Part shown: positions 1 to 64,000 of the stretch, one piece after another
How the letters are laid out: each line of letters starts with the position of its first letter
How positions within the stretch are numbered: the stretch's first letter is position 1
Assembly (NCBI GenBank): GCA_965219575.1
Contig: OZ244779.1
Location: 1,800,352 to 1,864,351 of the forward strand
Length of the DNA stretch: 64,000 nt
Origin: Candidatus Oxydemutatoraceae bacterium
GTDB taxonomy: Bacteria; Pseudomonadota; Gammaproteobacteria; Poriferisulfidales; Oxydemutatoraceae
Reading direction: 5' to 3'
Notes under the pieces: model-generated
Database searches by the model: none
Told to the model about the DNA's origin: nothing
The model's input: the letters and a program-made list of their open reading frames with translations, nothing else
Position numbers and translations under genes: made by a program

Positions 1-284
1 ACCCCCCATAAGAGCACCTTCTAGGAAAACTTTGGCTCGCACCTTTACATTAGTTGTCGACATATCTATTTGTGCATTTGCCGATAGAGAATACACGCTA
101 GCCGTTATAGCTATAACGCTTAAAAACGACATCCTAATAATCCCCCTGACGTTCTCCTTCTTTTTAGTGTCCATATCCAAAGTTAGTTTTCATGCTATTA
201 CTCTCGCAGATATACTAGGAATTGATACTCTAATGCGATAGTTTACCATGCAATGGTTGTCGCACCGGCATATGAACATAGGTT

Positions 285-3200
285 CTACTGGAGCGGACCC
301 TCTAAAAATACTTTGGCGCGTATCCTAATAGCTGAAGCAGTGACATCCACCGACACAGTCTCACTATCGCTTAACCCGCCGCTATCGGTGGCGGTGAAGG
401 TAATCGTTGCTTCTCCTTCTTGCTCGGCACTAATCACAAAGGTTGTAATCGTATCCGTGGTTATATCGGCAGCTTGCACCGGTGTTACCGAAACAATCGT
501 TCGGCTCGACGACATCGCCTCCAATGTAACAATATCGTCCAAATTGAAATTATCATCCGCTACCAAGACAGCGATTTGAGCCGCACTATTGACCGGTAGC
601 GTTTGCGCCGATGACGGTGTAATCATAATCGTCGGTGTAGTATTCGCCTCCACTCGTACTTCAAATTGTGCCGAGACCTCCGAGTTTGCTACACCTCTGT
701 CGTCGTTCACCGTCACCGTAATCACCGCACGACCGGCACCGACACCGCTAACCTCAAGCGTACGGGTGGCATCGTCGGTTGCGATAATCGTTGCGGTTGC
801 AATCATACTATCGCCGGTATTAATTCTTACACTGAGGCTATCGTCGGCATCGGCATCGTTTATCGCAACATCAAACTCGGTACTCAAACCTTCCAACAAC
901 CTAATCGGTTGCTCGGGAATACCGCTCAGCGTCGGTGCCGTATTGACACGCACCACTAGCTCTACACTATCGCTTAACCCACCGCGGTCGGTTGCGGTGA
1001 AGGTAATCGTCGCTTCTCCGCCTTGCTCGGCACTAATCCTAAAGGTTGTAATCGTATCCGTGGTTATATCGGTAACTTGCGCCGGTGTCACCGATATAAT
1101 CGTTTGGCTTGACGACATTGCCGCCAGTGCGACAATATCATTCAAATCGAAATTGCTATCCGTAACCGAGACGATGGTATCGGTCGTGGTATTGACCGGT
1201 AGCGTTTGCGCCGATGACGGTGTAATCATAATCGTCGGTGTAGTGTTCGCTTCGACTTGTACTTCAAACTCTGCCGAGACCTCCGAGTTTGCTACACTTC
1301 TGCCGTCATTTACCGTCACCGTAATCGTTGCTTCGCCCTCACCGACACCGCTAACCTCAAGCGTACGGGTGGCATCGTCGGTTGCGATAATCGTTGCGGT
1401 TGCAATCATGCTATCGCTGGTATCAATTCGTACATTGAGGCTATCGTCGGCATCGGCATCGTTTACCGCAACAGAAAGCTCGGTACTCAAACCTTCCAAC
1501 AACCTGATGGGTTGCTCGGGAATACCGCTCAGCGTCGGTGCCGTGTTGACACGCACCGCTAGTTCTATACTATCGCTTAACCCGCCGATGTCGGTTGCGG
1601 TGAATGTAATCGTCGCTTCTCCGCCTTGCTCGGCACTAATCCTAAAGGTTCTACTCGTATCCGTCGTTATATTAGCAACTTGCACCGGTGTCACCGAAAC
1701 AATCGTTCGGCTTGACGACATTGCCGCTAATGTGACAATATCATTCAAATCGAAATTGCTATCCGTAACCGAGACGATGGTATCGGTCGTGCTATTGACC
1801 GGTAGCGTTTGCGCTGATGACGGTGTAATCATAATCGTCGGTGTAGTATTCGCCTCCACTCGTACTTCAAATTGTGCCGAGACCTCAGAGTTTGCTACAC
1901 CTCTGTCGTCATTCACCGTCACCGTAATCACCGCACGACCGGCACCGACACCGCTAACCTCAAGCGTACGGGTGGCATCGTTGGTTGCGATAATCGTTGC
2001 GCTCGCAATCATGCTATCGCCGGTATCAATTCTTATACTGGGGCTGTCATCGGCATCGGCATCGTTTACCGCAACAGAAAGCTCGGTACTCAAACCTTCC
2101 AACAACCTGATGGGTTGTTCGGGAATACCGCTCAGCGTCGGTGCCGTATTGACACGCACCGCTAGTTCTACACTATCGCTTAACCCGCCGATGTCGGTTG
2201 CGGTGAATGTAATCGTCGCTTCTCCGCCTTGCTCGGCACTAATCCTAAAGGTTCTACTCGTATCCGTCGTTATACCGCCAGTTTGCGTTGATGTCACCGA
2301 AACAATCGTTCGGCTTGACGACATTGCCTCCAGTGTGACGATATCGTCCAGATTGAAATTATCATCCGCCACCGAGACAACGATAGCCGCCGTGCTATTG
2401 ATTGGTAGCGTTTGCGCTGTTGATGGTGTAATCATAATCGTCGGTGTAGTATTCGCTTCCACTTGCACTTCAAATTGTTCCGAGATCCTTGAATTTGCTA
2501 CACCTCTGCCGTCATCCACCGTCACCTTAATCGTTGCCTCACCCTCACCGACACCGACAACCTCAAGTGTGCGGGTGGCATCGTCGGTTGCGATAATCGT
2601 TGCGGTTGCAATCATGCTATCGCTGGTATCAATTCTTACATTGAGGTTATCGTCTGCATCGGCATCGTTTATCGCAACATCAAACTCAGTACTCAAACCT
2701 TCCAATAATCTGATGGGTTGCTCGGGAATACCGCTCAGCGTCGGTGCCGTATTCACACGCACCGCTAGCTCGGCATGAGCACTCAAGCTGTTTCGGTCGG
2801 TTGCGGTGAATCTAATCGTCGCTTCTCCGCCTTGCTCGGCATTCAGCACGAAGCGCACACTCGTATCGGTCGTTATGTCGGCAATGCGCGCCGGCATCAC
2901 CGAGACCACCGATGGGGTTGACGATACCGCCGTCAATGTAACAACATCGTCCAAATCGAAATTGCTGTCCGCAACCGAGACGATGGTATCGGTCGTGCTA
3001 TTGACTGGTAGCGTTAGTGCCGATGACGGTGCAAGCAATAACGTTGGAACGGTATTCTCTTCCACCGTCACATCAAACACCAAAGAAGCCGTTGCATTGG
3101 CTTCGCCGGTGCCGTCATCCACCGTTGCGGTAATCATCGTCTCACCGGCACGCTCTCCGCTAATCGTAAGCATGCGGGTGGTTCCGTCCCCGCTAATCAT

Positions 3201-6200
3201 TGCGCTTGCAATCGTATCGTCGGTGGAGGTGACTTCTACATTCAATGTACTGCCGTCCCTATCGTCCACCGACACCGGCACCATGATTAGCTCTCCCTCC
3301 AACAATGTGATATTGGTGTCTTGGGAGTCATCAACCCTAATCGTCGGTGTCGTGTTTTGTCCCAGCCTCGCACCTAGATTCGACGAGTATACACTCCTCG
3401 TATAGTCTTGCAAGTCGGTATACGCTATCCGCACACGGAACCTGTCGCCTGGGCTTACTTCATGGTCTTGAGGTGCCGATAACGTGGTCGGAACATCGTA
3501 GGAAATCTCAATATCGCCTAAAGTGCCACTCTGCCCGGCAATGTCTTCCCAACCCGAACCGTCACCCTCATCTATCAGACAATTCCTGTTGAGACTTCCT
3601 AGACACTGTTGCCAGTGATAGGTCATAGTTCCGCTCACGCCACCGTCGGTCTCACCCGTCGCATCTATGCCGGTAAAGATTAATATTGTCTCGGTCGTAG
3701 ATCTGGTGAGGTCATTTATCGACACCACGCCATTATCTTCCTTGTTCACCACTATCGCGTACACTCCTGTCGTAGTAGTCGCCCCGTCGCTCACTTCCAC
3801 CACAAAGCTCGCCGTCGCCGTAGTAGCAGTTGCGTCGGTCACAAAGTAGTCGCGAATAGTTAACGGTGCCGTCTCTCCCGACACATCGGCTTCGTCGGCA
3901 TTGATGCTACTCACACGCCAACGATAGCTTAAGTTGTCGAAGTTCTCGTCGGAAGCCTCGGCAGTCATCCTCACCATGCCACCTTCGCTCACCGGTGAAG
4001 GTGCGACATTAACCAGCGTAATCGTCGGTGCAATGTTCGGTACCGTATACACATCGGATTGCGTCGTCACCAATTGTCCGATGTTATCTACAACCGTTGC
4101 CTCCAGCCTATAGCGTGTGCCGGCGGTTCGCGACGGTCTATCGTAGGGGATGCGATATTCATTCTCGGTTGCACCGTCTATCAAAGTGTTGTTAATGAAC
4201 CACCGATAGCTCGTCGACGTAATCCCGTTGGCATCGGCGAGCGTTGAAGTCGTACTCAGCTGCCATCTATCGTCGCTGTCCGGTTCTATGCGTACAGCAC
4301 CGGTCAGCGGGGCATCTACCACTAGTGTGAAGCTCGCCTGCACGCGACCACCTCTGCCGTCATCCGCCGAGACTCTCACGATGGATCCTGCCGCGGTTTG
4401 GCTGGCATCGGCATTGGTTGCCGTGAAGGTCCATACACCGGTCATGGTGCTGAAGTTGCCTATCAAGCCACTCATCGGTTCTATTGCAATATCGTGTGTC
4501 AATGTGTCGCCGTCGGCATCGCTGAAGAAGTCGCTGATATCTCGTTCAAACGGCTCGCCGACCGTTGCGATAATAGCTCGAATCGGCACCCGAGGTGTCG
4601 GTGGAGTATTGACAGCTACCTCCAAAGTACGACTACTGCTTAAATCTGTGCCATCTGTTGCGGTCACTTTGATTTCCGCTATACCCGCTTTGTTCGCTCT
4701 CAGTGCCAAGGTTACACGGGTATCCGACCCGATATCGCCAATCCGCTCCGGCATCACCGATACGATCGTTCGGCTCGACGATGCTGCCGTCAATGTGATA
4801 CGATCGCCGAAGCTAAAATTACCATCCGATACACTAATCACTAGGTGTGCGGTGCTGCCCAGTTGTATCGGCTGTTCAGGTGTGGCAACAATCTCAAGTG
4901 CCGGGGCCACGGTGCCCCCCACCTGCACCGTAAATTGTGCCGAGACCTCCGAGTTCGCTACACCTCTGCCGTCGTTCACCGTCACGGTAATCGTCGTATT
5001 GCCGGCACCGACACCGACAATCTCAAGCGTGCGGACATTACCGGTGGTTGCGATAATCGTTGCGGTTGCAATCATGCTGTCGCTACTATCAATTCTTACA
5101 CTGAGACTATCTTCGGCATCGGCATCGTTTATCGCAATATCAAATTCGGTACTCAAACCTTCCAACAACCTGATGGGTTGCTCGGGAATACCGCTCAGCG
5201 TCGGTGCCGTATTGACACGCACTGGTATTTCTACACTATCGCTTAACCCACCGCGGTCGGTTGCGGTAAATGTGATTGTCGCTTCTCCGCTTCGCTCGGC
5301 ACTAATTATAAAGGTTGTAATCGTATCCGTGGTTATATCGGCAACTTGTGTCGGTGTCACCGAAACAATCGTTCGGCTTGACGACATCGCCTCCAGTGCG
5401 ACGATATCGTCCAAATTGAAGTTATCATCCGCCACCGAGACGAATATATGAGCCGTACTATTGATTGGTAGCGTTTGAGCCGATGACTGTGTAATCATAA
5501 TCGTCGGTGTAGTGTTCGCTTCCCGGGGGCTAATCATATAAATAGTAACCTCGCGATCGGCTTCGGTGACCGTGATGACTAATGCGGTGTTTGCATCTAT
5601 AGGAATAGGCTCGCTTCGCCCGTCGCCACCTTGGTTTGCAAAATAATCGGTATCCTCGCCTTGTCTAACTATTTTGATCGTCGCATCGGTATTATAGGCT
5701 TTTAATCGCAGGGTGATGTCACTAGTCCTAAAAGCAAAAAAACTTACAACATAATGGGCGGTTGTAGCCCCGAAAATTGGGGTCAATCTTGCACCGTGTG
5801 TCAATACTTCTAAATCTCTTAGACCTACGCCTTGACCCGACAACAAAATATCGCTATCCGCAGATTTGAGGATCGGATATTGGATGCTAGTACCGAAATC
5901 CCAGTCGCCGGTACTCCAGCCACTATATATCCCGGTTGCCGTTGTCGGTGATTGCAGTTCCACTAGGGTTTGCGTTGAACTGTTTGTGATAGTAGGAGAA
6001 CCAGAAGAAGAACCGACTAAGGTGTTAAAACCCGTCGCATAGCTATTCGTGATGGAACCACTAAAATACCAACCAACTAATCCGCCTACCCTGCGACCCC
6101 CTGATAAAACAGAACCCGTGGCATAGCTGTTCATGATGGAACCAACAGAATTTAAACCGACTAAACCACCTACATTATTATTTGCTTCAACAGAACCCAT

Positions 6201-9200
6201 CGCATAGCTATTCGTGATAGCACCCTGAGAATTATAACCGACTAAACCGCCTACCTCACTACTCCCTGAAACAGAACTCGTCGCATAGCTGTTCGTGATA
6301 GTGCCTCTATTAAAACCGACTAAACCGCCCACACTACTCCCTGAAACAGAACCCGTCGCATAGCTGTTCGTGATAGTACTACCAATATTCTCACCGACTA
6401 AACTACCTACATTAGAACCCCCAATAATGTCTACATTTAGCAAACCAACATTAGCGATTTCAGCATCACTGTTCGTATAACCAAACAAGCCTATGTTCCT
6501 CGTACCACTTCTGTCAATCCTAAGATTAGAAATCGTAAAACCATTGCCTTCAAACCTGCTTCTGAAAGCATTAGAAGAAGAATCCCCAAGCGGCTGCCAA
6601 CCTGCTCTCGTAGTCCATGTAATCCTATTGACTGTTGAGCTATAGCTGTCATCGTCGTTAAAATCTAAATCTCTCATCAATTCATAGCCCATGCATATAT
6701 CATTAGGACAACCCTCGGTGCTTCCCGTCGCCGTCTCGGCGGTTGCCCTATAGCTCGTGCCGTCCAGTTGAAAGCGGATTGCATTTAAGGTTTCTAAATC
6801 GTTGATATCTATCAGCCCGTTGCCATCGGCATCTACGGCGGTACTCGCTTCCATTGGTGCCGTATTGACCCGCACCAATAATTCTACACTATCGCTTAAC
6901 CCGCCGCTGTCGGTGGCGGTGAATGTGATCGTCGCTTCTCCACCTTTCTCGGCACTAATCATAAAGGTCGTACTCGTATTCGTGGTTATATTAGTAACTT
7001 GCACTGGTGTCACCGAAACAATCGTTCGGCTTGACGACATCGCTTCCAATGCAACTATATCGTCCAAATTGAAGTTATCATCCGCCACCGAGACAACGAT
7101 ATGAGCTGTACTATTGACCGATAGCGTTTGAGCCGATGACGGTGTAATCATAATCGCCGGTGCAATGTTCGCTCCTACTTGAGGGCTAACCATATGAATA
7201 CTAATCATATAAATAGTGGTTCCGGCATCGGCTTCGGTGACCGTAATGACTAATGTAGTGTTTGCGTTTATAGGAATAGGCTCGCTTCGCCCATCACTGC
7301 CCTTGTTTTCAAAATAATCGGTATCCTCGCCTTGTTTAACTACCTTAATCACCGCACCAGCATTATAGGCTTTCAATCGAAGGCTGATGTCGCTCGTCCC
7401 GGAAGCAAGAAAACTTATAACATAATGGGTCGTTGTCGCCCCGAAAATCGGGCTCAATCTTGTACCGGATGTCAATACTTCTAAATCTCTTAGACCTACG
7501 CCTTGACTCGACAACAGAATATCGCTATCTGCAAATTTGAGGATTGGATATTGGATACTAGTACCGAAATCCCAGTCATCGGTACTCCAGTTATAGTATA
7601 TATCACTGGAGGTACTGCTCGTGTCGGTCGCTACTTGCAATTGCTGTGTAGTTGCACCCCTACCACCGGAACTTGTCTGTATTCCGCTGGTACTTATATC
7701 CCAGTAGCTGTTTGTGATTGTGCCGTCATTATCACCAACTAAACCGCCTACACGACCACCTCCTGAAACAGAACCCGTCGCATAGCTGTTCATGATGGTG
7801 CCTCCATTATAACCAACTAAACCGCCGACGGAGAAATTACCACTCGCTGAAACAGAACCCGTCGCATAACTGTTCGTGATTATGCCTTGATTTCGACCGA
7901 CTAAACCGCCTACAATGAAATCTCCAGGAACAGAACCCGTTGCATAGCTGTTCATGATGGTGCCGTCATTCCAACCGACTAAACCGCCTGCATTGCCATC
8001 CCCTGGAACAGAACCCGTCGCATAGCTGTTCATGATGGTGCCATTCAAATTATAACCGACTAAACCGCCTGCATTGCCGTCCCCTGAAACAGAACCCGTC
8101 GCATAGCTATTCGTGATGGTACCGTCATTCCAACCGACTAAACCGCCAGCACTCGCACTATCACTCTCTAAAACAAAACTCGCCGCATAGCTGTTCGTGA
8201 TTGTGCCACCACTATTCCGACCGACTAAACCGCCTGCAGTGCGGGTCCCTGAAACAGAACCCGTCGCATAGCTGTTCGTGATAATACCGTCATTCCAACC
8301 GACTAAACCGCCTACATTGGAAGCACCCATGATATCTACATTTAACAAACCAACATTAGCAATTTCGGCACTACCTCCCGTAGAACCGAACAAACCTATG
8401 TTGCTTGTGCCACTTCTGTCAATCATAAGATTAGAAATCGTGAAACCGTTGCCTTCAAACTGACCGCTGAAAGCATTAGAGAGAGAATTCCCAATCGGCT
8501 GCCAACCGGCTCCCGTAGTCCATATAATTCTGTTGGCTATTGAACTATAGCTGCCATCTTCGTTAAAGTCTAAATCTCTCGTCAATTCATAGCCTCTGCA
8601 TCCGTTATTAGGGCAACCCATCGAAACCTTAGGCACCGTCTCACTCTCTCTATAGCCCGTCCCGTCCAGTTGATAACGCATCGCATTCAGTCTCTCTAAG
8701 TTATCAACCTCTATCAAACCATCGTCATCCCTATCGACATCTCCGTTAAACTCATAATAATTAAGGTAGAGAGTATAAGTAATAGTCTGTGTTGTTTCAC
8801 CACCATTCTCAACCTCAATGGTGATTGTAGTTATCCCGTCTGTGTTTAACGAAATCATACCACTTTCATCACCACTAGCTATGGCTGGACTTCTAGTTTC
8901 TTCATCAGCCGTAATATAAACCTTGGCACCGGGATTTAATGTTATCGGTCTGAATTGTATTGTGCTGGCACTACTAACTACCGTCCCTCTGTAGTTCGGC
9001 ACTACCACATCAAAATCAGGCGACAGATTACCCTCCACTAATTGCAATTCACTCAAACCATATCTAAGTGCAGGCGACAACAAGCTACCGCAGACAGGTA
9101 AATCTGTTGTAGTATCGCCCACACGACGACATTCGCTAATATCTGTGTTAGGATTATCCGTATATTTGAGCACCGGGTATTGGACGCTAGTGCCGAAATC

Positions 9201-10178
9201 CCAGTCATCGGTACTCCAGTTATAGTATATCTCGGCAGAGGTGCTGCCCGGACCAGTTGCTGCTTGCAGTTCTACCGTGGTTTGACTCGTGCCACCGGCA
9301 CTTGTCTCTATTCCACTGCTATTTATATCCCAATAGCTGTTTGTAGTAGTTCCGAAATTACGACCAACTAAACCGCCTACATTATCACCGCTCCCTGAAA
9401 CAGAACTCGTTGCATAGCTGTTCGTGATGATGCCACCATTCTCGCCGACTAAACCGCCTACACCGAAATCTCCTGAAACAGAACCCGTCGCATAGCTGTT
9501 CGTGATGATGCCACCATTCTCGCCGACTAAACCGCCTACACCGAAATCTCCTGAAACAGAACCCGTCGCATAGCTGTTCGTGATGGTGCCTCTATTCTCA
9601 CCGACTAAACCGCCTACACTATTATTTCCTGAAACAGAACCCGTCGCATAGCTGTTCGTGATGGTGCCTCTATTCTCACCAACTAAACCACCTATCTGAT
9701 TTCTCCCTTCAACAGAACCCGTCGCATAGCTGTTCGTGATGGTGCCTCTATTCTCACCGACTAAACCGCCTACCCTATCGCTAAAACCTCCTATTATATT
9801 TACATTTAATAAACCCAGATTAGCAATTTCAGCACTACTTCCCGTATGACCAAACAAGCCTATTTCACTCGTGTCACTTCTGTCAATCCTAAGATTAGAA
9901 ATCGTAAAAACGTTGCCTTCAAACTTGCCTCTGAAAGCATTAGAAGAATCCCCAATCGGCTGCCAACCTGCTCCCGTAGTCCATGTAATCCTATTAGCTA
10001 TAGAACCATAACTGCCAGCGTCGTTAAAGTCTAAATCTCTCGTCAGTTCATAGCCTCTGCATCCGTCATTAGGGCAACCTGTCACAACTTTAGGTGCCGC
10101 CTCGCTCTCTCTATAGCCCGTCCCGTCCGGTTGATAACGTATCGCATTCAGTCCCTCTAAATCATCAATCTCTATCAA
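285..10178 (-). CDS. Giant repetitive surface/adhesin protein, 3' (C-terminal) portion. It was cut off from its 5' portion by an IS insertion. It contains dockerin-like Ca-binding segments, GLUG-type GGLVG Gly-rich repeats, cadherin-like beta-sandwich domains and about 12 tandem Ig-like domains. This fragment has no signal peptide of its own.
   Basis: 3297-aa ORF. It has repeated DxDGNGLIDINDLExLNAIRYQxDG segments and many VGGLVGxNxGTITNSYATGSVSG units. LSPALRYGL...TYTLYL domains match the cadherin-like beta-sandwich pattern. A ~202-aa module at the C-terminus is repeated five times nearly identically. The upstream frame continues without interruption into the IS target duplication at 10219-10226. 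Confidence 0.85.
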   Translation of the reverse strand: MIEIDDLEGLNAIRYQPDGTGYRESEAAPKVVTGCPNDGCRGYELTRDLDFNDAGSYGSIANRITWTTGAGWQPIGDSSNAFRGKFEGNVFTISNLRIDRSDTSEIGLFGHTGSSAEIANLGLLNVNIIGGFSDRVGGLVGENRGTITNSYATGSVEGRNQIGGLVGENRGTITNSYATGSVSGNNSVGGLVGENRGTITNSYATGSVSGDFGVGGLVGENGGIITNSYATGSVSGDFGVGGLVGENGGIITNSYATSSVSGSGDNVGGLVGRNFGTTTNSYWDINSSGIETSAGGTSQTTVELQAATGPGSTSAEIYYNWSTDDWDFGTSVQYPVLKYTDNPNTDISECRRVGDTTTDLPVCGSLLSPALRYGLSELQLVEGNLSPDFDVVVPNYRGTVVSSASTIQFRPITLNPGAKVYITADEETRSPAIASGDESGMISLNTDGITTITIEVENGGETTQTITYTLYLNYYEFNGDVDRDDDGLIEVDNLERLNAMRYQLDGTGYRESETVPKVSMGCPNNGCRGYELTRDLDFNEDGSYSSIANRIIWTTGAGWQPIGNSLSNAFSGQFEGNGFTISNLMIDRSGTSNIGLFGSTGGSAEIANVGLLNVDIMGASNVGGLVGWNDGIITNSYATGSVSGTRTAGGLVGRNSGGTITNSYAASFVLESDSASAGGLVGWNDGTITNSYATGSVSGDGNAGGLVGYNLNGTIMNSYATGSVPGDGNAGGLVGWNDGTIMNSYATGSVPGDFIVGGLVGRNQGIITNSYATGSVSASGNFSVGGLVGYNGGTIMNSYATGSVSGGGRVGGLVGDNDGTITNSYWDISTSGIQTSSGGRGATTQQLQVATDTSSTSSDIYYNWSTDDWDFGTSIQYPILKFADSDILLSSQGVGLRDLEVLTSGTRLSPIFGATTTHYVISFLASGTSDISLRLKAYNAGAVIKVVKQGEDTDYFENKGSDGRSEPIPINANTTLVITVTEADAGTTIYMISIHMVSPQVGANIAPAIMITPSSAQTLSVNSTAHIVVSVADDNFNLDDIVALEAMSSSRTIVSVTPVQVTNITTNTSTTFMISAEKGGEATITFTATDSGGLSDSVELLVRVNTAPMEASTAVDADGNGLIDINDLETLNAIRFQLDGTSYRATAETATGSTEGCPNDICMGYELMRDLDFNDDDSYSSTVNRITWTTRAGWQPLGDSSSNAFRSRFEGNGFTISNLRIDRSGTRNIGLFGYTNSDAEIANVGLLNVDIIGGSNVGSLVGENIGSTITNSYATGSVSGSSVGGLVGFNRGTITNSYATSSVSGSSEVGGLVGYNSQGAITNSYAMGSVEANNNVGGLVGLNSVGSIMNSYATGSVLSGGRRVGGLVGWYFSGSITNSYATGFNTLVGSSSGSPTITNSSTQTLVELQSPTTATGIYSGWSTGDWDFGTSIQYPILKSADSDILLSGQGVGLRDLEVLTHGARLTPIFGATTAHYVVSFFAFRTSDITLRLKAYNTDATIKIVRQGEDTDYFANQGGDGRSEPIPIDANTALVITVTEADREVTIYMISPREANTTPTIMITQSSAQTLPINSTAHIFVSVADDNFNLDDIVALEAMSSSRTIVSVTPTQVADITTDTITTFIISAERSGEATITFTATDRGGLSDSVEIPVRVNTAPTLSGIPEQPIRLLEGLSTEFDIAINDADAEDSLSVRIDSSDSMIATATIIATTGNVRTLEIVGVGAGNTTITVTVNDGRGVANSEVSAQFTVQVGGTVAPALEIVATPEQPIQLGSTAHLVISVSDGNFSFGDRITLTAASSSRTIVSVMPERIGDIGSDTRVTLALRANKAGIAEIKVTATDGTDLSSSRTLEVAVNTPPTPRVPIRAIIATVGEPFERDISDFFSDADGDTLTHDIAIEPMSGLIGNFSTMTGVWTFTATNADASQTAAGSIVRVSADDGRGGRVQASFTLVVDAPLTGAVRIEPDSDDRWQLSTTSTLADANGITSTSYRWFINNTLIDGATENEYRIPYDRPSRTAGTRYRLEATVVDNIGQLVTTQSDVYTVPNIAPTITLVNVAPSPVSEGGMVRMTAEASDENFDNLSYRWRVSSINADEADVSGETAPLTIRDYFVTDATATTATASFVVEVSDGATTTTGVYAIVVNKEDNGVVSINDLTRSTTETILIFTGIDATGETDGGVSGTMTYHWQQCLGSLNRNCLIDEGDGSGWEDIAGQSGTLGDIEISYDVPTTLSAPQDHEVSPGDRFRVRIAYTDLQDYTRSVYSSNLGARLGQNTTPTIRVDDSQDTNITLLEGELIMVPVSVDDRDGSTLNVEVTSTDDTIASAMISGDGTTRMLTISGERAGETMITATVDDGTGEANATASLVFDVTVEENTVPTLLLAPSSALTLPVNSTTDTIVSVADSNFDLDDVVTLTAVSSTPSVVSVMPARIADITTDTSVRFVLNAEQGGEATIRFTATDRNSLSAHAELAVRVNTAPTLSGIPEQPIRLLEGLSTEFDVAINDADADDNLNVRIDTSDSMIATATIIATDDATRTLEVVGVGEGEATIKVTVDDGRGVANSRISEQFEVQVEANTTPTIMITPSTAQTLPINSTAAIVVSVADDNFNLDDIVTLEAMSSSRTIVSVTSTQTGGITTDTSRTFRISAEQGGEATITFTATDIGGLSDSVELAVRVNTAPTLSGIPEQPIRLLEGLSTELSVAVNDADADDSPSIRIDTGDSMIASATIIATNDATRTLEVSGVGAGRAVITVTVNDDRGVANSEVSAQFEVRVEANTTPTIMITPSSAQTLPVNSTTDTIVSVTDSNFDLNDIVTLAAMSSSRTIVSVTPVQVANITTDTSRTFRISAEQGGEATITFTATDIGGLSDSIELAVRVNTAPTLSGIPEQPIRLLEGLSTELSVAVNDADADDSLNVRIDTSDSMIATATIIATDDATRTLEVSGVGEGEATITVTVNDGRSVANSEVSAEFEVQVEANTTPTIMITPSSAQTLPVNTTTDTIVSVTDSNFDLNDIVALAAMSSSQTIISVTPAQVTDITTDTITTFRISAEQGGEATITFTATDRGGLSDSVELVVRVNTAPTLSGIPEQPIRLLEGLSTEFDVAINDADADDSLSVRINTGDSMIATATIIATDDATRTLEVSGVGAGRAVITVTVNDDRGVANSEVSAQFEVRVEANTTPTIMITPSSAQTLPVNSAAQIAVLVADDNFNLDDIVTLEAMSSSRTIVSVTPVQAADITTDTITTFVISAEQEGEATITFTATDSGGLSDSETVSVDVTASAIRIRAKVFLEGPLQ
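290..3400. repeat. Near-identical tandem DNA repeats, period about 606 bp and about 5 copies, inside the giant adhesin gene. More diverged copies continue to about 5500.
   Basis: Antisense ORFs at 666-959, 1257-1562 and 1872-2165 are near-identical and spaced about 606 bp apart. The protein shows 5 copies of a 202-aa unit. Confidence 0.8.
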
Positions 10179-10226
10179 ACCATCATCATCCCTATCAACA
10201 TCACCGTTAAACTCATAATAATTAAG

Positions 10227-10979
10227 GGTACTTGACTAGTTTAGGGACAAAATCCCACTCAAATATCCCTTACCATCTTCATTAGCATATCATACTTTTG
10301 GGAGGCTGAAAGGTGCCTGTGATTGAATCGCCACTCGCATTCTTTTAGATGAAGATGGAAATGTTTTCTCGACACGCCGCAGAACTTTGTTAATCTCCTT
10401 TTTGCCCATCCCCAAAAGTTTTCAATGCCATTGATATGTCTAGTACCACTGCCCAGTGTCTTTGAATGATTGATGCGGTAGTGTTTGTATCCATTCAACA
10501 CCAACCCGCCATAAGCTCTCCATTTGTCTGTGTATATAGTACTCTGATGTCCCACTAAACGCTTGATAATAGGTCGTATCCCGCTCTTTGAAGCATTTCG
10601 TATCACCTGCGTATAGACCTTCCCATCTCTTTTTAATATGCCGAATACCGGTACTTTGTTCGGTGCACCTCTACCTCTTTTGTCTCCCTTTTTGCGACCA
10701 CCGAAGTAGGACTCATCCAACTCTACCTCGCCGGAGAATACGCTCGTCTTCTCGCAGTGTTGTGCAATTCTTTCTCGGATTATATTGACATATCTATTCA
10801 CTGTATTTCTATTGACCCCGGCTGCTTGTGCGATTTGGGTTGCACTCAAATCAAGGGCAAAATACCTTACAATTTGCCTTATTTTCCTGTTTGAAATATG
10901 TGCCCCTCTAAAATGCCTGTTAGGTGTTGTCATTACTAGTTATTTTATCAAATCGTACTCCCTAAACTAGTCAAGTACC
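10227..10979 (-). mobile_element. IS1595-family insertion sequence, 753 bp. It has perfect 21-bp terminal inverted repeats GGTACTTGACTAGTTTAGGGA. An 8-bp target-site duplication TAATTAAG lies at 10219-10226 and 10980-10987.
   Basis: The inverted repeats were read directly at 10227-10247 and 10959-10979. The flanking 8-mer is identical on both sides. The single internal ORF is an IS1595-type transposase. Confidence 0.9.
10259..10933 (-). CDS. IS1595-family (ISXO2-like) transposase
   Basis: 224-aa protein with an N-terminal HTH region (ATQIAQAAGVNRNTVNRY). It carries the characteristic YTDKWRAYGGL and INGIENFWGWAKRRL motifs of IS1595 transposases. Confidence 0.85.
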   Translation of the reverse strand: MTTPNRHFRGAHISNRKIRQIVRYFALDLSATQIAQAAGVNRNTVNRYVNIIRERIAQHCEKTSVFSGEVELDESYFGGRKKGDKRGRGAPNKVPVFGILKRDGKVYTQVIRNASKSGIRPIIKRLVGHQSTIYTDKWRAYGGLVLNGYKHYRINHSKTLGSGTRHINGIENFWGWAKRRLTKFCGVSRKHFHLHLKECEWRFNHRHLSASQKYDMLMKMVRDI

Positions 10980-13264
10980 TAATTAAGATACAAAGTATAA
11001 ATAACAATCTGTGTTGTTTCACCACCATTCTCAACCTCAATGGTGATTGCAGTTATCCCGTCGGTGTTTAACGAAATCATACTACTCTCATCACCACTAT
11101 CTATAGCTATACCTCTAGCTTCTTCATCAGCCCTAATATAAACCTTGGCATCGGGATTTACTGTTATTGGTCTGAACCGGATTGTGCTTGTACTATGAAC
11201 TACCGTTCCTCTGTAGCTCGGCAATATCACATCAAAATCAGGCAATAAATCGCCTTCCACTAATTGCAATTCACCCAAACCATACCTCAGTGCAGGCGAC
11301 AACAAACTACCACAGACAGGTAAATCTGTTGCAGTATCACTTACACTACGACATTCGCTAATATCCGTGTTAGGATTATCCGTATATTTGAGCACCGGGT
11401 ACTGGCTATCAGTGCCGAAATCCCAATTCGTGTTACTCCATTCGTAATAGGGTTTGCCGGGGTCTGTGCCTTGTGCACTTTCTGCTTTCAATTCCACCGT
11501 GGTTTTACTCGTGCCACCGTCACTTATCTTTATTCCGCTGGTATTTATATCCCAGTAGCTACTCGTGATAGTACCATCATTATTCCGACCGATTAAACCG
11601 CCTACACCATTACTCCCTTCAACAGAACCCGTCGCATAGCTGTTTGCGATGGCACCACTAAAATAATTCTGACCGACTAAACCGCCTGCATTGCCGTCCC
11701 CTGAAACAGAACCCATCGCATAGCTGTTCGTGATGGTACCGCCGTTCTCACCGACTAAACCGCCTACATTAAAACGATCCCCAATAACAGAACCCGTCGC
11801 ATAGCTGTTCGTGATATTGCCGCCCCTATTACCACCGACCAAACCGCCTACATAGTCATCTCCTGAAACAAAACCCGTCGCATAGCTGTTCGTGATATTG
11901 CCGGCACTATTATCACCGACTAAACCGCCTACACGACCACTCCCTGAAACAGAACTCGTCGCATAGCTGTTCACGATGGTGCCGCCGTTCTCACCGACTA
12001 AACCGCCGAAACCGAAGATATCGAAGAAACCGCGAAGATCACTACTCCCTGAAACAGAACCTGTCGCATAGCTGTTTGTGATGGTGGCACCAAAACGATT
12101 CCGGCCGACTAAACCGCCAAAACCGGCTAAACGACCGAAACCGCCGAAATCGAAGAAATCGCGAAGATCACCACTCCCTGAAACAGAACCCGTCGCATAG
12201 CTGTTCACGATGGTGCCGCCGTTCTCACCGACTAAACCGCCGAAACCGACTAAACCGCCGAAACCGACTAAACCGCCGAAATCGCGAAGATTACCACTCC
12301 CTGAAACAGAACCCGTCGCATAGCTGTTCGTGATAGTGCCACCGTCATTCCTACCGACTAAACCGCCGAAACCGACTAAACCGCCGAAATCGAAGAAATC
12401 GCGAAGATTACCACTCCCTGAAACAGAACCCGTCGCATAGCTGTTCGTGATAGTGCCACCGTCATTCCTACCGACTAAACCGCCTACACTGCTACTCCCT
12501 AAAACAGAACCCGCCGCATAGCTGTTCGTGATTGTGCCACCGTCATTCCTACCGACTAAACCGCCTACACTGCTACTCCCTAAAACAGAACCCGTCGCAT
12601 AGCTGTTCGTGATTGTGCCGCCATTCTCACCGACTAAACCGCCTACCCCATTGCTAAAACCTCCGATTATATTTACATTTAGTAAGCCCAAATTAGCGAT
12701 TTCAGCACCACCGTCCGTACGACCAAACAAGCCTATTTGACCTGTGCCACCTCTGGCAATCGTAAGATTAGAAATCGTAAAATCGTTGCCTTCAAACCAA
12801 CCGCTGAAAGCATTAGAAAAGTCCCCGATCGGCTGCCAACCTGCTCCCGTAGTCCATATAACCTTGTTAGCTGTTGAACTATAGCTGTCATCGTCGTTAA
12901 AATCTAAGTTTCTTTTCAATTCATAGCCTCTGCAGATATCATTAGGGCAGCCTTCAGTAATCCCCGTCGCCCCGGCGGTTGCTTTATAGCTGGTGCCGTC
13001 CGGTTGAAAGCGGATTGCATTTAAGGTTTCCAAATCGTTGATATCTATCAGCCCGTTGCCATCGGCATCTACGACGGTATTAGTTTGAGCAACTATGTTC
13101 GTGCTGAATAGTGCGAGTAGAATAATCAACAAGAGGGTTTTCATGGAAATTATATATATTGTAAATACTGGGATTGTACAGCCAATATGCACACATGGGA
13201 CTGTTGAAAAAGTACCGCTCTGCACGAATTCAACCGCTTTTCGCCACATAATTATCCAACCCAC
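10979..13264 (-). CDS. Giant adhesin, 5' (N-terminal) portion. It has a Sec signal peptide, a dockerin-like segment, GLUG-type repeats and a cadherin-like beta-sandwich domain. It is terminated by a stop codon created at the IS junction.
   Basis: The N-terminus MKTLLLIILLALFSTNIVAQT looks like a signal peptide. Its architecture matches the modules of the 285-10178 fragment. The stop codon TAG spans the target duplication and the first base of the IS inverted repeat. Confidence 0.85.
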   Translation of the reverse strand: MGWIIMWRKAVEFVQSGTFSTVPCVHIGCTIPVFTIYIISMKTLLLIILLALFSTNIVAQTNTVVDADGNGLIDINDLETLNAIRFQPDGTSYKATAGATGITEGCPNDICRGYELKRNLDFNDDDSYSSTANKVIWTTGAGWQPIGDFSNAFSGWFEGNDFTISNLTIARGGTGQIGLFGRTDGGAEIANLGLLNVNIIGGFSNGVGGLVGENGGTITNSYATGSVLGSSSVGGLVGRNDGGTITNSYAAGSVLGSSSVGGLVGRNDGGTITNSYATGSVSGSGNLRDFFDFGGLVGFGGLVGRNDGGTITNSYATGSVSGSGNLRDFGGLVGFGGLVGFGGLVGENGGTIVNSYATGSVSGSGDLRDFFDFGGFGRLAGFGGLVGRNRFGATITNSYATGSVSGSSDLRGFFDIFGFGGLVGENGGTIVNSYATSSVSGSGRVGGLVGDNSAGNITNSYATGFVSGDDYVGGLVGGNRGGNITNSYATGSVIGDRFNVGGLVGENGGTITNSYAMGSVSGDGNAGGLVGQNYFSGAIANSYATGSVEGSNGVGGLIGRNNDGTITSSYWDINTSGIKISDGGTSKTTVELKAESAQGTDPGKPYYEWSNTNWDFGTDSQYPVLKYTDNPNTDISECRSVSDTATDLPVCGSLLSPALRYGLGELQLVEGDLLPDFDVILPSYRGTVVHSTSTIRFRPITVNPDAKVYIRADEEARGIAIDSGDESSMISLNTDGITAITIEVENGGETTQIVIYTLYLN
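12229..12282. repeat. In-frame 18-bp microsatellite, unit accgactaaaccgccgaa, three copies here encoding (GGLVGF)n. Shorter tracts of one or two copies lie nearby.
   Basis: Direct tandem copies are seen in the DNA. The protein reads DFGGLVGFGGLVGFGGLVGENGG. Confidence 0.75.
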
Positions 13265-13269
13265 CTGTA

Positions 13270-13560
13270 GGGGCAGTATAAAGCCGCCGATTGAGCCGGT
13301 AGGTCAATCGGCAACTCTGATGTCTGCCCTTAAGTACCGTCCAGAATAACCGTAACCGCTTGTGCCATTTGGTTTTGGTTTCCATAAATCGGGTGGATGA
13401 ATGTATAAATCGTGCCGACCAACGCGTTGCGGGCGGACATGTCGTAGGGGCGGACTTACATGTCCGCCTGCCCCTACAGTCCATAAAATACTTTTTCAAC
13501 AGCCCCACATACCATAATAGAAAATATCTTACGGCTTTAATACTAGTTATTGTTTCTGAG
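13270..13560. repeat. Mosaic intergenic repeat array made of modules A (CCGATTGAGCCAGTAGGTCAATCGG palindrome), B (GTAGGGGCGGAC...GTCCGCCC palindrome), C (catccaatttatggaaaccaaaacc...gcgcaagcggtt) and D (ggctgttgaaaaagt).
   Basis: The same modules recur at nine or more other loci in the window. Confidence 0.8.
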
Positions 13561-13849
13561 CTCATTTTTCTCTATATCGTTTATCGGCACCCAACCCGAC
13601 ATGGTGTCAGGCGATTGCTACAAATAACCAAACTTAGGATACTCCCGTTTATTTCCTTATCGGGTGTTATATTCACGGGTCGCCCGACATGGGCAAAGTT
13701 TGGTTTTTGTAGCATGAGATATAATAGCATAGTTATAGAAAATTATTGTACATTTGCATGATGTTGTATTATGCCATGACATATTGAACAAATGTTGTAT
13801 AATTGCTATCCAATATGGACAATGACCCCAACTAATAGAAATAAATCGA

Positions 13850-15121
13850 ATGAAGACTTTTGACAATGCAACCTGTCCGTTTTGTGCTTTGACATGCGAT
13901 GACTTAAGCGTTAAAAGCAACAACGGTAAACTCATCGTAGACGAAGACTTGCCGACATTTTGCCGTGCGAGCTATGAAAACGCATCTCAAATCTCTACGA
14001 CCAAACCTCGCTATAAAGGCAAAGAGATTACGCAAACCGAGGCTGTTGCCGAGGCGAGTAAAATGCTCAAACAAGCTAAACGCCCTTTGTTCGGCGGGCT
14101 GATTACCGACATACAAACGATGCGTGCGTTGGTGCCTCTGGCTAGGCAGTGCAATGCAACCTTAGATCACTTAGACAGCGATAAAACTTTACGCAATCTT
14201 AGAATAATGCATGGTTTCGGCATCGTCGGTGCCACACTCTCGGAAATACATCGCCGTGCCGATTTGCTTATCTTTGTAGGCAGTCGTTTATTCGACGATT
14301 ATCCACGATTACTTCAAAGAGTTTATAAGAATAAAACTCAAAAAAAATCGGTTTTAATCGGTCCTTGGCAACGCGAGAACATACCGGATATTTTGAAGGC
14401 GGATTGCGATATCGTGAATACCCCACCCGAAGCATTCCCCGATGTGATACAAAAGCTCGGGATGTATATCGATAGACAATTCGAGCAACACGAGCAACAC
14501 TCGAAAGCCGAGCCTCAAAACGATAAAGACGACGGCACGCTCTATGCAAAACTCGCAGCCGATATAGAACGCGCCGAGTATCCGGCTTTTGTTTGGTCGG
14601 CCAAAGATATGGATTACTCGCATGCCGATCTAGGCATCCTGCTACTCGCCCGAGTAATCAAAAAAATAAACTTAAGAAAACGTTGCGTCAGCTTGGTATT
14701 GAGCGGTAATCGCGGTGCGGGTAACACGCAGAGCGTTTGTTTATGGCAGAGCGGTTATCCCGGGTGTCTATCGTTTAATTCGGAACAGGCATACTACAAC
14801 CCGCTACATAACCGCACGCCCGAAATACTAAAAAACCGCCGTGCCGATCTACTCGTTTGGATTGCTTCCATCCATCCCGAACCGCCGCCGCCGAGTGACT
14901 TGCCGACGATCGTTTTTGCACATCCTAAGATTGCCGAAGGATTAACAAACGATTTAGTCGTGCCGTGCGGTGTCCCCGGCGTAGACCATACCGGCTATAG
15001 TTATCGCACCGACGGTGTTATAATACTGCCGCTACGCAAACTGCGAGACAGCGCACTTCCGGCATTGCACGAAATGCTACAAGACATACAACTTCAACTG
15101 GGTCAACAAAATGATGATTAA
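13850..15121 (+). CDS. fhcB: Formyltransferase/hydrolase complex subunit B (homolog of formylmethanofuran dehydrogenase subunit B)
   Basis: N-terminal CPFCALTCDDL and WQSGYPGCLSFN...YYNP match the FwdB/FhcB family. Confidence 0.85.
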   Translation: MKTFDNATCPFCALTCDDLSVKSNNGKLIVDEDLPTFCRASYENASQISTTKPRYKGKEITQTEAVAEASKMLKQAKRPLFGGLITDIQTMRALVPLARQCNATLDHLDSDKTLRNLRIMHGFGIVGATLSEIHRRADLLIFVGSRLFDDYPRLLQRVYKNKTQKKSVLIGPWQRENIPDILKADCDIVNTPPEAFPDVIQKLGMYIDRQFEQHEQHSKAEPQNDKDDGTLYAKLAADIERAEYPAFVWSAKDMDYSHADLGILLLARVIKKINLRKRCVSLVLSGNRGAGNTQSVCLWQSGYPGCLSFNSEQAYYNPLHNRTPEILKNRRADLLVWIASIHPEPPPPSDLPTIVFAHPKIAEGLTNDLVVPCGVPGVDHTGYSYRTDGVIILPLRKLRDSALPALHEMLQDIQLQLGQQNDD

Positions 15122-16736
15122 ATTAACCGGCGGCAAGATTTACGATCCGCTCAACGGGGTCGACGGTACGGTTGCCGATCTTTATATAAAAGATGGAAGA
15201 ATTATTCCGCCTCCGAACGACACCGACAAATATACCGTATACGATATCGCCGGCAGCGTAGTGATGCCGGGGGCAATCGATATACATACGCATATCGGCG
15301 GCGGCAAAGTCAATATCGCCCGCTGTATGATGAACGATGTACACGGAGCAGGCTGCGAAGGCGATGCGCTCGACACTCACAATGCCGGTATCCGCTATGC
15401 CGAGATGGGATACACCGCCGGTTTCGAGCCGGCAATGCTCGCTTGCAATGCGCGGCAAGCGCACTTGGAGATGGCCGATACACCCTGCGTCGATACCGGT
15501 GCTTATATCATGGTCGGAAATACCGATTTGTTTTTGAAATTGCTGGCAACCAAAGCCGATCCCAAAACCATACGCGACTATGTCGCTTGGATGATAGACA
15601 AAACCCAAGCGATAGCGGTTAAAATAGTCAACCCCGGCGGCATCAACGCGTTCAAGTTCAATCAGCGCAAGCTCGATATAGACGAAGCCTCGGTTCCTTA
15701 CGGTGTAACACCGCGTCAAATCGTGGAATGTCTGACGCGAACACTCAACGAACTCAATACACCGCACCCTTTGCATGTCCATGCCAGCAACTTGGGGGTG
15801 CCGGGAAATTATAGAACGACGCTTGATACGATCAAGGCTGCCGACGGTTATCCGATGCATCTGACGCATATACAATTTCATAGCTACGGCACCGAGGGTG
15901 ACAAACGCTTTTCGTCCGCTGCCGCCGAGATCTCCGAAGCTATCAACAACAATCCACATCTGACCACCGATGTAGGGCAGATTATGTTCGGTCAGACTGT
16001 CTCTACATCGGGAGATAATATGATGCAATACGCACACCATCCGCATGCCTCACCGGATAAATGGACGGTGATGGATATAGAAGCCGAAGCCGGTTGTGGG
16101 GTGGTGCCGTTTCATTACCAAGATAAAAAATTCGTCAATGCGCTACAATGGGCTATCGGCTTGGAAATTTTCCTATTAATCAAAGATCCGTGGCGTGTTT
16201 TCTTGACCACCGACCATCCGAACGGTGCACCTTTCACGAGTTACCCGCACTTGATACGCTTACTGATGGATCGCAGTTATCGCATCGATATGTTCTCGAG
16301 ATTACACCCCGAAGCCAGAAAAATGTCAACTTTAGACAGTATCAAAAGAGAATATTCTCTGTACGAAATTGCCGTAATGACCCGCGCAGCACCGGCGCGT
16401 AGTTTGGGGCTTCGCAATAAAGGACATTTAGGGGTCGGTGCCGATGCCGATGTCGTCGTCTACATACCCTCGCAAAATGTAGAGCAGATGTTTGCACACC
16501 CGCGTTATGTATTCAAAAACGGGGAATTGATGGTCAAAGACGGCAAGGTAATAAAAATACCGCCTTCTTACACCCATGTCGTTAAACCCGAATACGACTC
16601 CGGAATTGAGAAAATTATCAAGGCGCACTATGAAGACTATCGCACCGTCGGTTTCGAGAACAGTCAAATTAGTAATACCGAGATGGCCGAACAAATAGGC
16701 AGCCCTGTTGTCGAACACCCATGTCGAACCCCATAG
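15111..16736 (+). CDS. fhcA: Formyltransferase/hydrolase complex subunit A (FwdA-like amidohydrolase)
   Basis: PGAIDIHTHIGGGKVN metal-binding amidohydrolase motif. 541 aa. Its stop overlaps the start of the next gene. Confidence 0.85.
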   Translation: MMIKLTGGKIYDPLNGVDGTVADLYIKDGRIIPPPNDTDKYTVYDIAGSVVMPGAIDIHTHIGGGKVNIARCMMNDVHGAGCEGDALDTHNAGIRYAEMGYTAGFEPAMLACNARQAHLEMADTPCVDTGAYIMVGNTDLFLKLLATKADPKTIRDYVAWMIDKTQAIAVKIVNPGGINAFKFNQRKLDIDEASVPYGVTPRQIVECLTRTLNELNTPHPLHVHASNLGVPGNYRTTLDTIKAADGYPMHLTHIQFHSYGTEGDKRFSSAAAEISEAINNNPHLTTDVGQIMFGQTVSTSGDNMMQYAHHPHASPDKWTVMDIEAEAGCGVVPFHYQDKKFVNALQWAIGLEIFLLIKDPWRVFLTTDHPNGAPFTSYPHLIRLLMDRSYRIDMFSRLHPEARKMSTLDSIKREYSLYEIAVMTRAAPARSLGLRNKGHLGVGADADVVVYIPSQNVEQMFAHPRYVFKNGELMVKDGKVIKIPPSYTHVVKPEYDSGIEKIIKAHYEDYRTVGFENSQISNTEMAEQIGSPVVEHPCRTP

Positions 16737-17641
16737 AAGGTATCACTATCAACGGCGTAGAAATAGAGAATACCTACGCCGAGGCTTTCGGCATGAGAGC
16801 GACCCGCATCATTATCACTGCGATCAACTACAAATGGGCGCATTATGCGGCAAGCACGACGGTCGGTTTTGCAACTTCGGTGATAGGTTGCAATGTAGAA
16901 GCCGGTATAGAACGCCGCTATAAATCCTCCGAGACACCCGACAGCAGACCGGGCTATTCGGTTTTGCTGTTTGCGACTTCCACCGAAAGTCTAAGCGATC
17001 AACTGACGCGACGAGTCGCTCAATGCGTGCTGACCTGCCCTACCAGTGCGGTATTCTCCGGCATGGCCGGCGAGCGCAGAATTGCACTCGGACGTTATGT
17101 TCGTTATTTCGGAGACGGTTATCAGTCTTCCAAAGTGATAGGGGGAACACGCTATTGGCGGGTGCCGGTGATGGACGGCGAGTTTATCTGCGAGGACGAT
17201 ACCGGCGTGGCATCGGGAATCGGCGGCGGTAATTTTTTGATCTTTGCTCGCTCGTCGTCGCAAGCCCTACAGGCATGCGAAGCCGCAATCGATAGCATCT
17301 CGGACTTGCCGAATCTTGTTCTGCCGTTTCCCGGCGGCGGTGTGCGCTCGGGATCCAAGGTCGGCTCTCGCTATAAGTTCCTCGGCGCATCTACAAACGA
17401 ACAGTATTGTCCTACCTTAAAAGGCATTGTTGATAGCAAACTGCGCGCCAATACCGGGGCGGTGATGGAAATCGTGATAGACGGGCTCAATGTGCAAGAC
17501 ATCATAGATGCGATGCGAGTCGGCATTACCGCAGTCTGCGAGTTGGGATTATCCGAGGGAATAACGACAATCTCGGCGGGCAATTACGGTGGAAATCTAG
17601 GAAAATATCAATTTCATTTGTGGGAGATTATAGGCGCATGA
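16721..17641 (+). CDS. fhcD: Formylmethanofuran--tetrahydromethanopterin N-formyltransferase
   Basis: The N-terminus MSNPIEGITINGVEIENTYAEAFGMRATRIIITA is the typical Ftr start (INGVEIEDTFAEAF). Confidence 0.85.
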   Translation: MSNPIEGITINGVEIENTYAEAFGMRATRIIITAINYKWAHYAASTTVGFATSVIGCNVEAGIERRYKSSETPDSRPGYSVLLFATSTESLSDQLTRRVAQCVLTCPTSAVFSGMAGERRIALGRYVRYFGDGYQSSKVIGGTRYWRVPVMDGEFICEDDTGVASGIGGGNFLIFARSSSQALQACEAAIDSISDLPNLVLPFPGGGVRSGSKVGSRYKFLGASTNEQYCPTLKGIVDSKLRANTGAVMEIVIDGLNVQDIIDAMRVGITAVCELGLSEGITTISAGNYGGNLGKYQFHLWEIIGA

Positions 17642-18453
17642 GACTCACATTAACATCTTCTCCGACAATGCGCATCAATGCCGAGACGCTCACACCCGAT
17701 TATTGCAATAGCCTCTCCGCCGAGCAACTGGCGAAGCAAACACTACCGAGTTCGGAAGGCGATATTGCAGTAGGCGACTTATTCAACATAGAAGAGGACT
17801 CAAGCAGAAGTTTATTGATTAGCGGTGACTGCACCCAGTTCGATTATGTGGGTGCAAAAATGAAAGCAAACCAGATCAAAGTGGAAGGTTCGGTAGGCGA
17901 TTATGCGGCAGCCGCTTTGGACGGCGGACAGTTGGAAATTACCGGTGATGTCGGTCACTATACCGCATGTGGCATGTCCGGCGGCACCGTCATCGTCGAG
18001 GGCAATGCCGGCGATGCAACCGGCGGTGCTTCTATAGGTGCGGTGCAGGGAATGTCCGGTGGCACCGTACTAATCATGGGTGATGCCGGTGATCGTACCG
18101 CCAATTTGATGCGTCGCGGTCTGATCGTCGTGCGCGGCAACAACGGAGACTACGGTGCGACACACATGAAAGCCGGCAACCTCGTCGTGCTCAAACAAAA
18201 CGGCAGTCGCTGTGCTTACGGTATGCATCGCGGCACCGTGCTACTCGGCGATGCGAGTTCCGCCGAGAAGCTCGGCGATACCTTCATCGGTCAACCCTCT
18301 AATTACAATATGGATTTTTTGATACTACTTTACAAGCATATCGGTCAACTGGTGCCGGCGTTTCAAAACCTCCCCCGCAAGAAGTTAATCCGAAGATACA
18401 TCGGCGATTTCGCCGTCGGTGGTAAGGGTGAGGTGTTGGTGCCTTATGCTTAG
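17638..18453 (+). CDS. fhcC: Formyltransferase/hydrolase complex subunit C (FwdC-like beta-helix protein)
   Basis: Repeated GxAGDxxGxxMxGGxIxVxGNAGD units. The start ATG overlaps the fhcD stop in an ATGA arrangement. The ORF track instead proposes an earlier start at 17620. Confidence 0.8.
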   Translation: MRLTLTSSPTMRINAETLTPDYCNSLSAEQLAKQTLPSSEGDIAVGDLFNIEEDSSRSLLISGDCTQFDYVGAKMKANQIKVEGSVGDYAAAALDGGQLEITGDVGHYTACGMSGGTVIVEGNAGDATGGASIGAVQGMSGGTVLIMGDAGDRTANLMRRGLIVVRGNNGDYGATHMKAGNLVVLKQNGSRCAYGMHRGTVLLGDASSAEKLGDTFIGQPSNYNMDFLILLYKHIGQLVPAFQNLPRKKLIRRYIGDFAVGGKGEVLVPYA

Positions 18454-18459
18454 TAGAAC

Positions 18460-18800
18460 GGCTGTGCAGACATGCCGGGGCTGTTGAAAAATACCGTTTG
18501 GCACGGATAATGTTTTTATACGCAGTTTATACACAAAATTTAAGTTTACCTACCGTAGGGGCAGACTAACATGTCTGCCCGTAACGAATTGCTCCTGCAT
18601 GATTTATACATTTATTCATCCAATTTATGGAAACCAAAACCAAATGGCGCAAGCGGTTGAGGCTGTGCAGAACGGCAATTTAGGGCGGACATACAAGTCC
18701 GCCCTACAGTTGGTTTGCGTAATTAGATGGCGCAAGCGGTTGCAGTTGTGCAAAAACAGTACTTTTTCAACAGTCCCACGCTACAACTACCTCGTCGGGG
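18460..18800. repeat. Mosaic intergenic repeat array (modules D, B, C, B-like, C, D)
   Basis: ctgttgaaaaatacc, gtaggggcagactaacatgtctgccc and catccaatttatggaaaccaaaaccaaatggcgcaagcggtt were read directly. Confidence 0.75.
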
Positions 18801-18812
18801 GAATGGTTCGTG

Positions 18813-19508
18813 TTACTCTTTCTCACTCTTGAGTTCCATCACGACATCTACCAGCACCGCAATAATCAAATTTAAGATAGTAACAGAACCGATTGCAATA
18901 AAGCTATAAAGGTATATCCACGCCCACCAGTGCACCGCTTGCAACGGCAGAAATACCTGTTCCCAACTCGATAGTGTGAGTACTTGGGTTAGTGTGAATA
19001 AAGCGGTTGCAATATCCTTCCAGCGTTCCGGGTCGGTGAACTCGAACAGCAACGAACCCGCCGCTGCGTAGATATACATAATGATGAACAGCAACAGACT
19101 CGTATAAAGTATACGCGGCAAAGATTTGAGCAAACATTCAATGAGTACTTTTAATTCCGGCATCACCGAGATAATACGCAGTACTCTAAAGATACGCAGT
19201 AAGCGTGCGATTAATACCGAAGGACCCGGGCCTATGGGAACCAAAGAAACCGCAACGACAACCGTATCGAATACATTCCAGCCGTCTCGGAAAAAAGTTT
19301 TTTTATGCGGTTCACCGACAAAACGGATTATGATTTCAATCAAAAAGAAAATTGTCACGCTTTGGCTCAATGCCGAAATAATAACTTTGTATCTATCCTC
19401 CAGATTAAAAGTGTCGGCACCGATCAACAAAGCCGAGGCAATGATTAGTGCCACGACGATTATTTGAAAAGTTTTGCTCTCTCGGATGCTGTTAAATAAA
19501 ACGACCAT
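18813..19508 (-). CDS. Six-TM voltage-gated ion channel of the Ion_trans family, resembling bacterial NaChBac/BacNaV channels
   Basis: S4 segment LLRIFRVLRIISVM has Arg at every third position. The pore segment FTLTQVLTLSSWEQ resembles the TLESW filter of BacNaV channels. There are six hydrophobic segments. Confidence 0.6.
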   Translation of the reverse strand: MVVLFNSIRESKTFQIIVVALIIASALLIGADTFNLEDRYKVIISALSQSVTIFFLIEIIIRFVGEPHKKTFFRDGWNVFDTVVVAVSLVPIGPGPSVLIARLLRIFRVLRIISVMPELKVLIECLLKSLPRILYTSLLLFIIMYIYAAAGSLLFEFTDPERWKDIATALFTLTQVLTLSSWEQVFLPLQAVHWWAWIYLYSFIAIGSVTILNLIIAVLVDVVMELKSEKE

Positions 19509-19582
19509 TTTTTCTGTTTAAGGTGATTAGCGGTATAATATCGCAAATTAGTTAAATTTCAAATATAACAACGGAGGAAATT

Positions 19583-19855
19583 ATGCCCAAATACATTATA
19601 GAAAGAGATATCCCCGGTGCGGGTAATTTATCGGCAGATGAACTACAGGGCATCTCACAGAAATCATGCGGTATTCTAAAAAGCATGGGACCACAAATTC
19701 AGTGGGTTGAAAGCCAAGTAACCGCCGACAAAGTCTATTGCACCTATATCGCACCCGATATAGAAAGCATCAAGAAGCACGCCGAAGAGGGTGGCTTTCC
19801 TGCAAATAAAATTTCCGAGATCAAAACAACCATAGATCCGACTACTGCGGAATAG
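19583..19855 (+). CDS. DUF4242-like small protein
   Basis: A 90-aa protein beginning MPKYIIERDIPGAGNLSADEL resembles the DUF4242 family. I cannot verify this without a search. Confidence 0.45.
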   Translation: MPKYIIERDIPGAGNLSADELQGISQKSCGILKSMGPQIQWVESQVTADKVYCTYIAPDIESIKKHAEEGGFPANKISEIKTTIDPTTAE

Positions 19856-19870
19856 CCGGCGATTTCGCCT

Positions 19871-20146
19871 TCATCTAAAAATACAACCGCTATTCGTAAC
19901 GGTGACAGTAAAACCTTCCATGTCGCGCATCACATCCGCGACTTGGAAGGTTTCTATTTGGCTTGCTGATTGCTCGTCGTCTAATCCTTCAAAAGCCTCA
20001 TCAAGTACCAACAAATTGAATTGTCCCTCCTCGCACGATACTTTATAACCCCAACCGTGCTCCTCGGGTACTTCGGTAGTGTATATTTCGGCACCTACAA
20101 AGTGCCGCTCTAAATACGCTTTCACTATTTCTGTTTGCTTAGTCAT
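19871..20146 (-). CDS. Hypothetical protein, 91 aa
   Basis: A clean ORF convergent with the previous gene. No domain recognised. Confidence 0.4.
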   Translation of the reverse strand: MTKQTEIVKAYLERHFVGAEIYTTEVPEEHGWGYKVSCEEGQFNLLVLDEAFEGLDDEQSASQIETFQVADVMRDMEGFTVTVTNSGCIFR

Positions 20147-20228
20147 TTTATTGCCCCGACTTGTCTGCCGATTGCAGAATGTTAAATCTGCCGCTACAGA
20201 TACCTAGTATACACACCCGCTATAACCA

Positions 20229-20253
20229 TTCGTCGGATATTTGCTACCGCTCA
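20229..20253 (+). promoter_or_regulatory. Conserved 25-nt motif TTCGTCGGAWATTTGCTACCGYTCA, copy 1 of 2. It lies 94 nt upstream of the 20348 start codon.
   Basis: Identical apart from two positions to 21259-21283. That copy lies 96 nt upstream of the 21380 start. Confidence 0.5.
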
Positions 20254-20347
20254 TTGAATTTAGTAAAGCCACATATTTCGAAAAAGGATACCCTGTGACT
20301 GATTTGCTATAAGGCATCAATTTACATATAATTCAGAGGAGAAGACA

Positions 20348-20575
20348 ATGAACACAGTAATATCGTTATTAGAAAAAATCCCCGGTGCCTCTAATGAGGA
20401 AGTTTTAGAGGTTGCTACCAAATTGCGCAGAACCGATGATTTGGTAGCTCATAAAGATTTAGAAACGATCATAGCGAAACTAGAAGCACGACTGATCAAG
20501 CAGATGTATGCTGTGGGCGGAGTAACCGTTGCAATAACGCTCACAGGTGTCGGATTGATGATCCAGTTTTTATGA
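20348..20575 (+). CDS. DUF1640-like small membrane protein with a coiled-coil region and a C-terminal TM helix
   Basis: 75 aa. The C-terminus is hydrophobic (AVGGVTVAITLTGVGLMIQFL). It resembles the neighbouring DUF1640 paralogs. Confidence 0.5.
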   Translation: MNTVISLLEKIPGASNEEVLEVATKLRRTDDLVAHKDLETIIAKLEARLIKQMYAVGGVTVAITLTGVGLMIQFL

Positions 20576-20585
20576 TGAAGCAATA

Positions 20586-20745
20586 CCATAGAACCGCCGA
20601 TTGAGCCAGTAGGTCAATCGGCAATACAAAGCCGCCGATTGAGCCAGTAGGTCAATCGGCAATACAAAGCCGCCGATTGAGCCAGTAGGTCAATCGGCAA
20701 TTATGATGTGCGCCCGATAGGTTGATCGGCGTTACATTGTTCAGG
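20586..20745. repeat. Tandem array of three perfect 38-bp module-A palindromic units plus one degenerate unit (REP-like)
   Basis: acaaagccgccgattgagccagtaggtcaatcggcaat appears three times, then gcgcccgataggttgatcggcg. Confidence 0.85.
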
Positions 20746-20759
20746 ACTACGATAATAAT

Positions 20760-21074
20760 TTAACCCATGCGTAACAACGCGATGATGACACCGGTAAAAC
20801 CGGCACCTATAACACATATAGCCACAATGCTTTCTACATATAGCCACGATAATCTTCTCTCAACTATACCGATATGCTTTTCAACTATACCTATACGCCT
20901 CTCAACGGCATCAAAACGAGCGTCTATTTTATCAAGGACTTCTTGCATTGACATCGATACTTGTCGGTCAATCGCACGCGCCGTTATCTCCGCTTGCGTT
21001 CTCGACATTCCTGCTTGTTCCAATTCGTGCATCGTGTTAAAAGTCTCCGTGCTTCGGTTGATCGTTGTATTCAT
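20760..21074 (-). CDS. DUF1640 family protein
   Basis: 104 aa. The FNTMHELEQAGMSRTQAE motif is shared with the 53231-53491 paralog. It has a C-terminal TM helix. Confidence 0.65.
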   Translation of the reverse strand: MNTTINRSTETFNTMHELEQAGMSRTQAEITARAIDRQVSMSMQEVLDKIDARFDAVERRIGIVEKHIGIVERRLSWLYVESIVAICVIGAGFTGVIIALLRMG

Positions 21075-21076
21075 TT

Positions 21077-21215
21077 TTACTCCTTTGAATTATATGTTAA
21101 TCAATGCCCTAGAGCAAACTAAGGGATAGCCTATCTCACCCTGTAGCACGATTTTCCTAATTTTGATGAACAGCCCTAAATACCCGACGAACGGTTTTAT
21201 ATAAAGGGAATGTAG
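21077..21215 (-). promoter_or_regulatory. Diverged copy of the ~145-nt upstream element E (see 53495-53640)
   Basis: ctcctttgaatta...cccgacgaacggttttatataaaggg aligns with the 5' and 3' parts of the other two copies. Confidence 0.45.
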
Positions 21216-21258
21216 GACATAGGGGTTACTTTACGGTTTTAACAACCTAAAAGTAGCT

Positions 21259-21283
21259 TTCGTCGGAAATTTGCTACCGTTCA
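21259..21283 (+). promoter_or_regulatory. Conserved 25-nt motif, copy 2 of 2
   Basis: Same motif as at 20229-20253, at the same distance from the start codon. Confidence 0.5.
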
Positions 21284-21379
21284 CCGGAAATATAACAAAG
21301 TACTTCTTTTATAGGTCAAAATCGGACTAATCTTTGTTATTCAAGTTTATAAGTCAAACGATTAGGAGGAATTATTAAC

Positions 21380-23485
21380 ATGATGGAAACTTTCAGATCT
21401 AAAACAGATACTATCATCGAGGTACCGCAAGATTGGGTTGCTTTGTATGTAAAAGAGAATCCCGAAGCTATGGAGATATTAAACACGCATAAAATCTATA
21501 ACGATGTTTCATATCTCAATGCCGAGCGTGGATTAGATCCGATTACTCGACAAAAACTGAGCATATTTAGGATACGCCATTTAGCCGATAAAAACCGCAG
21601 AAACCCGTGTGCGATTGCCCGCGCCGCATCGCCGTGGTGGGCGAAACAAAGACTGACCAGCACAAATACCACGCTTAGAATCTATAAAGTTTTGCAAACA
21701 AAGAATATACAAACAGTTGAAGATCTAGCCGCTTGGACAACCGAAAAATTGCACGAGCAAACACCTTTCGGCTACAAAACTTTATACAACCTCTGCATTT
21801 TCTTAAATAAAATCATCGGCGATAATCCGATAGCCGACAAAAAACAAACTCGGGATGGTGATATTGACGACGCGCTTATACGCGACGCAATAGCCGAACC
21901 GGACAAACTCAAACAGCTGATGAAAATACTGCACTACACAGATAACTGCAAAGATCCGTGTAAGTTGGCGCGTTTGGCTCTACCGTGGTTGGGCAAATGG
22001 AAGCTGATAGACACAAACTTTCCCAAAGCACCTATAGAAGTTATGAGGAGAGACGGTATCGAAACAATCTCGGATCTTGCAACATGCTCCCCGGAAAGAT
22101 TACTCGGCAAGAGAATGTTCGGGCGTAAGTCTCTGCACATTATTCTAAATTGCTTAAATACCGCACTGCTCGGAAAGCTAATATCCGATATAGATTATCC
22201 GGCAAATGTCGATTTGATACCGAACTCGAAGGTCTCTATACACCTTAGGCTCGGCTTCATTGAAAATCTAAGATGTTTTTTGTCTTCGCTCTATCCCGTT
22301 GATCTCTATATTTTTACGCGTCGGACGGCATTTGAAGCTACATTTCAAACTATACAAAAAATTTCGGATACCTGCGGCAAGTCGATCGTATATGTCACTT
22401 TAAGCCAAGCTGCGATGATAAAGAATTTTAGGAATTCTCTCTTAGGGCATATCTTCAGGCAAAAAATCATACGGCTATCGGAGGAGGCCGATTTTCCATT
22501 GTCTTTAGATCAAATAGAAACTATGGATCTATGGTTCAGCGGCATCCACTCGCATCGAACATTTTTCGGAAATCTAATCGGCGCAGTGAATGAGCGCGGT
22601 ATACGCGTCGTTAAAATCGGCAACAAATATTATCTCGGTTCGATTGAGCAGTTGGTTTGGAAGCGTACCGTAGAGGCGGCGAAAGCATTATTATCTTCGT
22701 CCGTAGACAAAGGGTGGAGTGAGACCGAAGCCTTTTTACGGGTGCAAAGATTGTTGCCCGACGGTGCCAAGCAATTCAAAAATCTATTGTGGGATTATGC
22801 CTCCGATTTATGCTACTTTAAAATTAATCCCGACGGTACGCGCACATTGATAGACTACGGGAAAGGACTGCACAAAACTATCAAAGTAATCCTTTCCGAA
22901 TCCGATTCGCCGATGCACTACGATGAAATCATCAAGGCGATAAAACTTAAGCTGGGGCTAAATCTGACTATGCTACAAGTATGTCCGGCGGCAAATAGTG
23001 TCGGTCTTGCCTTTAGAAAGGGGCTGTACGGTCTTGACAAACATATACCTTTCTCCGACAAACAGATTGCTCGTATCTGTCGTGCAGCCGAATCTATCGT
23101 CTACGCCGATAGGGCAAAAAAGCAGTGGCATTGTTTTGAAATACTCTCTAAATTGCCGGAACAAGCCGATGAGACCTTCGACAAGTTAGATATCCGTTTG
23201 CTAAACATCGTGCTTTCTAAATCCCGGAGATTGAGCTATCTTAACAGAATGGTCTGGACAACGACCGAAGGTTACAACAAAGGAGAAAAACGTCTGAACA
23301 AAACTCAAGCAATCATCGCTATGATCAAAAATGCCGGACATCCGTTGACGGGAAGCGAAATCAAAGCGCGATTACAAAAAGTAACCGGTGTCAATAAAAT
23401 TTTGCATATACCGAAGCATCCGTCTTTAATTCGCATCGCACCCGGTGTTTGGGATGTTAAGGACAAGGATGTACCGAATAGTTAG
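21380..23485 (+). CDS. Hypothetical 701-aa protein with two tandem RpoA alphaCTD-like helix-hairpin-helix modules and two or three HARE-HTH-like winged-helix modules
   Basis: Two ~80-aa modules (CAIARAASPWWAKQRL...NIQTVEDLAAWTTEKL...FGYKTLYNL and CKLARLALPWLGKWKL...GIETISDLATCSPERLL...FGRKSLHIIL) follow the alphaCTD pattern of RpoA. The C-terminal segments ...GHPLTGSEIKARLQKV...LIRIAPGVWDV and ...MHYDEIIKAI...AFRKGLYGL follow the HARE-HTH pattern. Confidence 0.7.
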   Translation: MMETFRSKTDTIIEVPQDWVALYVKENPEAMEILNTHKIYNDVSYLNAERGLDPITRQKLSIFRIRHLADKNRRNPCAIARAASPWWAKQRLTSTNTTLRIYKVLQTKNIQTVEDLAAWTTEKLHEQTPFGYKTLYNLCIFLNKIIGDNPIADKKQTRDGDIDDALIRDAIAEPDKLKQLMKILHYTDNCKDPCKLARLALPWLGKWKLIDTNFPKAPIEVMRRDGIETISDLATCSPERLLGKRMFGRKSLHIILNCLNTALLGKLISDIDYPANVDLIPNSKVSIHLRLGFIENLRCFLSSLYPVDLYIFTRRTAFEATFQTIQKISDTCGKSIVYVTLSQAAMIKNFRNSLLGHIFRQKIIRLSEEADFPLSLDQIETMDLWFSGIHSHRTFFGNLIGAVNERGIRVVKIGNKYYLGSIEQLVWKRTVEAAKALLSSSVDKGWSETEAFLRVQRLLPDGAKQFKNLLWDYASDLCYFKINPDGTRTLIDYGKGLHKTIKVILSESDSPMHYDEIIKAIKLKLGLNLTMLQVCPAANSVGLAFRKGLYGLDKHIPFSDKQIARICRAAESIVYADRAKKQWHCFEILSKLPEQADETFDKLDIRLLNIVLSKSRRLSYLNRMVWTTTEGYNKGEKRLNKTQAIIAMIKNAGHPLTGSEIKARLQKVTGVNKILHIPKHPSLIRIAPGVWDVKDKDVPNS

Positions 23486-23595
23486 CTTTTCCTCGGTAGC
23501 GTATTCATATTTTGATTACCGCCGTATCGCGGGATTGTGGTTTCCATCGATTAAAGCGATTCTATTTTGCTCGCACAAGGTATAATTTACCTACG

Positions 23596-25401
23596 ATGTG
23601 TGGTATTGCCGGTGAATTTTGTTTCGGGGGGCGGGCGACGAGTGCCGAAAATCTGCAACGGATGCTGGAACACATTGATTTTCGCGGTCCCGATAGTCGG
23701 CAGACTTGGTTGGACGGGCAGATAGGTTTTGCGCATGCACGGCTCGCAATCATAGATTTATCGGCTACCGGATCCCAACCTATGGTGGATCGTGATTTGG
23801 ATTTAGTGCTGGTGTTCAACGGGGTCATCTATAACTATCGCACGCTACGCGCTCGCCTGGAATCCTACGGCTACCGCTTCTTCGGCACCAGCGACAGCGA
23901 GGTTATCCTAAAAGCCTATCATCGTTGGCGGGAAGCCTGTGTTGAAAAACTCGACGGTATCTTTGCATTCGCAATTTGGGATCGCCGGTGCGAGTCTCTT
24001 TTCCTTGCTCGCGATCGTCTGGGAATCAAACCGCTTTATTATGCACGCACCGCAAATTGTTTTCGTTTTGCCTCGAACCCGCAGGCGTTGCTGGCAACCG
24101 ACGAGATTAATACCGAGATCGATGCGGTTGCATTACATCGTCATCTGAGTTTACATGCGGTCATCCCCGCGCCTCGTACCTTATTACGCGGCATACGCAA
24201 GCTCGAACCTGCACACACGATGTCGGTTGATTATAACGGTACTTTTGCCAAGCATCGTTATTGGTCCTTATCCGAGCAGGCACAATGTTTAGACATGCAA
24301 GAAGACGAATGGATAGAATTAATCGAATACGAATTGTCGAAGGCTGTTAAAAAACGTTTTGAAATAGCCGATGTAGAGGTCGGTGTCTTATTGTCGGGTG
24401 GATTGGACTCCAGTCTATTGGTGGCACTGCTCGCCAAGCTCAATGTCGCAAACATCAAGACTTATACGATCGGCTTCGAAAGCAAAGGCAAAGAGATCGG
24501 CGACGAGTTCGCCTACTCCGATGCAGTCGTAGAACACTTCAATACGGATCATCATCGCTTTAGCGTATCCGACACACAATTATACGAGCGGCTGCCCGAG
24601 GCGATTGCAAAGATGGCCGAACCTATGCCGGCGCAAGACTGTATCGCTTTTTATCTGCTTGCCGAGCAAGTCGGCGCAGACATTAAAGTTGTGCAGAGCG
24701 GACAAGGTGCCGACGAAGTGTTCGGCGGTTATTTTTGGTATCCCGAAATGCACCGTGCATCGGGTACGCCGTTGCAACGATTTAGTCGACATTATTTCGA
24801 TCGTAGCCACGACGAATACTCGGCAACCGTCGCACCATCTTTGCATATAACCGACAGCACTTCGCCTTTGGTCGCAGATCGTCTCGGACAAATCAAACTA
24901 TCCGATTATATAAACACCGTTTTATGCTTCGATGTAGAAACTTTGATCGTCGACGACCCGGTCAAGCGCGTGGACAATATGATGATGGCGTGGGGTGTAG
25001 AGGCAAGAGTGCCGTTTCTGGATCGTCATCTGGTAGAAACTGTCTGCGCGATGCCGCCCGAACTTAAACTCGGCGACGGCGGCAAATATAGCCTCAAAAA
25101 AATCGCTCGCCGCTATCTGCCAACCGAGGTGATAGACCGCAAAAAGGGCTATTTTCCCGTTCCTGCTCTAAAATATGTGCAGGGAATGTTTTATGAAATG
25201 ATGTGCGATGCCCTAAACTCGAATGCTTGCCGCGAACGCGAACTATTTCAACGCAGCTACATAACACACTTGCTAAACTCGGAGAAAGATCAGCTGACAC
25301 CGATACAAGGTAACAAACTCTGGCATTGTGCATTGCTCGAAATGTGGCTACAAACGCATGTAGACCGACACGGCACCGTACCGACACAGGTAATGAGATA
25401 A
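23596..25401 (+). CDS. asnB: Asparagine synthase (glutamine-hydrolysing)
   Basis: MCGIAGEF is a class-II amidotransferase N-terminus. SGGLDSS PP-loop. The ORF-track start at 23512 is probably an upstream extension. Confidence 0.85.
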   Translation: MCGIAGEFCFGGRATSAENLQRMLEHIDFRGPDSRQTWLDGQIGFAHARLAIIDLSATGSQPMVDRDLDLVLVFNGVIYNYRTLRARLESYGYRFFGTSDSEVILKAYHRWREACVEKLDGIFAFAIWDRRCESLFLARDRLGIKPLYYARTANCFRFASNPQALLATDEINTEIDAVALHRHLSLHAVIPAPRTLLRGIRKLEPAHTMSVDYNGTFAKHRYWSLSEQAQCLDMQEDEWIELIEYELSKAVKKRFEIADVEVGVLLSGGLDSSLLVALLAKLNVANIKTYTIGFESKGKEIGDEFAYSDAVVEHFNTDHHRFSVSDTQLYERLPEAIAKMAEPMPAQDCIAFYLLAEQVGADIKVVQSGQGADEVFGGYFWYPEMHRASGTPLQRFSRHYFDRSHDEYSATVAPSLHITDSTSPLVADRLGQIKLSDYINTVLCFDVETLIVDDPVKRVDNMMMAWGVEARVPFLDRHLVETVCAMPPELKLGDGGKYSLKKIARRYLPTEVIDRKKGYFPVPALKYVQGMFYEMMCDALNSNACRERELFQRSYITHLLNSEKDQLTPIQGNKLWHCALLEMWLQTHVDRHGTVPTQVMR

Positions 25402-26861
25402 TGCGCCCACTCTACACCGCCGAACAAAGCCGCGACATAGACCGAATGATTATCGCACAAACGCCTATCGCCGGATACGAACTGATGCAACGTGCCGGAC
25501 GGGCGTGCTTTAGTCATTTAATCGGACACCGGCCGCAAGCACGCAGTATCGTCGTTTACGCCGGTATCGGCAACAACGGCGGCGACGGCTATATCGTCGC
25601 CGATCTGCTTCGCCGAGCAGGACGGCAAGTCAAAGTGTGCCAACTCGGCGATACCGGCACTATCGAAGGCGATGCGTTGCAAGCGTGCAATGACTATCTT
25701 GCCGCCGGTGGTGAGAGAATCGGTGCCGACCAAACTATCGAAGCCGACTTAATCGTCGATGCGGTGTTCGGTAGCGGCTTAAACCGAGATTTATCGGAAC
25801 AGTCACTGGCTTGGATAGAACGAATCAACCGACTACAATTGCCGGTGCTTTCGGTGGACATTCCCTCGGGACTCGATGCAGACCGGGGATGCGCACGACC
25901 TATCGCAGTGAACGCCGATATTACCGTTAGCTTTATTACTCGCAAGCGCGGCATGTACACCGCCGACGGTAAAAATCACTGCGGGCAAATTATCTTTGAA
26001 GACCTGCAAAGCCGGGAGGATATCGTTGCACAAATTGAACCCGACTGCCGACTGCTCAACCACGACGAGGCAATCGAATGGCTACCACCTCGCCGCCGGG
26101 ATACGCATAAAAAAGCCTGCGGTCATGTTTTGATAATCGGCGGCAATCACGGCATGGCGGGGGCTGTTTGTCTTGCCGGCAAAGCTGCTCTGTATAGCGG
26201 TGCCGGCTTGGTCGGCGTACTCAGCCACGCACAACATAGCACTGCGGTCACTACGGTATGTCCGTCGTTGATGGCACACGACGCAGCGTGTGCGGAGACG
26301 ACAAAAAGACTGATAAATCGCTGCGACATCGTTGTTATCGGTCCCGGATTAGGCACCGATGCTTGGGCACTCGCTTTGATGGCCGATGTCTTGGACAGCG
26401 ACAAACCGTTGGTCGTCGATGCCGATGCCCTACACCTATTGGCAGAAGATCCGCTTAAGTCGGAACGTTGGATACTCACCCCACACCCGGGCGAAGCGGC
26501 ACATTTATTGCATACGACAACGCATGAGGTACAGAGAGATCGCTTTGCCGCTGCGCAAAACATACAGACTCGCTACGGCGGTGTGTGCGTACTCAAAGGA
26601 GCCGGCACCGTCGTTGCAAGCGATGAACACACCATCGTATGCGAAGGCGGCAACCCGGGCATGTCGAGTGCCGGCATGGGCGATGTATTAAGCGGTGTTA
26701 TTGCATCGCTACAAGGACAAGGACTCACTCGAGTAAAAGCTGCCCTGCTCGGCACCTGCGCCCATGCCCGCGCCGGCGACCTTGCAGCGGCTAAGTCGCC
26801 GCGGGGTTTGAGCTCCGAAGTTGTGATAGGGCATTTGCGGACGGCGGTTGCGAGCAGATGA
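25401..26861 (+). CDS. nnr: Bifunctional NAD(P)H-hydrate repair enzyme (epimerase plus dehydratase; YjeF)
   Basis: N-terminal YjeF-N domain (GIGNNGGDG). The C-terminal carbohydrate-kinase-like domain carries GDVLSG. The start overlaps the asnB stop (TAATG). Confidence 0.85.
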   Translation: MRPLYTAEQSRDIDRMIIAQTPIAGYELMQRAGRACFSHLIGHRPQARSIVVYAGIGNNGGDGYIVADLLRRAGRQVKVCQLGDTGTIEGDALQACNDYLAAGGERIGADQTIEADLIVDAVFGSGLNRDLSEQSLAWIERINRLQLPVLSVDIPSGLDADRGCARPIAVNADITVSFITRKRGMYTADGKNHCGQIIFEDLQSREDIVAQIEPDCRLLNHDEAIEWLPPRRRDTHKKACGHVLIIGGNHGMAGAVCLAGKAALYSGAGLVGVLSHAQHSTAVTTVCPSLMAHDAACAETTKRLINRCDIVVIGPGLGTDAWALALMADVLDSDKPLVVDADALHLLAEDPLKSERWILTPHPGEAAHLLHTTTHEVQRDRFAAAQNIQTRYGGVCVLKGAGTVVASDEHTIVCEGGNPGMSSAGMGDVLSGVIASLQGQGLTRVKAALLGTCAHARAGDLAAAKSPRGLSSEVVIGHLRTAVASR

Positions 26862-26862
26862 G

Positions 26863-27324
26863 ATGACTTATGTGCTACATATCGAAGATGCCTCGGCAAT
26901 GAAACATTTAGGTGTTTGCCTGGCAAAATATGTGCGCCCGGCGACCTCGCTGTGGCTACAAGGTCCGCTGGGGGCAGGTAAAACAACCTTGTGTCAGGGA
27001 TTAATTCGAGGACTCGGCTATGAGCAGGCGGTAAAAAGTCCGACTTTTACTTTGGTAAATAGTTATACTATAGGACAGTTGCTCGTGCATCACTTTGATT
27101 TTTATAGGGTCTGCGACGCTTATGAATTTGATTTAATCGGAGGTCGTGATTACTTTGCAAACAATGCCTTTTGTGTTATCGAATGGCCGGAACGCGCCGA
27201 AGCAATGCTGCCTCGGCCTACGCTATCGATTAACTTGGCAATAGAAAAACACTCGCGACAGCTTAAAATAGCGAGTCATTCGGAATACTCCGTGAAAAAA
27301 ATAGTTGAGGATTTTAAGTCTTGA
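26863..27324 (+). CDS. tsaE: tRNA threonylcarbamoyladenosine biosynthesis protein TsaE
   Basis: GPLGAGKTT P-loop. KSPTFTLVNSY and HFDFYR motifs match YjeE. Confidence 0.85.
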   Translation: MTYVLHIEDASAMKHLGVCLAKYVRPATSLWLQGPLGAGKTTLCQGLIRGLGYEQAVKSPTFTLVNSYTIGQLLVHHFDFYRVCDAYEFDLIGGRDYFANNAFCVIEWPERAEAMLPRPTLSINLAIEKHSRQLKIASHSEYSVKKIVEDFKS

Positions 27325-28661
27325 ATAGACATACGAGATATCTGAGTTTTTTATATCTCTGCACGGTGTTGTGCATGATTTCAAGCGGCGCACACGCAGC
27401 AACGCTGCTTGGTCTGCAAATCAGTGAAGTAGATCAAAGCACACACATCGTCTTAAACTTTGACAACAGTCCGCAATACAAAACTATCATTCTTGCAGAC
27501 CCACCTCGTTTCGTAGTCGACCTGTTTGACACGGTACCCGCCGACCCGGACCTTGCATCGGGCATCAGTAATGCTTTCGTCAAAAACATACGCACCGCCT
27601 CCAAAGAGGGCGGAAACTATAGAGTTGTTTTTGATTTGGTTGCCGGCATACGACAATCGTCGGTACAGATGCTCTCTTTGGATGGCAAACAGATCTCTTT
27701 CAAATTGAATTACCCGACATGGTTTAGCATTCAACCTCGAACTCCCGAACAAATCGGCAAACCGTTGACTAAACCGACCACCGTAAAACAAATAGACAAA
27801 GCGCGGTTGCGCAACGCATTGGTCATGATAGATCCTGGACACGGCGGAAAAGACCCCGGTGCAATCGGAGTGTCCGGAACTCGAGAAAAAAATATCGTAA
27901 TGTCAACCGCGCGTATTTTAGAAAGCATGCTCAACAGCGAATACGGCATCGAGGCAATGTTGACACGCAGCGACGATCGGTTCATGGATTTGCGCAAAAG
28001 ACTGGAGGCGGCGCGCACCCATCAAGCCGACCTGTTCATCTCGCTACACGCCGACGCCTTCCATCACAGTAATGTAAGGGGCGCATCGGTTTATGTGTTA
28101 TCCGATAAAGGTGCGTCGAGCGAAGCCGCACGCATCCTCGCACAGCGCGAGAACGAGGCGGTTATCGGTGGGATCAATATCGACGACAAAGATAACGCCC
28201 TCGCCTCCATACTCGTGGATTTATCGCAAACCGCTTCGATGGGACGAGCCAACGTGCTCGGCAACTATATCCTTGCCGCCTTCGGGAAGAATGTAAGAAG
28301 TAGAAATATAGAATCGGCAGGCTTCCTCGTTCTAAAATCCCCCGATGTGCCGTCGGTACTGGTAGAACTCGGCTACCTCACCAATCCCGAAGAGGAAAAA
28401 CTACTTAAACAACCCGGTTATCAAACACAACTGGCGAGAAATATCATGGCCGGCATCAAACGTTACTTAAACGACTACGCTACCGCCGATATGATCCTTG
28501 CCCATACCGCAATACGCGACTACACCGTCGCCCGAGGCGATACCCTCTACGGCATCGCCGAACGTTTCAACAGCTCGGTCAATCGCATCAAACAACTCTC
28601 GGGCCTCGGCACCGACACCATTCGCATCGGACAGACGCTGAAAGTACCGGTGGGCAGATAG
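27321..28661 (+). CDS. amiC: N-acetylmuramoyl-L-alanine amidase of the AmiB/AmiC family, with an N-terminal AMIN domain and a C-terminal LysM domain
   Basis: Amidase_3 core (IDPGHGGKDPGA, LHADA). The C-terminal LysM reads YTVARGDTLYGIAERF. A signal peptide is present. The start is probably TTG. Confidence 0.8.
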   Translation: MNRHTRYLSFLYLCTVLCMISSGAHAATLLGLQISEVDQSTHIVLNFDNSPQYKTIILADPPRFVVDLFDTVPADPDLASGISNAFVKNIRTASKEGGNYRVVFDLVAGIRQSSVQMLSLDGKQISFKLNYPTWFSIQPRTPEQIGKPLTKPTTVKQIDKARLRNALVMIDPGHGGKDPGAIGVSGTREKNIVMSTARILESMLNSEYGIEAMLTRSDDRFMDLRKRLEAARTHQADLFISLHADAFHHSNVRGASVYVLSDKGASSEAARILAQRENEAVIGGINIDDKDNALASILVDLSQTASMGRANVLGNYILAAFGKNVRSRNIESAGFLVLKSPDVPSVLVELGYLTNPEEEKLLKQPGYQTQLARNIMAGIKRYLNDYATADMILAHTAIRDYTVARGDTLYGIAERFNSSVNRIKQLSGLGTDTIRIGQTLKVPVGR

Positions 28662-28827
28662 CGGACTATCGTACCCACCTACAGTACCGTACAAGTCGGA
28701 CAAACTATGGATATAAAGGCGTTGCATTCGTATCGGTCACCGACAGACTTAAGGTGATGTATAATATCTATTCTCTCTAATAAGTAATACTATCAGGATT
28801 TCTAAAAACTCTATAAAATAAGGCACG

Positions 28828-30135
28828 ATGAAAGATAAGAACGTTGACTTAAAAGACCACCGATCGAATAAAGAAATAGAACTTCCTATTATGGATGCGA
28901 CGAGTGGTGCGGATATTATCGATATCCGTTCTATCTATCAGCAGTTGGGCTATTTCACTTTTGACCCGGGTTTCGTTTCAACCGCAAGTTGTGAGAGCAA
29001 GATCACTTATATAGACGGCGATGCCGGGCTACTCTATTATCGCGGTTATCCGATAGAACAGCTGGCGGAAAAAAGTAATTATTCCGAGGTGTGTTATTTA
29101 CTTTTATACGGTGAATTGCCGAGTACCGATCGGTTGCGAAGTTTTAACGCAAGTCTGACCGAACACGCAAACTTGGACATGGAAAAAATAACCGCACTAC
29201 TCGACGGTTTTGACAGGCACGGACATCCGATGGCGATGTTGATGGCAGCACTCTGCCACCTCGCTGCGATGTATCACGACGAATTAGCGATTCATGACGA
29301 AACATACCGAGAGCAATCCGCTCACCGTTTAATTGCCAAAGTGCCGGCGATTGCTGCGTGCATACTTCGTTATAAACAAGGCAAGACATTCAAAAAACCG
29401 AATAAAGATTTAGCTTATATCGAAAGATTCTTGGATATGGTGTTCGACGATTTCAATCTACAATCGCCGTTATATCAAAAATACGCAGCGGCGATGGACC
29501 TGATATTATTGCTACATGCAGACCACGAGCAAAATGCTTCTACTTCGACGGTACGCTTGAGCGGTAGTACGGAAACAAATCCTTATGCAGCCTTGGTGGC
29601 AGGCATCGCTTCGTTGTGGGGACCGGCACACGGCGGGGCCAACGAGGCGGTGATAGACATGCTGGAGAATATAGTCGAATCGGGACAGCCGTTGCAATCT
29701 TATATCGATAGAGCCAAAGATAAAAACAGTCATTTTCGGCTAATGGGCTTCGGGCATCGTATCTATAAAAATTACGACCCGCGTGCAAAAATTATAAGTA
29801 CTATCTGTCACGAGTTGCTATCCGAACTCAACAATGACTATACCGACAAACCGCTGCTAGACACCGCCAAAGAACTAGAAAACATCGCACTAAAAGACGA
29901 CTATTTCATCTCGCGCAAACTTTATCCGAATGTAGATTTTTATTCCGGAATCATCCTCAATGCGATGGGCTTGCCGCGCGATATGTACACCGTCATCTTC
30001 GCCCTCGCCCGCACTATCGGTTGGGTTAGCCACTGGAATGAAATGCTCGGCGATCCGCTGACTCGCATCGGCAGACCGAGACAGCTTTATACCGGCCATA
30101 CGCGCAGAGATTATATCGCTGTATCCGACAGATAA
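28828..30135 (+). CDS. gltA: Citrate synthase (type II)
   Basis: FDPGFVSTASCESKITYIDGD and GFGHRIYKNYDPRA are signature motifs. Confidence 0.9.
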   Translation: MKDKNVDLKDHRSNKEIELPIMDATSGADIIDIRSIYQQLGYFTFDPGFVSTASCESKITYIDGDAGLLYYRGYPIEQLAEKSNYSEVCYLLLYGELPSTDRLRSFNASLTEHANLDMEKITALLDGFDRHGHPMAMLMAALCHLAAMYHDELAIHDETYREQSAHRLIAKVPAIAACILRYKQGKTFKKPNKDLAYIERFLDMVFDDFNLQSPLYQKYAAAMDLILLLHADHEQNASTSTVRLSGSTETNPYAALVAGIASLWGPAHGGANEAVIDMLENIVESGQPLQSYIDRAKDKNSHFRLMGFGHRIYKNYDPRAKIISTICHELLSELNNDYTDKPLLDTAKELENIALKDDYFISRKLYPNVDFYSGIILNAMGLPRDMYTVIFALARTIGWVSHWNEMLGDPLTRIGRPRQLYTGHTRRDYIAVSDR

Positions 30136-30139
30136 CGAC

Positions 30140-30850
30140 AACCACCGATTGAGCTTGTAGGGGCGGACTTATATGTCCGCCCGAACACGCGTCGTGTTAG
30201 CATAAATAAAATCGTACGCCATCCAATTCATGAAACCAAAACCATCCCGGCGTAAGCGGTTGAGCTTGTGCAGAACGGTATCGTTTTGGGCAGACACACA
30301 GGTCTGCCCCTACGACTCGGTGGTTATCGTAAATTCAATGGCGCAAGCGGTTGGATTTTTGCGATGCCAATACTTTTTCAACAGCCCCACATAAGACTGT
30401 TGAAAAAGTATTTTCATAGAGTGGTAGGGGCGGACTTATATGTCCGCCCGAAACGTATCATGTTTGCGCGATTAACGCGTTCACCCATTAATATTATGGA
30501 AACCATTATTTGTTGGCGCAGGTGGTTGGTGTCGTGCAGAACAGCACTTAAGGGCAGACATCAGAGTTGCCGATTGACCTACCGGCTCAATCGGCGGCTT
30601 TATACTGCCCCTACAACTCAGTGGTTATCGTAAATTTAATGGCGCAAGCGGTTGGATTTTTGCGATGCCAATACTTTTTCAACAGCACCATCGTATCTGC
30701 GCTGTTTTATACATTCATCCATCCAATTTATGGAAACCATAATCGGGTGGCGCAAAGCAGCTGGTGTTGCGCGTAACAGTACTTAAGGGTAGACATCAGA
30801 ATTGCCGATTGACCTACCGACTCAATCGGCGGTTTTATCCTGCCTCTACG
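30140..30850. repeat. Large mosaic intergenic repeat array. It holds multiple copies of modules A, B, C and D.
   Basis: gtaggggcggacttatatgtccgccc occurs twice. The ccgattgacctaccggctcaatcgg palindrome occurs twice. The catccaat...gcgcaagcggtt module occurs about four times. The tactttttcaacagcccc / ctgttgaaaaagta inverted pair is also present. Confidence 0.8.
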
Positions 30851-31936
30851 CTAGGTAAACACATTATTCTTGCAAAGATATTCGCTCATTCTCGCTTGAC
30901 ATTCTGCTAACCGCTTTCTTGAGAGCTCACAGTAAGTGGAATCTATATCAATACCTAGATAATGGCAATCCTCTTCCATAGCGGCAATAGCCGTTGTGCC
31001 GCTCCCGCTATACGGGTCCAGAACGATGCCGTTCTTCGGTGAAAGCAGTTTTATAATTTCTTTGATAATTGAAAGAGGAAATATAGCACTGTGTTTATTT
31101 CCGGGAATTGATTCAACCGACGAAATAATCACATCCTTTTTCATTTTCTTTCCATGTATTTTAATAATAGTGTAACCGTTCTTCTCGATCTGGCTTTTAC
31201 GCCCCCCTTCTTGCCCTCCGAAAGCCTCTGCGTGTATTCCGCGAATCTTCATACGAAATCCCTCTATTTTAGATTCTTTTACTTCTTCAGTAACCTCGTC
31301 GAGAGATTTATGCGCTTTTCTTTTCAGCTCCGAAGATAAATCCGAATTTTCAATCAATGTCCTATATCTTTCTCCTAATCTATTTGAAGGCTTATGCCGT
31401 TTTCTTTCGTCTACCTCGTTAAAAAATTTATCGGGGTTGTAATAATATTTTGTACCTTTTACAAAATGAAAAAATGGTTCCGTGCTACTTACCAGACGCC
31501 GCCCGAATTGCCTCGGTGTGGGGTTTCTCTTTACCCAAGTTATTTCATTGACAAGCTTCACACTATGGTCATTAGTTGCTTTTATGGCAAATCTATACGG
31601 CACAAGTAAAAGCGAACCATTCAGATATTTATCACCGATGTTATAAACGATATTTCCCGAAGGTTTTACTACTCTGACAATTTCCGAAAATACTTCAAGT
31701 AGAGAGTCAATATAAGACTCAACCGTTTTTTCGTGACCGGTCCCGATTCCCATTCCGTTATAATTTCGTTGCATATAGTACGGTGGGGATGTCACCACTA
31801 AATCAATACTATTATCCGGTAACTGCTTCAGCAAAAAAGCGGCATCTCCACACTGTATTGAATCTATTAGGCAATTCATCCGGCTTTTATGTGAAAGACC
31901 CTTTTGGGATTTTTCTAATTCTATAAAAGAACTCAT
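30851..31936 (-). CDS. Beta-class amino-DNA methyltransferase (N6-adenine or N4-cytosine). It appears to be an orphan.
   Basis: Motif IV VTSPPYY lies near the N-terminus. Motif I VLDPYSGSGTT lies near the C-terminus. GC content is low. No restriction endonuclease ORF is adjacent. Confidence 0.8.
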   Translation of the reverse strand: MSSFIELEKSQKGLSHKSRMNCLIDSIQCGDAAFLLKQLPDNSIDLVVTSPPYYMQRNYNGMGIGTGHEKTVESYIDSLLEVFSEIVRVVKPSGNIVYNIGDKYLNGSLLLVPYRFAIKATNDHSVKLVNEITWVKRNPTPRQFGRRLVSSTEPFFHFVKGTKYYYNPDKFFNEVDERKRHKPSNRLGERYRTLIENSDLSSELKRKAHKSLDEVTEEVKESKIEGFRMKIRGIHAEAFGGQEGGRKSQIEKNGYTIIKIHGKKMKKDVIISSVESIPGNKHSAIFPLSIIKEIIKLLSPKNGIVLDPYSGSGTTAIAAMEEDCHYLGIDIDSTYCELSRKRLAECQARMSEYLCKNNVFT

Positions 31937-32004
31937 GTCTCACCCTTGTTGGATATATTTATCCATCGTTTCTTTACCATGTTTATAAGTTTCAATAATT
32001 TAGA

Positions 32005-32160
32005 CACCATTTTCTCCCATTGATTAAAAATTGTAAATAGTTCTTGTGCACACAATCTCGCAATATTAGCCGATATCAAAGCCCAAGAATTCATTATCCG
32101 ATGAACGGTTGTATTTGAGTATATAAAAGGTGCTCGACGGTTGGATTATGCAGTAATACG
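32005..32160 (-). promoter_or_regulatory. Upstream element E, copy A. It lies 5' of the methyltransferase gene.
   Basis: About 85% identical over about 145 nt to 53495-53640. It contains a gtgcac-centred palindrome. Confidence 0.5.
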
Positions 32161-32164
32161 CTAT

Positions 32165-32235
32165 GCGACTGTTGAACCACAAAACCGCCGATTGAGCCAG
32201 TAGGTCAATCGGTGTCACATTGTGCAGAACCTTAG
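32165..32235. repeat. Module-A REP-like palindrome plus the cattgtgcagaacc tail
   Basis: aaaaccgccgattgagccagtaggtcaatcggtgtcacattgtgcagaacc. Confidence 0.75.
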
Positions 32236-32408
32236 TACCAATGTGTGGGACGGACAAGCTAGGGCTTGTCCTCACAGGTATAGAGCGGTAGAGGTTTGCA
32301 TATCCGACACTGTACATGACGCAATGATTGTTTAATTTATCGTTGCACTTAATTTTAAGTTAAAGTATATAATTGCATGCACACAAAGAGAGCTAAAAAT
32401 CTGTTCAA

Positions 32409-35240
32409 ATGAGAAAGCAACTGAAAATAACAATCTCGGCACTATGTTTAGTCATTTTTACAATAGCAGAAACCAATGCTTTTATGATGACAAACTCTTA
32501 TCCATCTAGCAAAACATTAGCTGCGCAGTCGGTAAATAATACCGGAATGAATACCTACGAGGCTATAATGCTTCAACAGGTACAGCAAAATTTCAATCCT
32601 GTAGGGATTTGGCAACTTACAGCAGCCGAAGCTACAGGATTTCAATGTTCCGTTGATGTTGATATCGATATTAATGATCTTCTTGACTTTTCTCAAGTAA
32701 ACACAGAGCTTGATGCTGTGGTGACATCTAATAGATTAAGTATTGTAAATAGACAAACATCAGCAGTATATACGGAAATCCGCAGACATCCGCCCAATCG
32801 ATATATACTCGAAAACAGGGGAAGCTTCTCTCAATTTGTGAATGGCCTCTTAGTTCGAGTGGTAGGAAGGGATGCAGTAGACCTTACTCTTATCTCTGAT
32901 GAGGAAGTAGTAGGAACAGGTGTTGTAACCGCAACCGTAACTGCAGAAGCGATAAACTTTGAAGTTCGTTGCTCTGCTACTTACACGATAGCGGCAAAAA
33001 AAATTAGTTCCCCCCGTTTATCTAAGCTTTCTTTATCTACGGGAACACTGCATCCGAACTTTGACGGCACAGTCTTTAGGTATTTTGCAGCCGTTCCCAA
33101 TAATACTCGACAAATTACGCTGAGATTGAATGCCGAGGAGAGTAACAACACGATCACCGTCAACGGCAATCGGATAACCGGAACTGCAACTATTCCCCTA
33201 GGTTCTAATACCGATACGATTACCGTAGGTATACGGACGGCAGACGGTAATAGAACAAATACTTACATCGTTGATATCATACGGCTTGCACAACGAAATT
33301 TTAATCCCGTAGGAACTTGGGAAACCACTGCGAGAGAAAATATAAACCTTCAATGTCCCTTGCTTCCCAATTTAAGTTTAAGCCGTGACGATTTTGACCC
33401 GATAGGCAGAGAGTACGATATAGTCATGACATCGGGCGGGTTAAACCTCATAGATAGAGTGGATTCGGAAACGTCTACCGAAATTGGCAGAAATATACCG
33501 AATCGTTATAGCTTGCAATACATTGAGAGAGAGTCTATATCCGAACAAGGTGTCACATTGACAATAGAAGGAACGAGCACTCTAGATTTTATCCTGATCT
33601 CCGATGAGGAAGCGATAGTTGCGGTTGTCAGGGACATAAAAGTGACGAGCCTCGAAAATATTCCCTGCCTTACATCGTATACGGTAAGCGCAAAAAAAGC
33701 CGCAATATCTACTGCTATCCTAAAAGATATTTCATTATCGGCAAGCACGCTTAACTCAATCTTCACCGGCTTAGTCAGGAATTATTCTGCAACCGTTGAC
33801 AGTGGTGTCGGCCAACTTGGGATAACGATTGAAACTTCCCATATAAATCAATCGGTCACGATAAACGGTACCACACTATCCAGAGGCTTAAATCGTAGTC
33901 AATTGATAAGTAGTACGGTACCGCTAAGCGTGGGTAACAATACGATCGTTATAGGAGTGACATCGGCGGACGGCATATTGACATCAAGCTACACTTTGCA
34001 AGTTATCCGTCGAAGCCCTGCTTTGATCGGATTGTCTTTATCTCCCGGAACGCTCAACCCCGGCTTTAGTAGAGAGAGATTAAGATATGCAGCAACCGTA
34101 GAGAGTGATATAGAACGAATTACACTAACTCCTACAGCCGATAGTGCCGGACATAGGGTCATCATTACCGCCAACGGAAGATCTATAAACGGAAATTCAG
34201 TTCCTTTGAATGTAGGAGACAATACCATAGCTATCTCGGTCACTACGCGAGACAGTCAAGCAACGACAAGATACACCTTAACTGTAAGGCGATTAGAACC
34301 CTGCTTGACCGACCTCTTCTTATCATCGGGATCACTCAGCCCAACCTTCGGTAATCCCAGTCAATGCAGTAATGCAGCGATACGATATGCGGCAACCGTA
34401 GAGAGTGATATAGAACGAATCACATTAACCCCTACAGCCAATAGTGCCACACATACAATCGCCATTACTGCCAACGGAAATTCTATAACCGGAAATACAG
34501 TTCCTCTGAATGTGGGAGACAATACTATAGCTATTTCAGTCACTACGCGAGACAGTCGAGCAACGACAAGATATGTCGTAACTGTAAGGCGATTAGAGCC
34601 CTGCTTGACCGACCTCTCTCTATCGTCGGGATCACTCAGCCCGACCTTCATAACATGCTCGGATGAAACGGTAAATTACCGAGCAATCGTGAGAAACAAT
34701 GTAAGCCAAATTGAAATAACGGCTACGGCAAATAGTATCGCACATACGATTACTTTCAACAGTAATCAAAATAGTACGGTACCGCTAAGCGTAGGCGACA
34801 ATACGATTACCGTATCGGTAACAACGGCAGACGGTATGGCTAGAAAAGATTACAACTTAGTTATAAGACGTTTAAGTACGGCAACTTTAACCGGACTAAC
34901 AGTGGAAGTAAATTCGCAAATGCTAGAACTAAACCCTAACTTCAGCCTTATCAACTTAGACTACAGAATAAATGTAGAAAATACTATGACCCTTGTTACT
35001 ATACAACCTACGGCCTCGGCCGGTCGCATCATCAGGGTACGCTATACACCGGACGATGGCACCGCAATTGACCGTCTCGTCTCGAGTGGCGATACGGTTA
35101 CCATAACGCCATTGTTCTATGGTAAGAATAATGTCTACATCGATGTTATGCACAACGGTGCTATGGAGAGATATTCACTAGCCGTGATTATAGGTGTTAT
35201 TCTGCGTATAAAATTATTTTTAGAAGGTGCCTTGCAATAA
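32409..35240 (+). CDS. Secreted 943-aa protein with a signal peptide. It has a duplicated N-terminal module and six or more cadherin-like beta-sandwich domains. It ends with the C-terminal motif RIKLFLEGALQ.
   Basis: MRKQLKITISALCLVIFTIAETNA is a signal peptide. Repeated units of the form LSxLSLSxGTLxPxF...RYxA.V...I.VGDNTI.I.VT..DG...YTL.V.R are present. Two of the units are near-identical. Confidence 0.8.
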   Translation: MRKQLKITISALCLVIFTIAETNAFMMTNSYPSSKTLAAQSVNNTGMNTYEAIMLQQVQQNFNPVGIWQLTAAEATGFQCSVDVDIDINDLLDFSQVNTELDAVVTSNRLSIVNRQTSAVYTEIRRHPPNRYILENRGSFSQFVNGLLVRVVGRDAVDLTLISDEEVVGTGVVTATVTAEAINFEVRCSATYTIAAKKISSPRLSKLSLSTGTLHPNFDGTVFRYFAAVPNNTRQITLRLNAEESNNTITVNGNRITGTATIPLGSNTDTITVGIRTADGNRTNTYIVDIIRLAQRNFNPVGTWETTARENINLQCPLLPNLSLSRDDFDPIGREYDIVMTSGGLNLIDRVDSETSTEIGRNIPNRYSLQYIERESISEQGVTLTIEGTSTLDFILISDEEAIVAVVRDIKVTSLENIPCLTSYTVSAKKAAISTAILKDISLSASTLNSIFTGLVRNYSATVDSGVGQLGITIETSHINQSVTINGTTLSRGLNRSQLISSTVPLSVGNNTIVIGVTSADGILTSSYTLQVIRRSPALIGLSLSPGTLNPGFSRERLRYAATVESDIERITLTPTADSAGHRVIITANGRSINGNSVPLNVGDNTIAISVTTRDSQATTRYTLTVRRLEPCLTDLFLSSGSLSPTFGNPSQCSNAAIRYAATVESDIERITLTPTANSATHTIAITANGNSITGNTVPLNVGDNTIAISVTTRDSRATTRYVVTVRRLEPCLTDLSLSSGSLSPTFITCSDETVNYRAIVRNNVSQIEITATANSIAHTITFNSNQNSTVPLSVGDNTITVSVTTADGMARKDYNLVIRRLSTATLTGLTVEVNSQMLELNPNFSLINLDYRINVENTMTLVTIQPTASAGRIIRVRYTPDDGTAIDRLVSSGDTVTITPLFYGKNNVYIDVMHNGAMERYSLAVIIGVILRIKLFLEGALQ

Positions 35241-35351
35241 TTCGGGTTGACACTTTTCACGATCAGCACAAACATATGAACAGTTTTCCTTAACAATATC
35301 CAAATATAGAATCAGATTGCATATTTGTCCAAAATCGGATAGGATAAAAGT

Positions 35352-36515
35352 ATGAAGTATATTCCTCGAATCCTCTTAAAATCCCTTAAATCAATGTCTA
35401 AACAGTACCCTGTTGTAGCTGTGCTAGGTCCCAGACAGTCCGGAAAAACAACAATAACCCAAAAAGCCTTTCCTTCAAAACATTATATTTCTTTAGAGGA
35501 CTTAGACAACAGACAGTTTGCGCAACAAGATCCTAGAGGTTTCTTGGATAGCTATAAAAAAGGAGCTATTATTGATGAAGCCCAAAGATGCCCCGATTTG
35601 CTCTCCTATATTCAAACACATGTTGATCAAAACAAAAAAAAAGGACAATTTATTATCACCGGCTCTAATCAATTCTTACTAGAAGAAAAAATCACTCAAT
35701 CTCTAGCCGGACGGGTTTCCTTATTAAGGCTTCTTCCCTTATCCCTTCAGGAGCTAAAACAAGCTAAAAAAACAACTCCCTTAAACAAAATGATTTTTAA
35801 GGGATTTTACCCTCAACTCCATGTAGAAAATATTGAAATCGGTTCATTTTTTAATAATTACATAGAAACCTATGTAAGCAAGGATGTCCGCTTGATAAAA
35901 AATATAAGCAATTTATCTTCGTTTAACACTTTTATTAAACTATGCGCTAACCGAGCCGGACAACTGCTTAACTTGCAGTCTTTAGCAAACGACTGTGGCA
36001 TCACCCAAAATACGGTCAAGTCATGGATTTCTATTCTAGAGAGTAGCTTTATCTTAAAAAGAATATACCCCTATTATAAAAACTTTAATAAAAGGCTCGT
36101 AAAATCTCCAAAGATATACTTTTATGACACCGGTTTGCTTTGCCGATTATTATCTGTCAAAAAAGCGCAGGATCTAGCTTTTCATGCTCTAAAAGGTTTT
36201 ATTTTTGAAAACTTGATTTTCTCGGAGATAGAAAAATATTTTTTTAATCAAGGACAGAAAGCTCCACTTTATTTTTGGAGAGATAAAACAGGTCATGAAA
36301 TTGATTTTTTAATTGACAGTGACCATTTAAAGATAATAGAGGTTAAATCCGCTCAAACTTTTTCAACGGATTTCTTAAAGAACATCACTTATTTTTCTAA
36401 AATCAATCCAACTAAAAAAAGAAACTACTTAATTTATGCCGGAAAAGAAAAGCAAATTAGAGGCGATTGCTCTATTTTGCCTTGCTGGGACATCGATAAA
36501 ATTTTAGGTACTTAA
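35352..36515 (+). CDS. AAA-family ATPase with a C-terminal DUF4143 domain
   Basis: The Walker A reads VLGPRQSGKTT and the Walker B reads IIDEAQ. The C-terminal region is DUF4143-like. The gene is AT-rich. Confidence 0.75.
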   Translation: MKYIPRILLKSLKSMSKQYPVVAVLGPRQSGKTTITQKAFPSKHYISLEDLDNRQFAQQDPRGFLDSYKKGAIIDEAQRCPDLLSYIQTHVDQNKKKGQFIITGSNQFLLEEKITQSLAGRVSLLRLLPLSLQELKQAKKTTPLNKMIFKGFYPQLHVENIEIGSFFNNYIETYVSKDVRLIKNISNLSSFNTFIKLCANRAGQLLNLQSLANDCGITQNTVKSWISILESSFILKRIYPYYKNFNKRLVKSPKIYFYDTGLLCRLLSVKKAQDLAFHALKGFIFENLIFSEIEKYFFNQGQKAPLYFWRDKTGHEIDFLIDSDHLKIIEVKSAQTFSTDFLKNITYFSKINPTKKRNYLIYAGKEKQIRGDCSILPCWDIDKILGT

Positions 36516-36519
36516 GGCT

Positions 36520-36800
36520 GTTGAAAAAGTGCGGGCATCGCACATTAGAACCGCCGATTGAGCCGGTAGGTCAACCGGCAATTCTGATGTCTATCCTTAA
36601 GTACCGTCATGCGCAATACCAGCCGCCCTGTGCCAACAAATTATGGTTTCCATAGATTAAATGGATGAATGTGTAAATCGTGCAGGCGCAACGCGTTACG
36701 GGCAGAACAGAGCCGCCGATTGAGCCAGTAGGTCAATCGGCAATTTTGATGTCCGCCCCTACCACTCTATGAAATACTTTTTCAACAGCCCCGCGACACG
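36520..36800. repeat. Mosaic intergenic repeat array (modules D, A, C, A, B, D)
   Basis: ggctgttgaaaaagtgcgggcatcgcac. ccgccgattgagccggtaggtcaaccggcaat occurs twice. A C module is present. Confidence 0.8.
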
Positions 36801-36913
36801 ACCACCCCGTCAGGCTGCACCGACATTATATTGGGGGAGGATCAATTTCGTAGTTTATATCGTGGTTTTTGCATGTTTAGAAAAGCATGTCAGCCCTCTT
36901 TACAGGATTACGA

Positions 36914-38053
36914 TTATAGTTTGATGCCGTCGAAAAAGTCTTTGATTACCGGCGCAAATTGATCAGCATCCACGAGAAAAGAATCGTGCCCGTAGTTTGA
37001 ATCCAATTCAACCAAGTCTACCGACTTACCGGCTTTTTGAAGTCCTTCGGCGATTTCACGCTGCTGTTCGAAAGGAAATAATATATCGGTGTCGACACCG
37101 ATAACCAAAGAATGCTTGGCGTGTACGTGTGCAAGTCCGGCATTGACCGAACCGCCGTGCTCGGCAACATCGAATAAGTCCATTGCGCGCGATAAATAGA
37201 GGTAGCAGTTTGCGTCAAACTGGGAAACAAATTTTCGGGCGTTGTAATCCAAATAAGATTCTATTTCAAACTCTAGACCGAATGGCTCAAGCGAACGTCG
37301 CTTGGCCGAGACTCTGGCTCGGTTAAAACGGTAGCGCCATTCGGAAGCCGAACGATACGACATTAAGCCTAGTTTCCTCGCCAGTACCATCCCGCAACTA
37401 GGTTCGTCATCGATAGGATAATGTCCATCGTTCCAGTTCGGGTCGCAGCGTATGATTTCTCGCTGCAAAGAACGCACCGCAATGGTAAAAGGCAATGCCC
37501 TGGTTGCAGCAGAAATGCAAACAAAGTAGTCCAACTCTTGCGGATACTGCAACGCATAAGCCAAGGCACTCATCCCACCCATAGAAGCACCGACTACTGC
37601 GAGCAAATGATCTATGCCCAGATCGTTCAGCGCATGGTGCGCGGATTTCGCAATATCCTCTATACTCAGTTCGGGAAAATCGATACCGTATGCTTTACCG
37701 GTTCGTGGATCGACCGATCGGGGTGATGTGGAACCGTAACAACTCCCTAATGAATTGACGCAAATTACATAAAAATGATCGGTATCTATGGGTTTGTTCG
37801 AACCTACCATATACTCCCACCACCCGACGGATGTATCTTCGGGCGACGAACAGGCGTGCGCAGTAGGCGATAAACCGGTGAACAGCAATACGACATTGTC
37901 GTGGTTGGGTGACAATTGACCCCATGCTTCGTACGCGATTTGTACCTCGGGCAATCGTCCGCCTCGGTACATTAAAAAGTCGCTGGTTCCGTAATCGCCG
38001 GACAATTTGATACACTTCGTCGCCGGAGGAATGTAGACTGCATTTTCTTCCAT
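36914..38053 (-). CDS. metX: Homoserine O-acyltransferase (MetX family alpha/beta hydrolase)
   Basis: GASMGGM nucleophile elbow. The overall pattern and the 379-aa length fit MetX. Confidence 0.85.
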   Translation of the reverse strand: MEENAVYIPPATKCIKLSGDYGTSDFLMYRGGRLPEVQIAYEAWGQLSPNHDNVVLLFTGLSPTAHACSSPEDTSVGWWEYMVGSNKPIDTDHFYVICVNSLGSCYGSTSPRSVDPRTGKAYGIDFPELSIEDIAKSAHHALNDLGIDHLLAVVGASMGGMSALAYALQYPQELDYFVCISAATRALPFTIAVRSLQREIIRCDPNWNDGHYPIDDEPSCGMVLARKLGLMSYRSASEWRYRFNRARVSAKRRSLEPFGLEFEIESYLDYNARKFVSQFDANCYLYLSRAMDLFDVAEHGGSVNAGLAHVHAKHSLVIGVDTDILFPFEQQREIAEGLQKAGKSVDLVELDSNYGHDSFLVDADQFAPVIKDFFDGIKL

Positions 38054-38102
38054 CGCTATTTACCCTTTACCTTAGCTTAAACGAGGTTTTTTAATATCGT
38101 CG

Positions 38103-38507
38103 CTAATTCCGCTTGCATGTTTTTATGGAGCTCACATAAACGATCGCAATCAAACCGACGCCTAGCATGGTCAACCTGCCGAGTTGTGTTTCCATAAATA
38201 GAAATGCAGATGTAGAGAATGCTATCGCCAATGTCAGGACAAACAAAATCTTATGCTTGAGCTCCAAGCATCTATCACGCTCCCATTTGAGTATCGCCGG
38301 CCCGACATGGCGATTCTCCACGAGCAGTTTGCGGAATCTAGGCGAAGTGCGCGCATAGCAAGCCGCTGCGACCACCAAAAAAGGAGAGGTCGGAACCACC
38401 GGTAGTATTAATGCGATCAATCCGAATAACAAAGAGAGATGCCCGACGAGCAAGATGAACCAACTTTTGAGCGAACGACTCTCCATCGTGGTTTGTAATT
38501 CGTTCAT
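38103..38507 (-). CDS. YbaN-like inner membrane protein (DUF454)
   Basis: LPVVPTSPFLVVAAACYARTSPRFRKLL is the typical DUF454 core. The ORF-track N-terminal extension overlaps cbiX, so the real start is probably at 38507 in an ATGA overlap. Confidence 0.7.
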   Translation of the reverse strand: MNELQTTMESRSLKSWFILLVGHLSLLFGLIALILPVVPTSPFLVVAAACYARTSPRFRKLLVENRHVGPAILKWERDRCLELKHKILFVLTLAIAFSTSAFLFMETQLGRLTMLGVGLIAIVYVSSIKTCKRN

Positions 38508-38869
38508 CGTTGTAGTGCGATGCGCTTCAGTAAATCTTCCATTTCGGGCTGCTTGCCGACGTAGTCGCATATCCGCATATCGATATGCGGATAGCGATTG
38601 CGTTGTTCCGCTACTATCCCGGGAATGTCGTCGGCGATATGTTTGCCTGCCGCTAAAAAATAAGGCAACAGAATTATCTCGTCGATGCCGTCGTCGGCAC
38701 ATCGTTGTATGCCGTCGGCTATCGAAGGCTCGGTAAGTTCTAAAAACACACAATCTATAAGATCGAAGTGCGCTCGTATCTTGCCTCTCAATCTATCGGT
38801 TAAATTGCGGATCTCGTCGTTTGAATATTGTCGGTTGCTACCGTGTGCAATAAGTAAAAGTGCTTTCAT
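38504..38869 (-). CDS. cbiX: Sirohydrochlorin chelatase of the CbiX family (short form)
   Basis: MKALLLIAHGS...LLPYFLAAGKHIADDIP. Length 121 aa. Confidence 0.8.
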   Translation of the reverse strand: MKALLLIAHGSNRQYSNDEIRNLTDRLRGKIRAHFDLIDCVFLELTEPSIADGIQRCADDGIDEIILLPYFLAAGKHIADDIPGIVAEQRNRYPHIDMRICDYVGKQPEMEDLLKRIALQR

Positions 38870-38921
38870 GGTTCTTAGGATAATGATAAAATTGTTTTAT
38901 TATATTATACTCCTACAAACA

Positions 38922-39587
38922 ATGGCATACCGAAAAAGATACACTTGTTTATTTATCTTGATAGCCACGATTGCATTTACCGGGTGCAGCGGGGGTAAAG
39001 TCAAAAACCTCGCTAAAACCGATATAGACATCGTTGCCGACACCATAGTCAACAACCTAGACGATTATATCTTGCGATTGGCACACGAGCTATATAGAAC
39101 AAACCCCGAAGAATTAGCCAAATCTCGCAACTTTAGCTTAGAGCAGCGTCTCAACCAAATCGTTGATTACCCCGTTGAAGTCGCCTACCGAGAAATCGAC
39201 AACAAACGGCAAGTCAAGGCGATCGAGCTTGCGTTGGACGATTCTTACGACGGCGATAGAGTCTTTGCGTTGATGATCGGCATCAGTAGCATGATTCGAA
39301 TTTCATACGATAACCAACGGGAATTCTTCATCTTTGATTCTATAGACCCTCAAAAGCTATACGACAGTAGCTACAACCTGCAACTGTTAAAACAAAAACT
39401 TTTGAATATGTCGCCCAAGCTATTTCGTATAGATACAAATTACGGTGATACCAATAACGCCTATGCCCTAATAGAAAAAATCGGCACGACCCAAGATCTT
39501 ATGTCGCACATTATTTCCGATAAAACCAGCCGAGTGATCAACAAAACCATAATCGGTACCGCAACCGCTTTCGTTCCTATCATATAA
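38922..39587 (+). CDS. Hypothetical lipoprotein
   Basis: MAYRKRYTCLFILIATIAFTGCSGG carries a lipobox. The ORF-track start at 38685 is an artefactual extension. Confidence 0.6.
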   Translation: MAYRKRYTCLFILIATIAFTGCSGGKVKNLAKTDIDIVADTIVNNLDDYILRLAHELYRTNPEELAKSRNFSLEQRLNQIVDYPVEVAYREIDNKRQVKAIELALDDSYDGDRVFALMIGISSMIRISYDNQREFFIFDSIDPQKLYDSSYNLQLLKQKLLNMSPKLFRIDTNYGDTNNAYALIEKIGTTQDLMSHIISDKTSRVINKTIIGTATAFVPII

Positions 39588-40129
39588 CTTTGTACTCGTG
39601 CAGATGTGCAGGGGCTGTTGAAAAAGTATCCACGAACTGTAGGAACGGTACATTCCTCTCCTTCGGAGGGGTGGCAGGTGCAGCCTAACGGGGTGGTCTT
39701 AAAAATGAGGGTGTAATCTTCTTCAACGCCACATCTGTAAGGCACCCGGAAACCTACAAATTTACAAAAAAAATGAAATGGTTAGCCGAGGATAAGTATA
39801 ATATCCCGTTTTTCTGGATTGAGCATCAAACCTATGAGGATACGGGCAGATATGGATGGAAGCTATATTCTTTTAGATCATAAACAGACTAGTTAGGCGC
39901 AGATACGTCAGAACCCTGTTCAAGGCTTGATCTAATGAGGAGATTCTCAATCGGTAAACGCAGGATAAAATGCTACACAATGACAAGTTTAGGTTGGACT
40001 CCGGCTGGAGTGTCATGGTGAGTTCAGAGCGGGAGATTTCCTGCCTCTTGAATAAACTGACGACCGAATCTATGACAGCTTTTTGGTAATCCAGAATCGT
40101 CTTCAAAATGGAGTTTCATGTTATGCACT

Positions 40130-41680
40130 TTATGCACTCAGCCTCCAGTTTTCATGCAAGACTTTAAGCAATTCACTTTGATAACTTTGCAGGTGTTCCG
40201 GTGTCCACTGCTTAGCACCCAACGCTTTTAATGTTAATGCGTAGGCTGGTACTTTGTCCGTACCAGAGGAGTAGGCCTCCTTTTTCTTCTCAAATCCCCA
40301 ATTCTTCGCCGATGCGTTACGGTTTTGGCCGAGAGGAATCAGATTCGCGAGGCGATGTACCCACTCTTTGTGATTTTCATCAGACCATGAGTTTGCCCAC
40401 TCGGTATTATTTATCGTTTGCGGTAGAACATGCTCAATAGTCAGCTTTCTACCATCGTATGAGGTAGCACCATCCGAAATAAAAGAATCAAGGCGAAGGA
40501 TCAGGTAGTTTCTTCGTTTTGCAGTGAGTTTATCATAGATATTTTCGTTCAACGCCTCACGCATTTTTTCTTTTTCCATCTCGGTCAATTCAACGGCTTG
40601 GACGGGAGAGTTAAGTGAATTTTCGCCCTCCAATGCTTCTATAACATCGCTGTAGCACTTGATCCTGTGGTTAACGCTCAGGCCGCATATATGCATATAG
40701 GCTGCCAAACGCTCAAGACTATTGAAAAACTGCGCAACGTATTTTGGATTTTCATTTCCAGAAAGAAACAGTATCGCCACCGGTATCCAGTCCGAGTTAT
40801 CAATACGGTTAAGCCAATAAAGGTATGTATTTACTTCTTCAGCGTAGGATTTGGCTTTGTAGTTGTTAGAGTAAACCGTTGCCAAAGCACTTGCATAAGG
40901 TTCTAATTCTTCAATAAGTGCTTTAGGCTCGACTTTACTAAGCACATAGTTTCTAAACTCATCTAGAAGGGGCTTCCTCGCCTTCTCTTTGGCATAAATC
41001 ATTCGAACATAGGTGAACAGGTTGTTGAAGCCATCACGACCTAATTCGTGCTCCATATTTTGCCATCGCTCGTTGTGTTCATCTTGCTCTTCGTCCGTAG
41101 CGAACTCGCCGATAATGTCTGCCTTAATGATGTCTGTCGGCTTAAGATCAAGTCCACGATCATTTAGGACTGAAAACACACGGAAAGCTGAATCCTTACT
41201 TGACGCAATTACGACAACAAGATAGCAGTTATTAACCAAAAAAGTCACAAAATCAAAGATGCTATTAGCATCGTTACCAAAATTTTCCTTGATTTTCAGG
41301 AGAAGTGATTGGCTGTTTTTTTTGATGTTTCTTTGAGATTCGGTTTTAAACTCTTCTTCGTTAAGACCTTTTAGCTTATCAAAATCTAGTTTTTGTATGT
41401 GATCCAAGAAAAATTGATTGTCATTTTTTTCCCCTAACGTCAGGCGGGGTTTAGACTCTAATTTTTGGGTTTCTTTTCCGGGTTCGATAATATACTCATT
41501 AACAATTTCCTCCTGCTTGGGCTCTTACTCAGACTTGTAGAAATCAAAAAGATCATCGAAAAGTGCTTCAGTATGCTCTTGCTCCCACGCATAAGGCCTT
41601 TGATAGGGCGGAACGACGAAAAAGTGAGATCCGAATATTTCTAACAAGGGCTGTTCCTCAGCACTGATTGTCTCGCTCAT
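40130..41680 (-). pseudogene. GmrSD-like (DUF262/DUF1524) type-IV-restriction-type gene, disrupted. An in-frame TAA lies at codon 52 (41525-41527). The canonical DGQQR motif is not recognisable.
   Basis: The N-terminal fragment FVVPPYQRPYAWEQEH is the DUF262 YQRxYxW motif. Downstream are FSVLNDRGLDLKPTDIIKA (second half of DUF262) and EHVLPQ...N...W (DUF1524 HxxP). The two pieces are in one frame separated only by a stop. Confidence 0.7.
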
Positions 41681-41864
41681 GACATTACCTCATTTTTAGG
41701 GCTATCTAAGTCACTTGGCTCATCGCTAGTACCGTCAAAGCTAAAAAGTATGGTTTTAGAGTTTGCCATTTTATCATCTCCTCAAAAAGTTAATGTTTTA
41801 CCTATTTACAAAGCCTGTCTATTATTTGAAAACATATTATCACTAGCAACATGCTCGCTAGGTA

Positions 41865-42060
41865 TTATATATCGGGCTGTTGAAAAAGTGCGGCATCGTA
41901 CGAATCCAATCACTTGCGCCATTTGGTTTTGGTTTCCATAAATTGGATGGATGAATGTATAAATCGTGTAGGCACAACGCGTTACGGGCGGACATGTTAG
42001 TCCGCCCCTACAGGTGGGTTGGATAATTATGCGGCGCAAGCGGTTACGGTTTTGCAGAAC
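41865..42060. repeat. Repeat modules D, C, B and C, located immediately 5' of the IS3-family transposase fragment
   Basis: ggctgttgaaaaagtgcggcatcgtacgaatc...ggtttccataaattggatggatgaatgtataaatcgtg...gggcggacatgttagtccgcccctac. Confidence 0.75.
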
Positions 42061-42098
42061 AGTATTTTTTCAACAGTCCCATATTAATTCACTTAAAA

Positions 42099-42290
42099 AT
42101 GAGATTGTTGAAAAAGTATCTACGAACCGTAAAAGCAGGCTTCAACGGTTGCCTGAACCAATTCTGGTTTCGTTCAATAAAAGAGGCAAGAGAGATTATA
42201 GAAAACTGGCGCACAGATTATAATGAAGTCCGTCCGCACAGCGCACTAAGGTATCAACCCCCGAGTGTACTTGCGGAGGCAACAGCATGA
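42099..42290 (+). pseudogene. C-terminal fragment of an IS3-family (rve integrase core) transposase
   Basis: FNGCLNQFWFRSIKEAREIIENWRTDYNEVRPHSALRYQPP is the classic C-terminus of IS3 OrfB. Confidence 0.75.
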
Positions 42291-42395
42291 AAACTGGCTT
42301 TGCAGGTAATCCTAAAAATGGAAGAACGTCACGATTATGGTTTCCATGGATTAAATGGGTAAATGTATCAATCGTTCACAAAATGCAAAATCGGA
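42290..42395. repeat. Module-C-like repeat abutting the 3' end of the transposase fragment
   Basis: gattatggtttccatggattaaatgggtaaatgtatcaatcgttcac resembles the C modules elsewhere in the window. Confidence 0.55.
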
Positions 42396-42396
42396 T

Positions 42397-42705
42397 TTAA
42401 CTGCCGTTCTGCAATACGACATACTCTTTCTTAATGTTTTTCTTAAAACTATCGGGGATATTTTCCCAATCCATAATATCTACCGAAACTAGAATATCGC
42501 TCTTTGAAAAATTCTCTCTTAGTTCATAAATCTCATCGGAACTACAGTCAAAAACGACCAAATCTAAGTCGGATGTCTCCCGAGCTTCCTGTGTGATGCG
42601 AGATCCGTAGACCCAAACTTTTTTATTCGGAATATACCGGTTGATGATTTCCTTGACCATTCGGAGTTGATCCGCGTCCAAATCTATAAGTCGCTCATCG
42701 GTCAT
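42397..42705 (-). CDS. Nucleotidyltransferase (MNT/MntA-like, HI0073 family). Putative antitoxin.
   Basis: VWVYGSRITQEARETSDLDLVVF is the GS...DxD minimal nucleotidyltransferase motif. Confidence 0.75.
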   Translation of the reverse strand: MTDERLIDLDADQLRMVKEIINRYIPNKKVWVYGSRITQEARETSDLDLVVFDCSSDEIYELRENFSKSDILVSVDIMDWENIPDSFKKNIKKEYVVLQNGS

Positions 42706-43120
42706 TTCTATTTGCCATTTTCTTGTAGATTGCCTCGCAATCTTCAATGAAGCCTCCTATCTTATCCAGTGCCTGCATCGCTTTTTCTATGCTGTAGTCA
42801 TGTGCGGCATTTCCTCTGATTTTGTTATATTCAACTAGCCGCCGATGCGTTTCTTTATTTATTAGAAGATCCTCGTGTGCGCGGCGAAAAATGGGAATCG
42901 GTGAGTTTTCTAACTCCACCAAACCGTTTTCTTTCAAGTATTTCTTTATGTGTTTCCATAAAGTGTCATAACAAATCTCAAAACATTTAATAACCGAATT
43001 TTTGACGGCACGTCGGTTGACCTCGGATAAGTTTTGTTCGTCCAAAGTCAAAAAACTTCCGTATTGTGCTTTCAATTCGCCAAGCGATTTATCTAATTTC
43101 TCATAATTGGTTTCGTTCAT
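42695..43120 (-). CDS. HEPN-domain protein (HI0074-family nucleotidyltransferase substrate-binding protein). Putative toxin.
   Basis: The IRGNAAHDY segment is an Rx4H HEPN motif. 141 aa. It sits immediately upstream of the MNT gene with a 5-nt gap. Confidence 0.7.
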   Translation of the reverse strand: MNETNYEKLDKSLGELKAQYGSFLTLDEQNLSEVNRRAVKNSVIKCFEICYDTLWKHIKKYLKENGLVELENSPIPIFRRAHEDLLINKETHRRLVEYNKIRGNAAHDYSIEKAMQALDKIGGFIEDCEAIYKKMANRNDR

Positions 43121-43179
43121 TTAGTTTTCCTCTGGTGCAGGGTGGGCATTTAAGTTTACCCTTAAAAATGCAAACATTA

Positions 43180-43450
43180 TGCCACAGTAAACTGCCGATT
43201 GAGCCAGTAGGTCAATAGGCGTGACATTGTGCAGAACCTTAGCGTGCTAGGTAGCTCATACATTACAAAATACAATATCCGCCGGTTGAGCCAGTAGGTC
43301 AATCGGCGTGACATTGTGCAGAACTTTAGGGGCTGCTGAAAAAGTGCGGACATCGCACAAATCCAACCGCTATGCGCCATTTGATTTTGGTTTCCATAAA
43401 TTGGATGAATGAATAAAATAGTGCAGATACGCAGCGACCACCCCGTCAGG
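43180..43450. repeat. Mosaic repeat array (A, A, D, C)
   Basis: aactgccgattgagccagtaggtcaataggcgtgacattgtgcagaacc occurs twice. ggggctgctgaaaaagtgcggacatcgcac...ggtttccataaattggatgaatg follows. Confidence 0.8.
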
Positions 43451-43511
43451 CTAATGCCTGCCACTCGTCCGGTGGTGGGGAATGGGCCGACACCCTACTT
43501 GTAATGTCGGG

Positions 43512-44267
43512 CTATACCGGGTTGTCTATCTCTATGTAGCGGTGATCAATCCGAAAATGTTCGGCTAAATGTTTGCCTAAGGCTTGTACTCCGTAGCGTT
43601 CGGTAGCGTGATGGCCGGCAGCGTAGTAGTGTATGCCCTCTTCCCTGGCAATATGCACCGTTCTCTCGGAAATCTCGCCGCTAATATAAGCATCCAAACC
43701 CAAGCGCGCCGCATCTTCTATGCAATCTTGTGCGGCACCGGTGCAGAGTCCCACGGTTTCAATTTGTGAACCACCGCCGGCTATCAGTTGCGGCGGTCTG
43801 GACAAAACCTGCTCTATTTTTTTCGCTAAGGCATCGGCACTGCACGGTGATACGGTACCGTGCCTCGCCAACTCGATGCCACCTAAATCACCGAAGGTGC
43901 CTTTGAGGGAAATGCCTAATCGCTTTGCCAGCTGCACATTGTTTCCGACTTCGTCGTGGGCATCCAGAGGAATATGGTAAGCGAGCAATCCGATATCGTT
44001 CTTTAACAAAGTGCGCAGTCGCTTTGCTTTCATCCCGAGTATCGCAGGATTTTCGTTGCGCCAAAAATAACCGTGATGCACCAGCAACACATCACCGTCA
44101 TTCTCTATCGTAGCGTCTATTAAGGCTTGCGCAGCGGTAACCCCCGATACGATGCAACGAATAACACGCGTGCTGCCAACCTGTAAACCATTAGGAGCAT
44201 AATCGTTGAAGCGTCCTACCTGCAGATATCGATCGGCATAACTTGCGATATCGTTCAACGATGTCAT
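43512..44267 (-). CDS. Nif3-family dinuclear metal centre protein (YbgI/YqfO-like)
   Basis: 251 aa. HHGYFW and IAAGHHATERYG are Nif3/NGG1p-interacting-factor motifs. Confidence 0.8.
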   Translation of the reverse strand: MTSLNDIASYADRYLQVGRFNDYAPNGLQVGSTRVIRCIVSGVTAAQALIDATIENDGDVLLVHHGYFWRNENPAILGMKAKRLRTLLKNDIGLLAYHIPLDAHDEVGNNVQLAKRLGISLKGTFGDLGGIELARHGTVSPCSADALAKKIEQVLSRPPQLIAGGGSQIETVGLCTGAAQDCIEDAARLGLDAYISGEISERTVHIAREEGIHYYAAGHHATERYGVQALGKHLAEHFRIDHRYIEIDNPV

Positions 44268-45571
44268 GGTTCTACTATGCGGCTTCGTGCGGCAGCGGCG
44301 TGCGCATACAAACCTTCGGCGGTGGCGAGTGTTTCGGCTATCTCTGCCAGATGTGCTGCGGCCTTTGCATTACACTGCACGATACTCGTGCGTTTTTGAA
44401 AATCATAGACACCCAACGGAGAAGAGAAGCGCGCACTGCCGCCGGTGGGCAACACATGGTTTGAACCCGCACAATAATCCCCCAATACCTCGCAGCTATA
44501 GGAACCTATAAAAACGGCTCCGGCATTTTTTATATAGTCTATCCATTGCTCGGCATCGTCCACCGCAAGCTCTAAATGTTCGGGCGCAATTGCATTGGCT
44601 ATTCGTATTGCGTGTTGCAAATCGGCAACCTTGACCAACAAGCCGTTATTATTGAGCGCAGCTTCTATTACTGTATTGCGTGCCATCGTCGGTAGCAAGC
44701 GATCTATTTCGGAACGCACCTGAGCCAAATAATCCGCATCGGGGCATAACAATATCGCACGCGCACGCTCGTCGTGTTCGGCTTGTGAAAATAAATCGAG
44801 TGCAAGCCACGACGCTTGCGTAGTACCGTCGGCGACGATTAAAATCTCGGAAGGTCCGGCAACCATGTCTATACCCACTCTGCCGAACACTTGACGTTTG
44901 GCTTCGTTGACATAAGCGTTTCCGGGTCCGACAATTTTAGAGACCGGAGTAATCGTTCGGGTGCCGTAAGCAAGGGCGGCAATCGCCTGCGCACCACCGA
45001 TGGTATATGCTTCGTCTATTTGCATCAATTCCAGCGCACACATCAATAACGGATTGAGGTGGCCACCGGGCGCAGGCAACATCGCAACGATACGCTCTAC
45101 GCCGGCAACTTGGGCAGGGATTGCATTCATTAAAAGCGACGACGGATATGCAGCTTTGCCACCCGGTATATAAAGCCCGACCGCATCTATCGCTCCGATT
45201 TTCTGCCCTAAGCGCACGCCGATCTCGTCTACGAATTGCCAATCTCGGCCGAGTTGTTTTTCGGCATAGCGGCGGATACGATCGGCTGCTTTGCCGAGTG
45301 CCTCCGACCATTCGGGCGATACGCTTGCGGCAAGTTGCGACCTTCGCTTCGCCGAAATGCGTAAAGCCGATACCGAGTCGGCTTTGATCTGATCGAATTG
45401 CTCGGTATAGTCCAGTATCGCCTCGTCGTCGCGATCGCGTACATCGTCGATGATAGAGCGTACCGAATTTTCAATATCGGCACCGACAATCTGCGCGTGT
45501 GCTATGTATTTTTTTATCTGTTCATCGAAGTCTGCGTCGGAAGCATCGAGCTGTTGCAAGGCCAGTGTCAT
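44264..45571 (-). CDS. hisD: Histidinol dehydrogenase
   Basis: QAEHDERARAILL, GPGNAYV and SGGxARF-type motifs. The start MTLALQQLD overlaps the aro stop (TAATG). Confidence 0.9.
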   Translation of the reverse strand: MTLALQQLDASDADFDEQIKKYIAHAQIVGADIENSVRSIIDDVRDRDDEAILDYTEQFDQIKADSVSALRISAKRRSQLAASVSPEWSEALGKAADRIRRYAEKQLGRDWQFVDEIGVRLGQKIGAIDAVGLYIPGGKAAYPSSLLMNAIPAQVAGVERIVAMLPAPGGHLNPLLMCALELMQIDEAYTIGGAQAIAALAYGTRTITPVSKIVGPGNAYVNEAKRQVFGRVGIDMVAGPSEILIVADGTTQASWLALDLFSQAEHDERARAILLCPDADYLAQVRSEIDRLLPTMARNTVIEAALNNNGLLVKVADLQHAIRIANAIAPEHLELAVDDAEQWIDYIKNAGAVFIGSYSCEVLGDYCAGSNHVLPTGGSARFSSPLGVYDFQKRTSIVQCNAKAAAHLAEIAETLATAEGLYAHAAAARSRIVEP

Positions 45572-46647
45572 TAAGCCTTTCCTGCTTGTACCGCCGAGGC
45601 AAGTATCTCCAGTACTTCGGTGGTGTCGTTCCAACCCATGCACGCATCGGTAATACTCTGCCCGTATACCAATCCTTGTTTGTCGAGCGTGCCGTCCGAA
45701 TTGAATTTGAGGTCTTGCCGACCTTCTACCAAATGGCTCTCTATCATCACACCCATAATGCGTCGCTCGCCGGCTCGTAATTGCCGTGCAACATCCTCGG
45801 CAGCGATCTTCTGCCGCTCGAATTGTTTGCTACTGTTGGCATGGCTAAAATCAATCATCACTTTTTCGGCCTGTTTGCTTTCGGCGAGCAGAGTCGCTGC
45901 GTATTCGACGCTGTCGCTGTCGTAGTTGGTTTTACCGCCTCCGCCGCGCATGATGATATGGCAATCGGCATTGCCGGTTGTTGAAAAAATAGCCGAGTGT
46001 CCGCCTTTGGTCACCGATAAAAAGTGATGCGGTTGCGAGGCCGAGCGCATCGCATCTACGGCTATTTGTATGTTGCCGTGCGTGCCGTTTTTAAATCCGA
46101 CCGGACAAGATAAACCGGAAGCGAGTTCGCGGTGGGTCTGGCTCTCGGTGGTACGCGCACCTATCGCCCCCCAAGCGATCAAATCCGAAATATATTGCGG
46201 GCTAATCAAATCCAGATATTCGGTTGCCGCCGATACACCTTTGCTATTCAAATCCAACAACAGCTTGCGAGCAACTTTGACACCTTTGTTAATCCTAAAA
46301 CTATTGTCTAAATCGGGGTCGTTGATCAAGCCTTTCCAGCCCACCGTGGTACGCGGTTTTTCAAAATACACGCGCATGACTATGTGTAGCTGATCTTCGT
46401 ACTGCGCGATCAGGGGTTGCAGACGGTCGGCGTATTCAAGTGCCGCCTGCGTGTCGTGAACTGAGCAAGGACCGGCGATTACGAGCAAGCGACGATCCTC
46501 GTCGTGTAAGATATTTTTAATCGCTAGACGAGATTTATAAACACATTCCGATACCGCTTCGGTAATCGGCAAGCGGCTCGTCAAGTCCTGCGGAGCAATA
46601 AGATCTTTAATCTCGTTTATTCTTAGATCGTCTGTTTCATATTTCAT
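45571..46647 (-). CDS. aroG: 3-deoxy-7-phosphoheptulonate (DAHP) synthase, class I alpha
   Basis: LLVIAGPCSVHD, KPRTTVGWKGLINDP and IMRGG are AroG/F/H signatures. Confidence 0.85.
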   Translation of the reverse strand: MKYETDDLRINEIKDLIAPQDLTSRLPITEAVSECVYKSRLAIKNILHDEDRRLLVIAGPCSVHDTQAALEYADRLQPLIAQYEDQLHIVMRVYFEKPRTTVGWKGLINDPDLDNSFRINKGVKVARKLLLDLNSKGVSAATEYLDLISPQYISDLIAWGAIGARTTESQTHRELASGLSCPVGFKNGTHGNIQIAVDAMRSASQPHHFLSVTKGGHSAIFSTTGNADCHIIMRGGGGKTNYDSDSVEYAATLLAESKQAEKVMIDFSHANSSKQFERQKIAAEDVARQLRAGERRIMGVMIESHLVEGRQDLKFNSDGTLDKQGLVYGQSITDACMGWNDTTEVLEILASAVQAGKA

Positions 46648-46649
46648 TT

Positions 46650-47045
46650 GTGTTATTGTAGCTTATATGGGGCTGTTGAAAAAGTGCCGGCATTGCACAA
46701 AACTTGTGCAGACACGACGGGGCTGTTGAAAAAGTATCGTCAGCGTGCAACCGTGTAACCGCTTGCGTCGTGAATTTATAATAACCACCAAGCCGTAGGG
46801 GCAGACCTGTGTGTCTGCCCTTAAGTGCCGTTCTGCACGACACCAACCGCTTGCGCCAACAAATAATGGTTTCCATAAATTGGGTGGATGAATGTATAAA
46901 TCATGCAGGCGCAACGCGTTACGGGTAGAACAGAGCCGCCGATTGAGCCAGTAGGTCAATCGGCAATTTAATTTTAGTCCGCCCCTACCACTCTGTAAAA
47001 TACTTTTTCAACAGCCCCACGCCACAACCACCGATTGCGCTTGCG
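46650..47045. repeat. Mosaic repeat array (D, D, B, C, A, B, D)
   Basis: ggggctgttgaaaaagtgccggcattgcac appears twice. Also present are gtaggggcagacctgtgtgtctgccc, ggtttccataaattgggtggatgaatgtataaatc and ccgccgattgagccagtaggtcaatcggcaat. Confidence 0.8.
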
Positions 47046-47051
47046 CCCTTT

Positions 47052-48290
47052 CTACAAACAAGTAACAGGAATTTGAATAATCCTCTCGGCAAGAAGTTTT
47101 ATTTCTCTAGCATTGTTGACCACAACGCCGTAAGGAAGCCGATGATCTTTGATAAATTTCCGTAAAGAAGAAAGCTGCTTCAAGGTGGTGGTCGTGCCTA
47201 ATTTGATCTCAACGGGTAAAACACCGAAAGTACCCTCTAGTACAAGGTCTATTTCTACCCCACCTCTAGTACGATAGTAGTAGTAATCGAAGTGTAAAGG
47301 TCCTAGAGCTTGAATACCTTTCAATACCTCCTCGATAACAAAACTTTCAAAGTTTAGACCGACCGAGGGATGTTTCAACAATCTATCTTTTGTTTCAATA
47401 CCCAATAGATAGTGAACTAGGCCTAAGTCTCTAAAAATTCCTTTGGGCATTTTCACGACCGATTTGGATTTGGATTTTTCGTAAGACGGCACCTTGCGCC
47501 ATAGGAAAGTTTTATCGATGATTTCGAGGTAATCTCTCACGCTCACTTCGGAACAGTCAATCGCACGTCCTAACTGCGCTTTGTTGATAATCGTCCCCGA
47601 CAAGCTGCTTAACATTTCAATAAAACGTCTGTACTTTAGCGTATCAATTTTGGGGAAAAGTTTTTTAATGTCCCTGTTGATGTACGTTTGATAATAGTTT
47701 TCCATCCACGCTCGATGAAATTCCATATTATCGGACCTAACAATTTCCGGGTAGCCGCCCTTTAATAGTCCTTTCCAAATATCGGTTCTAGAAAACACCC
47801 CATCGCTTAAAAAAGCAAGGTCATCCTCGTGATCGAGCGGCTTCGTGAATATCCGGTAAAAGTCGGGCAACGGCTTATGAAGAATCTCATTGGTTTTTAG
47901 GGTTCCCAACTCTACGATCCCTACTCTGCCGGCTAAGGTGTCGGAAACACTTTTAAGGAGATCCGGAGAACTTGAGCCGGTGAGCAGAAAACGTCCTTTC
48001 TTTTGTCTATCGCTATCTACAACAGATCTAAGTTCCTTGAATAGTTGCGGATACTCTTGTACTTCATCGATGATTAAATGGTCTTTGTGCTCTTGAAAGA
48101 AAAAGTCTATATCTCTGGTTATATAATCAAAATCTTTACCCTTTTCAAGATCAAAGTATTTCCAGCCGGGCGCACATTTTTTAGCCAGCGTGGTTTTACC
48201 TACCTGCCTAGACCCTACGATTAGGACTACGGGAAAAAACGATAATAGCTTATCGATATTCTGTTCTACATTCCTTTTTATATATGTCAT
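47052..48290 (-). CDS. AAA-family ATPase with a C-terminal DUF4143 domain (second paralog)
   Basis: The Walker A reads IVGSRQVGKTT and the Walker B reads IIDEVQ. The gene is AT-rich. Confidence 0.75.
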   Translation of the reverse strand: MTYIKRNVEQNIDKLLSFFPVVLIVGSRQVGKTTLAKKCAPGWKYFDLEKGKDFDYITRDIDFFFQEHKDHLIIDEVQEYPQLFKELRSVVDSDRQKKGRFLLTGSSSPDLLKSVSDTLAGRVGIVELGTLKTNEILHKPLPDFYRIFTKPLDHEDDLAFLSDGVFSRTDIWKGLLKGGYPEIVRSDNMEFHRAWMENYYQTYINRDIKKLFPKIDTLKYRRFIEMLSSLSGTIINKAQLGRAIDCSEVSVRDYLEIIDKTFLWRKVPSYEKSKSKSVVKMPKGIFRDLGLVHYLLGIETKDRLLKHPSVGLNFESFVIEEVLKGIQALGPLHFDYYYYRTRGGVEIDLVLEGTFGVLPVEIKLGTTTTLKQLSSLRKFIKDHRLPYGVVVNNAREIKLLAERIIQIPVTCL

Positions 48291-48335
48291 ATCCTAATTG
48301 TACACTAGGATTTTACATATCAAATAATGGTGAGT

Positions 48336-49313
48336 CTAACGGCAATCTATTAAGATACGCCCCTGCACTCGCCTGCTCAGCAGTCGTTCAAAGCACATCG
48401 GCAATTCTTCCGGCTTGACAAGGTCGCAAAGCATCGCTTGTGCTAAAGTGGGCAGATATTTATCGCCTAGACTTTGCCAAATTTTCCGTTTCAGCGGCAT
48501 CGGACAATTCGCCGAAGTTACGCCGAGTAGGTTGATGCCGCGGATAATCAGCGGCATCACGTTGAGATTCACTTCCGACGATTCGGCCAAACCCACACTC
48601 ACTACATTGCCGCCGTTTCGGATGGCCTTTAGCAAGTTTGCCAGCGTGTTGCCACCTAGATTGTCTATCGCACCGCCCCATGTCGCTTTGGCCAATGCGC
48701 CGTCCACCGGACTAATCGCGCCGATGATTTTGGCGGCACCCAAACTCTTTAAGTACTCGTCGGCTTGCCGTTTATGGGTTGCCGCAACCGCTTCAAAGCC
48801 TAGTCGGTTGAGAAAATGCACGGCAAAACTTCCGACACCACCGCTCGCGCCGGTCACGACAACCGCGCCCAACTCGGGTGATTGGTCGTTTTGTAGCATG
48901 CGCTCCAAACTCAGTGCTGCGGTAAAACCGGCGGTGCCTATAATCATCGCAGTGCGCAAATCCAATCGTGACGGTACGGGAATGAGTATGTCGGCAGGCA
49001 CGATTGCATAAGGCGCATAACCACCGTCGTATATCTCTCCTAAACCACTGCCGGTTGCCAACACTTCGTCGCCCTTTTTGAATTCCGACACTGTGCTCTG
49101 CTCAACCACACCTGCCAAATCTATGCCCCCCGTCAATACTTCTTTTTTAATAATCGGTGCGCGACCGGTGGCGGCTATGGCATCCTTATAATTAACCCCC
49201 GAATAATGAACTTTAACTAAAACTTGACCTGCTTGAGGTTCGCCTATCTGCACGGTCTCGAAGCCGGCACGAAACGGTTTTTTATGGATACGAAAGGCTC
49301 GGCAACTTATCAT
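48336..49313 (-). CDS. yhdH: YhdH/AcuI-family NADPH-dependent oxidoreductase (MDR superfamily; putative acrylyl-CoA reductase)
   Basis: AMIIGTAGFTAALS and VVTGASGGVGS match E. coli YhdH. The probable start MISCRAF is in an ATGA overlap with the purK stop. Confidence 0.75.
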   Translation of the reverse strand: MISCRAFRIHKKPFRAGFETVQIGEPQAGQVLVKVHYSGVNYKDAIAATGRAPIIKKEVLTGGIDLAGVVEQSTVSEFKKGDEVLATGSGLGEIYDGGYAPYAIVPADILIPVPSRLDLRTAMIIGTAGFTAALSLERMLQNDQSPELGAVVVTGASGGVGSFAVHFLNRLGFEAVAATHKRQADEYLKSLGAAKIIGAISPVDGALAKATWGGAIDNLGGNTLANLLKAIRNGGNVVSVGLAESSEVNLNVMPLIIRGINLLGVTSANCPMPLKRKIWQSLGDKYLPTLAQAMLCDLVKPEELPMCFERLLSRRVQGRILIDCR

Positions 49314-50479
49314 CGCAACGCACCCTCTTGCAATGCTCGGTGATATTGCTCGGCACAATCCTGTAATGCGTTGGGATCGGTATCGAAGTCCTCACCCAAC
49401 AAACAAAAATGTCCCATTTTTCTACCACTACGCGAGTGCCGCTTACCGTATAAGTGTAACCGTAATCTCGGGTCTTTTAATAAAATATCCCACTGCGGCT
49501 CTCCGTTTTTCCATAAATCACCGAGTAGGTTGACCATCACCACCGGCACTAACAGTTGCGTGTCGGATGCCGGCAAGTCACACATCATTCTCACTTGCTG
49601 ATCAAACTGCGAACTTAGGCAAGCATCCAGAGTGTAATGTCCGGTATTGTGCGGACGCGGCGCAATTTCATTGACGAACAATTCTCCGCCCTGCTCGGTA
49701 TCTGTAACGAAAAACTCAACGGCTAAGATACCTTGATATTGCAGTGCGTCGGCTATGCGCCGAGCATCGTTGCGGGCTTGTGCCTGCAGAGCCTCATCTA
49801 CACTCGCCGGCACTCGGGATAGATGCAATATACCGTTTCTATGTATGTTCTCGGCAACCGGGAAAAATGTGCATATCCCCTGTTGCGAGCGTGCCAGCAC
49901 CACCGAAATCTCGCTCGCAAGCCGCAAACGGCTTTCGGCAACGCACGGCACTCGCTTCATCTCGTCGAATGCCGAATTAGCCTGCGCAACGCTATCAACC
50001 ACGCTTTGACCTTTGCCGTCATAACCCAGACGCGCGGTCTTTAATACCAGCGGAGACGACAAATGCTCGAACGCCTCGCCTATATCGGTAGCGCAATGCA
50101 CCGGATAGAAGGGCGTGGTTGCGACACCGGCATCTGTGATAAAGGTTTTTTCGGTGATACGGTCTTGGGCGATGTCTAAGGCATGTGCGGAAGGTCTGGT
50201 CGGCAGATCGTGTTTTTCCAAATGTTCGATAAGTTGCACCGGAACATTCTCGAACTCCAGAGTCGCAGCGTCGCATTCTCGCGCAAACCGTGAACATGCC
50301 GTATCGTCGGAAAATGGTTGCTTGATGTGTAGGTCGGCACTACGCCCGGCGGGACTATCGTCGGACGGATCCCAAACAACACAACGATAGCCCATCGTAT
50401 GTGCGCTGTTGACGAACATCAGACCTAATTGTCCACCGCCCAGTACTCCTAAGGTTGCGCCGGGGGCTAAGCTATTCAT
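49310..50479 (-). CDS. purK: N5-carboxyaminoimidazole ribonucleotide synthase
   Basis: ATP-grasp. N-terminal LGVLGGGQLG. 389 aa. Lies directly downstream of purE. Confidence 0.9.
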   Translation of the reverse strand: MNSLAPGATLGVLGGGQLGLMFVNSAHTMGYRCVVWDPSDDSPAGRSADLHIKQPFSDDTACSRFARECDAATLEFENVPVQLIEHLEKHDLPTRPSAHALDIAQDRITEKTFITDAGVATTPFYPVHCATDIGEAFEHLSSPLVLKTARLGYDGKGQSVVDSVAQANSAFDEMKRVPCVAESRLRLASEISVVLARSQQGICTFFPVAENIHRNGILHLSRVPASVDEALQAQARNDARRIADALQYQGILAVEFFVTDTEQGGELFVNEIAPRPHNTGHYTLDACLSSQFDQQVRMMCDLPASDTQLLVPVVMVNLLGDLWKNGEPQWDILLKDPRLRLHLYGKRHSRSGRKMGHFCLLGEDFDTDPNALQDCAEQYHRALQEGALR

Positions 50480-50486
50480 CTCGAAC

Positions 50487-50996
50487 TTAAGGTTCTAGGG
50501 TGCTGTTATGCACAGCCTGTTGCTGCGCTTGTCCGAAATCTTCTAGGGCTTTTTGTAGCGACCGAGAATGTGTTGCGAGCATCCGACAAGCAAATAAAGC
50601 GGCATTTGCCGCACCCGCTTCACCGATCGCAAAAGTTGCAACCGGCACGCCTTTGGGCATCTGCACGATGGATAGCAAGGAATCTTGTCCTTTCAAATGC
50701 GCAGTGGGTATAGGCACGCCCAATACCGGTAGCGTGGTTAACGACGCAATCATTCCCGGTAAGTGGGCAGCTCCGCCGGCACCGGCAATAATGCACTGCA
50801 ATCCACGCGACTCGGCACTTTGTGCGTATCGATACATCAGCTCCGGTGTGCGGTGCGCCGATACGACTTTCTTTTCGAAATGCACAGCGAAGCGTGCCAA
50901 CATCTCGGCAGCACACCGCATTACCGGCCAGTCGCTTTGGCTACCCATCACGATGCCCACGAGTGTATCATCGGCAGATATATTTTCAGCTGACAT
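50487..50996 (-). CDS. purE: N5-carboxyaminoimidazole ribonucleotide mutase
   Basis: [11 protein letters not shown] and [10 protein letters not shown] are PurE signatures. Confidence 0.9.
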
Positions 50997-51026
50997 GGTA
51001 TTGATAATCCGATAAAGATTTGTATT

Positions 51027-53129
51027 CTAACTGCTTTTGCCGAAACTTTTCAATACGAATGCGTACTTGAACGCAATTTCTTTTAGATAATCGAAACGTC
51101 CGGCAGCACCGGCGTGTCCCTTGCCCATATCCACCTTTAACAACAAACAACGATTGTCTTTCTTATACGCACGCAGTTTTGCGACCCATTTGGCAGGCTC
51201 CCAATAGCCGACGCGCGGGTCGCTCAATCCCGCCGTCACCAACATGTCGGGGTAAGATTGGCGTTTAACCTGATCGTAGGGGGAATACGATTTTATATAG
51301 CGGTAGAGTTCGTAATCGTCTATGGGGTTGCCCCATTCTTGCCATTCCGGAGGAGTCAGCGGCAAGTTGGCATCGCACATCGTATTCAGCACATCGACGA
51401 AAGGCACTTCGGCAAGTGCCGTATTGAACAGTTCGGGGGCGGTATTGATTGCATTGCCGATCGTCATACCGCCTGCCGAGCCGCCGTGTATCGCAATGCC
51501 ACCGCGATAACCGAGCTTCTGCTCTATCAAATAATCGGCACACGCGATGAAATCGTTGAAAGTATTCTTCTTTTGCTTGAATTTTGCGGTTTTATACCAC
51601 GCGTAGCCTTTCTCCGTACCGCCGCGGATATGGGCAATCGCATAAATAAACCCTCTGTCAATCAAAGACAAACGATGTGTAGAAAAAGCTGCCGGCATCG
51701 GGTATCCGTATGCACCGTAAGCATAAAGCAACAACGGCGCGCTACCGTCGAGCGGGGTGCTGTTGAGATAGACTATGCTGATCGGAATATCCACACCGTC
51801 GTCGCCACGTGCATGAAGCTGTCGTGTGCTATAACGGCTTGCGTCATAACCACTCGGTAGTCGTTGCGCTTTGCGCAGTGTGCGTCGGTGACTTTGCATA
51901 TCGTAATCGTAGATGCAACGCGGTGTCTTCGGCGAACTATACTTAAGACGAAGTATCCGACTATCGTATTCAAAAATATCTACCAAATCGGCTTCGTAGC
52001 ACGGTTCGTCAAAGTGGATATATTGCGTTTGCACCTGCGAAAATTGATTGACTATCGAGGTGGGTATCAGTGCAATATGCGTTGCGGCATCGCATCGTTC
52101 CAGACACACCAAGTAATCCTTGAACACCATAAAACCTTCCAATAGTACGCCGAGTTCGGGAATGTAGATGTCGTGCCAAACAGCCGGCTTGTCTATATCG
52201 GCAACCGAGAGCTTGAAGTTTTCGGCACCCGCAGCGTTGTTATAAATAAGCAATTTTCCGCAACACTCCTCGGTCTTATATTCGGTATTCAATTCGCGCC
52301 GGCGTACCAACTCGGGTGCTTGCCCGGGTGCATCGGCGGGAATTATCCAATCCTCCGATGTCGTATGGTCGTAGCTATGTATCACGATAAAACGGCGAGA
52401 GCGGGTATGATACAAATCGATGAAAAAACCCGGATCTTTTTCTTTGTATACCGACACGGTTTTATCGGGTGCATCGTCTATGCAGTAACAAAACACCGAA
52501 TCGGGACGGTGGACATCGTTCAGCTTGACATAAAACAGATGACGGCTATCGGCAGACCAAACCAAGTCGCCGTGCAAGCGGTCGAATAATCGCCGCACCG
52601 GCATATCGCCATGCGTGTTGCGTAGATACAGCGTATAACATTCGGATCCGTTATCGTCTACGCAATAGGCTATATAGCGATGGTCGGGACTATGACTAAA
52701 ACCGACGACTTGGAAATAGTCCGACCCTTCGGCTGCGCGATTGACATCCAGCAACACCTCTTCGGTTTGATCGGCAAGCAGGCGACGGTTATAAATCGGA
52801 TACTGTTTGCCTTCGTGATAGCGTAAATAATACTCGTAATTCCCGTCTTTATCGGGTACCGATCGGTCTTCTTCCTGAATACGCCCTCGCAACTCCTCAT
52901 AAAGGTTTTGCTGCAAATCTTCGCTGTCTTTCATCATCGCTTCGGTATAAGCGTTCTCGGCTTCCAGATAACGACGTATTTCGGGTTCCAGTTTAGTCGA
53001 GTCGGTCAACATTTGTTGCCAATGCCGGCTACGCAACCAGGCATATTCATCGACCCGAACATCGTCGTGATTACAAAACTCGGTAGGAATACGATCGGCG
53101 ACGGGCGCAATAAGAGGTTCTTCGTGCAT
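51027..53129 (-). CDS. ptrB: Oligopeptidase B / S9 prolyl oligopeptidase family protease
   Basis: 700 aa. The C-terminal peptidase S9 domain carries GGSAGG. The N-terminus is propeller-like. Confidence 0.85.
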   Translation of the reverse strand: MHEEPLIAPVADRIPTEFCNHDDVRVDEYAWLRSRHWQQMLTDSTKLEPEIRRYLEAENAYTEAMMKDSEDLQQNLYEELRGRIQEEDRSVPDKDGNYEYYLRYHEGKQYPIYNRRLLADQTEEVLLDVNRAAEGSDYFQVVGFSHSPDHRYIAYCVDDNGSECYTLYLRNTHGDMPVRRLFDRLHGDLVWSADSRHLFYVKLNDVHRPDSVFCYCIDDAPDKTVSVYKEKDPGFFIDLYHTRSRRFIVIHSYDHTTSEDWIIPADAPGQAPELVRRRELNTEYKTEECCGKLLIYNNAAGAENFKLSVADIDKPAVWHDIYIPELGVLLEGFMVFKDYLVCLERCDAATHIALIPTSIVNQFSQVQTQYIHFDEPCYEADLVDIFEYDSRILRLKYSSPKTPRCIYDYDMQSHRRTLRKAQRLPSGYDASRYSTRQLHARGDDGVDIPISIVYLNSTPLDGSAPLLLYAYGAYGYPMPAAFSTHRLSLIDRGFIYAIAHIRGGTEKGYAWYKTAKFKQKKNTFNDFIACADYLIEQKLGYRGGIAIHGGSAGGMTIGNAINTAPELFNTALAEVPFVDVLNTMCDANLPLTPPEWQEWGNPIDDYELYRYIKSYSPYDQVKRQSYPDMLVTAGLSDPRVGYWEPAKWVAKLRAYKKDNRCLLLKVDMGKGHAGAAGRFDYLKEIAFKYAFVLKSFGKSS

Positions 53130-53230
53130 GTTTTTGATTTACGGTATTAACCGATATAGATAGAGTGGCTGCCTGTTGGTTTTGATATATAAAATATTTT
53201 TAATGGCCTTATGCAATCGCAATAGACCAC

Positions 53231-53491
53231 TTATTTTATCGATAACAATGCAAACATAATGCCGACCAGACTAACAATGATGCCGGCAAAACCAATGCCG
53301 ATAATGGTGTTTGCAATGATATTATCTTTTTTAATTTGGTCCAATTTTTCGAGTACCAACTGAATACCATTCGATACTTGGCTATCAACCGCACGCGCAG
53401 TGGTCTCGGCTTGAACTCGTGACATGCCTGCTTGTTCCAGTTTATGCATAGTATTGAACACCTCTTCGCTTGAATTAAATGGCTTAGACAT
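53231..53491 (-). CDS. DUF1640 family protein (paralog of 20760-21074)
   Basis: FNTMHKLEQAGMSRVQAE plus a C-terminal TM helix. Confidence 0.65.
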   Translation of the reverse strand: MSKPFNSSEEVFNTMHKLEQAGMSRVQAETTARAVDSQVSNGIQLVLEKLDQIKKDNIIANTIIGIGFAGIIVSLVGIMFALLSIK

Positions 53492-53494
53492 TAT

Positions 53495-53640
53495 TATCTC
53501 CTATTGCTTAAAAATTGTAAATAGTGCGTGCGCACGCGACCTTATTCGCAATATTAGCCGATATGAAAACCCGAGAATTCGTTATCCGACGAACGGTCGT
53601 ATTTTGGTATATAAAAGGTATCCGACGGTTGGGTTGTACT
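53495..53640 (-). promoter_or_regulatory. Upstream element E, copy B. It starts 4 nt from the DUF1640 start codon, and its first bases supply the RBS (aggaga). It contains a perfect 12-bp palindrome GCGTGCGCACGC.
   Basis: Aligned by eye with 32005-32160 (about 85% identity) and with 21077-21215. Confidence 0.55.
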
Positions 53641-54154
53641 AAAAAGGTTGTTCTTTGAGGGTCGTATAGTGTGCGCTTTCCGAACTCAGTTCCGAGCGTT
53701 CTACATGAAGCGAGCGAACATGCCATTGCACGGTGGTATCGAGAGGTTCACAAAACGGTGGTGTGGCTACTCCTCTGTAGAGGGTGACATGAGGCTTGAA
53801 GGTGCGCGGGGTTTTGAATCGGCACGGTGATAGTGCTTTGCATAGTTGTTTGTGCAGAGATAATAATTCTATCGGTATGATGTTCGGTGCTATATAAAAA
53901 ATGCGGTGGCGTTCGAAGTATCCGAATTCTCCGAGCGTCATATCGAATGCACCGATATCGATGTTCGTAATTTTATCCAGTACGCATTGTTTGCGTTCGG
54001 AGTCGCAATCACCGAGAAAAGCCAAAGTCAGATGTAGGCTCCGGGGTGGCATCATCCTACCGCTCACAAGCACTTTTCGTTGTATCCTAATTAAGTTTTT
54101 GCAAGTTTCTGCGTCGGGGCACAAAGCAATGAAGATACGCTCTTTACTCGCCAT
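53639..54154 (-). CDS. thpR: RNA 2',3'-cyclic phosphodiesterase (2H phosphoesterase, ThpR/LigT)
   Basis: Two HxTx motifs, HLTLAFLG and HVTLYRG. Confidence 0.8.
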   Translation of the reverse strand: MASKERIFIALCPDAETCKNLIRIQRKVLVSGRMMPPRSLHLTLAFLGDCDSERKQCVLDKITNIDIGAFDMTLGEFGYFERHRIFYIAPNIIPIELLSLHKQLCKALSPCRFKTPRTFKPHVTLYRGVATPPFCEPLDTTVQWHVRSLHVERSELSSESAHYTTLKEQPF

Positions 54155-54163
54155 ACGATACGC

Positions 54164-55144
54164 TCACGAAAACCGATCAAAAATATGGTCGGCTAAGGCA
54201 CCGTGTTCGAGCAAAGCGGATTTCATAGAATCCGAAAGTTCGGAGGGTAGGCATAAATAAAAATCGGTATCCAAAAGTTGCGGGTGGTCGCCGGTAATCT
54301 GTTGTATCCAGTCGGCAACGCACGATGGGTCATCGCTTGCATCGGTCAATATCGAATATTCTAGTTGGTCTAAGGCATCGCGCCATGCGAAACATAAGTT
54401 TTCCATATAAATCGGTAGCTCAAAACTTGTTCTATACAGATGTATCGGCACTTCGCTTTCTTGCGCGACGATATGCTCTATCAGGCTTTTGGTTTCGGCA
54501 AAACCTGTGTCGCAGGCTATCAAAACCATCGGTCTTTCTAGATCCTCGCTGAAACTAAAGCATCCATAAGGTCCCTCTACATCGAACCATTCTCCGAGAC
54601 GGTATTGTTCGCATAAGTTACGCGGTGCCTCATTATCGCCGCACTGTATATGAAATTCCAGTTCGGTCGCATCGCAAGGGCAACTGGCGATAGACAGATA
54701 CCGATTACCGTAATCCCGATGTTTTAAGACAACCGACTGCCCGGCCATAAATCTAAGACGGTGGCTACGCGCAACCCGCATACGCACCACTACGAGTTGT
54801 TCGGTTATTTTATCTACCTTGGATAACTTGGCGCGGAAACTTTGAAACGGTATGTGTATGCTACTATCGGCAATCTCGGCTTCTACGGTGATATCGCTTA
54901 TCGGTGTATGCGAACACATCAAAAAATAATTTTGCGCTTTCAGGTTCTCGGCAAATACATAATCGGAGTCCTTGATTCTATCTATTTCACCTTTGATCAG
55001 GCGCGCCGAACACAAACCGCAATTGCCGTTATTGCAACCGTAAGCAACATTCAAACCCGCTTTGAGTGCGGCCTCGAGTATTGCTTCGCCGTGTTCTAAG
55101 ACAAATCGTTTGCCGTCGGCTTCCAGTAAAACTTCAAAAGACAT
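54164..55144 (-). CDS. Ferredoxin-NAD(P) reductase-family oxidoreductase with an N-terminal plant-type 2Fe-2S ferredoxin domain
   Basis: CNNGNCGLC...C cluster. RYLSIAS is the RxYS FAD motif. A NAD-binding GxG region follows. Confidence 0.75.
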   Translation of the reverse strand: MSFEVLLEADGKRFVLEHGEAILEAALKAGLNVAYGCNNGNCGLCSARLIKGEIDRIKDSDYVFAENLKAQNYFLMCSHTPISDITVEAEIADSSIHIPFQSFRAKLSKVDKITEQLVVVRMRVARSHRLRFMAGQSVVLKHRDYGNRYLSIASCPCDATELEFHIQCGDNEAPRNLCEQYRLGEWFDVEGPYGCFSFSEDLERPMVLIACDTGFAETKSLIEHIVAQESEVPIHLYRTSFELPIYMENLCFAWRDALDQLEYSILTDASDDPSCVADWIQQITGDHPQLLDTDFYLCLPSELSDSMKSALLEHGALADHIFDRFS

Positions 55145-55180
55145 GGGAATGTGCCGATATTGTATTTGTGTAGCCCTGCA

Positions 55181-55825
55181 TCAATCGAGTATTTGCATAA
55201 TTTTCTCTTGTACCGCCGCAATGCTCAGGGTACCGTCTACCGCGTTATACACTACGCGATGCGAATCGGCTTGCCGGGAATAATACGCAACCAACGGAGC
55301 TGTCTGGCGATGATAATTTTGCAGACGTTGGCCGACAACCTCGGGTTTGTCGTCTTCTCGTTGTATTAATTCCTCGCCGCTGAGGTCGTCTTTGCCCGGT
55401 TGCATCGGGGGTTGGTATTTTATATGGTATGTACGCCCCGACGCTCGATGTATACGACGACCGCCGATGCGCTCTATGATAACTTCGTCGGCAACCGCTA
55501 TTTCGATCACATACTCTACGGCGATGCCGTGTGCATCCAGTGCTTGTGCTTGAGCGAAGGTGCGCGGAAAGCCGTCGAATAAAAATCCCGCTTCGCAATC
55601 GGGACCGGCAACCCGTGTCTTGACCAAATCTATAATCAGACTATCCGGCACCAAATCACCGGCGGTCATATAGGCTTCGGCTTGCAGTCCTAATTCGGTA
55701 CGACCGCTCACCGCTTCGCGCAACATATCTCCGGTAGAAATTTGTGGTATCCTATACCGCTTACATATAAATTGCGCTTGTGTGCCTTTGCCGGCACCCG
55801 GCGCACCTAATAAAATGACTCTCAT
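55181..55825 (-). CDS. adk: Adenylate kinase
   Basis: [18 protein letters not shown]-loop. 214 aa. Confidence 0.9.
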
Positions 55826-55875
55826 AATAAGTTTAACCGAAAATAAAAATTAAAAGATAGCATTATAATAGAACA

Positions 55876-57138
55876 ATGAGTAAAGCAAACATTCTTTACG
55901 CACAGTCCGGAGGGGCAACAGCCGTTATCAACGCGACCGCCTGCGGATTAATAGAAACCGCCCGAAGCTACTCCGATAAGATAGACAAAGTATATGCTGC
56001 GCACAACGGTATACTCGGCGTTCTCAACGAAGAGTTGATCAACACCGGTAATGAAAGCGATAAAAGCATTATGGCTTTGAAACATACACCGGGAAGTGCC
56101 TTCGGTACTTGCCGCTATAAACTTAAAGGAATAGAGGAGGATAAAGCACAATATCAAAGATTGATTGAAGTGTTCAAAGCGCATGATATCCGCTATTTCT
56201 TTTATAACGGTGGGGGAGATTCGCAAGATACCAGTCTTAAAATCTCTCAAATCGGGCAATCTTTCGGCTATCCTATAAACTGTATCGGTATACCCAAGAC
56301 CATAGATAACGATTTACCGCTCACCGATTGCTGTCCGGGATTCGGAAGTGTTGCAAAATATATCGCAACCTCGGTACGAGAAACTGCGCTCGATGTCGCC
56401 GGGATGGCTTCTACTTCAACCAAGGTGTTCGTTTTGGAAGTAATGGGCAGACACGCCGGTTGGATTGCAGCGGCATCCGGACTTGCACGCTCCTCCCAGC
56501 GAGATGCGCCACACTTGATTTTACTCCCCGAAGTGCCGTGGCACGAATCAAGAGCTCTGGCAAAAATTAAGCGACAAGTTGAATACAGAGGTTATTGCGT
56601 GGTTGTCGCATCGGAAGGATTAAGAGATAGAGAAGGTAGATTCCTCTCCGAAAGTGGTACGCACGATGCTTTCGGACATGCACAGTTAGGTGGCGTAGCA
56701 CCTTTGATTGCAAAAATCGTCAAAAATAAGCTGGGGTACAAATGCCATTGGGCGGTATCCGACTATCTGCAACGCTCGGCGCGTCATATTGCGTCTCGTA
56801 CCGATGTGGAACAGGCTTATACATTGGGACGGCAAGCGATAGAATTCGCACTTGCCGGGCATAATGCGGTGATGTTGACCATCGTTAGGTTGTCGGACAA
56901 ACCGTACCTATGGAAAGTCGGTTCGGTCGATCTGAGTAAAGTTGCCAACCGTGAATACACTCTGCCCAGAGAATACATAAGCAAAGACGGCCTTAGTACT
57001 ACGGCTGCTTGCGATAACTACATACGCCCGTTGATAGACGGCGAGGATTATCCTCCTTATGAAAAAGGCCTGCCGAAGTATGTAAAAATGAAAAAAGGCA
57101 TGATCACCAAACGTTTGGAAAAATTTGAGATTACTTAA
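55876..57138 (+). CDS. pfp: Pyrophosphate-dependent 6-phosphofructokinase (PPi-PFK)
   Basis: ILYAQSGGATAVINA, PKTIDNDL and MGRHAGW are PFK-A family motifs of the PPi-dependent subgroup known from methanotrophs. Confidence 0.8.
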   Translation: MSKANILYAQSGGATAVINATACGLIETARSYSDKIDKVYAAHNGILGVLNEELINTGNESDKSIMALKHTPGSAFGTCRYKLKGIEEDKAQYQRLIEVFKAHDIRYFFYNGGGDSQDTSLKISQIGQSFGYPINCIGIPKTIDNDLPLTDCCPGFGSVAKYIATSVRETALDVAGMASTSTKVFVLEVMGRHAGWIAAASGLARSSQRDAPHLILLPEVPWHESRALAKIKRQVEYRGYCVVVASEGLRDREGRFLSESGTHDAFGHAQLGGVAPLIAKIVKNKLGYKCHWAVSDYLQRSARHIASRTDVEQAYTLGRQAIEFALAGHNAVMLTIVRLSDKPYLWKVGSVDLSKVANREYTLPREYISKDGLSTTAACDNYIRPLIDGEDYPPYEKGLPKYVKMKKGMITKRLEKFEIT

Positions 57139-57141
57139 ACT

Positions 57142-57939
57142 ATGGAGGTACAAGAGTATTCAATAGATAAGGAACCACTCTATCTGAGTAGTGCCGACGA
57201 AATAGAGGTCTACACCAAAGCCTCTGCCAATAAATTGCCGGTATTGCTCAAAGGACCTACCGGTTGCGGTAAAACACGCTTTATAGAATATATGGCATGG
57301 CGACTTGAAAAACCTCTGATTACCGTCTCGTGTCACGACGATCTGAGCACATCCGATTTAGTCGGTCGCTATCTACTCAAAGACAACGAAACAACTTGGA
57401 TAGACGGCCCGCTTACTCGCGCAGTGCGCTACGGCTGTATTTGCTACTTGGACGAAATCGTAGAAGCACGCAAGGATACCACCGTCGTAATCCATCCTTT
57501 GTGCGACGACAGGCGCCTGTTGGCTATAGAAAAGCGCGGCGAACTGATCTCCGCCGACGATAATTTCTGTATGACGGTCTCTTACAACCCCGGCTATCAG
57601 AGTGTACTGAAAAATCTTAAACAAAGTACGCGGCAACGGTTTGTGGCAATAGAATTCAATTATCCGAACTCCGAAATAGAGCAGGAAATTTTATGCAAGG
57701 AAACCGGCATAGATGGCGAAACGGCAAAAAATTTAGTCCGATTCGCAGAGATGACACGTAATCTGAAAGGCAACGGCTTAGACGAAGGTGCCAGCACTCG
57801 CCTTTTGGTGCATACCGCAAAACTCATTGTGGCGGGCATCGCTGCACCTTCGGCGGTGCAACACTGCATCAGTTATGCCTTAAGCGACGACCCCCATATC
57901 TTAAGATCCATAGAGGAACTAAGCTCCTCGGTTTTCTGA
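57142..57939 (+). CDS. CbbQ/NirQ/NorQ/GvpN-family MoxR-type AAA+ ATPase
   Basis: LLKGPTGCGKTRF Walker A. Walker B reads CYLDEI. About 265 aa, typical of CbbQ/NorQ. Confidence 0.8.
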   Translation: MEVQEYSIDKEPLYLSSADEIEVYTKASANKLPVLLKGPTGCGKTRFIEYMAWRLEKPLITVSCHDDLSTSDLVGRYLLKDNETTWIDGPLTRAVRYGCICYLDEIVEARKDTTVVIHPLCDDRRLLAIEKRGELISADDNFCMTVSYNPGYQSVLKNLKQSTRQRFVAIEFNYPNSEIEQEILCKETGIDGETAKNLVRFAEMTRNLKGNGLDEGASTRLLVHTAKLIVAGIAAPSAVQHCISYALSDDPHILRSIEELSSSVF

Positions 57940-57965
57940 ATCGGCGGTAGCGAAGGTTTCGGTAA

Positions 57966-59192
57966 TTATCGGATAGTGCTTAAAATTCCGTTGCACACCG
58001 TCTCGGCGGTTGCCATTGCCGCAGTCCAGCCTAAAGTGCCGTGCCCGGTATTCAACCATAAACGTCGATGATATGGATTCCCCACATAGGGCAAGTTAGA
58101 GGGAGTCGCCGGACGCAACCCCGCCCATTCGGTATATCGATTTAACGAAATCTCGGGCATATGGGTGTTCACCCATTGTTTGAGATATGCGACACGGTTC
58201 GGATTGATATCGGCATCGTAGCCGTCAAGTTCGGCGATACCTGCGATACGCAATTTTTGTCCCAAGCGGCTGGCAACGAGTTTGTATTGATCGTCGACCA
58301 ACGAGACTTTAGGCGCATGTGATCTCGATCCGGCATCGCTTAAATCGATGGTGATCGAATAACCTTTGAGTGGATAAATGTTCAGAGATATACCTACTTT
58401 TTTTAATAGCATCGGCGAATGAGCACCCAAACAACACACGGTATGATCGGTAGCAAAGTCGCCTCGATCGCTCTGCACGATAACTTCTCCGGACTTCAAT
58501 TTGAGGTTTCGCACGCAAGTGTTATATAAGAATTTTACCCCTTGCGCTCTGCACAGTCGTTCCAGTTCCAAGCAGAAAAGTCTAGCGTCTCCGGTTGCGT
58601 CTTCCGGGCTATAGAAACCGCCGACGATATTCTCGGAACGAGACTTCAATGCCGGTTCTATTTCTACAATCCGGTCTTTATCGACGGTCTGTCTTATATT
58701 CGGTGAAACCCGCCTCAGCAAAGCCGTTTGACGGGTGGCGATTTTATAAGCGGCGTCATCGACATAGAAATGTAATATCCCTTTTTTTGAAAAATCAAAG
58801 TTAATATCGACCTGCTCGAGTAATCGATAATATAATTCTCGGGAGCGCACACAAATCTCCGCTAAGCGACTCAGATTCGATTCGAAGACCGTGCGGCGGC
58901 AATTACGAATAAAGTGATAGATCCAACACCATTCGTCCCACGACAAATGCGCCTTAAAAAACAAACCACCTTGTTGCTTGAATAGACTTTTGAATAAATA
59001 AGTAAAAGCCGACGAATGTGCAATCGGTATTGCATTGCTGACCGACAACTGCGCACCGTTGGCATAACTTGCCCCCAGTGCAGGCTGGGCTTCTCGATCT
59101 ACGACCGACACATCGAAACCTCGAAGGCTCAAACTATAAGCAGTGGTCAGTCCGGCAACACCTGCCCCTAAAACACAAATACGCATATTCAA
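57966..59192 (-). CDS. dadA: D-amino acid dehydrogenase (FAD-dependent)
   Basis: MRICVLGAGVAGLTTAY Rossmann fold. 408 aa. DadA-like throughout. Confidence 0.8.
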   Translation of the reverse strand: MNMRICVLGAGVAGLTTAYSLSLRGFDVSVVDREAQPALGASYANGAQLSVSNAIPIAHSSAFTYLFKSLFKQQGGLFFKAHLSWDEWCWIYHFIRNCRRTVFESNLSRLAEICVRSRELYYRLLEQVDINFDFSKKGILHFYVDDAAYKIATRQTALLRRVSPNIRQTVDKDRIVEIEPALKSRSENIVGGFYSPEDATGDARLFCLELERLCRAQGVKFLYNTCVRNLKLKSGEVIVQSDRGDFATDHTVCCLGAHSPMLLKKVGISLNIYPLKGYSITIDLSDAGSRSHAPKVSLVDDQYKLVASRLGQKLRIAGIAELDGYDADINPNRVAYLKQWVNTHMPEISLNRYTEWAGLRPATPSNLPYVGNPYHRRLWLNTGHGTLGWTAAMATAETVCNGILSTIR

Positions 59193-59267
59193 TTCATCCG
59201 GTATTATGGAAATTTATATAAGTAAACCTATGAGTTCACCTTACAATCCTATTATAATTATAAGGTA

Positions 59268-60641
59268 ATGAATAAAGATAAAGTAATTTCTATCGAAGCC
59301 CTTTATCGATTGCATCTAAAAAAATATGATTATCGAGTAGATCCTGCACAGCTAAAGATCGTCGCTCATCTACAAACTATATCGGATCAACTGAATACCC
59401 CGGCACCGAAAAAAACCTGGGCAAGCCGGCTGAAGTCTAAAAATAATCGCCGTCTCTCGGAAACTCGGCCTATCCGAGGGCTTTATTTAAGGAATTATAT
59501 ACTTAAATACATAACTGATCAATGAAAGCTATATAAATCAGGGGTTATTTAAGGTTTTATTTATTTTAATTTTGTGACACAATGATACATAAATAACCTA
59601 TGGAGATAAAAAGAGGTGTTGCTAAAGCCTACCCTGATCGCACAAAGCATTAGAACAAAAACCCCACAAATAAGGAACTAAATACTCGCTTTAAGCTAGA
59701 GAAGCGAGAGTGATTTATGTATTTAAGTATATAATTCCCTTTATTTATGGGGCGGCGTCGGCAGAGGTAAGACCTATATGCTCGATTTTTTCTACGAAGT
59801 GTTGTCGGTCGATAAAAAACGACGGCTTCATTATTACCAATTCATGCAGGAGGTTCACGATTCTCTGAAAAAATTAACGAAGCAAAAAAATCCTTTGAGA
59901 ATTATTGCCGAAGACTTGGCCGGTCGAGTGCGGGTATTATTCTTGGACGAGTTTTTTGTATCCGACATCACCGATGCAATGATCCTTTATCGCTTACTTG
60001 CCGCTTTATTCGAATGTCAAATCGTGCTCCTCACTACCTCTAATTTTGCGCCCGAAGACTTATATAAAGACGGTTTGCAGCGTGCGCGTTTTTTGCCGGC
60101 CATTGCGTTGATAGAGCGTCATACCGAAGTCGTGGCAATGCAGACAGGTGTTGATTATCGCTCGCTACATATCAAAAATTCCGGTAGCTATCATGTGCCT
60201 TACAACGAACGATCGGAGGCTTTAATGAGACAGTGTTTCACTGCGCTCGATTGCGGAAATGCCGATAGCAATCGCTCTATAGAGATAAACGATCGCAACA
60301 TCAAGGTGGTGATGCGCGCACCCGATGTCGTTTGGTTCGAGTTCGAAGAGCTTTGTCAAACACCGCGCTCGGTAGCCGACTATATTATGATCGCACGCCT
60401 CTACCATACCGTTTTAATATCCGGAGTTCCGATATTCAACCACCGAGACGATGCGGCTCGCCGCTTCATACAACTGGTCGACGAGTTCTACGATAAAAAT
60501 GTAATCCTGGTGCTATCGGCACAAGCGCAGGCTCGCGAGCTATATCGAGCAGGTCGTTTGAGATTTGAGTTCGATAGAACCGTTAGCCGACTCTTGGAAA
60601 TGCAAAGTTTGAAATACTGGTCTAATGCCCGCACCCGATAG
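59268..60641 (+). pseudogene. zapE: Cell division protein ZapE (AFG1-like ATPase), interrupted by a 250-bp MITE. The insertion lies between the codons for RGLYL and WGGVGRGKT.
   Basis: 59268-59525 encodes the ZapE N-terminus up to RGLYL. 59739-60641 encodes LYLWGGVGRGKTYMLDFFY... in frame. The first ATG after the insert (59778) lies downstream of the P-loop. Confidence 0.85.
59489..59738. mobile_element. MITE of about 250 bp, AT-rich, with no ORF. It has perfect 24-bp terminal inverted repeats GGAATTATATACTTAAATACATAA. A 9-bp target-site duplication CTTTATTTA lies at 59480-59488 and 59739-59747.
   Basis: The inverted repeats were read at 59490-59513 and 59715-59738. The flanking 9-mers are identical. 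The element sits inside an otherwise contiguous zapE reading frame. Confidence 0.85.
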
Positions 60642-60652
60642 CGGTGTCGTAT

Positions 60653-61603
60653 TCATAGGCACTTGCCCAGTGATGTATCTTTGATGATTTGTTTTGCAAT
60701 GTGCTCGGGTGAAACCGTATCGACCGCATAGCGCGTGATAATCGGCAGCCTTCGCATCCAGGTTAGCTGCCGCTTGGCAAATTGGCGGCTTGCAGCCAAT
60801 GCGGTCCGCACCATCTCGGAGTAGCCGTAATTCCCGGTTAAATGTTGCCATACTTGGCGATATGCGATCGCTCGCATCGAGGCACTGTGCTCGTCTAAAT
60901 CTCCTCTTAACATCAACGCTGCGACCTCGTCGATTAAACCTCGCTCCAACATATCGTTTAGACGTTGTTCTATACGCCGGTGCATCGTTGTGCGCTCGTC
61001 GAAATCGAGTGCGATATAGTGTATTGCCCCCGTAGATGTTTCGGGCGGTTGCATTCGGTAGTGGCTCATCGTCCGTTTGCTCTCCGAATAAACACTCAGT
61101 GCTCTCAATATACGCTGCTTATCCTTGGGGTGAATACGAGTTGCGGTTGCCGGATCTATACTTTGTAATTCCTTATATAAATTCTCGGTAGTCTTATGAC
61201 GTTCTAAAAGTTCTGCTCGGGTTTCGGGACGAGTTTCGGGCATCGGCGACAAGCCGTTTGCCAATATATTGAAATAAAACATCGTACCACCGACCAGTAG
61301 CGGAATACGGCGGCGACGGCATATTCGTTTGATTGCACCGAGGGCATCTTTTCTAAATCGTGCAGCGGAATAATATTCGTCGGGTTCTATGATATCTATT
61401 AAGTGGTGAGGTATGCGGGTGCGTATCTGCGCCTCGGGCTTCGCCGTTCCTATATCCATGGTCTTATAAACCAATGCCGAATCGACGCTGACAATCTCGA
61501 CGGGAAGCCGCTTTGCAATCTCGATCGCAACCGTACTTTTACCGCCTGCGGTAGGGCCGACCAAACATATTAGCTCATCGTGTGCATCACCCGGTGCTTG
61601 CAT
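60653..61603 (-). CDS. miaA: tRNA dimethylallyltransferase
   Basis: LVGPTAGGKS P-loop. 316 aa. Lies immediately downstream of mutL as in E. coli. Confidence 0.9.
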   Translation of the reverse strand: MQAPGDAHDELICLVGPTAGGKSTVAIEIAKRLPVEIVSVDSALVYKTMDIGTAKPEAQIRTRIPHHLIDIIEPDEYYSAARFRKDALGAIKRICRRRRIPLLVGGTMFYFNILANGLSPMPETRPETRAELLERHKTTENLYKELQSIDPATATRIHPKDKQRILRALSVYSESKRTMSHYRMQPPETSTGAIHYIALDFDERTTMHRRIEQRLNDMLERGLIDEVAALMLRGDLDEHSASMRAIAYRQVWQHLTGNYGYSEMVRTALAASRQFAKRQLTWMRRLPIITRYAVDTVSPEHIAKQIIKDTSLGKCL

Positions 61604-61612
61604 CTGCGGTAT

Positions 61613-63442
61613 TTATTGCCCTCTCTTAAATAGTTTATCCAAGTGTTTTATGCTCAGTTGCAACCACGTAGGGCGACCATGGTTGCATTGACCGCTACGC
61701 TCGGTTGATTCTATATCGCGCAATATCACATTCATCTCGTCCAAGGATAATTTACGGTTGGCACGCACCGCACCACCGTGGCAAGCCATCGCAGATAATA
61801 CATCGTCGATACGATCTTCTATACGCCGAGACGAGTCGTTGTGCATAAAATCGGCCAATACATCGAGCAATAATCGGCTGAGATCAATTTCTTTTAACAA
61901 CGAAGGCACTCGCCTAATTCTCAGTCTACACAAGCCGATACGTTCTACGCTCAAACCGATTTTTTCCAATGTCTCGGTATGCAGTTCGCATAGGTCGGCT
62001 TCCCTTTCACTTACTTCCAAGGTTTCCGGAACGAGCAGAGGCTGCGAGTGTATGCCTTGCTTTTGATAGGCTTCTTTGAGACGCTCGTAGACTATACGCT
62101 CGTGTGCGGCGTGCATATCGACTATCACAAAACCGTCGGCATTTTGTGCGATGATGTAAATACCGTGCACTTGGCAAACCGCCTCACCCAGAGGTAGCAT
62201 TGCTTGATTTTCGATAGTCGGGGCGGAAGACTCGGTCTGCGTATAGCCGGTCATCGGTTGGATACGCTCGGTGACTTGCTTATAAAAATCCCGACCCGAT
62301 TGATCGCCACCTCGTCTACCCACGAATAAGTTTAGGTGCGGCTGCCCGGCCTTTTTAACCGTCGCTTTATGCAAAAAGTTATCGTTTTGCAATGTGCCTT
62401 GGTACTCGGCTAAATTCGGTACCGTCTCGGGTGATATTCGGGCAAGTGCGCGTTGGGTGGCAATACGCACAAAATCGTGTACCAATCTTTGGTCGTGAAA
62501 GCGTACTTCGTGTTTTGCAGGATGTACGTTTACGTCTACCTTAGTTGCAGCGATATCCAAATACAAAATATAACAAGGATGTCGGTCTTGATACAGTACA
62601 TCGTTATACGCTCGACGCACCGCATGGGCGAGCGTCTTATCGCGCACGACCCGTCCGTTGACATAGCAATACTGCATATCGGGCTGACTACGCGCAATGG
62701 TCGGTAATCCGAACCAACCGGAAATTGCCAGGTCTTCTATACTTTCCGAAAACCGGATATTTTGTTCGGCAAAAGCCTTACCGAGTATTTTTTTCAAACG
62801 CGAGTGTAATTCGGTCTTACTCTCGGTCTTAGGAAAATGGAATATCGTTTTACCGTTATGCTCGAGTACGAGTTCGACATCATGGCGCACAAGTGCAATG
62901 CGGTACAGAAACTGCTGTATATGAGAAAATTCGGTGCGTTCGGTTTTGAGAAACTTTCGTCTCGCCGGTATATTAAAAAACAAATCCTCGACCGTCACCG
63001 TCGTGCCCTTACTGTGTGCCGTAGGGACGACCTGGTCGGCGGTAGCGTCCCCTCCGTCGACCACGATTTGATGTCCGTGTTCTTTCTCGGATGTATTGGA
63101 ACTTAATGTCAGACGCGACACCGAGGCAATACTCGGTAAGGCTTCGCCTCTAAATCCAAACTGCTTGATCGCCATTAAATCTTCTACACCGGAAATTTTG
63201 CTGGTTGCATGGCGCGACAGTGCCAATGTCAACTGCTCGGCGGGAATACCGTCTCCGTTATCGCCGACTTCTATAGACTTAGAACCGCCGCGCTCTATTT
63301 TAACCACAATCCGATTCGCGTCGGCATCCAAACTGTTTTCTACCAATTCTTTGACAATGGATACCGGACGTTCTATTACTTCGCCGGCGGCGATTTGATT
63401 GACGAGCTGAGACGGTAAAACTTTGATAGTACTTAGAACCAT
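61613..63442 (-). CDS. mutL: DNA mismatch repair protein MutL
   Basis: N-terminal GHKL ATPase (AAGEVIERP, ELVENSLDA, GFRGEAL). 609 aa. Confidence 0.9.
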   Translation of the reverse strand: MVLSTIKVLPSQLVNQIAAGEVIERPVSIVKELVENSLDADANRIVVKIERGGSKSIEVGDNGDGIPAEQLTLALSRHATSKISGVEDLMAIKQFGFRGEALPSIASVSRLTLSSNTSEKEHGHQIVVDGGDATADQVVPTAHSKGTTVTVEDLFFNIPARRKFLKTERTEFSHIQQFLYRIALVRHDVELVLEHNGKTIFHFPKTESKTELHSRLKKILGKAFAEQNIRFSESIEDLAISGWFGLPTIARSQPDMQYCYVNGRVVRDKTLAHAVRRAYNDVLYQDRHPCYILYLDIAATKVDVNVHPAKHEVRFHDQRLVHDFVRIATQRALARISPETVPNLAEYQGTLQNDNFLHKATVKKAGQPHLNLFVGRRGGDQSGRDFYKQVTERIQPMTGYTQTESSAPTIENQAMLPLGEAVCQVHGIYIIAQNADGFVIVDMHAAHERIVYERLKEAYQKQGIHSQPLLVPETLEVSEREADLCELHTETLEKIGLSVERIGLCRLRIRRVPSLLKEIDLSRLLLDVLADFMHNDSSRRIEDRIDDVLSAMACHGGAVRANRKLSLDEMNVILRDIESTERSGQCNHGRPTWLQLSIKHLDKLFKRGQ

Positions 63443-63495
63443 AAGATTACCTTAATAGAATATAATGTAGCTCACACTAACTGCTAAATTATACA

Positions 63496-64000
63496 TGAAT
63501 ATCACCCGAATTTATCCCGAACATGAAAAATACGAATGGTCTCGAGGCATCTATTTGGACGACCCGTTCTTATCCGATAGCGATAGCCCCATCGTTTATT
63601 CCAACTTCTTGACCAGTTTGGACGGGCGTATTGCGATAGCCGAAGACAAACCGATGTTGCTACCGGAACAACTTACCAGCAATACCGATCATCGATTGTT
63701 CTTGGAATTGCAAGCACAAGCCGATTGCCTCATTACCCACGGTGGTTATCTACGCGCATTAGCGGCGGGACATCTGAACAACATCTTGCATATCGGGCAC
63801 ACCGAAGCACATGCCGATCTAGCCGACTGGCGTTCGCAACGAGGCTTATCCGAACAGCCGCTCGTCGTTGTCTGTAGCAATACGCTCGAGTTCCCCATGC
63901 CGGCCGGCCTAGCTAAAAAAAATATCTGGATTGCAACGAGCGATAACGGCAACGAACGACGAATTCGAACATGGAAAAAACAAGGTTATAAAGTCGTCGT
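63496..64000 (+). CDS. RibD C-terminal-like reductase (dihydrofolate-reductase-like fold). Partial: it runs off the window end.
   Basis: ATG at 63496. SNFLTSLDGRIA...LLPEQLTS fits the RibD_C pattern. No stop within the window. Confidence 0.5.

What the first reader, a model, noticed from the sequence alone, without database searches (positions are those of the whole stretch)
285..13264. Modular giant adhesin mixing dockerin-like Ca sites, GLUG-type repeats, cadherin-like beta-sandwiches and Ig-like arrays
The reconstructed protein has four super-modules of about 700 aa each. Each has a DxDGNGLIDINDLExLN dockerin/EF-hand-like segment, a Cys-containing GCPNDxCRGYEL segment, 8-12 GGLVGxNxGTITNSYATGSVSG repeats and a SYWDI...YYNWS...WDFG segment. 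Each super-module ends in a cadherin-like beta-sandwich domain. About 12 Ig/cadherin-like ~100-aa domains follow. It has an N-terminal Sec signal rather than a recognisable RTX/T1SS C-terminus. This looks like a very large surface adhesin or S-layer-associated protein of a methylotroph. The function and export route are not obvious.
Basis: partly seen in the sequence, partly recalled or inferred. Interest (0 to 1): 0.5.

Follow-up and report, generated by a model that had tools for sequence, protein, structure and literature searches.

The report
IS-split giant surface protein, tagged tail
This is a roughly 4,000-residue surface-adhesin-like gene of a sponge-symbiont bacterium that a small mobile element has cut in two; the adhesin is ordinary for such symbionts, but it ends in a 15-residue tail shared by dozens of unrelated secreted proteins of this lineage, which may be an undescribed sorting or docking signal.

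Summary
It holds three minus-strand ORFs. A 753-bp IS1595-family insertion sequence (window 10227-10979) has perfect 21-bp inverted repeats and an 8-bp target duplication. It splits a 4,032-aa reading frame, and removing it restores one ORF exactly.

The protein has:
- a Sec-type signal peptide;
- four modules, each an EF-hand-like loop, a CxxxxC cap, a GLUG right-handed beta-helix and a cadherin-like beta-sandwich. The modules are 701, 491, 533 and 442 aa long, with 12, 6, 8 and 5 GLUG turns;
- 18 Ig-like domains.

Pfam supports GLUG, Cadherin-like, Big_2 and Big_9, but not dockerin. An AlphaFold model (pLDDT 94.7) matches the beta-helix of IgA1 proteases, but no protease domain is present.

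The host is a Candidatus Porisulfidus sponge symbiont. Its genomes carry tandem arrays of 3,000-7,000-aa paralogues.

The unexpected result is the last 15 residues, G-I-R-x-R-x-K-V-F-L-E-G-P-L-Q-COOH. This tail ends 62 protein clusters with different architectures, always at the extreme C-terminus. No Pfam or NCBIfam model or searched paper matches it. It is probably a sorting or docking tag, but its function is inferred only.

The parts
285..13144 (-). Reconstructed CDS of the giant protein (4,032 aa), obtained by removing the IS (10227-10979) and one copy of the target duplication
   Evidence: joining 13144->10980 to 10218->285 gives 12,099 nt with a single stop at the end. The restored junction YTLYLN|YYEFNGDVDRDDDGLIE matches the module 2/3 junction.
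13085..13144 (-). Sec-type signal peptide MKTLLLIILLALFSTNIVAQ (aa 1-20)
   Evidence: Read from the sequence. Full-length relatives have equivalent N-termini ending ..GVSAQ. No signal-peptide predictor was available.
10982..13084 (-). Module 1 (aa 21-721): EF-hand-like loop, CxxxxC cap, about 12 GLUG turns, SYWDI..WDFG cap and a cadherin-like sandwich. As the sequence stands, it ends at a stop created at the IS boundary (10979-10981).
   Evidence: Pfam Glug gives 9 stretches, E=1e-50.
10980..10987 (.). Target-site duplication, copy 1 (TAATTAAG on + / CTTAATTA on -)
10227..10979 (-). 753-bp IS1595-family insertion sequence with perfect 21-bp terminal inverted repeats (10227-10247 and 10959-10979)
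   Evidence: Identical 753-bp copies with 8-bp duplications sit at unrelated sites in the same sample (L048, L049).
10259..10933 (-). Transposase gene, 224 aa
   Evidence: Pfam DDE_Tnp_IS1595 E=2.3e-34. Its 90%-identity cluster has 39 members, several of them in the same 2.37-Mb genome.
10219..10226 (.). Target-site duplication, copy 2
8748..10218 (-). Module 2 (aa 722-1212), 6 GLUG turns plus a cadherin-like sandwich. It lacks a signal peptide as the sequence stands.
   Evidence: AlphaFold model of aa 724-1212: pLDDT 94.7, pTM 0.90, a beta-helix plus a beta-sandwich. Foldseek's best matches are IgA1 proteases 7uvk, 7uvl and 6xja. PF12733 scores 27.1 bits.
7149..8747 (-). Module 3 (aa 1213-1745), 8 GLUG turns plus a second type of cadherin-like sandwich
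   Evidence: PF12733 scores 24.7 bits. The sandwich is 77% identical to that of module 4 but only 24-32% identical to those of modules 1 and 2.
6840..7148 (-). Single A-type Ig-like domain between modules 3 and 4 (aa 1746-1848)
   Evidence: It is 78-84% identical to five of the six other A-type copies and 57% to the sixth (aa 3113).
5523..6839 (-). Module 4 (aa about 1849-2287), 5 GLUG turns, a degenerate C-cap (no SYWDI) and a cadherin-like sandwich
345..5522 (-). Stalk of 17 Ig-like domains (aa 2288-4013). It has alternating A-type (Big_9-like) and B-type (Big_2) units, including four 201-aa B+A units. The central stretch at aa 2590-3010 holds one Big_9 domain (C-type) and three domains with no significant Pfam match.
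   Evidence: AlphaFold of the last B+A pair gives two Ig-like domains at pLDDT about 90. The fold matches are generic tandem Ig folds of adhesins and S-layer proteins.
288..332 (-). C-terminal tag AIRIRAKVFLEGPLQ (aa 4018-4032). The stop codon is at 285-287.
   Evidence: The same tail ends 25 of the 120 best homologues and 62 of 64 profile hits among 1.84 billion representatives. In all 62 the match ends at the last or next-to-last residue. The AlphaFold model leaves it unpacked, with pLDDT falling from 61 to 47.
32409..35240 (+). Second tag-bearing gene in the window: 943 aa, a signal peptide, five Cadherin-like domains, no GLUG, ending ILRIKLFLEGALQ
   Evidence: (PF12733 E=5e-67)
1..174 (-). 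5' end of the downstream gene, which runs off the window. It encodes a 1,368-aa secreted protein with FGE-sulfatase domains. A tag-like segment, VKVRAKVFLEGAL, sits directly after its signal peptide (window 10-48).

Best explanation
The region holds a gene for a 4,032-aa, Sec-exported, multi-headed fibrillar surface protein of a Candidatus Porisulfidus-like sponge symbiont. A recent insertion of an active 753-bp IS1595-family element has split it.

Shown:
- Removing the IS and one 8-bp duplicate restores a single ORF.
- The protein has a signal peptide, four [EF-hand-like loop, CxxxxC cap, GLUG right-handed beta-helix, cadherin-like sandwich] modules and 18 Ig-like domains.
- It ends in a 15-residue basic amphipathic tail, G-I-R-x-R-x-K-V-F-L-E-G-P-L-Q-COOH. 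Many secreted proteins of this lineage with other architectures share this tail.
- The gene belongs to a family of tandemly arrayed 3,000-7,000-aa paralogues. In the fetched loci alone these occupy at least 3-5% of each related chromosome.

Inferred:
- The intact protein crosses the inner membrane through Sec.
- It is held at or passed across the outer membrane by a lineage-specific step that reads the C-terminal tag.
- It projects the calcium-stabilised Ig-like stalk outward, with the four beta-helix/cadherin-like heads at the distal N-terminal end. These heads bind sponge matrix or other cells.
- In this genome, the upstream piece (signal peptide plus module 1, without a tag) can still be made. 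The downstream 3,297-aa piece has no signal peptide and is most likely non-functional.
For: IS and split gene:
- There are three ORFs with an IS1595 transposase between the two halves.
- The IS has perfect 21-bp inverted repeats and an 8-bp duplication, and the frame is restored exactly.
- The same insertion is present in an independent ENA contig that is 99.96% identical.
- Other 753-bp copies lie elsewhere in the same sample.
- A 77%-identical paralogue or orthologue in OZ244052.1 is continuous across the junction.

Architecture:
- Pfam Glug, Cadherin-like, Big_2 and Big_9 all hit.
- AlphaFold models score pLDDT 94.7 and 86.4.
- The module model matches the IgA1 protease beta-helix and the C-terminal model matches tandem Ig folds.
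- The protein is highly acidic, with no RTX, HExxH or LPxTG.

Lineage and family:
- All close genomic relatives are Candidatus Porisulfidus MAGs.
- Giant paralogues sit in tandem and end in the tag.
- Porisulfidus is described as a sponge symbiont (PMC12988363), and cadherin-domain genes are reported as enriched in sponge MAGs (PMC8163846).

Tag:
- Synonymous codon variation with non-conserved downstream DNA shows selection on the peptide, not on the DNA.
- The tag is preceded by linker-like residues and is not packed in the model.
Against: - Adhesion is inferred from domain types only. No ligand, localisation or expression data exist.
- The signal peptide was judged by eye.
- No secretion or sorting gene lies next to this gene or next to the paralogues examined, so nothing links the tag to a machine.
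- The low confidence of the tag in the model may only reflect a shallow 13-sequence alignment.
- An IS-free allele may coexist in the population. Neither assembly seen has one, but no reads were examined.
- The downstream fragment might still be expressed from its in-frame TTG. This was not tested.
Confidence: 0.7

Rival explanations
1. The locus is one intact, functional 4,000-aa gene. On this reading the apparent break is an assembly or reading artefact.
For: The two halves join perfectly in frame once the insert is removed.
Against: The insert is a complete IS with a transposase (E=2e-34), perfect inverted repeats and an 8-bp target duplication. It appears in two assemblies. Identical copies lie at other loci. 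A stop codon forms at the IS boundary.
Confidence: 0.03
2. The protein is a cellulosome-like or S-layer-type scaffold. Its N-terminal D-x-D-G-N-G-L-I-D loops would be dockerins that plug into cohesin-like partners.
For: Each module begins with a canonical 12-residue calcium-loop pattern followed by a helix. Fold matches of the Ig pair include the S-layer proteins SbsB and SbsC. One distant homologue carries a precomputed PF00404 hit (P0120).
Against: - There is no Dockerin_1 hit even at E<=1, and EF-hand_1 reaches only E=0.12.
- There is one loop per module, not the duplicated pair that defines type I dockerins.
- The loop is continuous with the N-cap of the beta-helix in the high-confidence (pLDDT 94.7) module model.
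- No cohesin-like gene was seen.
- The S-layer matches are generic Ig folds.
Confidence: 0.08
3. The GLUG beta-helix modules are catalytic or substrate-clamping units, as in IgA1 proteases or beta-helix polysaccharide lyases. The protein would then be a tethered enzyme acting on sponge matrix rather than an adhesin.
For: The best structural matches are IgA1 proteases, and NCBIfam gives a weak ZmpA match. The gene next door encodes secreted FGE-sulfatase-fold domains. Sponge MAGs are enriched in matrix-degrading enzymes (PMC8163846).
Against: There is no HExxH and no M26 catalytic domain. The match covers only the non-catalytic beta-helix at 20% identity. No glycoside hydrolase or lyase family hit appears in any module.
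Confidence: 0.1
4. The C-terminal tail is not a sorting or docking signal. It would be only a conserved structural cap or a remnant inherited from a common ancestral 3' exon-like cassette, with no role in localisation.
For: No partner gene was found. The tag is confined to one lineage, so shared descent or cassette shuffling could spread it.
Against: - It follows at least four unrelated domain types: A-type Ig, cadherin-like, the beta-helix C-cap and regions with no Pfam match.
- It lies outside the Pfam domain envelope and after linker-like residues.
- It is nearly invariant across 68 distinct tails while the flanks and synonymous sites vary.
- Complete tag-bearing proteins have signal peptides.
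Confidence: 0.2
5. The protein is a type I secretion (RTX/LapA-like) adhesin.
For: It is giant, acidic and repetitive, and has a conserved extreme C-terminus.
Against: It has an N-terminal signal peptide. There are no RTX nonapeptides and no HemolysinCabind or T1SS target-domain hit. No ABC, MFP or TolC genes are adjacent.
Confidence: 0.03

Closest known systems
GLUG motif-containing / cadherin-like beta sandwich domain-containing proteins (Pfam PF07581 + PF12733), as NCBI names relatives such as MBC6414695.1
   Same: The repeat is the same 26-28-residue GGLVG..N.G.I.NSYATG.V.G unit, forming a right-handed beta-helix with a SYWD...WDF cap, followed by a PF12733 sandwich. Thousands of homologues exist (7,913 scored hits).
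   Different: - Here four complete helix-sandwich modules are concatenated in one polypeptide, and one related locus (L004) has 10 EF-hand-like loop motifs.
- A long Ig-like stalk is added.
- The protein ends in a lineage-specific 15-residue tag.
- This copy is split by an IS.
N-terminal beta-helix domain of streptococcal and Gemella IgA1 metalloproteases (M26; PDB 7uvk, 7uvl, 6xja)
   Same: It is the best structural match to the module model: 366 aligned columns, E=2e-4, 20% identity. Both carry GLUG repeats.
   Different: There is no HExxH metalloprotease domain and no LPxTG or G5. The host is Gram-negative. The helix is reiterated four times.
Fibrillar adhesins of bacteria (stalk of Ig-like repeats plus distal binding domains; for example SraP and invasin/intimin)
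   Same: It has tandem Ig-like stalk domains (fold matches), distal putative binding modules, extreme acidity, calcium-type loops, and rapid repeat expansion and mosaicism.
   Different: There is no known anchor or export module. It has no autotransporter or intimin barrel, no TPS domain, no T9SS C-terminal domain and no sortase or exosortase signal. It has only the short tag.
Short C-terminal protein-sorting tags (PEP-CTERM, GlyGly-CTERM, LPXTG, T9SS C-terminal domain)
   Same: The logic is the same. One conserved C-terminal element is shared by many otherwise unrelated Sec-exported surface proteins of one lineage.
   Different: There is no transmembrane helix or basic cluster after the motif. 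The protein ends at ...EGPLQ. The tag is far shorter than a T9SS C-terminal domain. No cognate sortase-like gene was identified. One tag-like copy sits at a mature N-terminus.
IS1595 family insertion sequences
   Same: It has a DDE_Tnp_IS1595 transposase (E=2e-34), terminal inverted repeats, an 8-bp target duplication and a single ORF.
   Different: At 753 bp it lies at the small end of the family. From memory it is similar in size to the IS1016 group. It was not compared with ISfinder.

Membership tests
Pfam Glug (PF07581) beta-helix proteins | Multiple matches to the GLUG repeat profile above the gathering score | tested here: met
   167 bits (9 stretches) and 243.8 bits (16 stretches) against a cut-off of 20.5
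Pfam Glug (PF07581) beta-helix proteins | The repeats fold as a right-handed beta-helix | tested here: met
   The AlphaFold model (pLDDT 94.7) has three short strands per roughly 26-residue turn. The top fold matches are IgA1 protease beta-helices. This is a prediction, not an experiment.
Cadherin-like beta sandwich (PF12733) | A profile match at or above the gathering score (24.2 bits) | tested here: met
   The sandwiches of modules 2 and 3 score 27.1 and 24.7 bits when scanned alone. Module 1 scores 20.8 bits in the whole-protein scan. The model shows a beta-sandwich.
Type I dockerin (PF00404) | A profile match, with two tandem ~22-residue calcium-binding segments | tested here: not met
   There is no hit at E<=1 on the module 1 cap or at E<=0.01 on the whole proteins. 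Each module has only one loop.
EF-hand calcium loop | A 12-residue loop with D/N/E at positions 1, 3, 5, 9 and 12, G at 6 and I/V/L at 8, followed by a helix | tested here: inconclusive
   All four loops fit the pattern (DADGNGLIDIND, DRDDDGLIEIDD, DRDDDGLIEVDN), and a helix follows in the model. However, Pfam EF-hand_1 gives only 12.4 bits, E=0.12. Metal binding was not testable.
Bacterial Ig-like domains Big_2 / Big_9 | A profile match at or above the gathering score, and an Ig-like fold | tested here: met
   B-type scores Big_2 25.8 against 22.8. C-type scores Big_9 24.8 against 23.6. A-type scores Big_9 22.8, just below 23.6. The model shows two Ig-like domains. The other three central domains (aa 2691-3010) have no significant Pfam match.
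RTX / type I secreted adhesins | GGxGxDxUx nonapeptide repeats, a C-terminal T1SS signal domain and no Sec signal peptide | tested here: not met
   There are no nonapeptides and no HemolysinCabind or T1SS hits. A Sec-like N-terminus is present.
M26 IgA1-specific metalloproteases | An HExxH zinc-protease domain (Peptidase_M26_C) | tested here: not met
   There is no HExxH and no M26_C hit. Only the beta-helix part is shared.
Known C-terminal sorting systems (T9SS C-terminal domain, PEP-CTERM, GlyGly-CTERM, LPXTG, autotransporter barrel) | A matching C-terminal domain or motif, with a transmembrane helix where applicable | tested here: not met
   No Pfam or NCBIfam hit covers the last 299 aa at E<=1 apart from weak, unrelated matches. 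The tail ends ...IRIRAKVFLEGPLQ with no hydrophobic span.
IS1595 family | A DDE_Tnp_IS1595 transposase, terminal inverted repeats and an 8-bp target duplication | tested here: met
   E=2.3e-34. The 21-bp inverted repeats are perfect and the duplication is TAATTAAG. Two further copies have 8-bp duplications, one perfect and one matching at 7 of 8 positions.

The most novel reading that the evidence does not exclude
The 15-residue tail G-I-R-[IVL]-R-[AVI]-K-V-F-L-E-G-P-L-Q-COOH is the signature of a previously undescribed sorting or docking system. It has no transmembrane segment and appears specific to Porisulfidus-type sponge symbionts. Such a system would export or anchor a whole set of giant adhesin-like proteins, up to more than 6,000 aa, in a Gram-negative cell that shows none of the usual export modules on these proteins. 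The mechanism might be beta-strand addition to an outer-membrane or surface partner.
Probability: 0.35. Interest if true: 0.7.

Novelty: new variant of a known kind. Interest (0 to 1): 0.5.

Why it matters
The adhesin-like body is what one expects in a sponge symbiont. Cadherin-type attachment genes are known to be enriched there, and this copy is broken by an IS, so on its own it is an annotation correction.

Two things could matter more.

1. This symbiont lineage spends several per cent of a roughly 2.2-2.9 Mb chromosome on tandem arrays of 3,000-7,000-aa multi-head proteins. These recombine module by module and are being hit by an active IS. That is a picture of fast-evolving host-interface genes.

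2. All of these proteins, plus cadherin-only and Ig-only secreted proteins, share one short C-terminal tail. No searched library or paper describes it. How Gram-negative symbionts with few recognisable secretion systems place giant proteins on their surface is an open question. A shared tag gives it a concrete handle. The predicted tryptic peptide VFLEGPLQ could be sought in sponge metaproteomes. The tag could also be used to define the surface proteome and to search for its receptor.

Tried and rejected
- **Exact look-up of the 3,297-aa ORF:** not on record.
- **JGI metagenome scan** for K-V-F-L-E-G-x-L-Q-stop: 24 hits, all in short chance ORFs, so the tag is absent from that collection at this stringency.
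- **NCBIfam at E<=1** on the tag-bearing tails: no CTERM-type model.
- **Full-text search** for the tag strings: no papers. 'GLUG' plus 'beta-helix': no papers.
- **A secretion or sorting partner** next to the gene, elsewhere in the window, or next to paralogues: only housekeeping genes, an incidental lptD-surA pair, a HlyD-type gene at one locus and a prepilin-like gene at another. Nothing recurs.
- **Truncated C-terminus:** I first suspected the stop at 285 came from truncation, because the next gene begins with a similar peptide. I rejected this once every complete paralogue and 62 clusters proved to end the same way.
- **DNA-level explanation of the tag** (a conserved 3' element): rejected. 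Synonymous sites vary and the downstream DNA is not conserved.
- **Dockerin:** rejected.
- **Synteny of the closest genomic relative (L003):** no match of 500 bp or longer lies upstream of the gene start, so orthology versus paralogy is unresolved.
- **Homologue search with the last 218 aa:** only 7 short fragments returned. The word-indexed search returned no protein longer than about 1,250 aa.
- **tRNA and Rfam scans of the window:** nothing found.

Full report
**What is at the coordinates.** The features lie on the minus strand. The region is not one ORF but three: 10979-13264 (761 aa), 10259-10933 (224 aa) and 285-10178 (3,297 aa). The middle ORF is an IS1595-family transposase (Pfam DDE_Tnp_IS1595, E=2.3e-34). 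It sits in a 753-bp element (window 10227-10979) with perfect 21-bp terminal inverted repeats (GGTACTTGACTAGTTTAGGGA). The element is flanked by an 8-bp direct duplication, TAATTAAG, at 10219-10226 and 10980-10987.

Removing the element and one duplicate gives a single 12,099-nt ORF of 4,032 aa. The restored junction, YTLYLN|YYEFNGDVDRDDDGLIE, matches the natural junction between modules 2 and 3. The insertion is real for three reasons:
- An ENA metagenome contig (ERZ25072152 ctg44525) is 99.96% identical over 5 kb and carries the same insertion.
- Identical 753-bp copies with their own 8-bp duplications lie at unrelated sites in the same sample.
- The transposase cluster has several variants in the same 2.37-Mb chromosome.

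As the sequence stands, translation from the signal peptide stops at a codon formed at the IS boundary, after module 1. The remaining 3,297 aa have no signal peptide.

**Anatomy of the restored protein.** The likely start is the ATG at 13144 (MKTLLLIILLALFSTNIVAQ), which reads as a Sec signal peptide. The GTG at 13264 only adds 40 non-signal residues. Four modules start at aa 26, 730, 1217 and 1851. Each module has, in order:
- a 12-residue loop fitting the EF-hand pattern (DADGNGLIDIND or DRDDDGLIE[IV]D[DN]), followed by a helix;
- a GCPN[DN]xC[RM]GYEL segment (CxxxxC);
- non-GLUG cap turns;
- about 12, 6, 8 and 5 GLUG turns in modules 1 to 4;
- a SYWDI...WS...WDFG cap (SYWDI is missing in module 4);
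- a cadherin-like sandwich.

One A-type Ig-like domain sits between modules 3 and 4. Seventeen Ig-like domains follow module 4. They include four 201-aa B+A units and a divergent central stretch (aa 2590-3010).

Pfam gives:
- Glug at E=1e-50 and 3.5e-75;
- Cadherin-like at 27.1 and 24.7 bits (cut-off 24.2) for isolated sandwiches;
- Big_2 for B-type domains;
- Big_9 for the C-type domain, and borderline for A-type;
- no significant match for the other three central domains (aa 2691-3010);
- no dockerin hit, and EF-hand_1 only at E=0.12.

The protein has no HExxH, RTX nonapeptide or LPxTG, and its net charge is about -277. The module relationships are mosaic. The N-caps pair as modules 1 with 4 and 2 with 3. 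The sandwiches pair as 1 with 2 (81% identity) and 3 with 4 (77%), with only 24-32% identity across the two pairs. This points to recombination among modules.

**Structure.** An AlphaFold2 model of module 2 (aa 724-1212, 74-sequence alignment) has mean pLDDT 94.7 and pTM 0.90. It shows a strand-helix start, a right-handed beta-helix and a C-terminal beta-sandwich. Foldseek against the PDB puts IgA1 proteases first (7uvk E=2e-4 over 366 columns, then 7uvl and 6xja). The match is to their GLUG beta-helix, and the catalytic domain is absent here. A model of the last 218 aa gives two confident Ig-like domains. The final 17 residues are left without secondary structure, and pLDDT falls from 61 to 47. 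Its fold matches are generic tandem Ig domains of adhesins and S-layer proteins.

**Organism and family.** Neighbouring genes include a formylmethanofuran-tetrahydromethanopterin formyltransferase (FTR), an Fhc-type amidohydrolase and a GXGXG protein. The rest of the window is housekeeping plus restriction-modification-type genes.

A scan of one genome per species found close relatives of the junction region in three 'uncultured candidatus Porisulfidus sp.' chromosomes, plus one weak partial match in a Bacteroidales MAG. That genus is described as a sponge symbiont (PMC12988363) and was used as the outgroup of SUP05 (PMC9123188).

Those chromosomes carry many paralogues of 3,000 to about 7,000 aa, several in head-to-tail arrays. 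In the fetched stretches alone they cover 3.1-4.8% of each chromosome. The closest one (L003, 77% identity) is continuous across the site where the IS sits here. Its upstream flank is not syntenic, so orthology is unresolved. Single-module relatives of about 1,000 aa have the same layout: signal peptide, loop, helix, sandwich, tail.

Cadherin-domain genes are reported as enriched in sponge-associated MAGs, which encode few complete secretion systems (PMC8163846).

**The C-terminal tag.** I first suspected truncation, because the protein stops at ...SAIRIRAKVFLEGPLQ and the next gene begins (after its signal peptide) with ...NVKVRAKVFLEGALMGG. That idea was wrong:
- Every complete Porisulfidus paralogue ends in ..[IV]RV[FL][LP]EGLLR or a close variant.
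- 25 of the 120 best homologues end in ..KVFLEG[PLS]LQ.
- A second gene in this window (32409-35240) also ends this way. It encodes 943 aa with five Cadherin-like domains and no GLUG, ending ..ILRIKLFLEGALQ.

A 30-column profile of the tails, searched against 1.84 billion representatives, found 64 proteins at E<=0.001. Of these, 62 carry the tag, and in all 62 the match ends at the last or next-to-last residue. Protein lengths range from 30 to 6,168 aa.

The logo from 68 distinct tails is G-I-R-[IVL]-R-[AVI]-K-V-F-L-E-G-P-L-Q, with F, L and the penultimate L invariant.

Carriers include a 25-repeat cadherin-like array, Big_2/Big_9 proteins and proteins with no Pfam match. The tag lies outside the last Pfam domain envelope and usually follows linker-like residues. 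Complete carriers have signal-peptide-like N-termini.

The ten carriers whose sources were looked up come from Porisulfidus-type chromosomes, from shorter ENA contigs of unknown taxon, and from one NCBI MAG labelled Chromatiales. That MAG's protein is annotated only as a cadherin-like domain protein.

Codons vary freely at synonymous sites and the downstream DNA is not conserved, so the peptide is what is selected. NCBIfam has no model for it. The searched literature has no mention of it. A JGI metagenome scan returned only chance matches. No recurrent neighbouring gene was found.

**Interpretation.**

Shown:
- the gene is split by an IS;
- the domain composition and predicted folds;
- membership of a greatly expanded, recombining, lineage-specific family;
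- a shared extreme-C-terminal peptide under purifying selection.

Inferred:
- The intact protein is a Sec-exported fibrillar surface protein. Its Ig-like stalk is proximal to the C-terminal tag, and its four helix-sandwich heads are distal and bind host matrix or other cells.
- The tag is a basic, alternating (beta-strand-like) peptide at the end of a very acidic protein. It acts as a sorting or docking element.
- The single N-terminal occurrence, in the neighbouring FGE-sulfatase-domain protein, hints that a free carboxylate may not be required. That favours docking by strand addition over recognition by a C-terminal protease or PDZ domain. It is one case and should not be over-read.

**Verdict.** Its adhesin reading is reasonable but untested. 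The body of the protein is a new variant of a known kind, and in this genome it is probably a pseudogene. The tag is the part worth following up.

Noticed in passing
window 32409-35240 (+): A 943-aa secreted protein with five Cadherin-like (PF12733) domains and no GLUG. It ends in the same C-terminal tag (ILRIKLFLEGALQ). It lies in a low-GC stretch next to a DNA methylase gene.
   Followed up: partly
window 1-174 (-), continued in L002 12152-13563: The downstream gene encodes a 1,368-aa secreted protein with two FGE-sulfatase-fold domains (PvdO/GldK-like at family level) and Ig-like repeats. A tag-like VKVRAKVFLEGAL sits directly after its signal peptide. This is the only N-terminal occurrence seen.
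   Followed up: partly
window 13850-18453 (+): A cluster divergent from the giant gene: a 423-aa ORF with no Pfam hit, an amidohydrolase, formylmethanofuran-H4MPT formyltransferase (FTR) and a GXGXG protein. It looks like an fhc-type tetrahydromethanopterin C1 module in a sponge symbiont related to sulfur oxidisers.
   Followed up: no
window 30851-31936, 35352-36515, 40130-41407, 47052-48290: An N6/N4 DNA methylase, a GmrSD-type restriction endonuclease and two AAA_14/DUF4143 ATPases. GC falls to 0.41-0.44 across about 30-44 kb. This fits the defence-gene enrichment reported for sponge symbionts.
   Followed up: no
window 21380-23485 (+): A 701-aa ORF whose only Pfam hit is an RNA polymerase alpha C-terminal domain segment (aa 222-260). 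Nothing else in it was recognised.
   Followed up: no
window 589-2778, 4228-5451 (+) and others; L003 11425-20916 (-): Long ORFs (up to 729 aa here and 1,864 aa in L003) run antisense to the repeat arrays. They are almost certainly artefacts of the repetitive, skewed composition, not genes.
   Followed up: no
L005, L007, L010, L016 (OZ244052.1 352-428 kb); L009, L012, L019; L006, L013, L018: Giant GLUG genes sit head to tail in arrays of up to about 75 kb. In the fetched loci alone they make up 3.1-4.8% of each Porisulfidus chromosome.
   Followed up: partly
L046 just after 5527 and 13069; L009 just after 18472: Some family genes are followed by a shared GC-rich hairpin-like sequence (aattcccctcct[gt]tggaggggtg). 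It may be a terminator or a small repeat element. It is absent after the window's gene.
   Followed up: no
L001/L002 versus window 7260-12322: The low-coverage ENA contig of the same strain differs at 2 of 5,064 bases. Its gene calls break the 3,297-aa frame into pieces of 472, 1,168 and 1,723 aa. These breaks are probably sequencing errors in that assembly.
   Followed up: partly
L049 1965-3838: Another copy of the same 753-bp IS, with a perfect 8-bp duplication (TAAAGTTA), lies between two unannotated ORFs of 173 and 206 aa. It may be a second interrupted gene.
   Followed up: no

What the first reader, a model, noticed from the sequence alone, without database searches (positions are those of the whole stretch)
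285..326. Shared extreme C-terminal motif ...RI(R/K)xK(V/L)FLEG(P/A)LQ-stop on two unrelated-length secreted repeat proteins
The giant adhesin ends AIRIRAKVFLEGPLQ at 285-326. The 943-aa cadherin-like protein ends VILRIKLFLEGALQ at 35199-35240. Even the DNA is similar (aaa-ttatttttaga[ag]ggt). Both proteins have Sec signal peptides and cadherin-like beta-sandwich domains. A conserved short C-terminal tag with no following TM helix matches none of the sorting signals I know (PEP-CTERM, GlyGly-CTERM, LPXTG, T9SS CTD, T1SS). It could be a recognition motif for a dedicated export, anchoring or processing system.
Basis: seen in the sequence. Interest (0 to 1): 0.7.

Follow-up and report, generated by a model that had tools for sequence, protein, structure and literature searches.

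The report
Detached beta-strand tag on secreted proteins
Dozens of otherwise unrelated secreted adhesins and proteases in a group of sponge-symbiont bacteria end in the same 15-residue peptide, which appears to be the first beta-strand of a domain whose remainder is encoded separately as a small dockerin-bearing protein, so this may be a natural peptide-tag/acceptor docking system.

Summary
The consensus is [GA]-I-R-[IVL]-R-[AVI]-K-V-F-L-E-G-P-L-[Q/R]-COOH. It closes the giant adhesin (tag 288-332, minus strand) and the 943-aa protein (35193-35237). It also closes all ten p943 homologs, 35/35 pattern hits in three "Ca. Porisulfidus" MAGs (8-16 per genome), and 72 representative protein clusters. 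98 of 101 unique tags stop exactly three residues after the Gly.

Selection acts on the protein: third codon positions are near-random and similarity stops at the stop codon. Carriers have Sec signal peptides and unrelated domains (S8 subtilase, cadherin-like, GLUG, Big_2, PKD). No Pfam or NCBIfam model matches. There is no TM helix or Arg tail, so it is not a sortase-type signal.

New lead: a small secreted dockerin protein lies 22-29 nt upstream of one giant tagged adhesin in three genomes. Its full-length homologs elsewhere begin, after the signal peptide, with ...VKIFLEGPF... or ...AKVFLGGAY..., which is essentially the tag. The symbiont versions lack exactly that strand.

Best explanation (about 0.45): domain fission, with the tag completing the strand-less acceptor in trans. 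This is inferred, not shown. No structure or binding data exist.

The parts
288..332 (-). C-terminal tag AIRIRAKVFLEGPLQ of the giant GLUG/Big adhesin (TAG stop at 285-287)
   Evidence: Translation. Matches the 101-tag consensus.
285..10178 (-). Giant adhesin ORF, the distal 3,297 codons, carrying the tag. Contains GLUG, Big_2 and Big_9 domains.
10259..10933 (-). IS1595-family transposase that interrupts the giant adhesin gene
   Evidence: Pfam DDE_Tnp_IS1595, E=2.3e-34.
10979..13264 (-). N-terminal fragment of the giant adhesin. The likely true start is near 13144, with Sec signal peptide MKTLLLIILLALFSTNIVAQ. Contains GLUG repeats.
35193..35237 (+). C-terminal tag GVILRIKLFLEGALQ of the 943-aa protein (TAA stop at 35238-35240)
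   Evidence: Conserved in all ten homologs. AF2 gives pLDDT below 50 and coil, with no packing onto any domain.
32409..35240 (+). 943-aa secreted protein with a signal peptide, two modules of unknown fold and five cadherin-like domains, carrying the tag
10..51 (-). N-terminal copy of the motif (NVKVRAKVFLEGAL), about 9 residues after the predicted signal-peptide cleavage site of the next adhesin gene
   Evidence: The full-length ortholog L003:8387-10294 has ...ANA|QMDMPTTNVKVRIKVFLEGSLIGG... followed by GLUG repeats.
1..174 (-). 5' end of the N-tagged GLUG adhesin gene, which runs off the window (start ATG at 172-174 or 130-132)

Best explanation
The motif is a detached beta-strand that serves as a docking tag.

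In other organisms, a beta-rich domain of unknown function (signature ...K-[VIF]-F-L-x-G-[AP]-[FY] ... PY ... DWVxxELR ... HRNHL ... YDFT) is a single polypeptide, followed by a dockerin-like pair. In the Porisulfidus-like sponge symbionts this domain appears to have been split.
- Its first strand, [GA]IR[IVL]R[AVI]KVFLEGPL[Q/R], now forms the extreme C-terminus of dozens of Sec-exported adhesins and proteases. In one adhesin it sits near the mature N-terminus.
- The strand-less remainder is made as a small secreted protein (271-295 aa) with a type-I dockerin. That gene lies 22-29 nt upstream of one of the giant tagged adhesins.

Proposed mechanism: after Sec export, the free and flexible tag inserts into the vacant strand-1 position of the acceptor, by beta-strand complementation in trans. 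The acceptor's dockerin then ties the complex to a further partner or to the cell surface. In this way many different cargo proteins assemble on one adaptor.

Shown:
- the tag's distribution, terminal position and protein-level selection;
- homology of the small protein to full-length forms;
- the precise absence of strand 1 from it;
- the tag's similarity to strand 1;
- the gene adjacency.

Inferred:
- that the segment is a beta-strand;
- that tag and acceptor bind each other;
- what the dockerin binds.
For: 1. The tag behaves like a many-to-one recognition signal.
- There are 8-16 strict-pattern copies per Porisulfidus MAG, and each carries the extended motif at an ORF end.
- 72 representative clusters are terminal and none is internal.
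- 98 of 101 tags end three residues after the Gly.
- Selection is on the protein, not the DNA.
- Carriers have signal peptides and unrelated domains: S8 subtilase with P-domain, cadherin-like, GLUG, He_PIG, PKD, or none.

2. AF2 models the tag as a low-confidence coil that packs on no domain of its own protein.

3. A small secreted protein lies 22-29 nt upstream of the same giant tagged adhesin in three genomes, with conserved flanks. It has a genuine dockerin: Pfam 32.9 bits against a cut-off of 22.9, and PDB 2vn5_B at E=1.9e-4.

4. Full-length homologs carry the strand. L084 and L082 (30-33% identity to the small proteins) and the divergent L089 carry VEVNVKIFLEGPF, VEVNIKFFLQGPF and LIAKVFLGGAY respectively, just upstream of the shared PY...DWVxxELR...HRNHL core; in the small proteins L084 and L082 this is immediately after the signal peptide.

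5. In the six-protein alignment the symbiont proteins have a clean gap over exactly that strand, and their signal-peptide cleavage site joins directly to the following loop. No strand-1-like coding sequence exists in any frame of those genes or of the DNA upstream of them.

6. A tag-only HMM finds its best match in L084 at residues 32-39 (VKIFLEGP, 7.8 bits). None of 5,000 shuffles reaches this; the best shuffle scores 4.9.

7. Canonical contigs carry no tags, and no further acceptor-like copies occur in any held sequence.

8. The N-terminal copy of the tag is followed by a Gly-rich linker (GGSISEPPD). That fits a strand that can dock from either end.
Against: - No structure or binding evidence exists.
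- 'Strand 1' rests on only three canonical sequences, two of which are 73% identical. The statistically tested match is only 8 residues. L082's FFLQGP variant is not picked up by the tag HMM.
- The symbiont acceptors have two lineage-specific insertions. One is about 8-10 residues after ELR. The other is about 20 residues with a Cys pair...CPLVxFxF.... These could fill the vacant position in cis.
- The acceptor was seen beside only one family of tagged genes out of about 45 neighbourhoods examined. It was seen in ENA assemblies, not in the window or in the loci held from the three GTDB MAGs.
- No cohesin-like partner for the dockerin was identified.
- I looked at this neighbour because of a remembered resemblance, so some ascertainment bias applies.
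Confidence: 0.45

Rival explanations
1. The tag is a sorting, anchoring or export signal read by some other, still unidentified, lineage-specific machinery, such as an outer-membrane translocon, a surface receptor or a periplasmic escort. Its resemblance to strand 1 of the dockerin-linked domain would then be coincidental or only historical.
For: It meets Haft criteria 1, 2, 3, 6 and 7. The tag is flexible and free. The strict distance to the free carboxylate (98 of 101) suggests a pocket that reads the C-terminus. A secretin/T2SSE-ATPase cluster lies beside different tagged genes in three genomes.
Against: No candidate enzyme or receptor recurs near tagged genes. The secretin cluster is one orthologous locus, and giant tagged genes fill much of these small genomes, so that adjacency is weak. 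This reading leaves the strand-1 match, the precise strand deletion and the gene adjacency unexplained.
Confidence: 0.3
2. The tag anchors proteins directly to the outer membrane or LPS as a cationic amphipathic beta-strand. One face would be I, I, A/V, V, L and the other R, R, K, F, E. No protein receptor would be involved.
For: A strict alternation of hydrophobic and basic residues is seen across 101 tags. The tag works at either end of a protein. No receptor has been proven.
Against: The invariance of F-L-E-G, and termination exactly three residues later, is far more specific than lipid binding needs. The net charge is only about +1.
Confidence: 0.08
3. The tags pair with each other, C-tag with C-tag or with the N-terminal tag, to polymerise adhesins or bundle them into fibres or a matrix.
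For: The same strand occurs near the mature N-terminus of an adhesin encoded directly downstream of a C-tagged adhesin.
Against: The N-terminal copy is found in only one gene family and is missing at the orthologous loci L040 and L044. Tagged proteases have no obvious reason to polymerise.
Confidence: 0.07
4. The tag is a processing site or pro-peptide, for example cleaved after the conserved Arg or Lys by the lineage's own tagged lysyl-endopeptidase-like or kexin-like proteases, and is absent from mature proteins.
For: Arg and Lys in the tag are invariant. Tagged proteins include S8/P-domain proteases, and p943 homologs carry a lysyl-endopeptidase-like domain.
Against: The basic residues alternate instead of forming a dibasic site. 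The most conserved part (VFLEGPL) lies after the putative cut site and would have no role.
Confidence: 0.05
5. The motif is an artefact: the translation of a conserved DNA element (mobile-element end, terminator, recombination site), or truncated remnants of longer genes.
For: Repeat elements occur downstream of many tagged genes.
Against: Third codon positions are near-random at most tag codons, all three stop codons are used, and no DNA conservation follows the stop. The tag is conserved at 49-70% protein identity across assemblies.
Confidence: 0.01

Closest known systems
Cohesin-dockerin assembly (cellulosome-type)
   Same: Many different secreted proteins share one C-terminal docking module and assemble on a common partner. 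The candidate acceptor here carries a genuine type-I dockerin pair.
   Different: The shared module is a 15-residue peptide, not a ~70-residue Ca-binding dockerin. Its proposed partner is a strand-deficient beta-domain, not a cohesin. No cohesin was found. The host is a Gram-negative sponge symbiont.
Donor-strand complementation/exchange in chaperone-usher pili and type V pili
   Same: An incomplete beta-sandwich is completed by a strand supplied by another polypeptide. The donor strand has alternating hydrophobic residues (here I, I, A/V, V, L) and can be an N- or C-terminal extension.
   Different: No chaperone, usher or pilin genes are involved. The donors are dozens of unrelated giant adhesins and proteases, and the acceptor is one small adaptor protein. 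The system would have arisen by fission of a single domain. Complementation here is inferred, not shown.
Tripartite C-terminal sorting signals (LPXTG/sortase, PEP-CTERM/exosortase, GlyGly-CTERM/rhombosortase, MYXO-CTERM/myxosortase)
   Same: C-terminal position, many copies per genome, invariant signature residues, N-terminal signal peptides, and otherwise unrelated carriers (Haft criteria 1, 2, 3, 6, 7).
   Different: There is no hydrophobic transmembrane segment and no terminal Arg cluster. The protein ends three residues after the motif. No NCBIfam model matches. No intramembrane protease or sortase candidate was found.
Type IX secretion C-terminal domain (CTD)
   Same: A C-terminal signal on diverse Sec-exported surface proteins, including giant adhesins and proteases.
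   Different: The CTD is a folded domain of about 70-100 residues, restricted to Bacteroidota and removed by PorU. Here the signal is 15 residues, the host is a gammaproteobacterium, and there is no Pfam hit.
Engineered split-domain peptide tags (SpyTag/SpyCatcher, split GFP strand 11)
   Same: A short beta-strand peptide on a cargo completes a domain from which that strand was removed.
   Different: Those systems are man-made, and SpyTag forms a covalent isopeptide bond. Here the split would be natural and presumably non-covalent, and it is unproven.

Membership tests
Tripartite C-terminal sorting signals (LPXTG, PEP-CTERM, GlyGly-CTERM, MYXO-CTERM and others) | Located at the C-terminus, in multiple copies per genome, with at least three near-invariant signature residues | tested here: met
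   8-16 strict copies per MAG. K/R, F, L, E and G are invariant in 101 tags.
Tripartite C-terminal sorting signals | A hydrophobic segment long enough for a transmembrane helix after the motif | tested here: not met
   Proteins end three residues after FLEG in 98 of 101 tags. Definition taken from 10.1101/2023.06.07.544157.
Tripartite C-terminal sorting signals | A cluster of basic residues (Arg) at the extreme C-terminus | tested here: not met
   The termini are PLQ, PLR, ALQ and similar. The basic residues lie upstream of FLEG.
Tripartite C-terminal sorting signals | N-terminal signal peptides on carriers, and carriers otherwise unrelated | tested here: met
   The signal-peptide check is heuristic: 23 of 53 M-start proteins pass, and many of the others are truncated gene calls.
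Tripartite C-terminal sorting signals | A cognate sortase, exosortase or intramembrane protease that co-occurs in the genome | tested here: inconclusive
   None was found within about 8 kb of some 45 tagged genes. Whole genomes could not be searched.
Type IX secretion CTD | A folded C-terminal domain of about 70-100 residues matching Por_Secre_tail/CHU_C models | tested here: not met
   No Pfam or NCBIfam hit on the tails or on whole proteins. The tag is 15 residues.
Type I secretion C-terminal signal | No N-terminal Sec signal peptide; secretion signal in the last ~50 residues, usually with RTX repeats | tested here: not met
   Clear Sec signal peptides are present. No RTX hits.
Outer-membrane-protein beta-signal (BAM) | A C-terminal strand ending in an aromatic residue (usually Phe or Trp) on a beta-barrel protein | tested here: not met
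   The termini are Q, R or E. The carriers are Ig-like repeat proteins, not barrels.
Chaperone-usher donor-strand complementation | An acceptor fold that lacks a strand, completed by a strand from another chain | not testable with these tools
   Sequence shows a homolog that lacks exactly strand 1. No structure of the complex could be computed (structure cap reached).
Chaperone-usher donor-strand complementation | Dedicated periplasmic chaperone and outer-membrane usher genes | tested here: not met
   None in the window or in the loci examined.
Cohesin-dockerin systems | A type-I dockerin (duplicated Ca-binding segment) on the assembling component | tested here: met
   Met for the candidate acceptor only. 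Pfam Dockerin_1 32.9 bits against a cut-off of 22.9. PDB dockerins at E=1.9e-4 to 5e-3. The tagged proteins themselves have no dockerin.
Cohesin-dockerin systems | A cohesin-bearing scaffoldin partner | not tested
   No cohesin hit in the proteins scanned. Whole genomes were not available.
'DWVxxELR/HRNHL' beta-domain family (uncharacterised, not in Pfam) | The tag corresponds to the family's first strand, K-[VIF]-F-L-x-G-[AP]-[FY], which follows the signal peptide or the preceding domain | tested here: met
   Three canonical members. The tag HMM hits L084 residues 32-39, and none of 5,000 shuffles does as well. The alignment gap covers exactly this strand in the symbiont proteins. The sample of canonical members is small.

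The most novel reading that the evidence does not exclude
This would be a natural many-to-one 'peptide tag / catcher' system created by domain fission. The first beta-strand of a dockerin-linked beta-domain was transplanted onto the C-termini of dozens of giant adhesins and proteases, and onto the N-terminus of one adhesin. It docks non-covalently into the strand-less remainder, a small secreted adaptor protein, and so organises the symbiont's whole surface or secreted adhesin repertoire on one adaptor.
Probability: 0.4. Interest if true: 0.9.

Novelty: new variant of a known kind. Interest (0 to 1): 0.75.

Why it matters
- **A new class of signal.** If the tag is a docking or sorting signal, it defines a previously undescribed class. 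It is 15 residues long, has no membrane anchor, and ends at the free C-terminus. It governs the largest and most abundant surface proteins (up to 6,772 aa) of a widespread group of sponge symbionts, which are the very proteins expected to mediate host contact.
- **A new assembly mechanism.** If the split-domain mechanism is right, it would be a natural counterpart of engineered tag/catcher pairs. It would also be a new way, beside cohesin-dockerin and pilus strand exchange, for bacteria to assemble many proteins on one adaptor.
- **Testable with little material.** A synthetic 15-mer and one small recombinant protein would be enough to test it.
- **Practical use for annotation.** The tag allows the secreted adhesin and protease repertoire of these uncultured bacteria to be listed from sequence alone. 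It also flags assembly errors, such as the frameshift in P0030.

Tried and rejected
- **Source genome.** An exact 60-mer from the window start was not in the genome collection. Exact look-ups of the window's proteins, P0001 and P0074 were not on record. The DNA beyond the window start could therefore not be fetched.
- **Tail-only profiles.** The 40-aa version scored only 88 candidates and returned five short fragments.
- **Orthologs of the N-tagged adhesin.** The metagenome scan gave one distant hit.
- **DNA element or truncation.** Rejected on codon-position analysis.
- **Apparent truncated tag** at the end of L003's 979-aa ORF (...VKIRVSVKV*). It is not a tag, and nothing follows in any frame.
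- **Recurrent neighbours.** Only antisense shadow ORFs, a methylase, DUF4143 ATPases and one orthologous metalloprotease/VWA locus recur. No sortase or protease candidate emerged.
- **Secretin/T2SSE cluster** beside tagged genes in L001, L026 and L059. It is one orthologous locus, so the association is weak.
- **Cis-docking of the tag** onto p943's own domains. AF2 shows none.
- **Further relatives of the acceptor domain.** tblastn against held data, plasmids and phages, plus PDB, Pfam and NCBIfam, found nothing beyond the dockerin.
- **First attempts to verify the remembered 'KVFLEGAY...HRNHL' domain** failed: a regex over held loci, a literature search and a K-V-F-L-E-G-[AP]-Y scan of viral contigs, which gave only chance hits. 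It was verified only by scanning for DWVLVELR and for WVxxELR...HRNH.
Full report
**1. The observation**

On the minus strand the 3,297-codon ORF 285-10178 ends ...DVTASAIRIRAKVFLEGPLQ-TAG. On the plus strand the 943-codon ORF 32409-35240 ends ...IIGVILRIKLFLEGALQ-TAA.

Three details need amending:
- The giant gene is interrupted by an IS1595-type transposase (10259-10933). Its signal peptide and first GLUG repeats lie on a separate upstream fragment, 10979-13264.
- The giant is mainly GLUG/Big_2/Big_9, whereas p943 has five cadherin-like domains.
- A six-frame scan found a third copy at window 10-51 (minus strand). It sits about 9 residues after the predicted signal-peptide cleavage site of the next gene (...SANA|QIDMSTTNVKVRAKVFLEGALMGG...), which runs off the window.

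**2. Is it more than chance?**

Several independent lines say yes.
- All ten close homologs of p943 (49-70% identity, several assemblies) end ...R[IA]KLFLEG[AP]L[QR] at the very last residue. Three of the four closest relatives of the giant's C-terminal region, with different preceding domains, do the same.
- A degenerate DNA pattern for K-x-F-L-E-G-x-L-Q-stop, run over 185,579 species-representative genomes, gave 66 hits.
  - Thirty-five lie in three MAGs named "candidatus Porisulfidus" (16, 11 and 8 per genome). Every one carries the extended motif [IV][RK][ILV][RH]xKVFLEGxLQ at the end of an ORF, mostly hundreds to more than 2,500 codons long.
  - The other 31 are single hits in unrelated taxa. 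They are mostly in ORFs of 9-50 codons and none has the basic upstream part. That is about the number expected by chance.
- An exhaustive HMMER search of 1.84 billion representative proteins with a tail profile gave 120 hits at E<=0.001. Seventy-two have the tag at the extreme C-terminus and none has it internally. The rest match only the Ig-like part of the profile. Tag-only matches score near the reporting threshold, so weak internal copies could have been missed.
- Across 101 unique tags, K/R, F, L, E and G are invariant. Ninety-eight tags end exactly three residues after the Gly: PLQ 58, PLR 16, ALQ 6, and others.

**3. Protein or DNA?**

At the positions not fixed by my search pattern (I/L-R-I/L-R-A/V), codon positions 1 and 2 carry 0.4-1.8 bits and position 3 carries only 0.03-0.12 bits in four of the five codons. 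All three stop codons occur. Conservation in the 90 nt after the stop is at most 0.16 bit. The N-terminal copy differs from the giant's C-terminal copy mostly at synonymous sites. So selection acts on the peptide. A mobile-element end, a terminator or a recent duplication is excluded.

**4. Who carries it?**

The lineage is a sponge symbiont.
- The window shares 75-85% nucleotide identity with Porisulfidus MAG loci over the adhesin genes.
- Porisulfidus is a gammaproteobacterial sponge symbiont related to the SUP05 sulfur oxidisers.
- A PLR-ending variant occurs in MAGs that NCBI labels "Chromatiales bacterium", and in a 42% G+C genome.

The carriers are diverse exported proteins.
- Complete ones start with Sec signal peptides.
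- Their domain content is heterogeneous: S8 subtilase plus P-domain, cadherin-like, GLUG, He_PIG, PKD, Big_2/Big_9, a lysyl-endopeptidase-like protease in p943's homologs, or nothing recognisable.
- Lengths reach 6,772 residues.

**5. Comparison with known signals**

Bare tails match no Pfam or NCBIfam model even at E<=10. The motif strings appear in no paper of the library. Against Haft's published criteria for small C-terminal sorting domains (10.1101/2023.06.07.544157), the tag meets five:
- position at the C-terminus;
- several copies per genome;
- invariant residues;
- signal peptides on the carriers;
- carriers that are otherwise unrelated.

It fails two: there is no transmembrane segment and no terminal Arg cluster. 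It is therefore not a sortase-, exosortase- or rhombosortase-type signal. It is also not a T9SS CTD, a T1SS signal or an OMP beta-signal (see the membership table).

AF2, with a shallow ten-sequence alignment, models the last beta-sandwich of p943 as ending at ...YSLAVII. The tag comes out as a coil with pLDDT below 50, both in a 220-residue construct and in the full-length protein, with no docking onto the protein's own domains.

**6. Searching for a partner**

Clustering every ORF in about 45 tagged-gene neighbourhoods revealed no recurrent protease, sortase or transporter. The rest of the window is ordinary housekeeping. A PilP-secretin-T2SSE cluster sits beside different tagged genes in three genomes. 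It is one orthologous locus, and the association is weak.

**7. The lead**

*A small dockerin protein beside a tagged giant.* In L072 a 271-aa secreted protein lies 22 nt upstream of the 3,334-aa tagged adhesin P0033. The same arrangement recurs upstream of the orthologous giants P0085 and P0089 in two other genomes, with gaps of 29 and 28 nt and the same flanks (mlaA-folE ... rpsO-pnp). One of those genomes also holds the p943 homolog P0010 on the same 2.56-Mb contig. The three small proteins share:
- a signal peptide;
- STDPYC..GY, VSDWVLIELRAV, LYVVVRHINHLDVIS and YSYDFT;
- a true type-I dockerin pair (Pfam 32.9 bits against a cut-off of 22.9; PDB dockerins down to E=1.9e-4).

*Full-length homologs elsewhere carry the strand.* I remembered a domain reading ...KVFLEGAY...DWVLVELR...HRNHL... 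and treated that only as a lead. The first attempts to find it failed. Scanning the viral-contig collection for DWVLVELR, and then for WVxxELR...HRNH, produced full-length homologs:
- L084 and L082 (about 245 aa, 30-33% identical to the symbiont proteins) read SP-...GYVEVNVKIFLEGPFDTDTMRTDL...PLEQPY...VVDWVLVELR...YHRNHL...LYDFT...dockerin pair.
- The divergent L089/L090 is a 1,450-aa beta-helix protein ending ...PTLIAKVFLGGAYDNGLMYDSL...PLSDPYPALGY...IVDWVVIELR...KHRNHL...dockerin-like pair.

So the segment that opens this domain, which I call strand 1, is [IV]-x-K-[VIF]-F-L-x-G-[AP]-[FY], which is essentially the tag.

*The symbiont proteins lack exactly that strand.*
- In the six-protein alignment the symbiont proteins show a clean gap over exactly this strand. 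Their signal-peptide cleavage site (...A|Q...) joins directly to the loop that follows strand 1 in canonical proteins.
- No strand-1-like coding sequence exists in any frame of those genes or of the DNA upstream of them.
- A tag-only HMM finds its best match in L084 at residues 32-39 (VKIFLEGP, 7.8 bits). None of 5,000 shuffles reaches this.
- A profile of the strand-less core finds only these family members among all ORFs and proteins held. The canonical contigs contain no tags.

**8. Interpretation**

The most economical reading is domain fission. The tag's C-terminus (...FLEGPLQ-COOH) and the acceptor's mature N-terminus correspond to neighbouring positions of one ancestral domain. I therefore propose that the tag docks into the vacant strand-1 position of the small dockerin protein, which then acts as an adaptor. 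The N-terminal copy, followed by a Gly-rich linker, would dock in the same way from the other end.

Shown: the distribution, terminal position and protein-level selection of the tag; the homology; the missing strand; the strand-tag similarity; and the gene adjacency.

Inferred: the beta-strand character, the binding, and whatever the dockerin attaches to.

Weaknesses:
- only three canonical sequences are available;
- the tested match is only eight residues;
- the acceptors have two lineage-specific insertions, one with a Cys pair and a strand-like CPLVxFxF, that might fill the gap in cis;
- the acceptor was seen next to only one tagged-gene family, and not in the window;
- no structure could be computed (both jobs already spent).

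I give this 0.45. A generic, still unidentified receptor or translocon gets 0.30, and minor alternatives share the rest.

**9. Novelty and verdict**

The finding is real and not previously described in the libraries searched. It fits no known sorting-signal family. Its principle is a shared terminal docking element, possibly working by strand complementation. That has precedents in cohesin-dockerin systems and in pilus donor-strand exchange, so I rate it a new variant of a known kind. There is a substantial chance (about 0.4) that it is a truly new natural tag/acceptor system. Interest: 0.75.

Noticed in passing
window 10259-10933 (-), flanked by 285-10178 and 10979-13264: The giant GLUG/Big adhesin gene is split by an IS1595-family transposase. 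The signal peptide and first GLUG repeats are on the upstream fragment, so the tagged part may no longer be expressed or exported in this genome.
   Followed up: partly
window ~178-285 (-); L003 6116-6230; L040 2181-2290; L044 4070-4185: About 100 nt after the adhesin's stop codon is 70-80% conserved across genomes. It contains ATGAAAACTAAC..., the 5' leader of the N-tagged gene. The N-tagged gene itself is absent at the orthologous loci L040 and L044, which suggests the locus has been rearranged.
   Followed up: partly
Downstream of many tagged genes in the Porisulfidus loci (e.g. L011, L018, L022, L042, L061, L064); window ~13200-13215; L003 ~13230: Two short repeats recur in intergenic DNA: GGGCTGTTGAAAAAGTA[CT]... 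and the GC-rich hairpin CCCCTCCTGTGGAGGGGTG. They look REP-like.
   Followed up: no
P0030 (1,723 aa), compared with window 285-332: The same giant protein from another assembly has a one-base frameshift in the T-run inside the tag codons (...AKVFF RGSAPVEP...). This is probably a homopolymer assembly error. The tag could serve as a quality check for such assemblies.
   Followed up: partly
window 32409-35240 compared with P0002-P0010, L001 and L002: p943 lacks the N-terminal lysyl-endopeptidase-like serine protease domain (PF27052, with ...TAFHC...GASGS...) that its longer homologs (1,081-1,437 aa) carry.
   Followed up: partly
L087 1454-6405 (IMG/VR contig 3300009873_002490): The canonical strand-containing small dockerin protein sits in an overlapping gene string with homologs of podophage GP4 fibre protein gp80 and fibre-tail adaptor gp77. 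In its intact form the domain may therefore be a phage fibre or attachment accessory.
   Followed up: partly
L001 1-4575; L026 409-3056; L059 2-307: A PilP-like / secretin / T2SSE-ATPase cluster lies next to different tagged giant genes in three genomes. It is probably synteny of one locus, but it remains a candidate export route.
   Followed up: partly
window 35352-36515 and 47052-48290; L003 6229-7122: AAA_14/DUF4143 ATPase genes sit beside tagged genes in the window and in L003. DNA methylase homologs (window 30851-31936) recur near tagged genes in four loci.
   Followed up: no
Giant adhesins throughout, e.g. window 285-10178 (...DADGNGLIDINDLETLNAIRF...): Each GLUG module is preceded by a single dockerin/EF-hand-like Ca-binding segment, DxDGxGLIxIxxLExLNAIR. 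This could be relevant to dockerin-type interactions.
   Followed up: no
L017, L028, L033 (three Bacteroidia/Chitinophagaceae MAGs): An identical 9-codon frame, stop-KVFLEGIFQ-stop, occurs in three unrelated MAGs. It is probably a conserved sequence read in another frame.
   Followed up: no
window 16721-17641, 40130-41407, 51027-53129, 57142-57939: The chromosomal context includes formylmethanofuran-H4MPT formyltransferase, a GmrSD restriction enzyme, a prolyl oligopeptidase and CbbQ.
   Followed up: no

What the first reader, a model, noticed from the sequence alone, without database searches (positions are those of the whole stretch)
10219..10987. IS1595-family insertion cleanly bisects a >4000-aa adhesin gene
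The 761-aa ORF (10979-13264) ends ...TLYLN followed by a stop. The 3297-aa ORF's frame, read upstream of its annotated Met, gives LNYYEFNGDVDRDDDGLIEIDDLEGLNAIRYQ. The internal module of the 3' fragment has the equivalent TLYLNYYEFNGDVDRDDDGLIEVDNLERLNAMRYQ. The two halves therefore rejoin exactly across a 753-bp element with perfect 21-bp inverted repeats and an 8-bp duplication TAATTAAG. The stop codon of the 5' half is made from two duplication bases plus the first IS base. Perfect repeats and perfect duplication imply a recent event. The signal-peptide-bearing 761-aa stub could still be exported. The 3297-aa part has no signal peptide, so it is probably a dead fragment unless it is driven and exported some other way.
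Basis: seen in the sequence. Interest (0 to 1): 0.6.

Follow-up and report, generated by a model that had tools for sequence, protein, structure and literature searches.

The report
Insertion sequence splits giant surface-protein gene
A small mobile DNA element (an IS1016-type insertion sequence of the IS1595 family) has recently jumped into the coding sequence of a 4,032-residue secreted repeat protein, probably in a sponge-symbiont bacterium, and cut the gene in two; this is a clean but ordinary gene knock-out by a transposable element.

Summary
Window 10227-10979 is a 753-bp insertion sequence. It has perfect 21-bp terminal inverted repeats, an intact 224-aa transposase (10259-10933, minus strand) and a perfect 8-bp target duplication, TAATTAAG, at 10219-10226 and 10980-10987.

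The transposase matches the IS1595 family models strongly and carries the catalytic signature blocks of the IS1016 subgroup. Size, repeat ends and the AT-rich 8-bp duplication also fit that subgroup.

Removing 10227-10987 fuses the 5' stub and the 3' ORF into one uninterrupted frame. It is 4,032 aa from the ATG that precedes the signal peptide, or 4,072 aa from the upstream GTG. The rebuilt junction aligns without gaps to the paralogous module junction in the same gene and to intact homologues elsewhere.

The same insertion is present in an ENA metagenome contig. Diverged copies of the element (86-89% identical) occur in Candidatus Porisulfidus (sponge symbiont) genomes.

The 9.9-kb orphan 3' frame is still fully open, so the event is recent. 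No empty-site allele was found.

Verdict: real, correctly interpreted, and biologically ordinary; an undescribed member of a known IS group.

One side observation is more unusual. This protein family carries a conserved extreme C-terminal tail, ...RIRxKVFLEGPLQ-COOH, that matches no curated family model.

The parts
10219..10226 (.). Target-site duplication copy 1, TAATTAAG. On the gene strand it reads CTT AAT TA, i.e. Leu720, Asn721 and the first two bases of Tyr722.
10227..10979 (-). 753-bp insertion sequence of the IS1595 family, IS1016 subgroup. Its transposase runs in the same direction as the interrupted gene. GC is 42%, against 48-49% for the host gene.
10227..10247 (+). Terminal inverted repeat at the transposase-distal end, GGTACTTGACTAGTTTAGGGA (21 bp, perfect).
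   Evidence: 9 of the first 14 bases match the ISApl4 repeat GGGGCTGTACTAGA
10959..10979 (-). Terminal inverted repeat at the transposase-proximal end, the exact reverse complement of 10227-10247.
10259..10933 (-). Transposase gene, 224 aa and intact. It has a weak N-terminal helix-turn-helix and a DDE_Tnp_IS1595 domain. It carries the IS1016-type blocks E-L-DESYFG(54)IYTD...HINGIENFWGWAK(15)LHLKECEWRFN.
10980..10987 (.). Target-site duplication copy 2, TAATTAAG. Bases 10980-10981 plus IS base 10979 form the TAG stop of the 5' stub.
10979..13144 (-). 5' stub of the interrupted gene: 721 aa from ATG 13144 (761 aa if GTG 13264 is used). It holds the signal peptide plus the complete first module: a calcium-binding-like DxDxDG segment, a GLUG repeat array and a beta-sandwich segment. 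It ends ...TLYLN*.
13085..13144 (-). Predicted Sec signal peptide MKTLLLIILLALFSTNIVAQ. This was judged by eye (n-region Lys, hydrophobic core, IVA-Q); no predictor was available.
   Evidence: homologues P0143 and P0185 start almost identically
285..10226 (-). Orphan 3' part of the gene: 3,313 sense codons plus stop, with no stop or frameshift inside. It holds modules 2-4, then the Big_2/Big_9 Ig-like arrays and the C-terminal tail. ORF-listing runs it 285-10178 from a TTG.
288..329 (-). Conserved extreme C-terminal tail of the family, IRIRAKVFLEGPLQ, followed by the stop at 285-287.

Best explanation
An autonomous 753-bp IS1016-subgroup (IS1595-family) insertion sequence transposed into the coding sequence of a single 4,032-aa secreted GLUG/Ig-like repeat protein.

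Shown:
- The transposase made the staggered 8-bp cut typical of this group at an AT-rich octamer, TAATTAAG. That octamer lies within three residues of the boundary between module 1 and module 2.
- Repair duplicated the octamer.
- The IS end supplies the third base of a TAG stop, so translation from the native start now ends after residue 721.
- The remaining 3,313 codons are cut off from the native start codon and signal peptide. They have no start with a ribosome-binding site of their own.

Inferred:
- The remainder is an untranslated, or at least unexported, remnant.
- The stub keeps the signal peptide but loses the family's conserved C-terminal tail, so the gene is functionally knocked out or at best reduced to a one-module secreted fragment.
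- The event is evolutionarily recent. The host is probably a Candidatus Porisulfidus-like sponge symbiont in which this IS lineage is resident and multi-copy.
For: Anatomy:
- Perfect 21-bp inverted repeats, unique in the window, with 0 expected by chance.
- Perfect 8-bp duplication.
- Intact 224-aa transposase with DDE_Tnp_IS1595 (E 2e-34) and NCBIfam transpos_IS1595 (E 8e-51, 172.9 bits against a cut-off of 75).
- The IS1016 signature blocks are all present with near-identical spacing, compared with the ISApl4 motif quoted in PMC12561309.
- ISApl4 is 712 bp and makes A/T-rich 8-bp duplications such as TTTAATTA.

One gene, not two:
- Excision gives a single 4,085-codon open frame.
- At DNA and protein level the rebuilt junction matches the module 2/3 junction of the same gene.
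- It aligns gap-free with five independent homologues.
- Intact homologues of 1,333-2,922 aa align collinearly across the site.
- The family has 22,469 representatives, many of 2,000-7,800 aa with up to 24 matched stretches per protein.

Real, not an assembly error:
- The same insertion with the same junctions is in ENA contig ERZ25072152:ctg44525 at 99.97% identity.

Resident IS lineage:
- Copies 86-89% identical occur in two Ca. Porisulfidus genomes. One has an intact transposase and an 8-bp duplication, AAAATTAT, and also splits a gene.
- The 90%-identity cluster of the transposase has 39 members. Several variants lie on one 2.37-Mb contig.

Recency:
- An open 9.9-kb orphan frame has P(intact) of about 0.08 at 0.2% neutral divergence and 0.002 at 0.5%.

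No independent expression signals for the 3' part:
- There are no Shine-Dalgarno-like starts.
- Promoter-like sites do not exceed chance.
Against: - No transcript or protein data exist, so 'dead fragment' is inferred rather than shown. The IS has no predicted terminator on the gene strand, so read-through transcription of the 3' part is possible.
- No empty-site allele was found for comparison. The exact 33-mer is absent from JGI metagenomes, but those metagenomes also lack the IS, so this says little.
- The second assembly may derive from the same or a closely related sample, so it is not strong evidence of fixation.
- The organism assignment rests only on where related IS copies were found. 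The source genome itself was not located.
Confidence: 0.93

Rival explanations
1. The insertion is a reversible or selected switch rather than a dead-end knock-out. Precise excision through the 8-bp duplication would restore the giant protein (phase variation). Alternatively, the one-module, tail-less 721-aa secreted stub is itself the selected product.
For: - The IS lies within three residues of a module boundary, so the stub is a complete signal peptide plus module 1.
- The 3' part is perfectly intact.
- The same allele is seen in a second assembly.
- Reversible IS insertion into surface-structure genes is known in other bacteria (own knowledge: IS492 in Pseudoalteromonas eps, IS1301 in Neisseria siaA, IS256 in Staphylococcus ica).
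Against: - No empty-site allele was found.
- Precise excision has not, to my knowledge, been described for IS1016-type elements.
- The module-boundary position is explained more simply by the AT-rich octamer there. The same octamer also occurs, unoccupied, at the module 2/3 junction.
- Intactness of the 3' part is equally explained by recency.
Confidence: 0.05
2. Assembly artefact: the IS was placed into a highly repetitive gene by mis-joining of reads.
For: The gene is full of 78-165-bp tandem repeats and 80-92% identical kilobase modules. Such sequence is hard to assemble.
Against: - Assemblers do not create a perfect 8-bp target duplication whose removal restores a 4,085-codon frame.
- A second contig carries identical junctions.
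Confidence: 0.01
3. Two originally separate genes, with the IS in the spacer between them.
For: Each half on its own resembles complete smaller family members. Proteins of 290-700 aa of this family exist.
Against: - The rebuilt sequence has no spacer, stop or start at the site.
- The stub lacks the family's C-terminal tail, and the 3' part lacks a signal peptide and a start codon with a ribosome-binding site.
- The junction is homologous to internal junctions of intact homologues.
Confidence: 0.01

Closest known systems
ISApl4 / IS1016-subgroup elements of the IS1595 family (PMC12561309; Siguier et al. 2009 as cited there)
   Same: - Single-ORF element of about 0.7 kb.
- Transposase of about 220 aa with the same signature blocks (DESYFG ... 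YTD ... HINGIENFW ... KECExRFN).
- Short perfect terminal repeats starting with GG and sharing ACTAG.
- 8-bp A/T-rich target duplications.
- Frequent intragenic insertions and multi-copy bursts.
   Different: - 753 bp against 712 bp, and 21-bp against 14-bp inverted repeats.
- The best annotated relatives in the plasmid collection are only 44-51% identical in protein, so by the usual ISfinder criteria this would be a new IS. ISfinder itself could not be queried.
- The host is probably an uncultured sponge symbiont.
Related IS copies in Candidatus Porisulfidus MAGs (OZ241323.1, CBDAVG010000002.1)
   Same: - Same 21-bp terminal repeat.
- 86-89% DNA identity over the full 753 bp.
- One copy (L005) has an intact 224-aa transposase and an 8-bp duplication, and splits a gene.
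   Different: - Three of the four full-length copies have broken transposase genes and no duplication, so they are older, decayed insertions.
- None is at the orthologous site.
GLUG-motif proteins, e.g. the Streptococcus pneumoniae IgA1 protease N-terminal region (PDB 6xja)
   Same: - GLUG repeats: 24 stretches, Pfam E 4.5e-117.
- A weak sequence match to the GLUG region of the IgA1 protease, E 6e-6.
- An AlphaFold model of a small homologue gives a confident all-beta repeat core at residues ~140-330.
   Different: - No protease domain.
- Multi-module architecture with Ig-like arrays, a Sec signal peptide and a distinctive C-terminal tail.
- Function not tested; 'adhesin' is a guess.
IS-mediated inactivation of surface-structure genes (own knowledge: IS256 in icaC, IS1301 in siaA, IS492 in eps)
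   Same: An IS lands in a surface-component gene with a target duplication, and the gene would be restorable by precise excision.
   Different: Here there is no evidence of reversibility or of a phenotype.

Membership tests
IS1595 family | Transposase with the DDE_Tnp_IS1595 (ISXO2-like) catalytic domain | tested here: met
   Pfam PF12762 E 2.3e-34, covering 3-153 of 153 profile positions. NCBIfam NF033547 E 8.1e-51, 172.9 bits against a cut-off of 75.
IS1595 family | Terminal inverted repeats flanked by an 8-bp target-site duplication | tested here: met
   21/21-bp inverted repeats and TAATTAAG on both sides.
IS1016 subgroup of IS1595 | Catalytic signature E-DESYFG(53)VYTD...HINGIENFWSQAK(14)LFIKECEFRFN, as quoted for ISApl4 | tested here: met
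   The window transposase has ELDESYFG(54)IYTD...HINGIENFWGWAK(15)LHLKECEWRFN (compared).
IS1016 subgroup of IS1595 | Small size (about 700-750 bp), a single ORF, and 7-9-bp A/T-rich duplications | tested here: met
   753 bp with one 224-aa ORF. The duplication has 1 G/C base in 8. The size range 700-745 bp is recalled from the ISfinder table (own knowledge), so 753 bp is marginally above it.
IS1016 subgroup of IS1595 | Terminal sequence resembling GGGGCTG... | tested here: inconclusive
   GGTACTTGACTAGT against the ISApl4 repeat GGGGCTGTACTAGA gives 9 of 14 identical, sharing GG..CT..ACTAG. Only one reference repeat was available.
Active (autonomous) IS | Demonstrated transposition | not testable with these tools
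   Only indirect evidence: an intact ORF, perfect ends, a perfect duplication, and several near-identical transposase variants on one 2.37-Mb contig.
Secreted GLUG-repeat giant protein family ('adhesin' in the finding) | GLUG repeats plus Ig-like domains in a multi-module chain | tested here: met
   Glug x24 stretches, Big_2, Big_9. There are 22,469 homologous representatives, many above 2,000 aa.
Secreted GLUG-repeat giant protein family ('adhesin' in the finding) | N-terminal signal peptide and the conserved C-terminal tail ...R[IV]RxK[VL]FLEG[PA]L[QR] | tested here: met
   The rebuilt protein has both. 51 of 148 top homologues end in the tail. The signal peptide was judged by eye only.
Secreted GLUG-repeat giant protein family ('adhesin' in the finding) | Adhesive function | not testable with these tools
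   No characterised close homologue. The nearest solved structure is the GLUG region of an IgA1 protease, E 6e-6.
IS-based phase variation | Coexisting occupied and precisely excised (empty) alleles in a population | tested here: inconclusive
   The exact empty-site 33-mer is absent from JGI metagenome contigs. The IS itself is also absent there, so the organism is simply not sampled in that collection.

The most novel reading that the evidence does not exclude
The insertion is a natural domain-swap experiment rather than mere decay. It lands at a module boundary and uncouples the Sec signal peptide from a so-far undescribed, family-wide C-terminal tail (...RIRxKVFLEGPLQ-COOH). If that tail is a surface-anchoring or sorting tag, the insertion converts a tethered 4,032-aa surface protein into a released 721-aa one-module protein. 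The conversion could be reversed by precise excision through the 8-bp duplication, making it an IS-driven on/off or long/short switch for a host-interaction protein in a sponge symbiont.
Probability: 0.06. Interest if true: 0.45.

Novelty: new member of a known kind. Interest (0 to 1): 0.15.

Why it matters
- For annotation: the two ORFs (761 and 3,297 aa as called) should be treated as one IS-disrupted gene. The IS is an unnamed IS1016-type element that can be registered.
- For biology: it is one data point for ongoing IS activity and gene inactivation in what is probably a Candidatus Porisulfidus-like sponge symbiont, hitting a member of a very large family of giant secreted GLUG proteins that are plausible host-interaction factors.
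- In itself it does not challenge anything known. The conserved C-terminal tail noticed on the way may deserve its own study.

Tried and rejected
- Source genome and alleles, by exact-protein look-up: the 761-aa and 721-aa stubs, the 701-aa protein at 21380-23485, the citrate synthase and P0055 were all not on record.
- Empty-site search: the exact 33-mer TATACTTTGTATCTTAATTATTATGAGTTTAAC had 0 hits in JGI metagenome contigs. The 21-bp terminal repeat also had 0 hits there, so that collection does not sample this organism.
The orthologous locus in the two Porisulfidus genomes could therefore not be fetched.
- Promoter and terminator scans around the IS and upstream of the gene found nothing above shuffle expectation. 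There is thus no support for an IS-borne outward promoter driving the 3' part.
- The search for homologous proteins with the junction query returned only proteins under 600 aa, with no exact uninterrupted allele. Long intact homologues came from the search of protein representatives instead.
- The three +1 homopolymer differences in the second contig were considered as evidence of pseudogene decay. I rejected this as unproven, because the contig name suggests about 2x coverage and all three are homopolymer +1 errors.
- I considered that the protein's abrupt end (...KVFLEGPLQ*) marked a second truncation. I rejected this because 51 of 148 homologues end in the same way.
- An AlphaFold model of a small tail-bearing homologue was confident only for the GLUG core. 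The tail had pLDDT below 50, so it gave no information on how the tail works.
- Literature searches for the tail motif and for GLUG proteins in sponge symbionts found nothing relevant.
- The NCBI taxonomy copy has no entry for Candidatus Porisulfidus.
Full report
**1. The observation**

Reading window 10100-11100 and checking by script shows TAATTAAG at 10219-10226 and again at 10980-10987. Between them lies a 753-bp segment, 10227-10979. Its first 21 bases, GGTACTTGACTAGTTTAGGGA, are the exact reverse complement of its last 21. The complementarity stops abruptly after base 21. The 21-mer occurs nowhere else in the 64-kb window even with three mismatches allowed, and never in 100 dinucleotide-preserving shuffles. 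BLAST of the element and of its protein against the window finds no further full or partial copy.

The only long ORF inside the segment is 10259-10933 on the minus strand, 224 aa.

**2. What the element is**

The 224-aa protein matches Pfam DDE_Tnp_IS1595 over the whole profile (E 2.3e-34). It also matches the NCBIfam model transpos_IS1595 (E 8.1e-51, 172.9 bits against a cut-off of 75). A weak helix-turn-helix match sits at the N-terminus.

It carries the blocks ELDESYFG-(54)-IYTD ... HINGIENFWGWAK-(15)-LHLKECEWRFN. A 2025 paper on ISApl4 gives E-DESYFG(53)VYTD----Y(24)HINGIENFWSQAK(14)LFIKECEFRFN as the signature of the IS1016 subgroup of the IS1595 family (PMC12561309).

ISApl4 is 712 bp and has 14-bp perfect repeats, GGGGCTGTACTAGA. 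The first 14 bases of the repeat here share 9 of 14 positions with it, including GG..CT..ACTAG. ISApl4 makes A/T-rich 8-bp duplications such as TTTAATTA and TTAATTTA. TAATTAAG is of the same type.

The nearest annotated relatives in the plasmid collection are 44-51% identical in protein: IS1595-family transposases of Trichlorobacter and Francisella, and the ISEc75 group. This is therefore an undescribed member of a well-known IS group.

**3. The interrupted gene**

Deleting 10227-10987 (the IS plus one duplication copy) gives one open frame of 4,085 codons between stops on the minus strand. From the GTG that the ORF listing uses (13264) the product is 4,072 aa. From the ATG at 13144 it is 4,032 aa and begins MKTLLLIILLALFSTNIVAQ, a textbook Sec signal peptide by eye. 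Two family members, P0143 and P0185, start with almost the same sequence, so the ATG is the more likely start and the stub is 721 aa.

The stop of the stub, TAG, is the reverse complement of 10979-10981: one IS base plus two duplication bases.

The rebuilt junction reads ...ENGGETTQIVIYTLYLN|YYEFNGDVDRDDDGLIEIDD... The module 2/3 junction of the same gene reads ...ENGGETTQTITYTLYLNYYEFNGDVDRDDDGLIEVDN... At DNA level the two differ at only a few positions, and the paralogous site contains the same CTTAATTA octamer, unoccupied.

Five independent homologues from other contigs (P0003, P0004, P0005, P0007, P0016) align across the site with essentially no indel; the only gap at the junction is a one-residue gap in P0005. 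Intact homologues of 1,333-2,922 aa align collinearly across it.

Comparison with the start of module 1 puts the insertion within about three residues of a module boundary. TNTVVDADGNGLIDINDLETLNAIRFQPDG directly follows the signal peptide, and EFNGDVDRDDDGLIEIDDLEGLNAIRYQPDG follows the insertion site.

**4. Nature of the protein**

Pfam finds 24 GLUG-motif stretches (E 4.5e-117), Big_2 and Big_9 Ig-like domains. The DNA shows the corresponding 78-165-bp tandem repeats.

The nearest solved structure by sequence is the GLUG region of the Streptococcus pneumoniae IgA1 protease (6xja, E 6e-6). An AlphaFold model of a small homologue is confident only for an all-beta repeat core.

An exhaustive HMMER search with the paralogous junction region finds 22,469 cluster representatives at E<=1e-3 and 1,258 at E<=1e-30. 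Many are 2,000-7,800 aa long with up to 24 matched stretches. A multi-module giant is therefore the normal state of this family.

'Adhesin' is a reasonable guess from signal peptide, repeats and Ig-like domains, but nothing here tests it.

**5. Consequences of the insertion**

The transposase gene points the same way as the host gene. The frame of the 3' part opens only at 10235, inside the IS end. Its first possible start codons are TTG 10178 and GTG 10085, and neither is preceded by a Shine-Dalgarno-like sequence.

Promoter-like and terminator-like sites in 10000-11200 do not exceed shuffle expectation, and none is suitably placed. Read-through transcription of the 3' part is therefore possible. 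Independent translation and export are unlikely. This is inference; there are no expression data.

The family also has a conserved extreme C-terminal tail (section 8). The insertion leaves the signal peptide on the stub and the tail on the orphan fragment, so neither product has both.

**6. Age**

The repeats and the duplication are perfect, and 3,313 orphan codons are still open. For this sequence, 2.9% of point substitutions create a stop. If indels occur at one tenth of the substitution rate, the probability of remaining intact is 0.28 at 0.1% neutral divergence, 0.08 at 0.2% and 0.002 at 0.5%. The insertion is therefore recent, unless the fragment is under selection.

**7. Elsewhere**

The exact transposase is on an ENA metagenome contig, ERZ25072152:ctg44525_2x_l (16.9 kb), and on a 2.37-Mb NCBI/ENA contig that could not be read.

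The ENA contig is the same locus, 99.97% identical over 12.3 kb, with the same IS at the same junctions. It differs by one SNP and three +1 indels, all in homopolymers and all in the 3' fragment. The contig name suggests about 2x coverage, so these are more likely read errors than pseudogene decay, but decay cannot be excluded.

The 21-bp repeat finds four loci in two Candidatus Porisulfidus MAGs among GTDB representatives. They hold four full-length copies 86-89% identical to this one, plus one fragment. One copy (L005) has an intact 224-aa transposase and an 8-bp duplication, AAAATTAT. It splits a gene whose intact paralogue lies 2 kb away. The other three have broken transposase genes and no duplication.

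The 90%-identity cluster of the transposase has 39 members, several on the same 2.37-Mb contig.

Candidatus Porisulfidus is listed among known gammaproteobacterial sponge symbionts (PMC12988363) and has been used as an outgroup to SUP05 sulfur oxidisers (PMC9123188).

The rest of the window is ordinary chromosome: H4MPT-pathway genes, asparagine synthase, AmiC-like amidase, citrate synthase, histidinol dehydrogenase and DAHP synthase. The source genome itself was not found. The organism assignment is therefore tentative.

No empty-site allele was found. The only large collection I could still scan lacks the organism altogether.

**8. Side observation: the C-terminal tail**

The giant protein ends ...IRIRAKVFLEGPLQ*. 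At first this looked like a second truncation, because the next gene downstream begins with a signal peptide followed by ...VKVRAKVFLEGALMGG.

However, 51 of the 148 best family representatives end within their last 9-12 residues in [KR][VIL][FLY]LEG.., typically (I/V)R(I/V)RxKVFLEGPL(Q/R). About eight more have degenerate versions.

Eight small GLUG proteins of 290-510 aa from the first search end the same way. The tail follows three different kinds of preceding sequence.

A second secreted protein in the window ends ...ILRIKLFLEGALQ*. It lies at 32409-35240 and has five Cadherin-like beta-sandwich domains.

No Pfam or NCBIfam model covers the tail, and the searchable literature does not contain the motif. 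The AlphaFold model gives it pLDDT below 50.

It behaves like an autonomous terminal tag for sorting, anchoring or strand docking, and it has no hydrophobic membrane segment. I did not resolve it.

**9. Verdict**

What it describes is a recent insertion of an unnamed IS1016-type element into a giant secreted repeat-protein gene, probably of a sponge symbiont. That is a known kind of event. Interest is low (0.15).

The most novel reading not excluded treats the insertion as a reversible or selected long/short switch that uncouples the signal peptide from a new C-terminal tag. I give it about 6%.

Noticed in passing
window 288-329 (-), 35199-35237 (+), 1-48 (-); homologues P0128-P0275 and P0027-P0064: There is a conserved extreme C-terminal tail, (I/V)R(I/V)RxK(V/L)FLEG(P/A)L(Q/R)-COOH. 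It ends the giant GLUG protein, an unrelated Cadherin-like x5 secreted protein in the same window, 51 of 148 giant homologues and 8 small GLUG proteins. The same 14-residue element also sits directly after the signal peptide of the downstream FGE-sulfatase protein. It has no Pfam, NCBIfam or literature match, no membrane segment, and an AlphaFold pLDDT below 50. It may be an undescribed sorting or anchoring tag.
   Followed up: partly
window 1-132 (-), continued in L006:12152-13563: The gene downstream of the giant protein encodes a 1,368-aa secreted protein (length from the metagenome contig). It has an FGE-sulfatase (formylglycine-generating-enzyme-like) domain, faint HYR hits and repeated ~70-aa modules. 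It runs off the start of the window.
   Followed up: partly
L006 (ENA ERZ25072152:ctg44525_2x_l) against window 8797, 8570, 5365 and 308: The second assembly of the same IS-bearing locus differs by three +1 homopolymer indels (A3->A4, T3->T4, T5->T6) and one SNP (G->A, Asp->Asn). All lie in the orphan 3' fragment. They are probably low-coverage read errors, but genuine frameshift decay of the orphan fragment in a sister strain is not excluded.
   Followed up: partly
L005:749-1501 (OZ241323.1, Ca. Porisulfidus): A related copy of the IS (89% identical, intact transposase, duplication AAAATTAT) also splits a gene. The halves lie at L005:1496-2146 and 303-776, and an intact 361-aa paralogue lies at L005:3856-4938. 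The copies in L002, L003 and L004 have broken transposase genes and no duplication.
   Followed up: partly
window 8780-8800 (-), paralogous junction at residue 1204: The same octamer CTTAATTA (TAATTAAG on the + strand) occurs at the module 2/3 junction but is unoccupied. The target is thus repeated inside the gene.
   Followed up: yes
window 15111-18453 (+): A cluster of an amidohydrolase (FhcA-like), a formylmethanofuran:tetrahydromethanopterin formyltransferase (FTR + FTR_C) and a GXGXG-motif protein. These are H4MPT-linked C1-oxidation genes lying next to the giant-protein locus.
   Followed up: no
window 18813-19508 (-): A 231-aa protein with a full Ion_trans domain (E 3e-44) and a weak polycystin-channel match. 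It looks like a single-domain voltage-gated-type cation channel.
   Followed up: no
window 30851-31936 (-), 35352-36515 (+), 40130-41407 (-): Defence-type genes lie around the second surface-protein gene: an N6/N4 DNA methylase, an AAA_14/DUF4143 ATPase and a GmrSD-like endonuclease. The N-terminal domain of the endonuclease matches only the last third of the profile, so it may be truncated.
   Followed up: no
window 21380-23485 (+): A 701-aa protein whose only family match is an RNA polymerase alpha C-terminal-domain-like segment at residues 222-260. It is otherwise unannotated.
   Followed up: no
output: the search for homologous proteins returned only proteins shorter than 600 aa for a query from a family dominated by 2,000-7,000-aa members. 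It did not list the window's own ORFs. The word-index search seems to under-report very long proteins.
   Followed up: no
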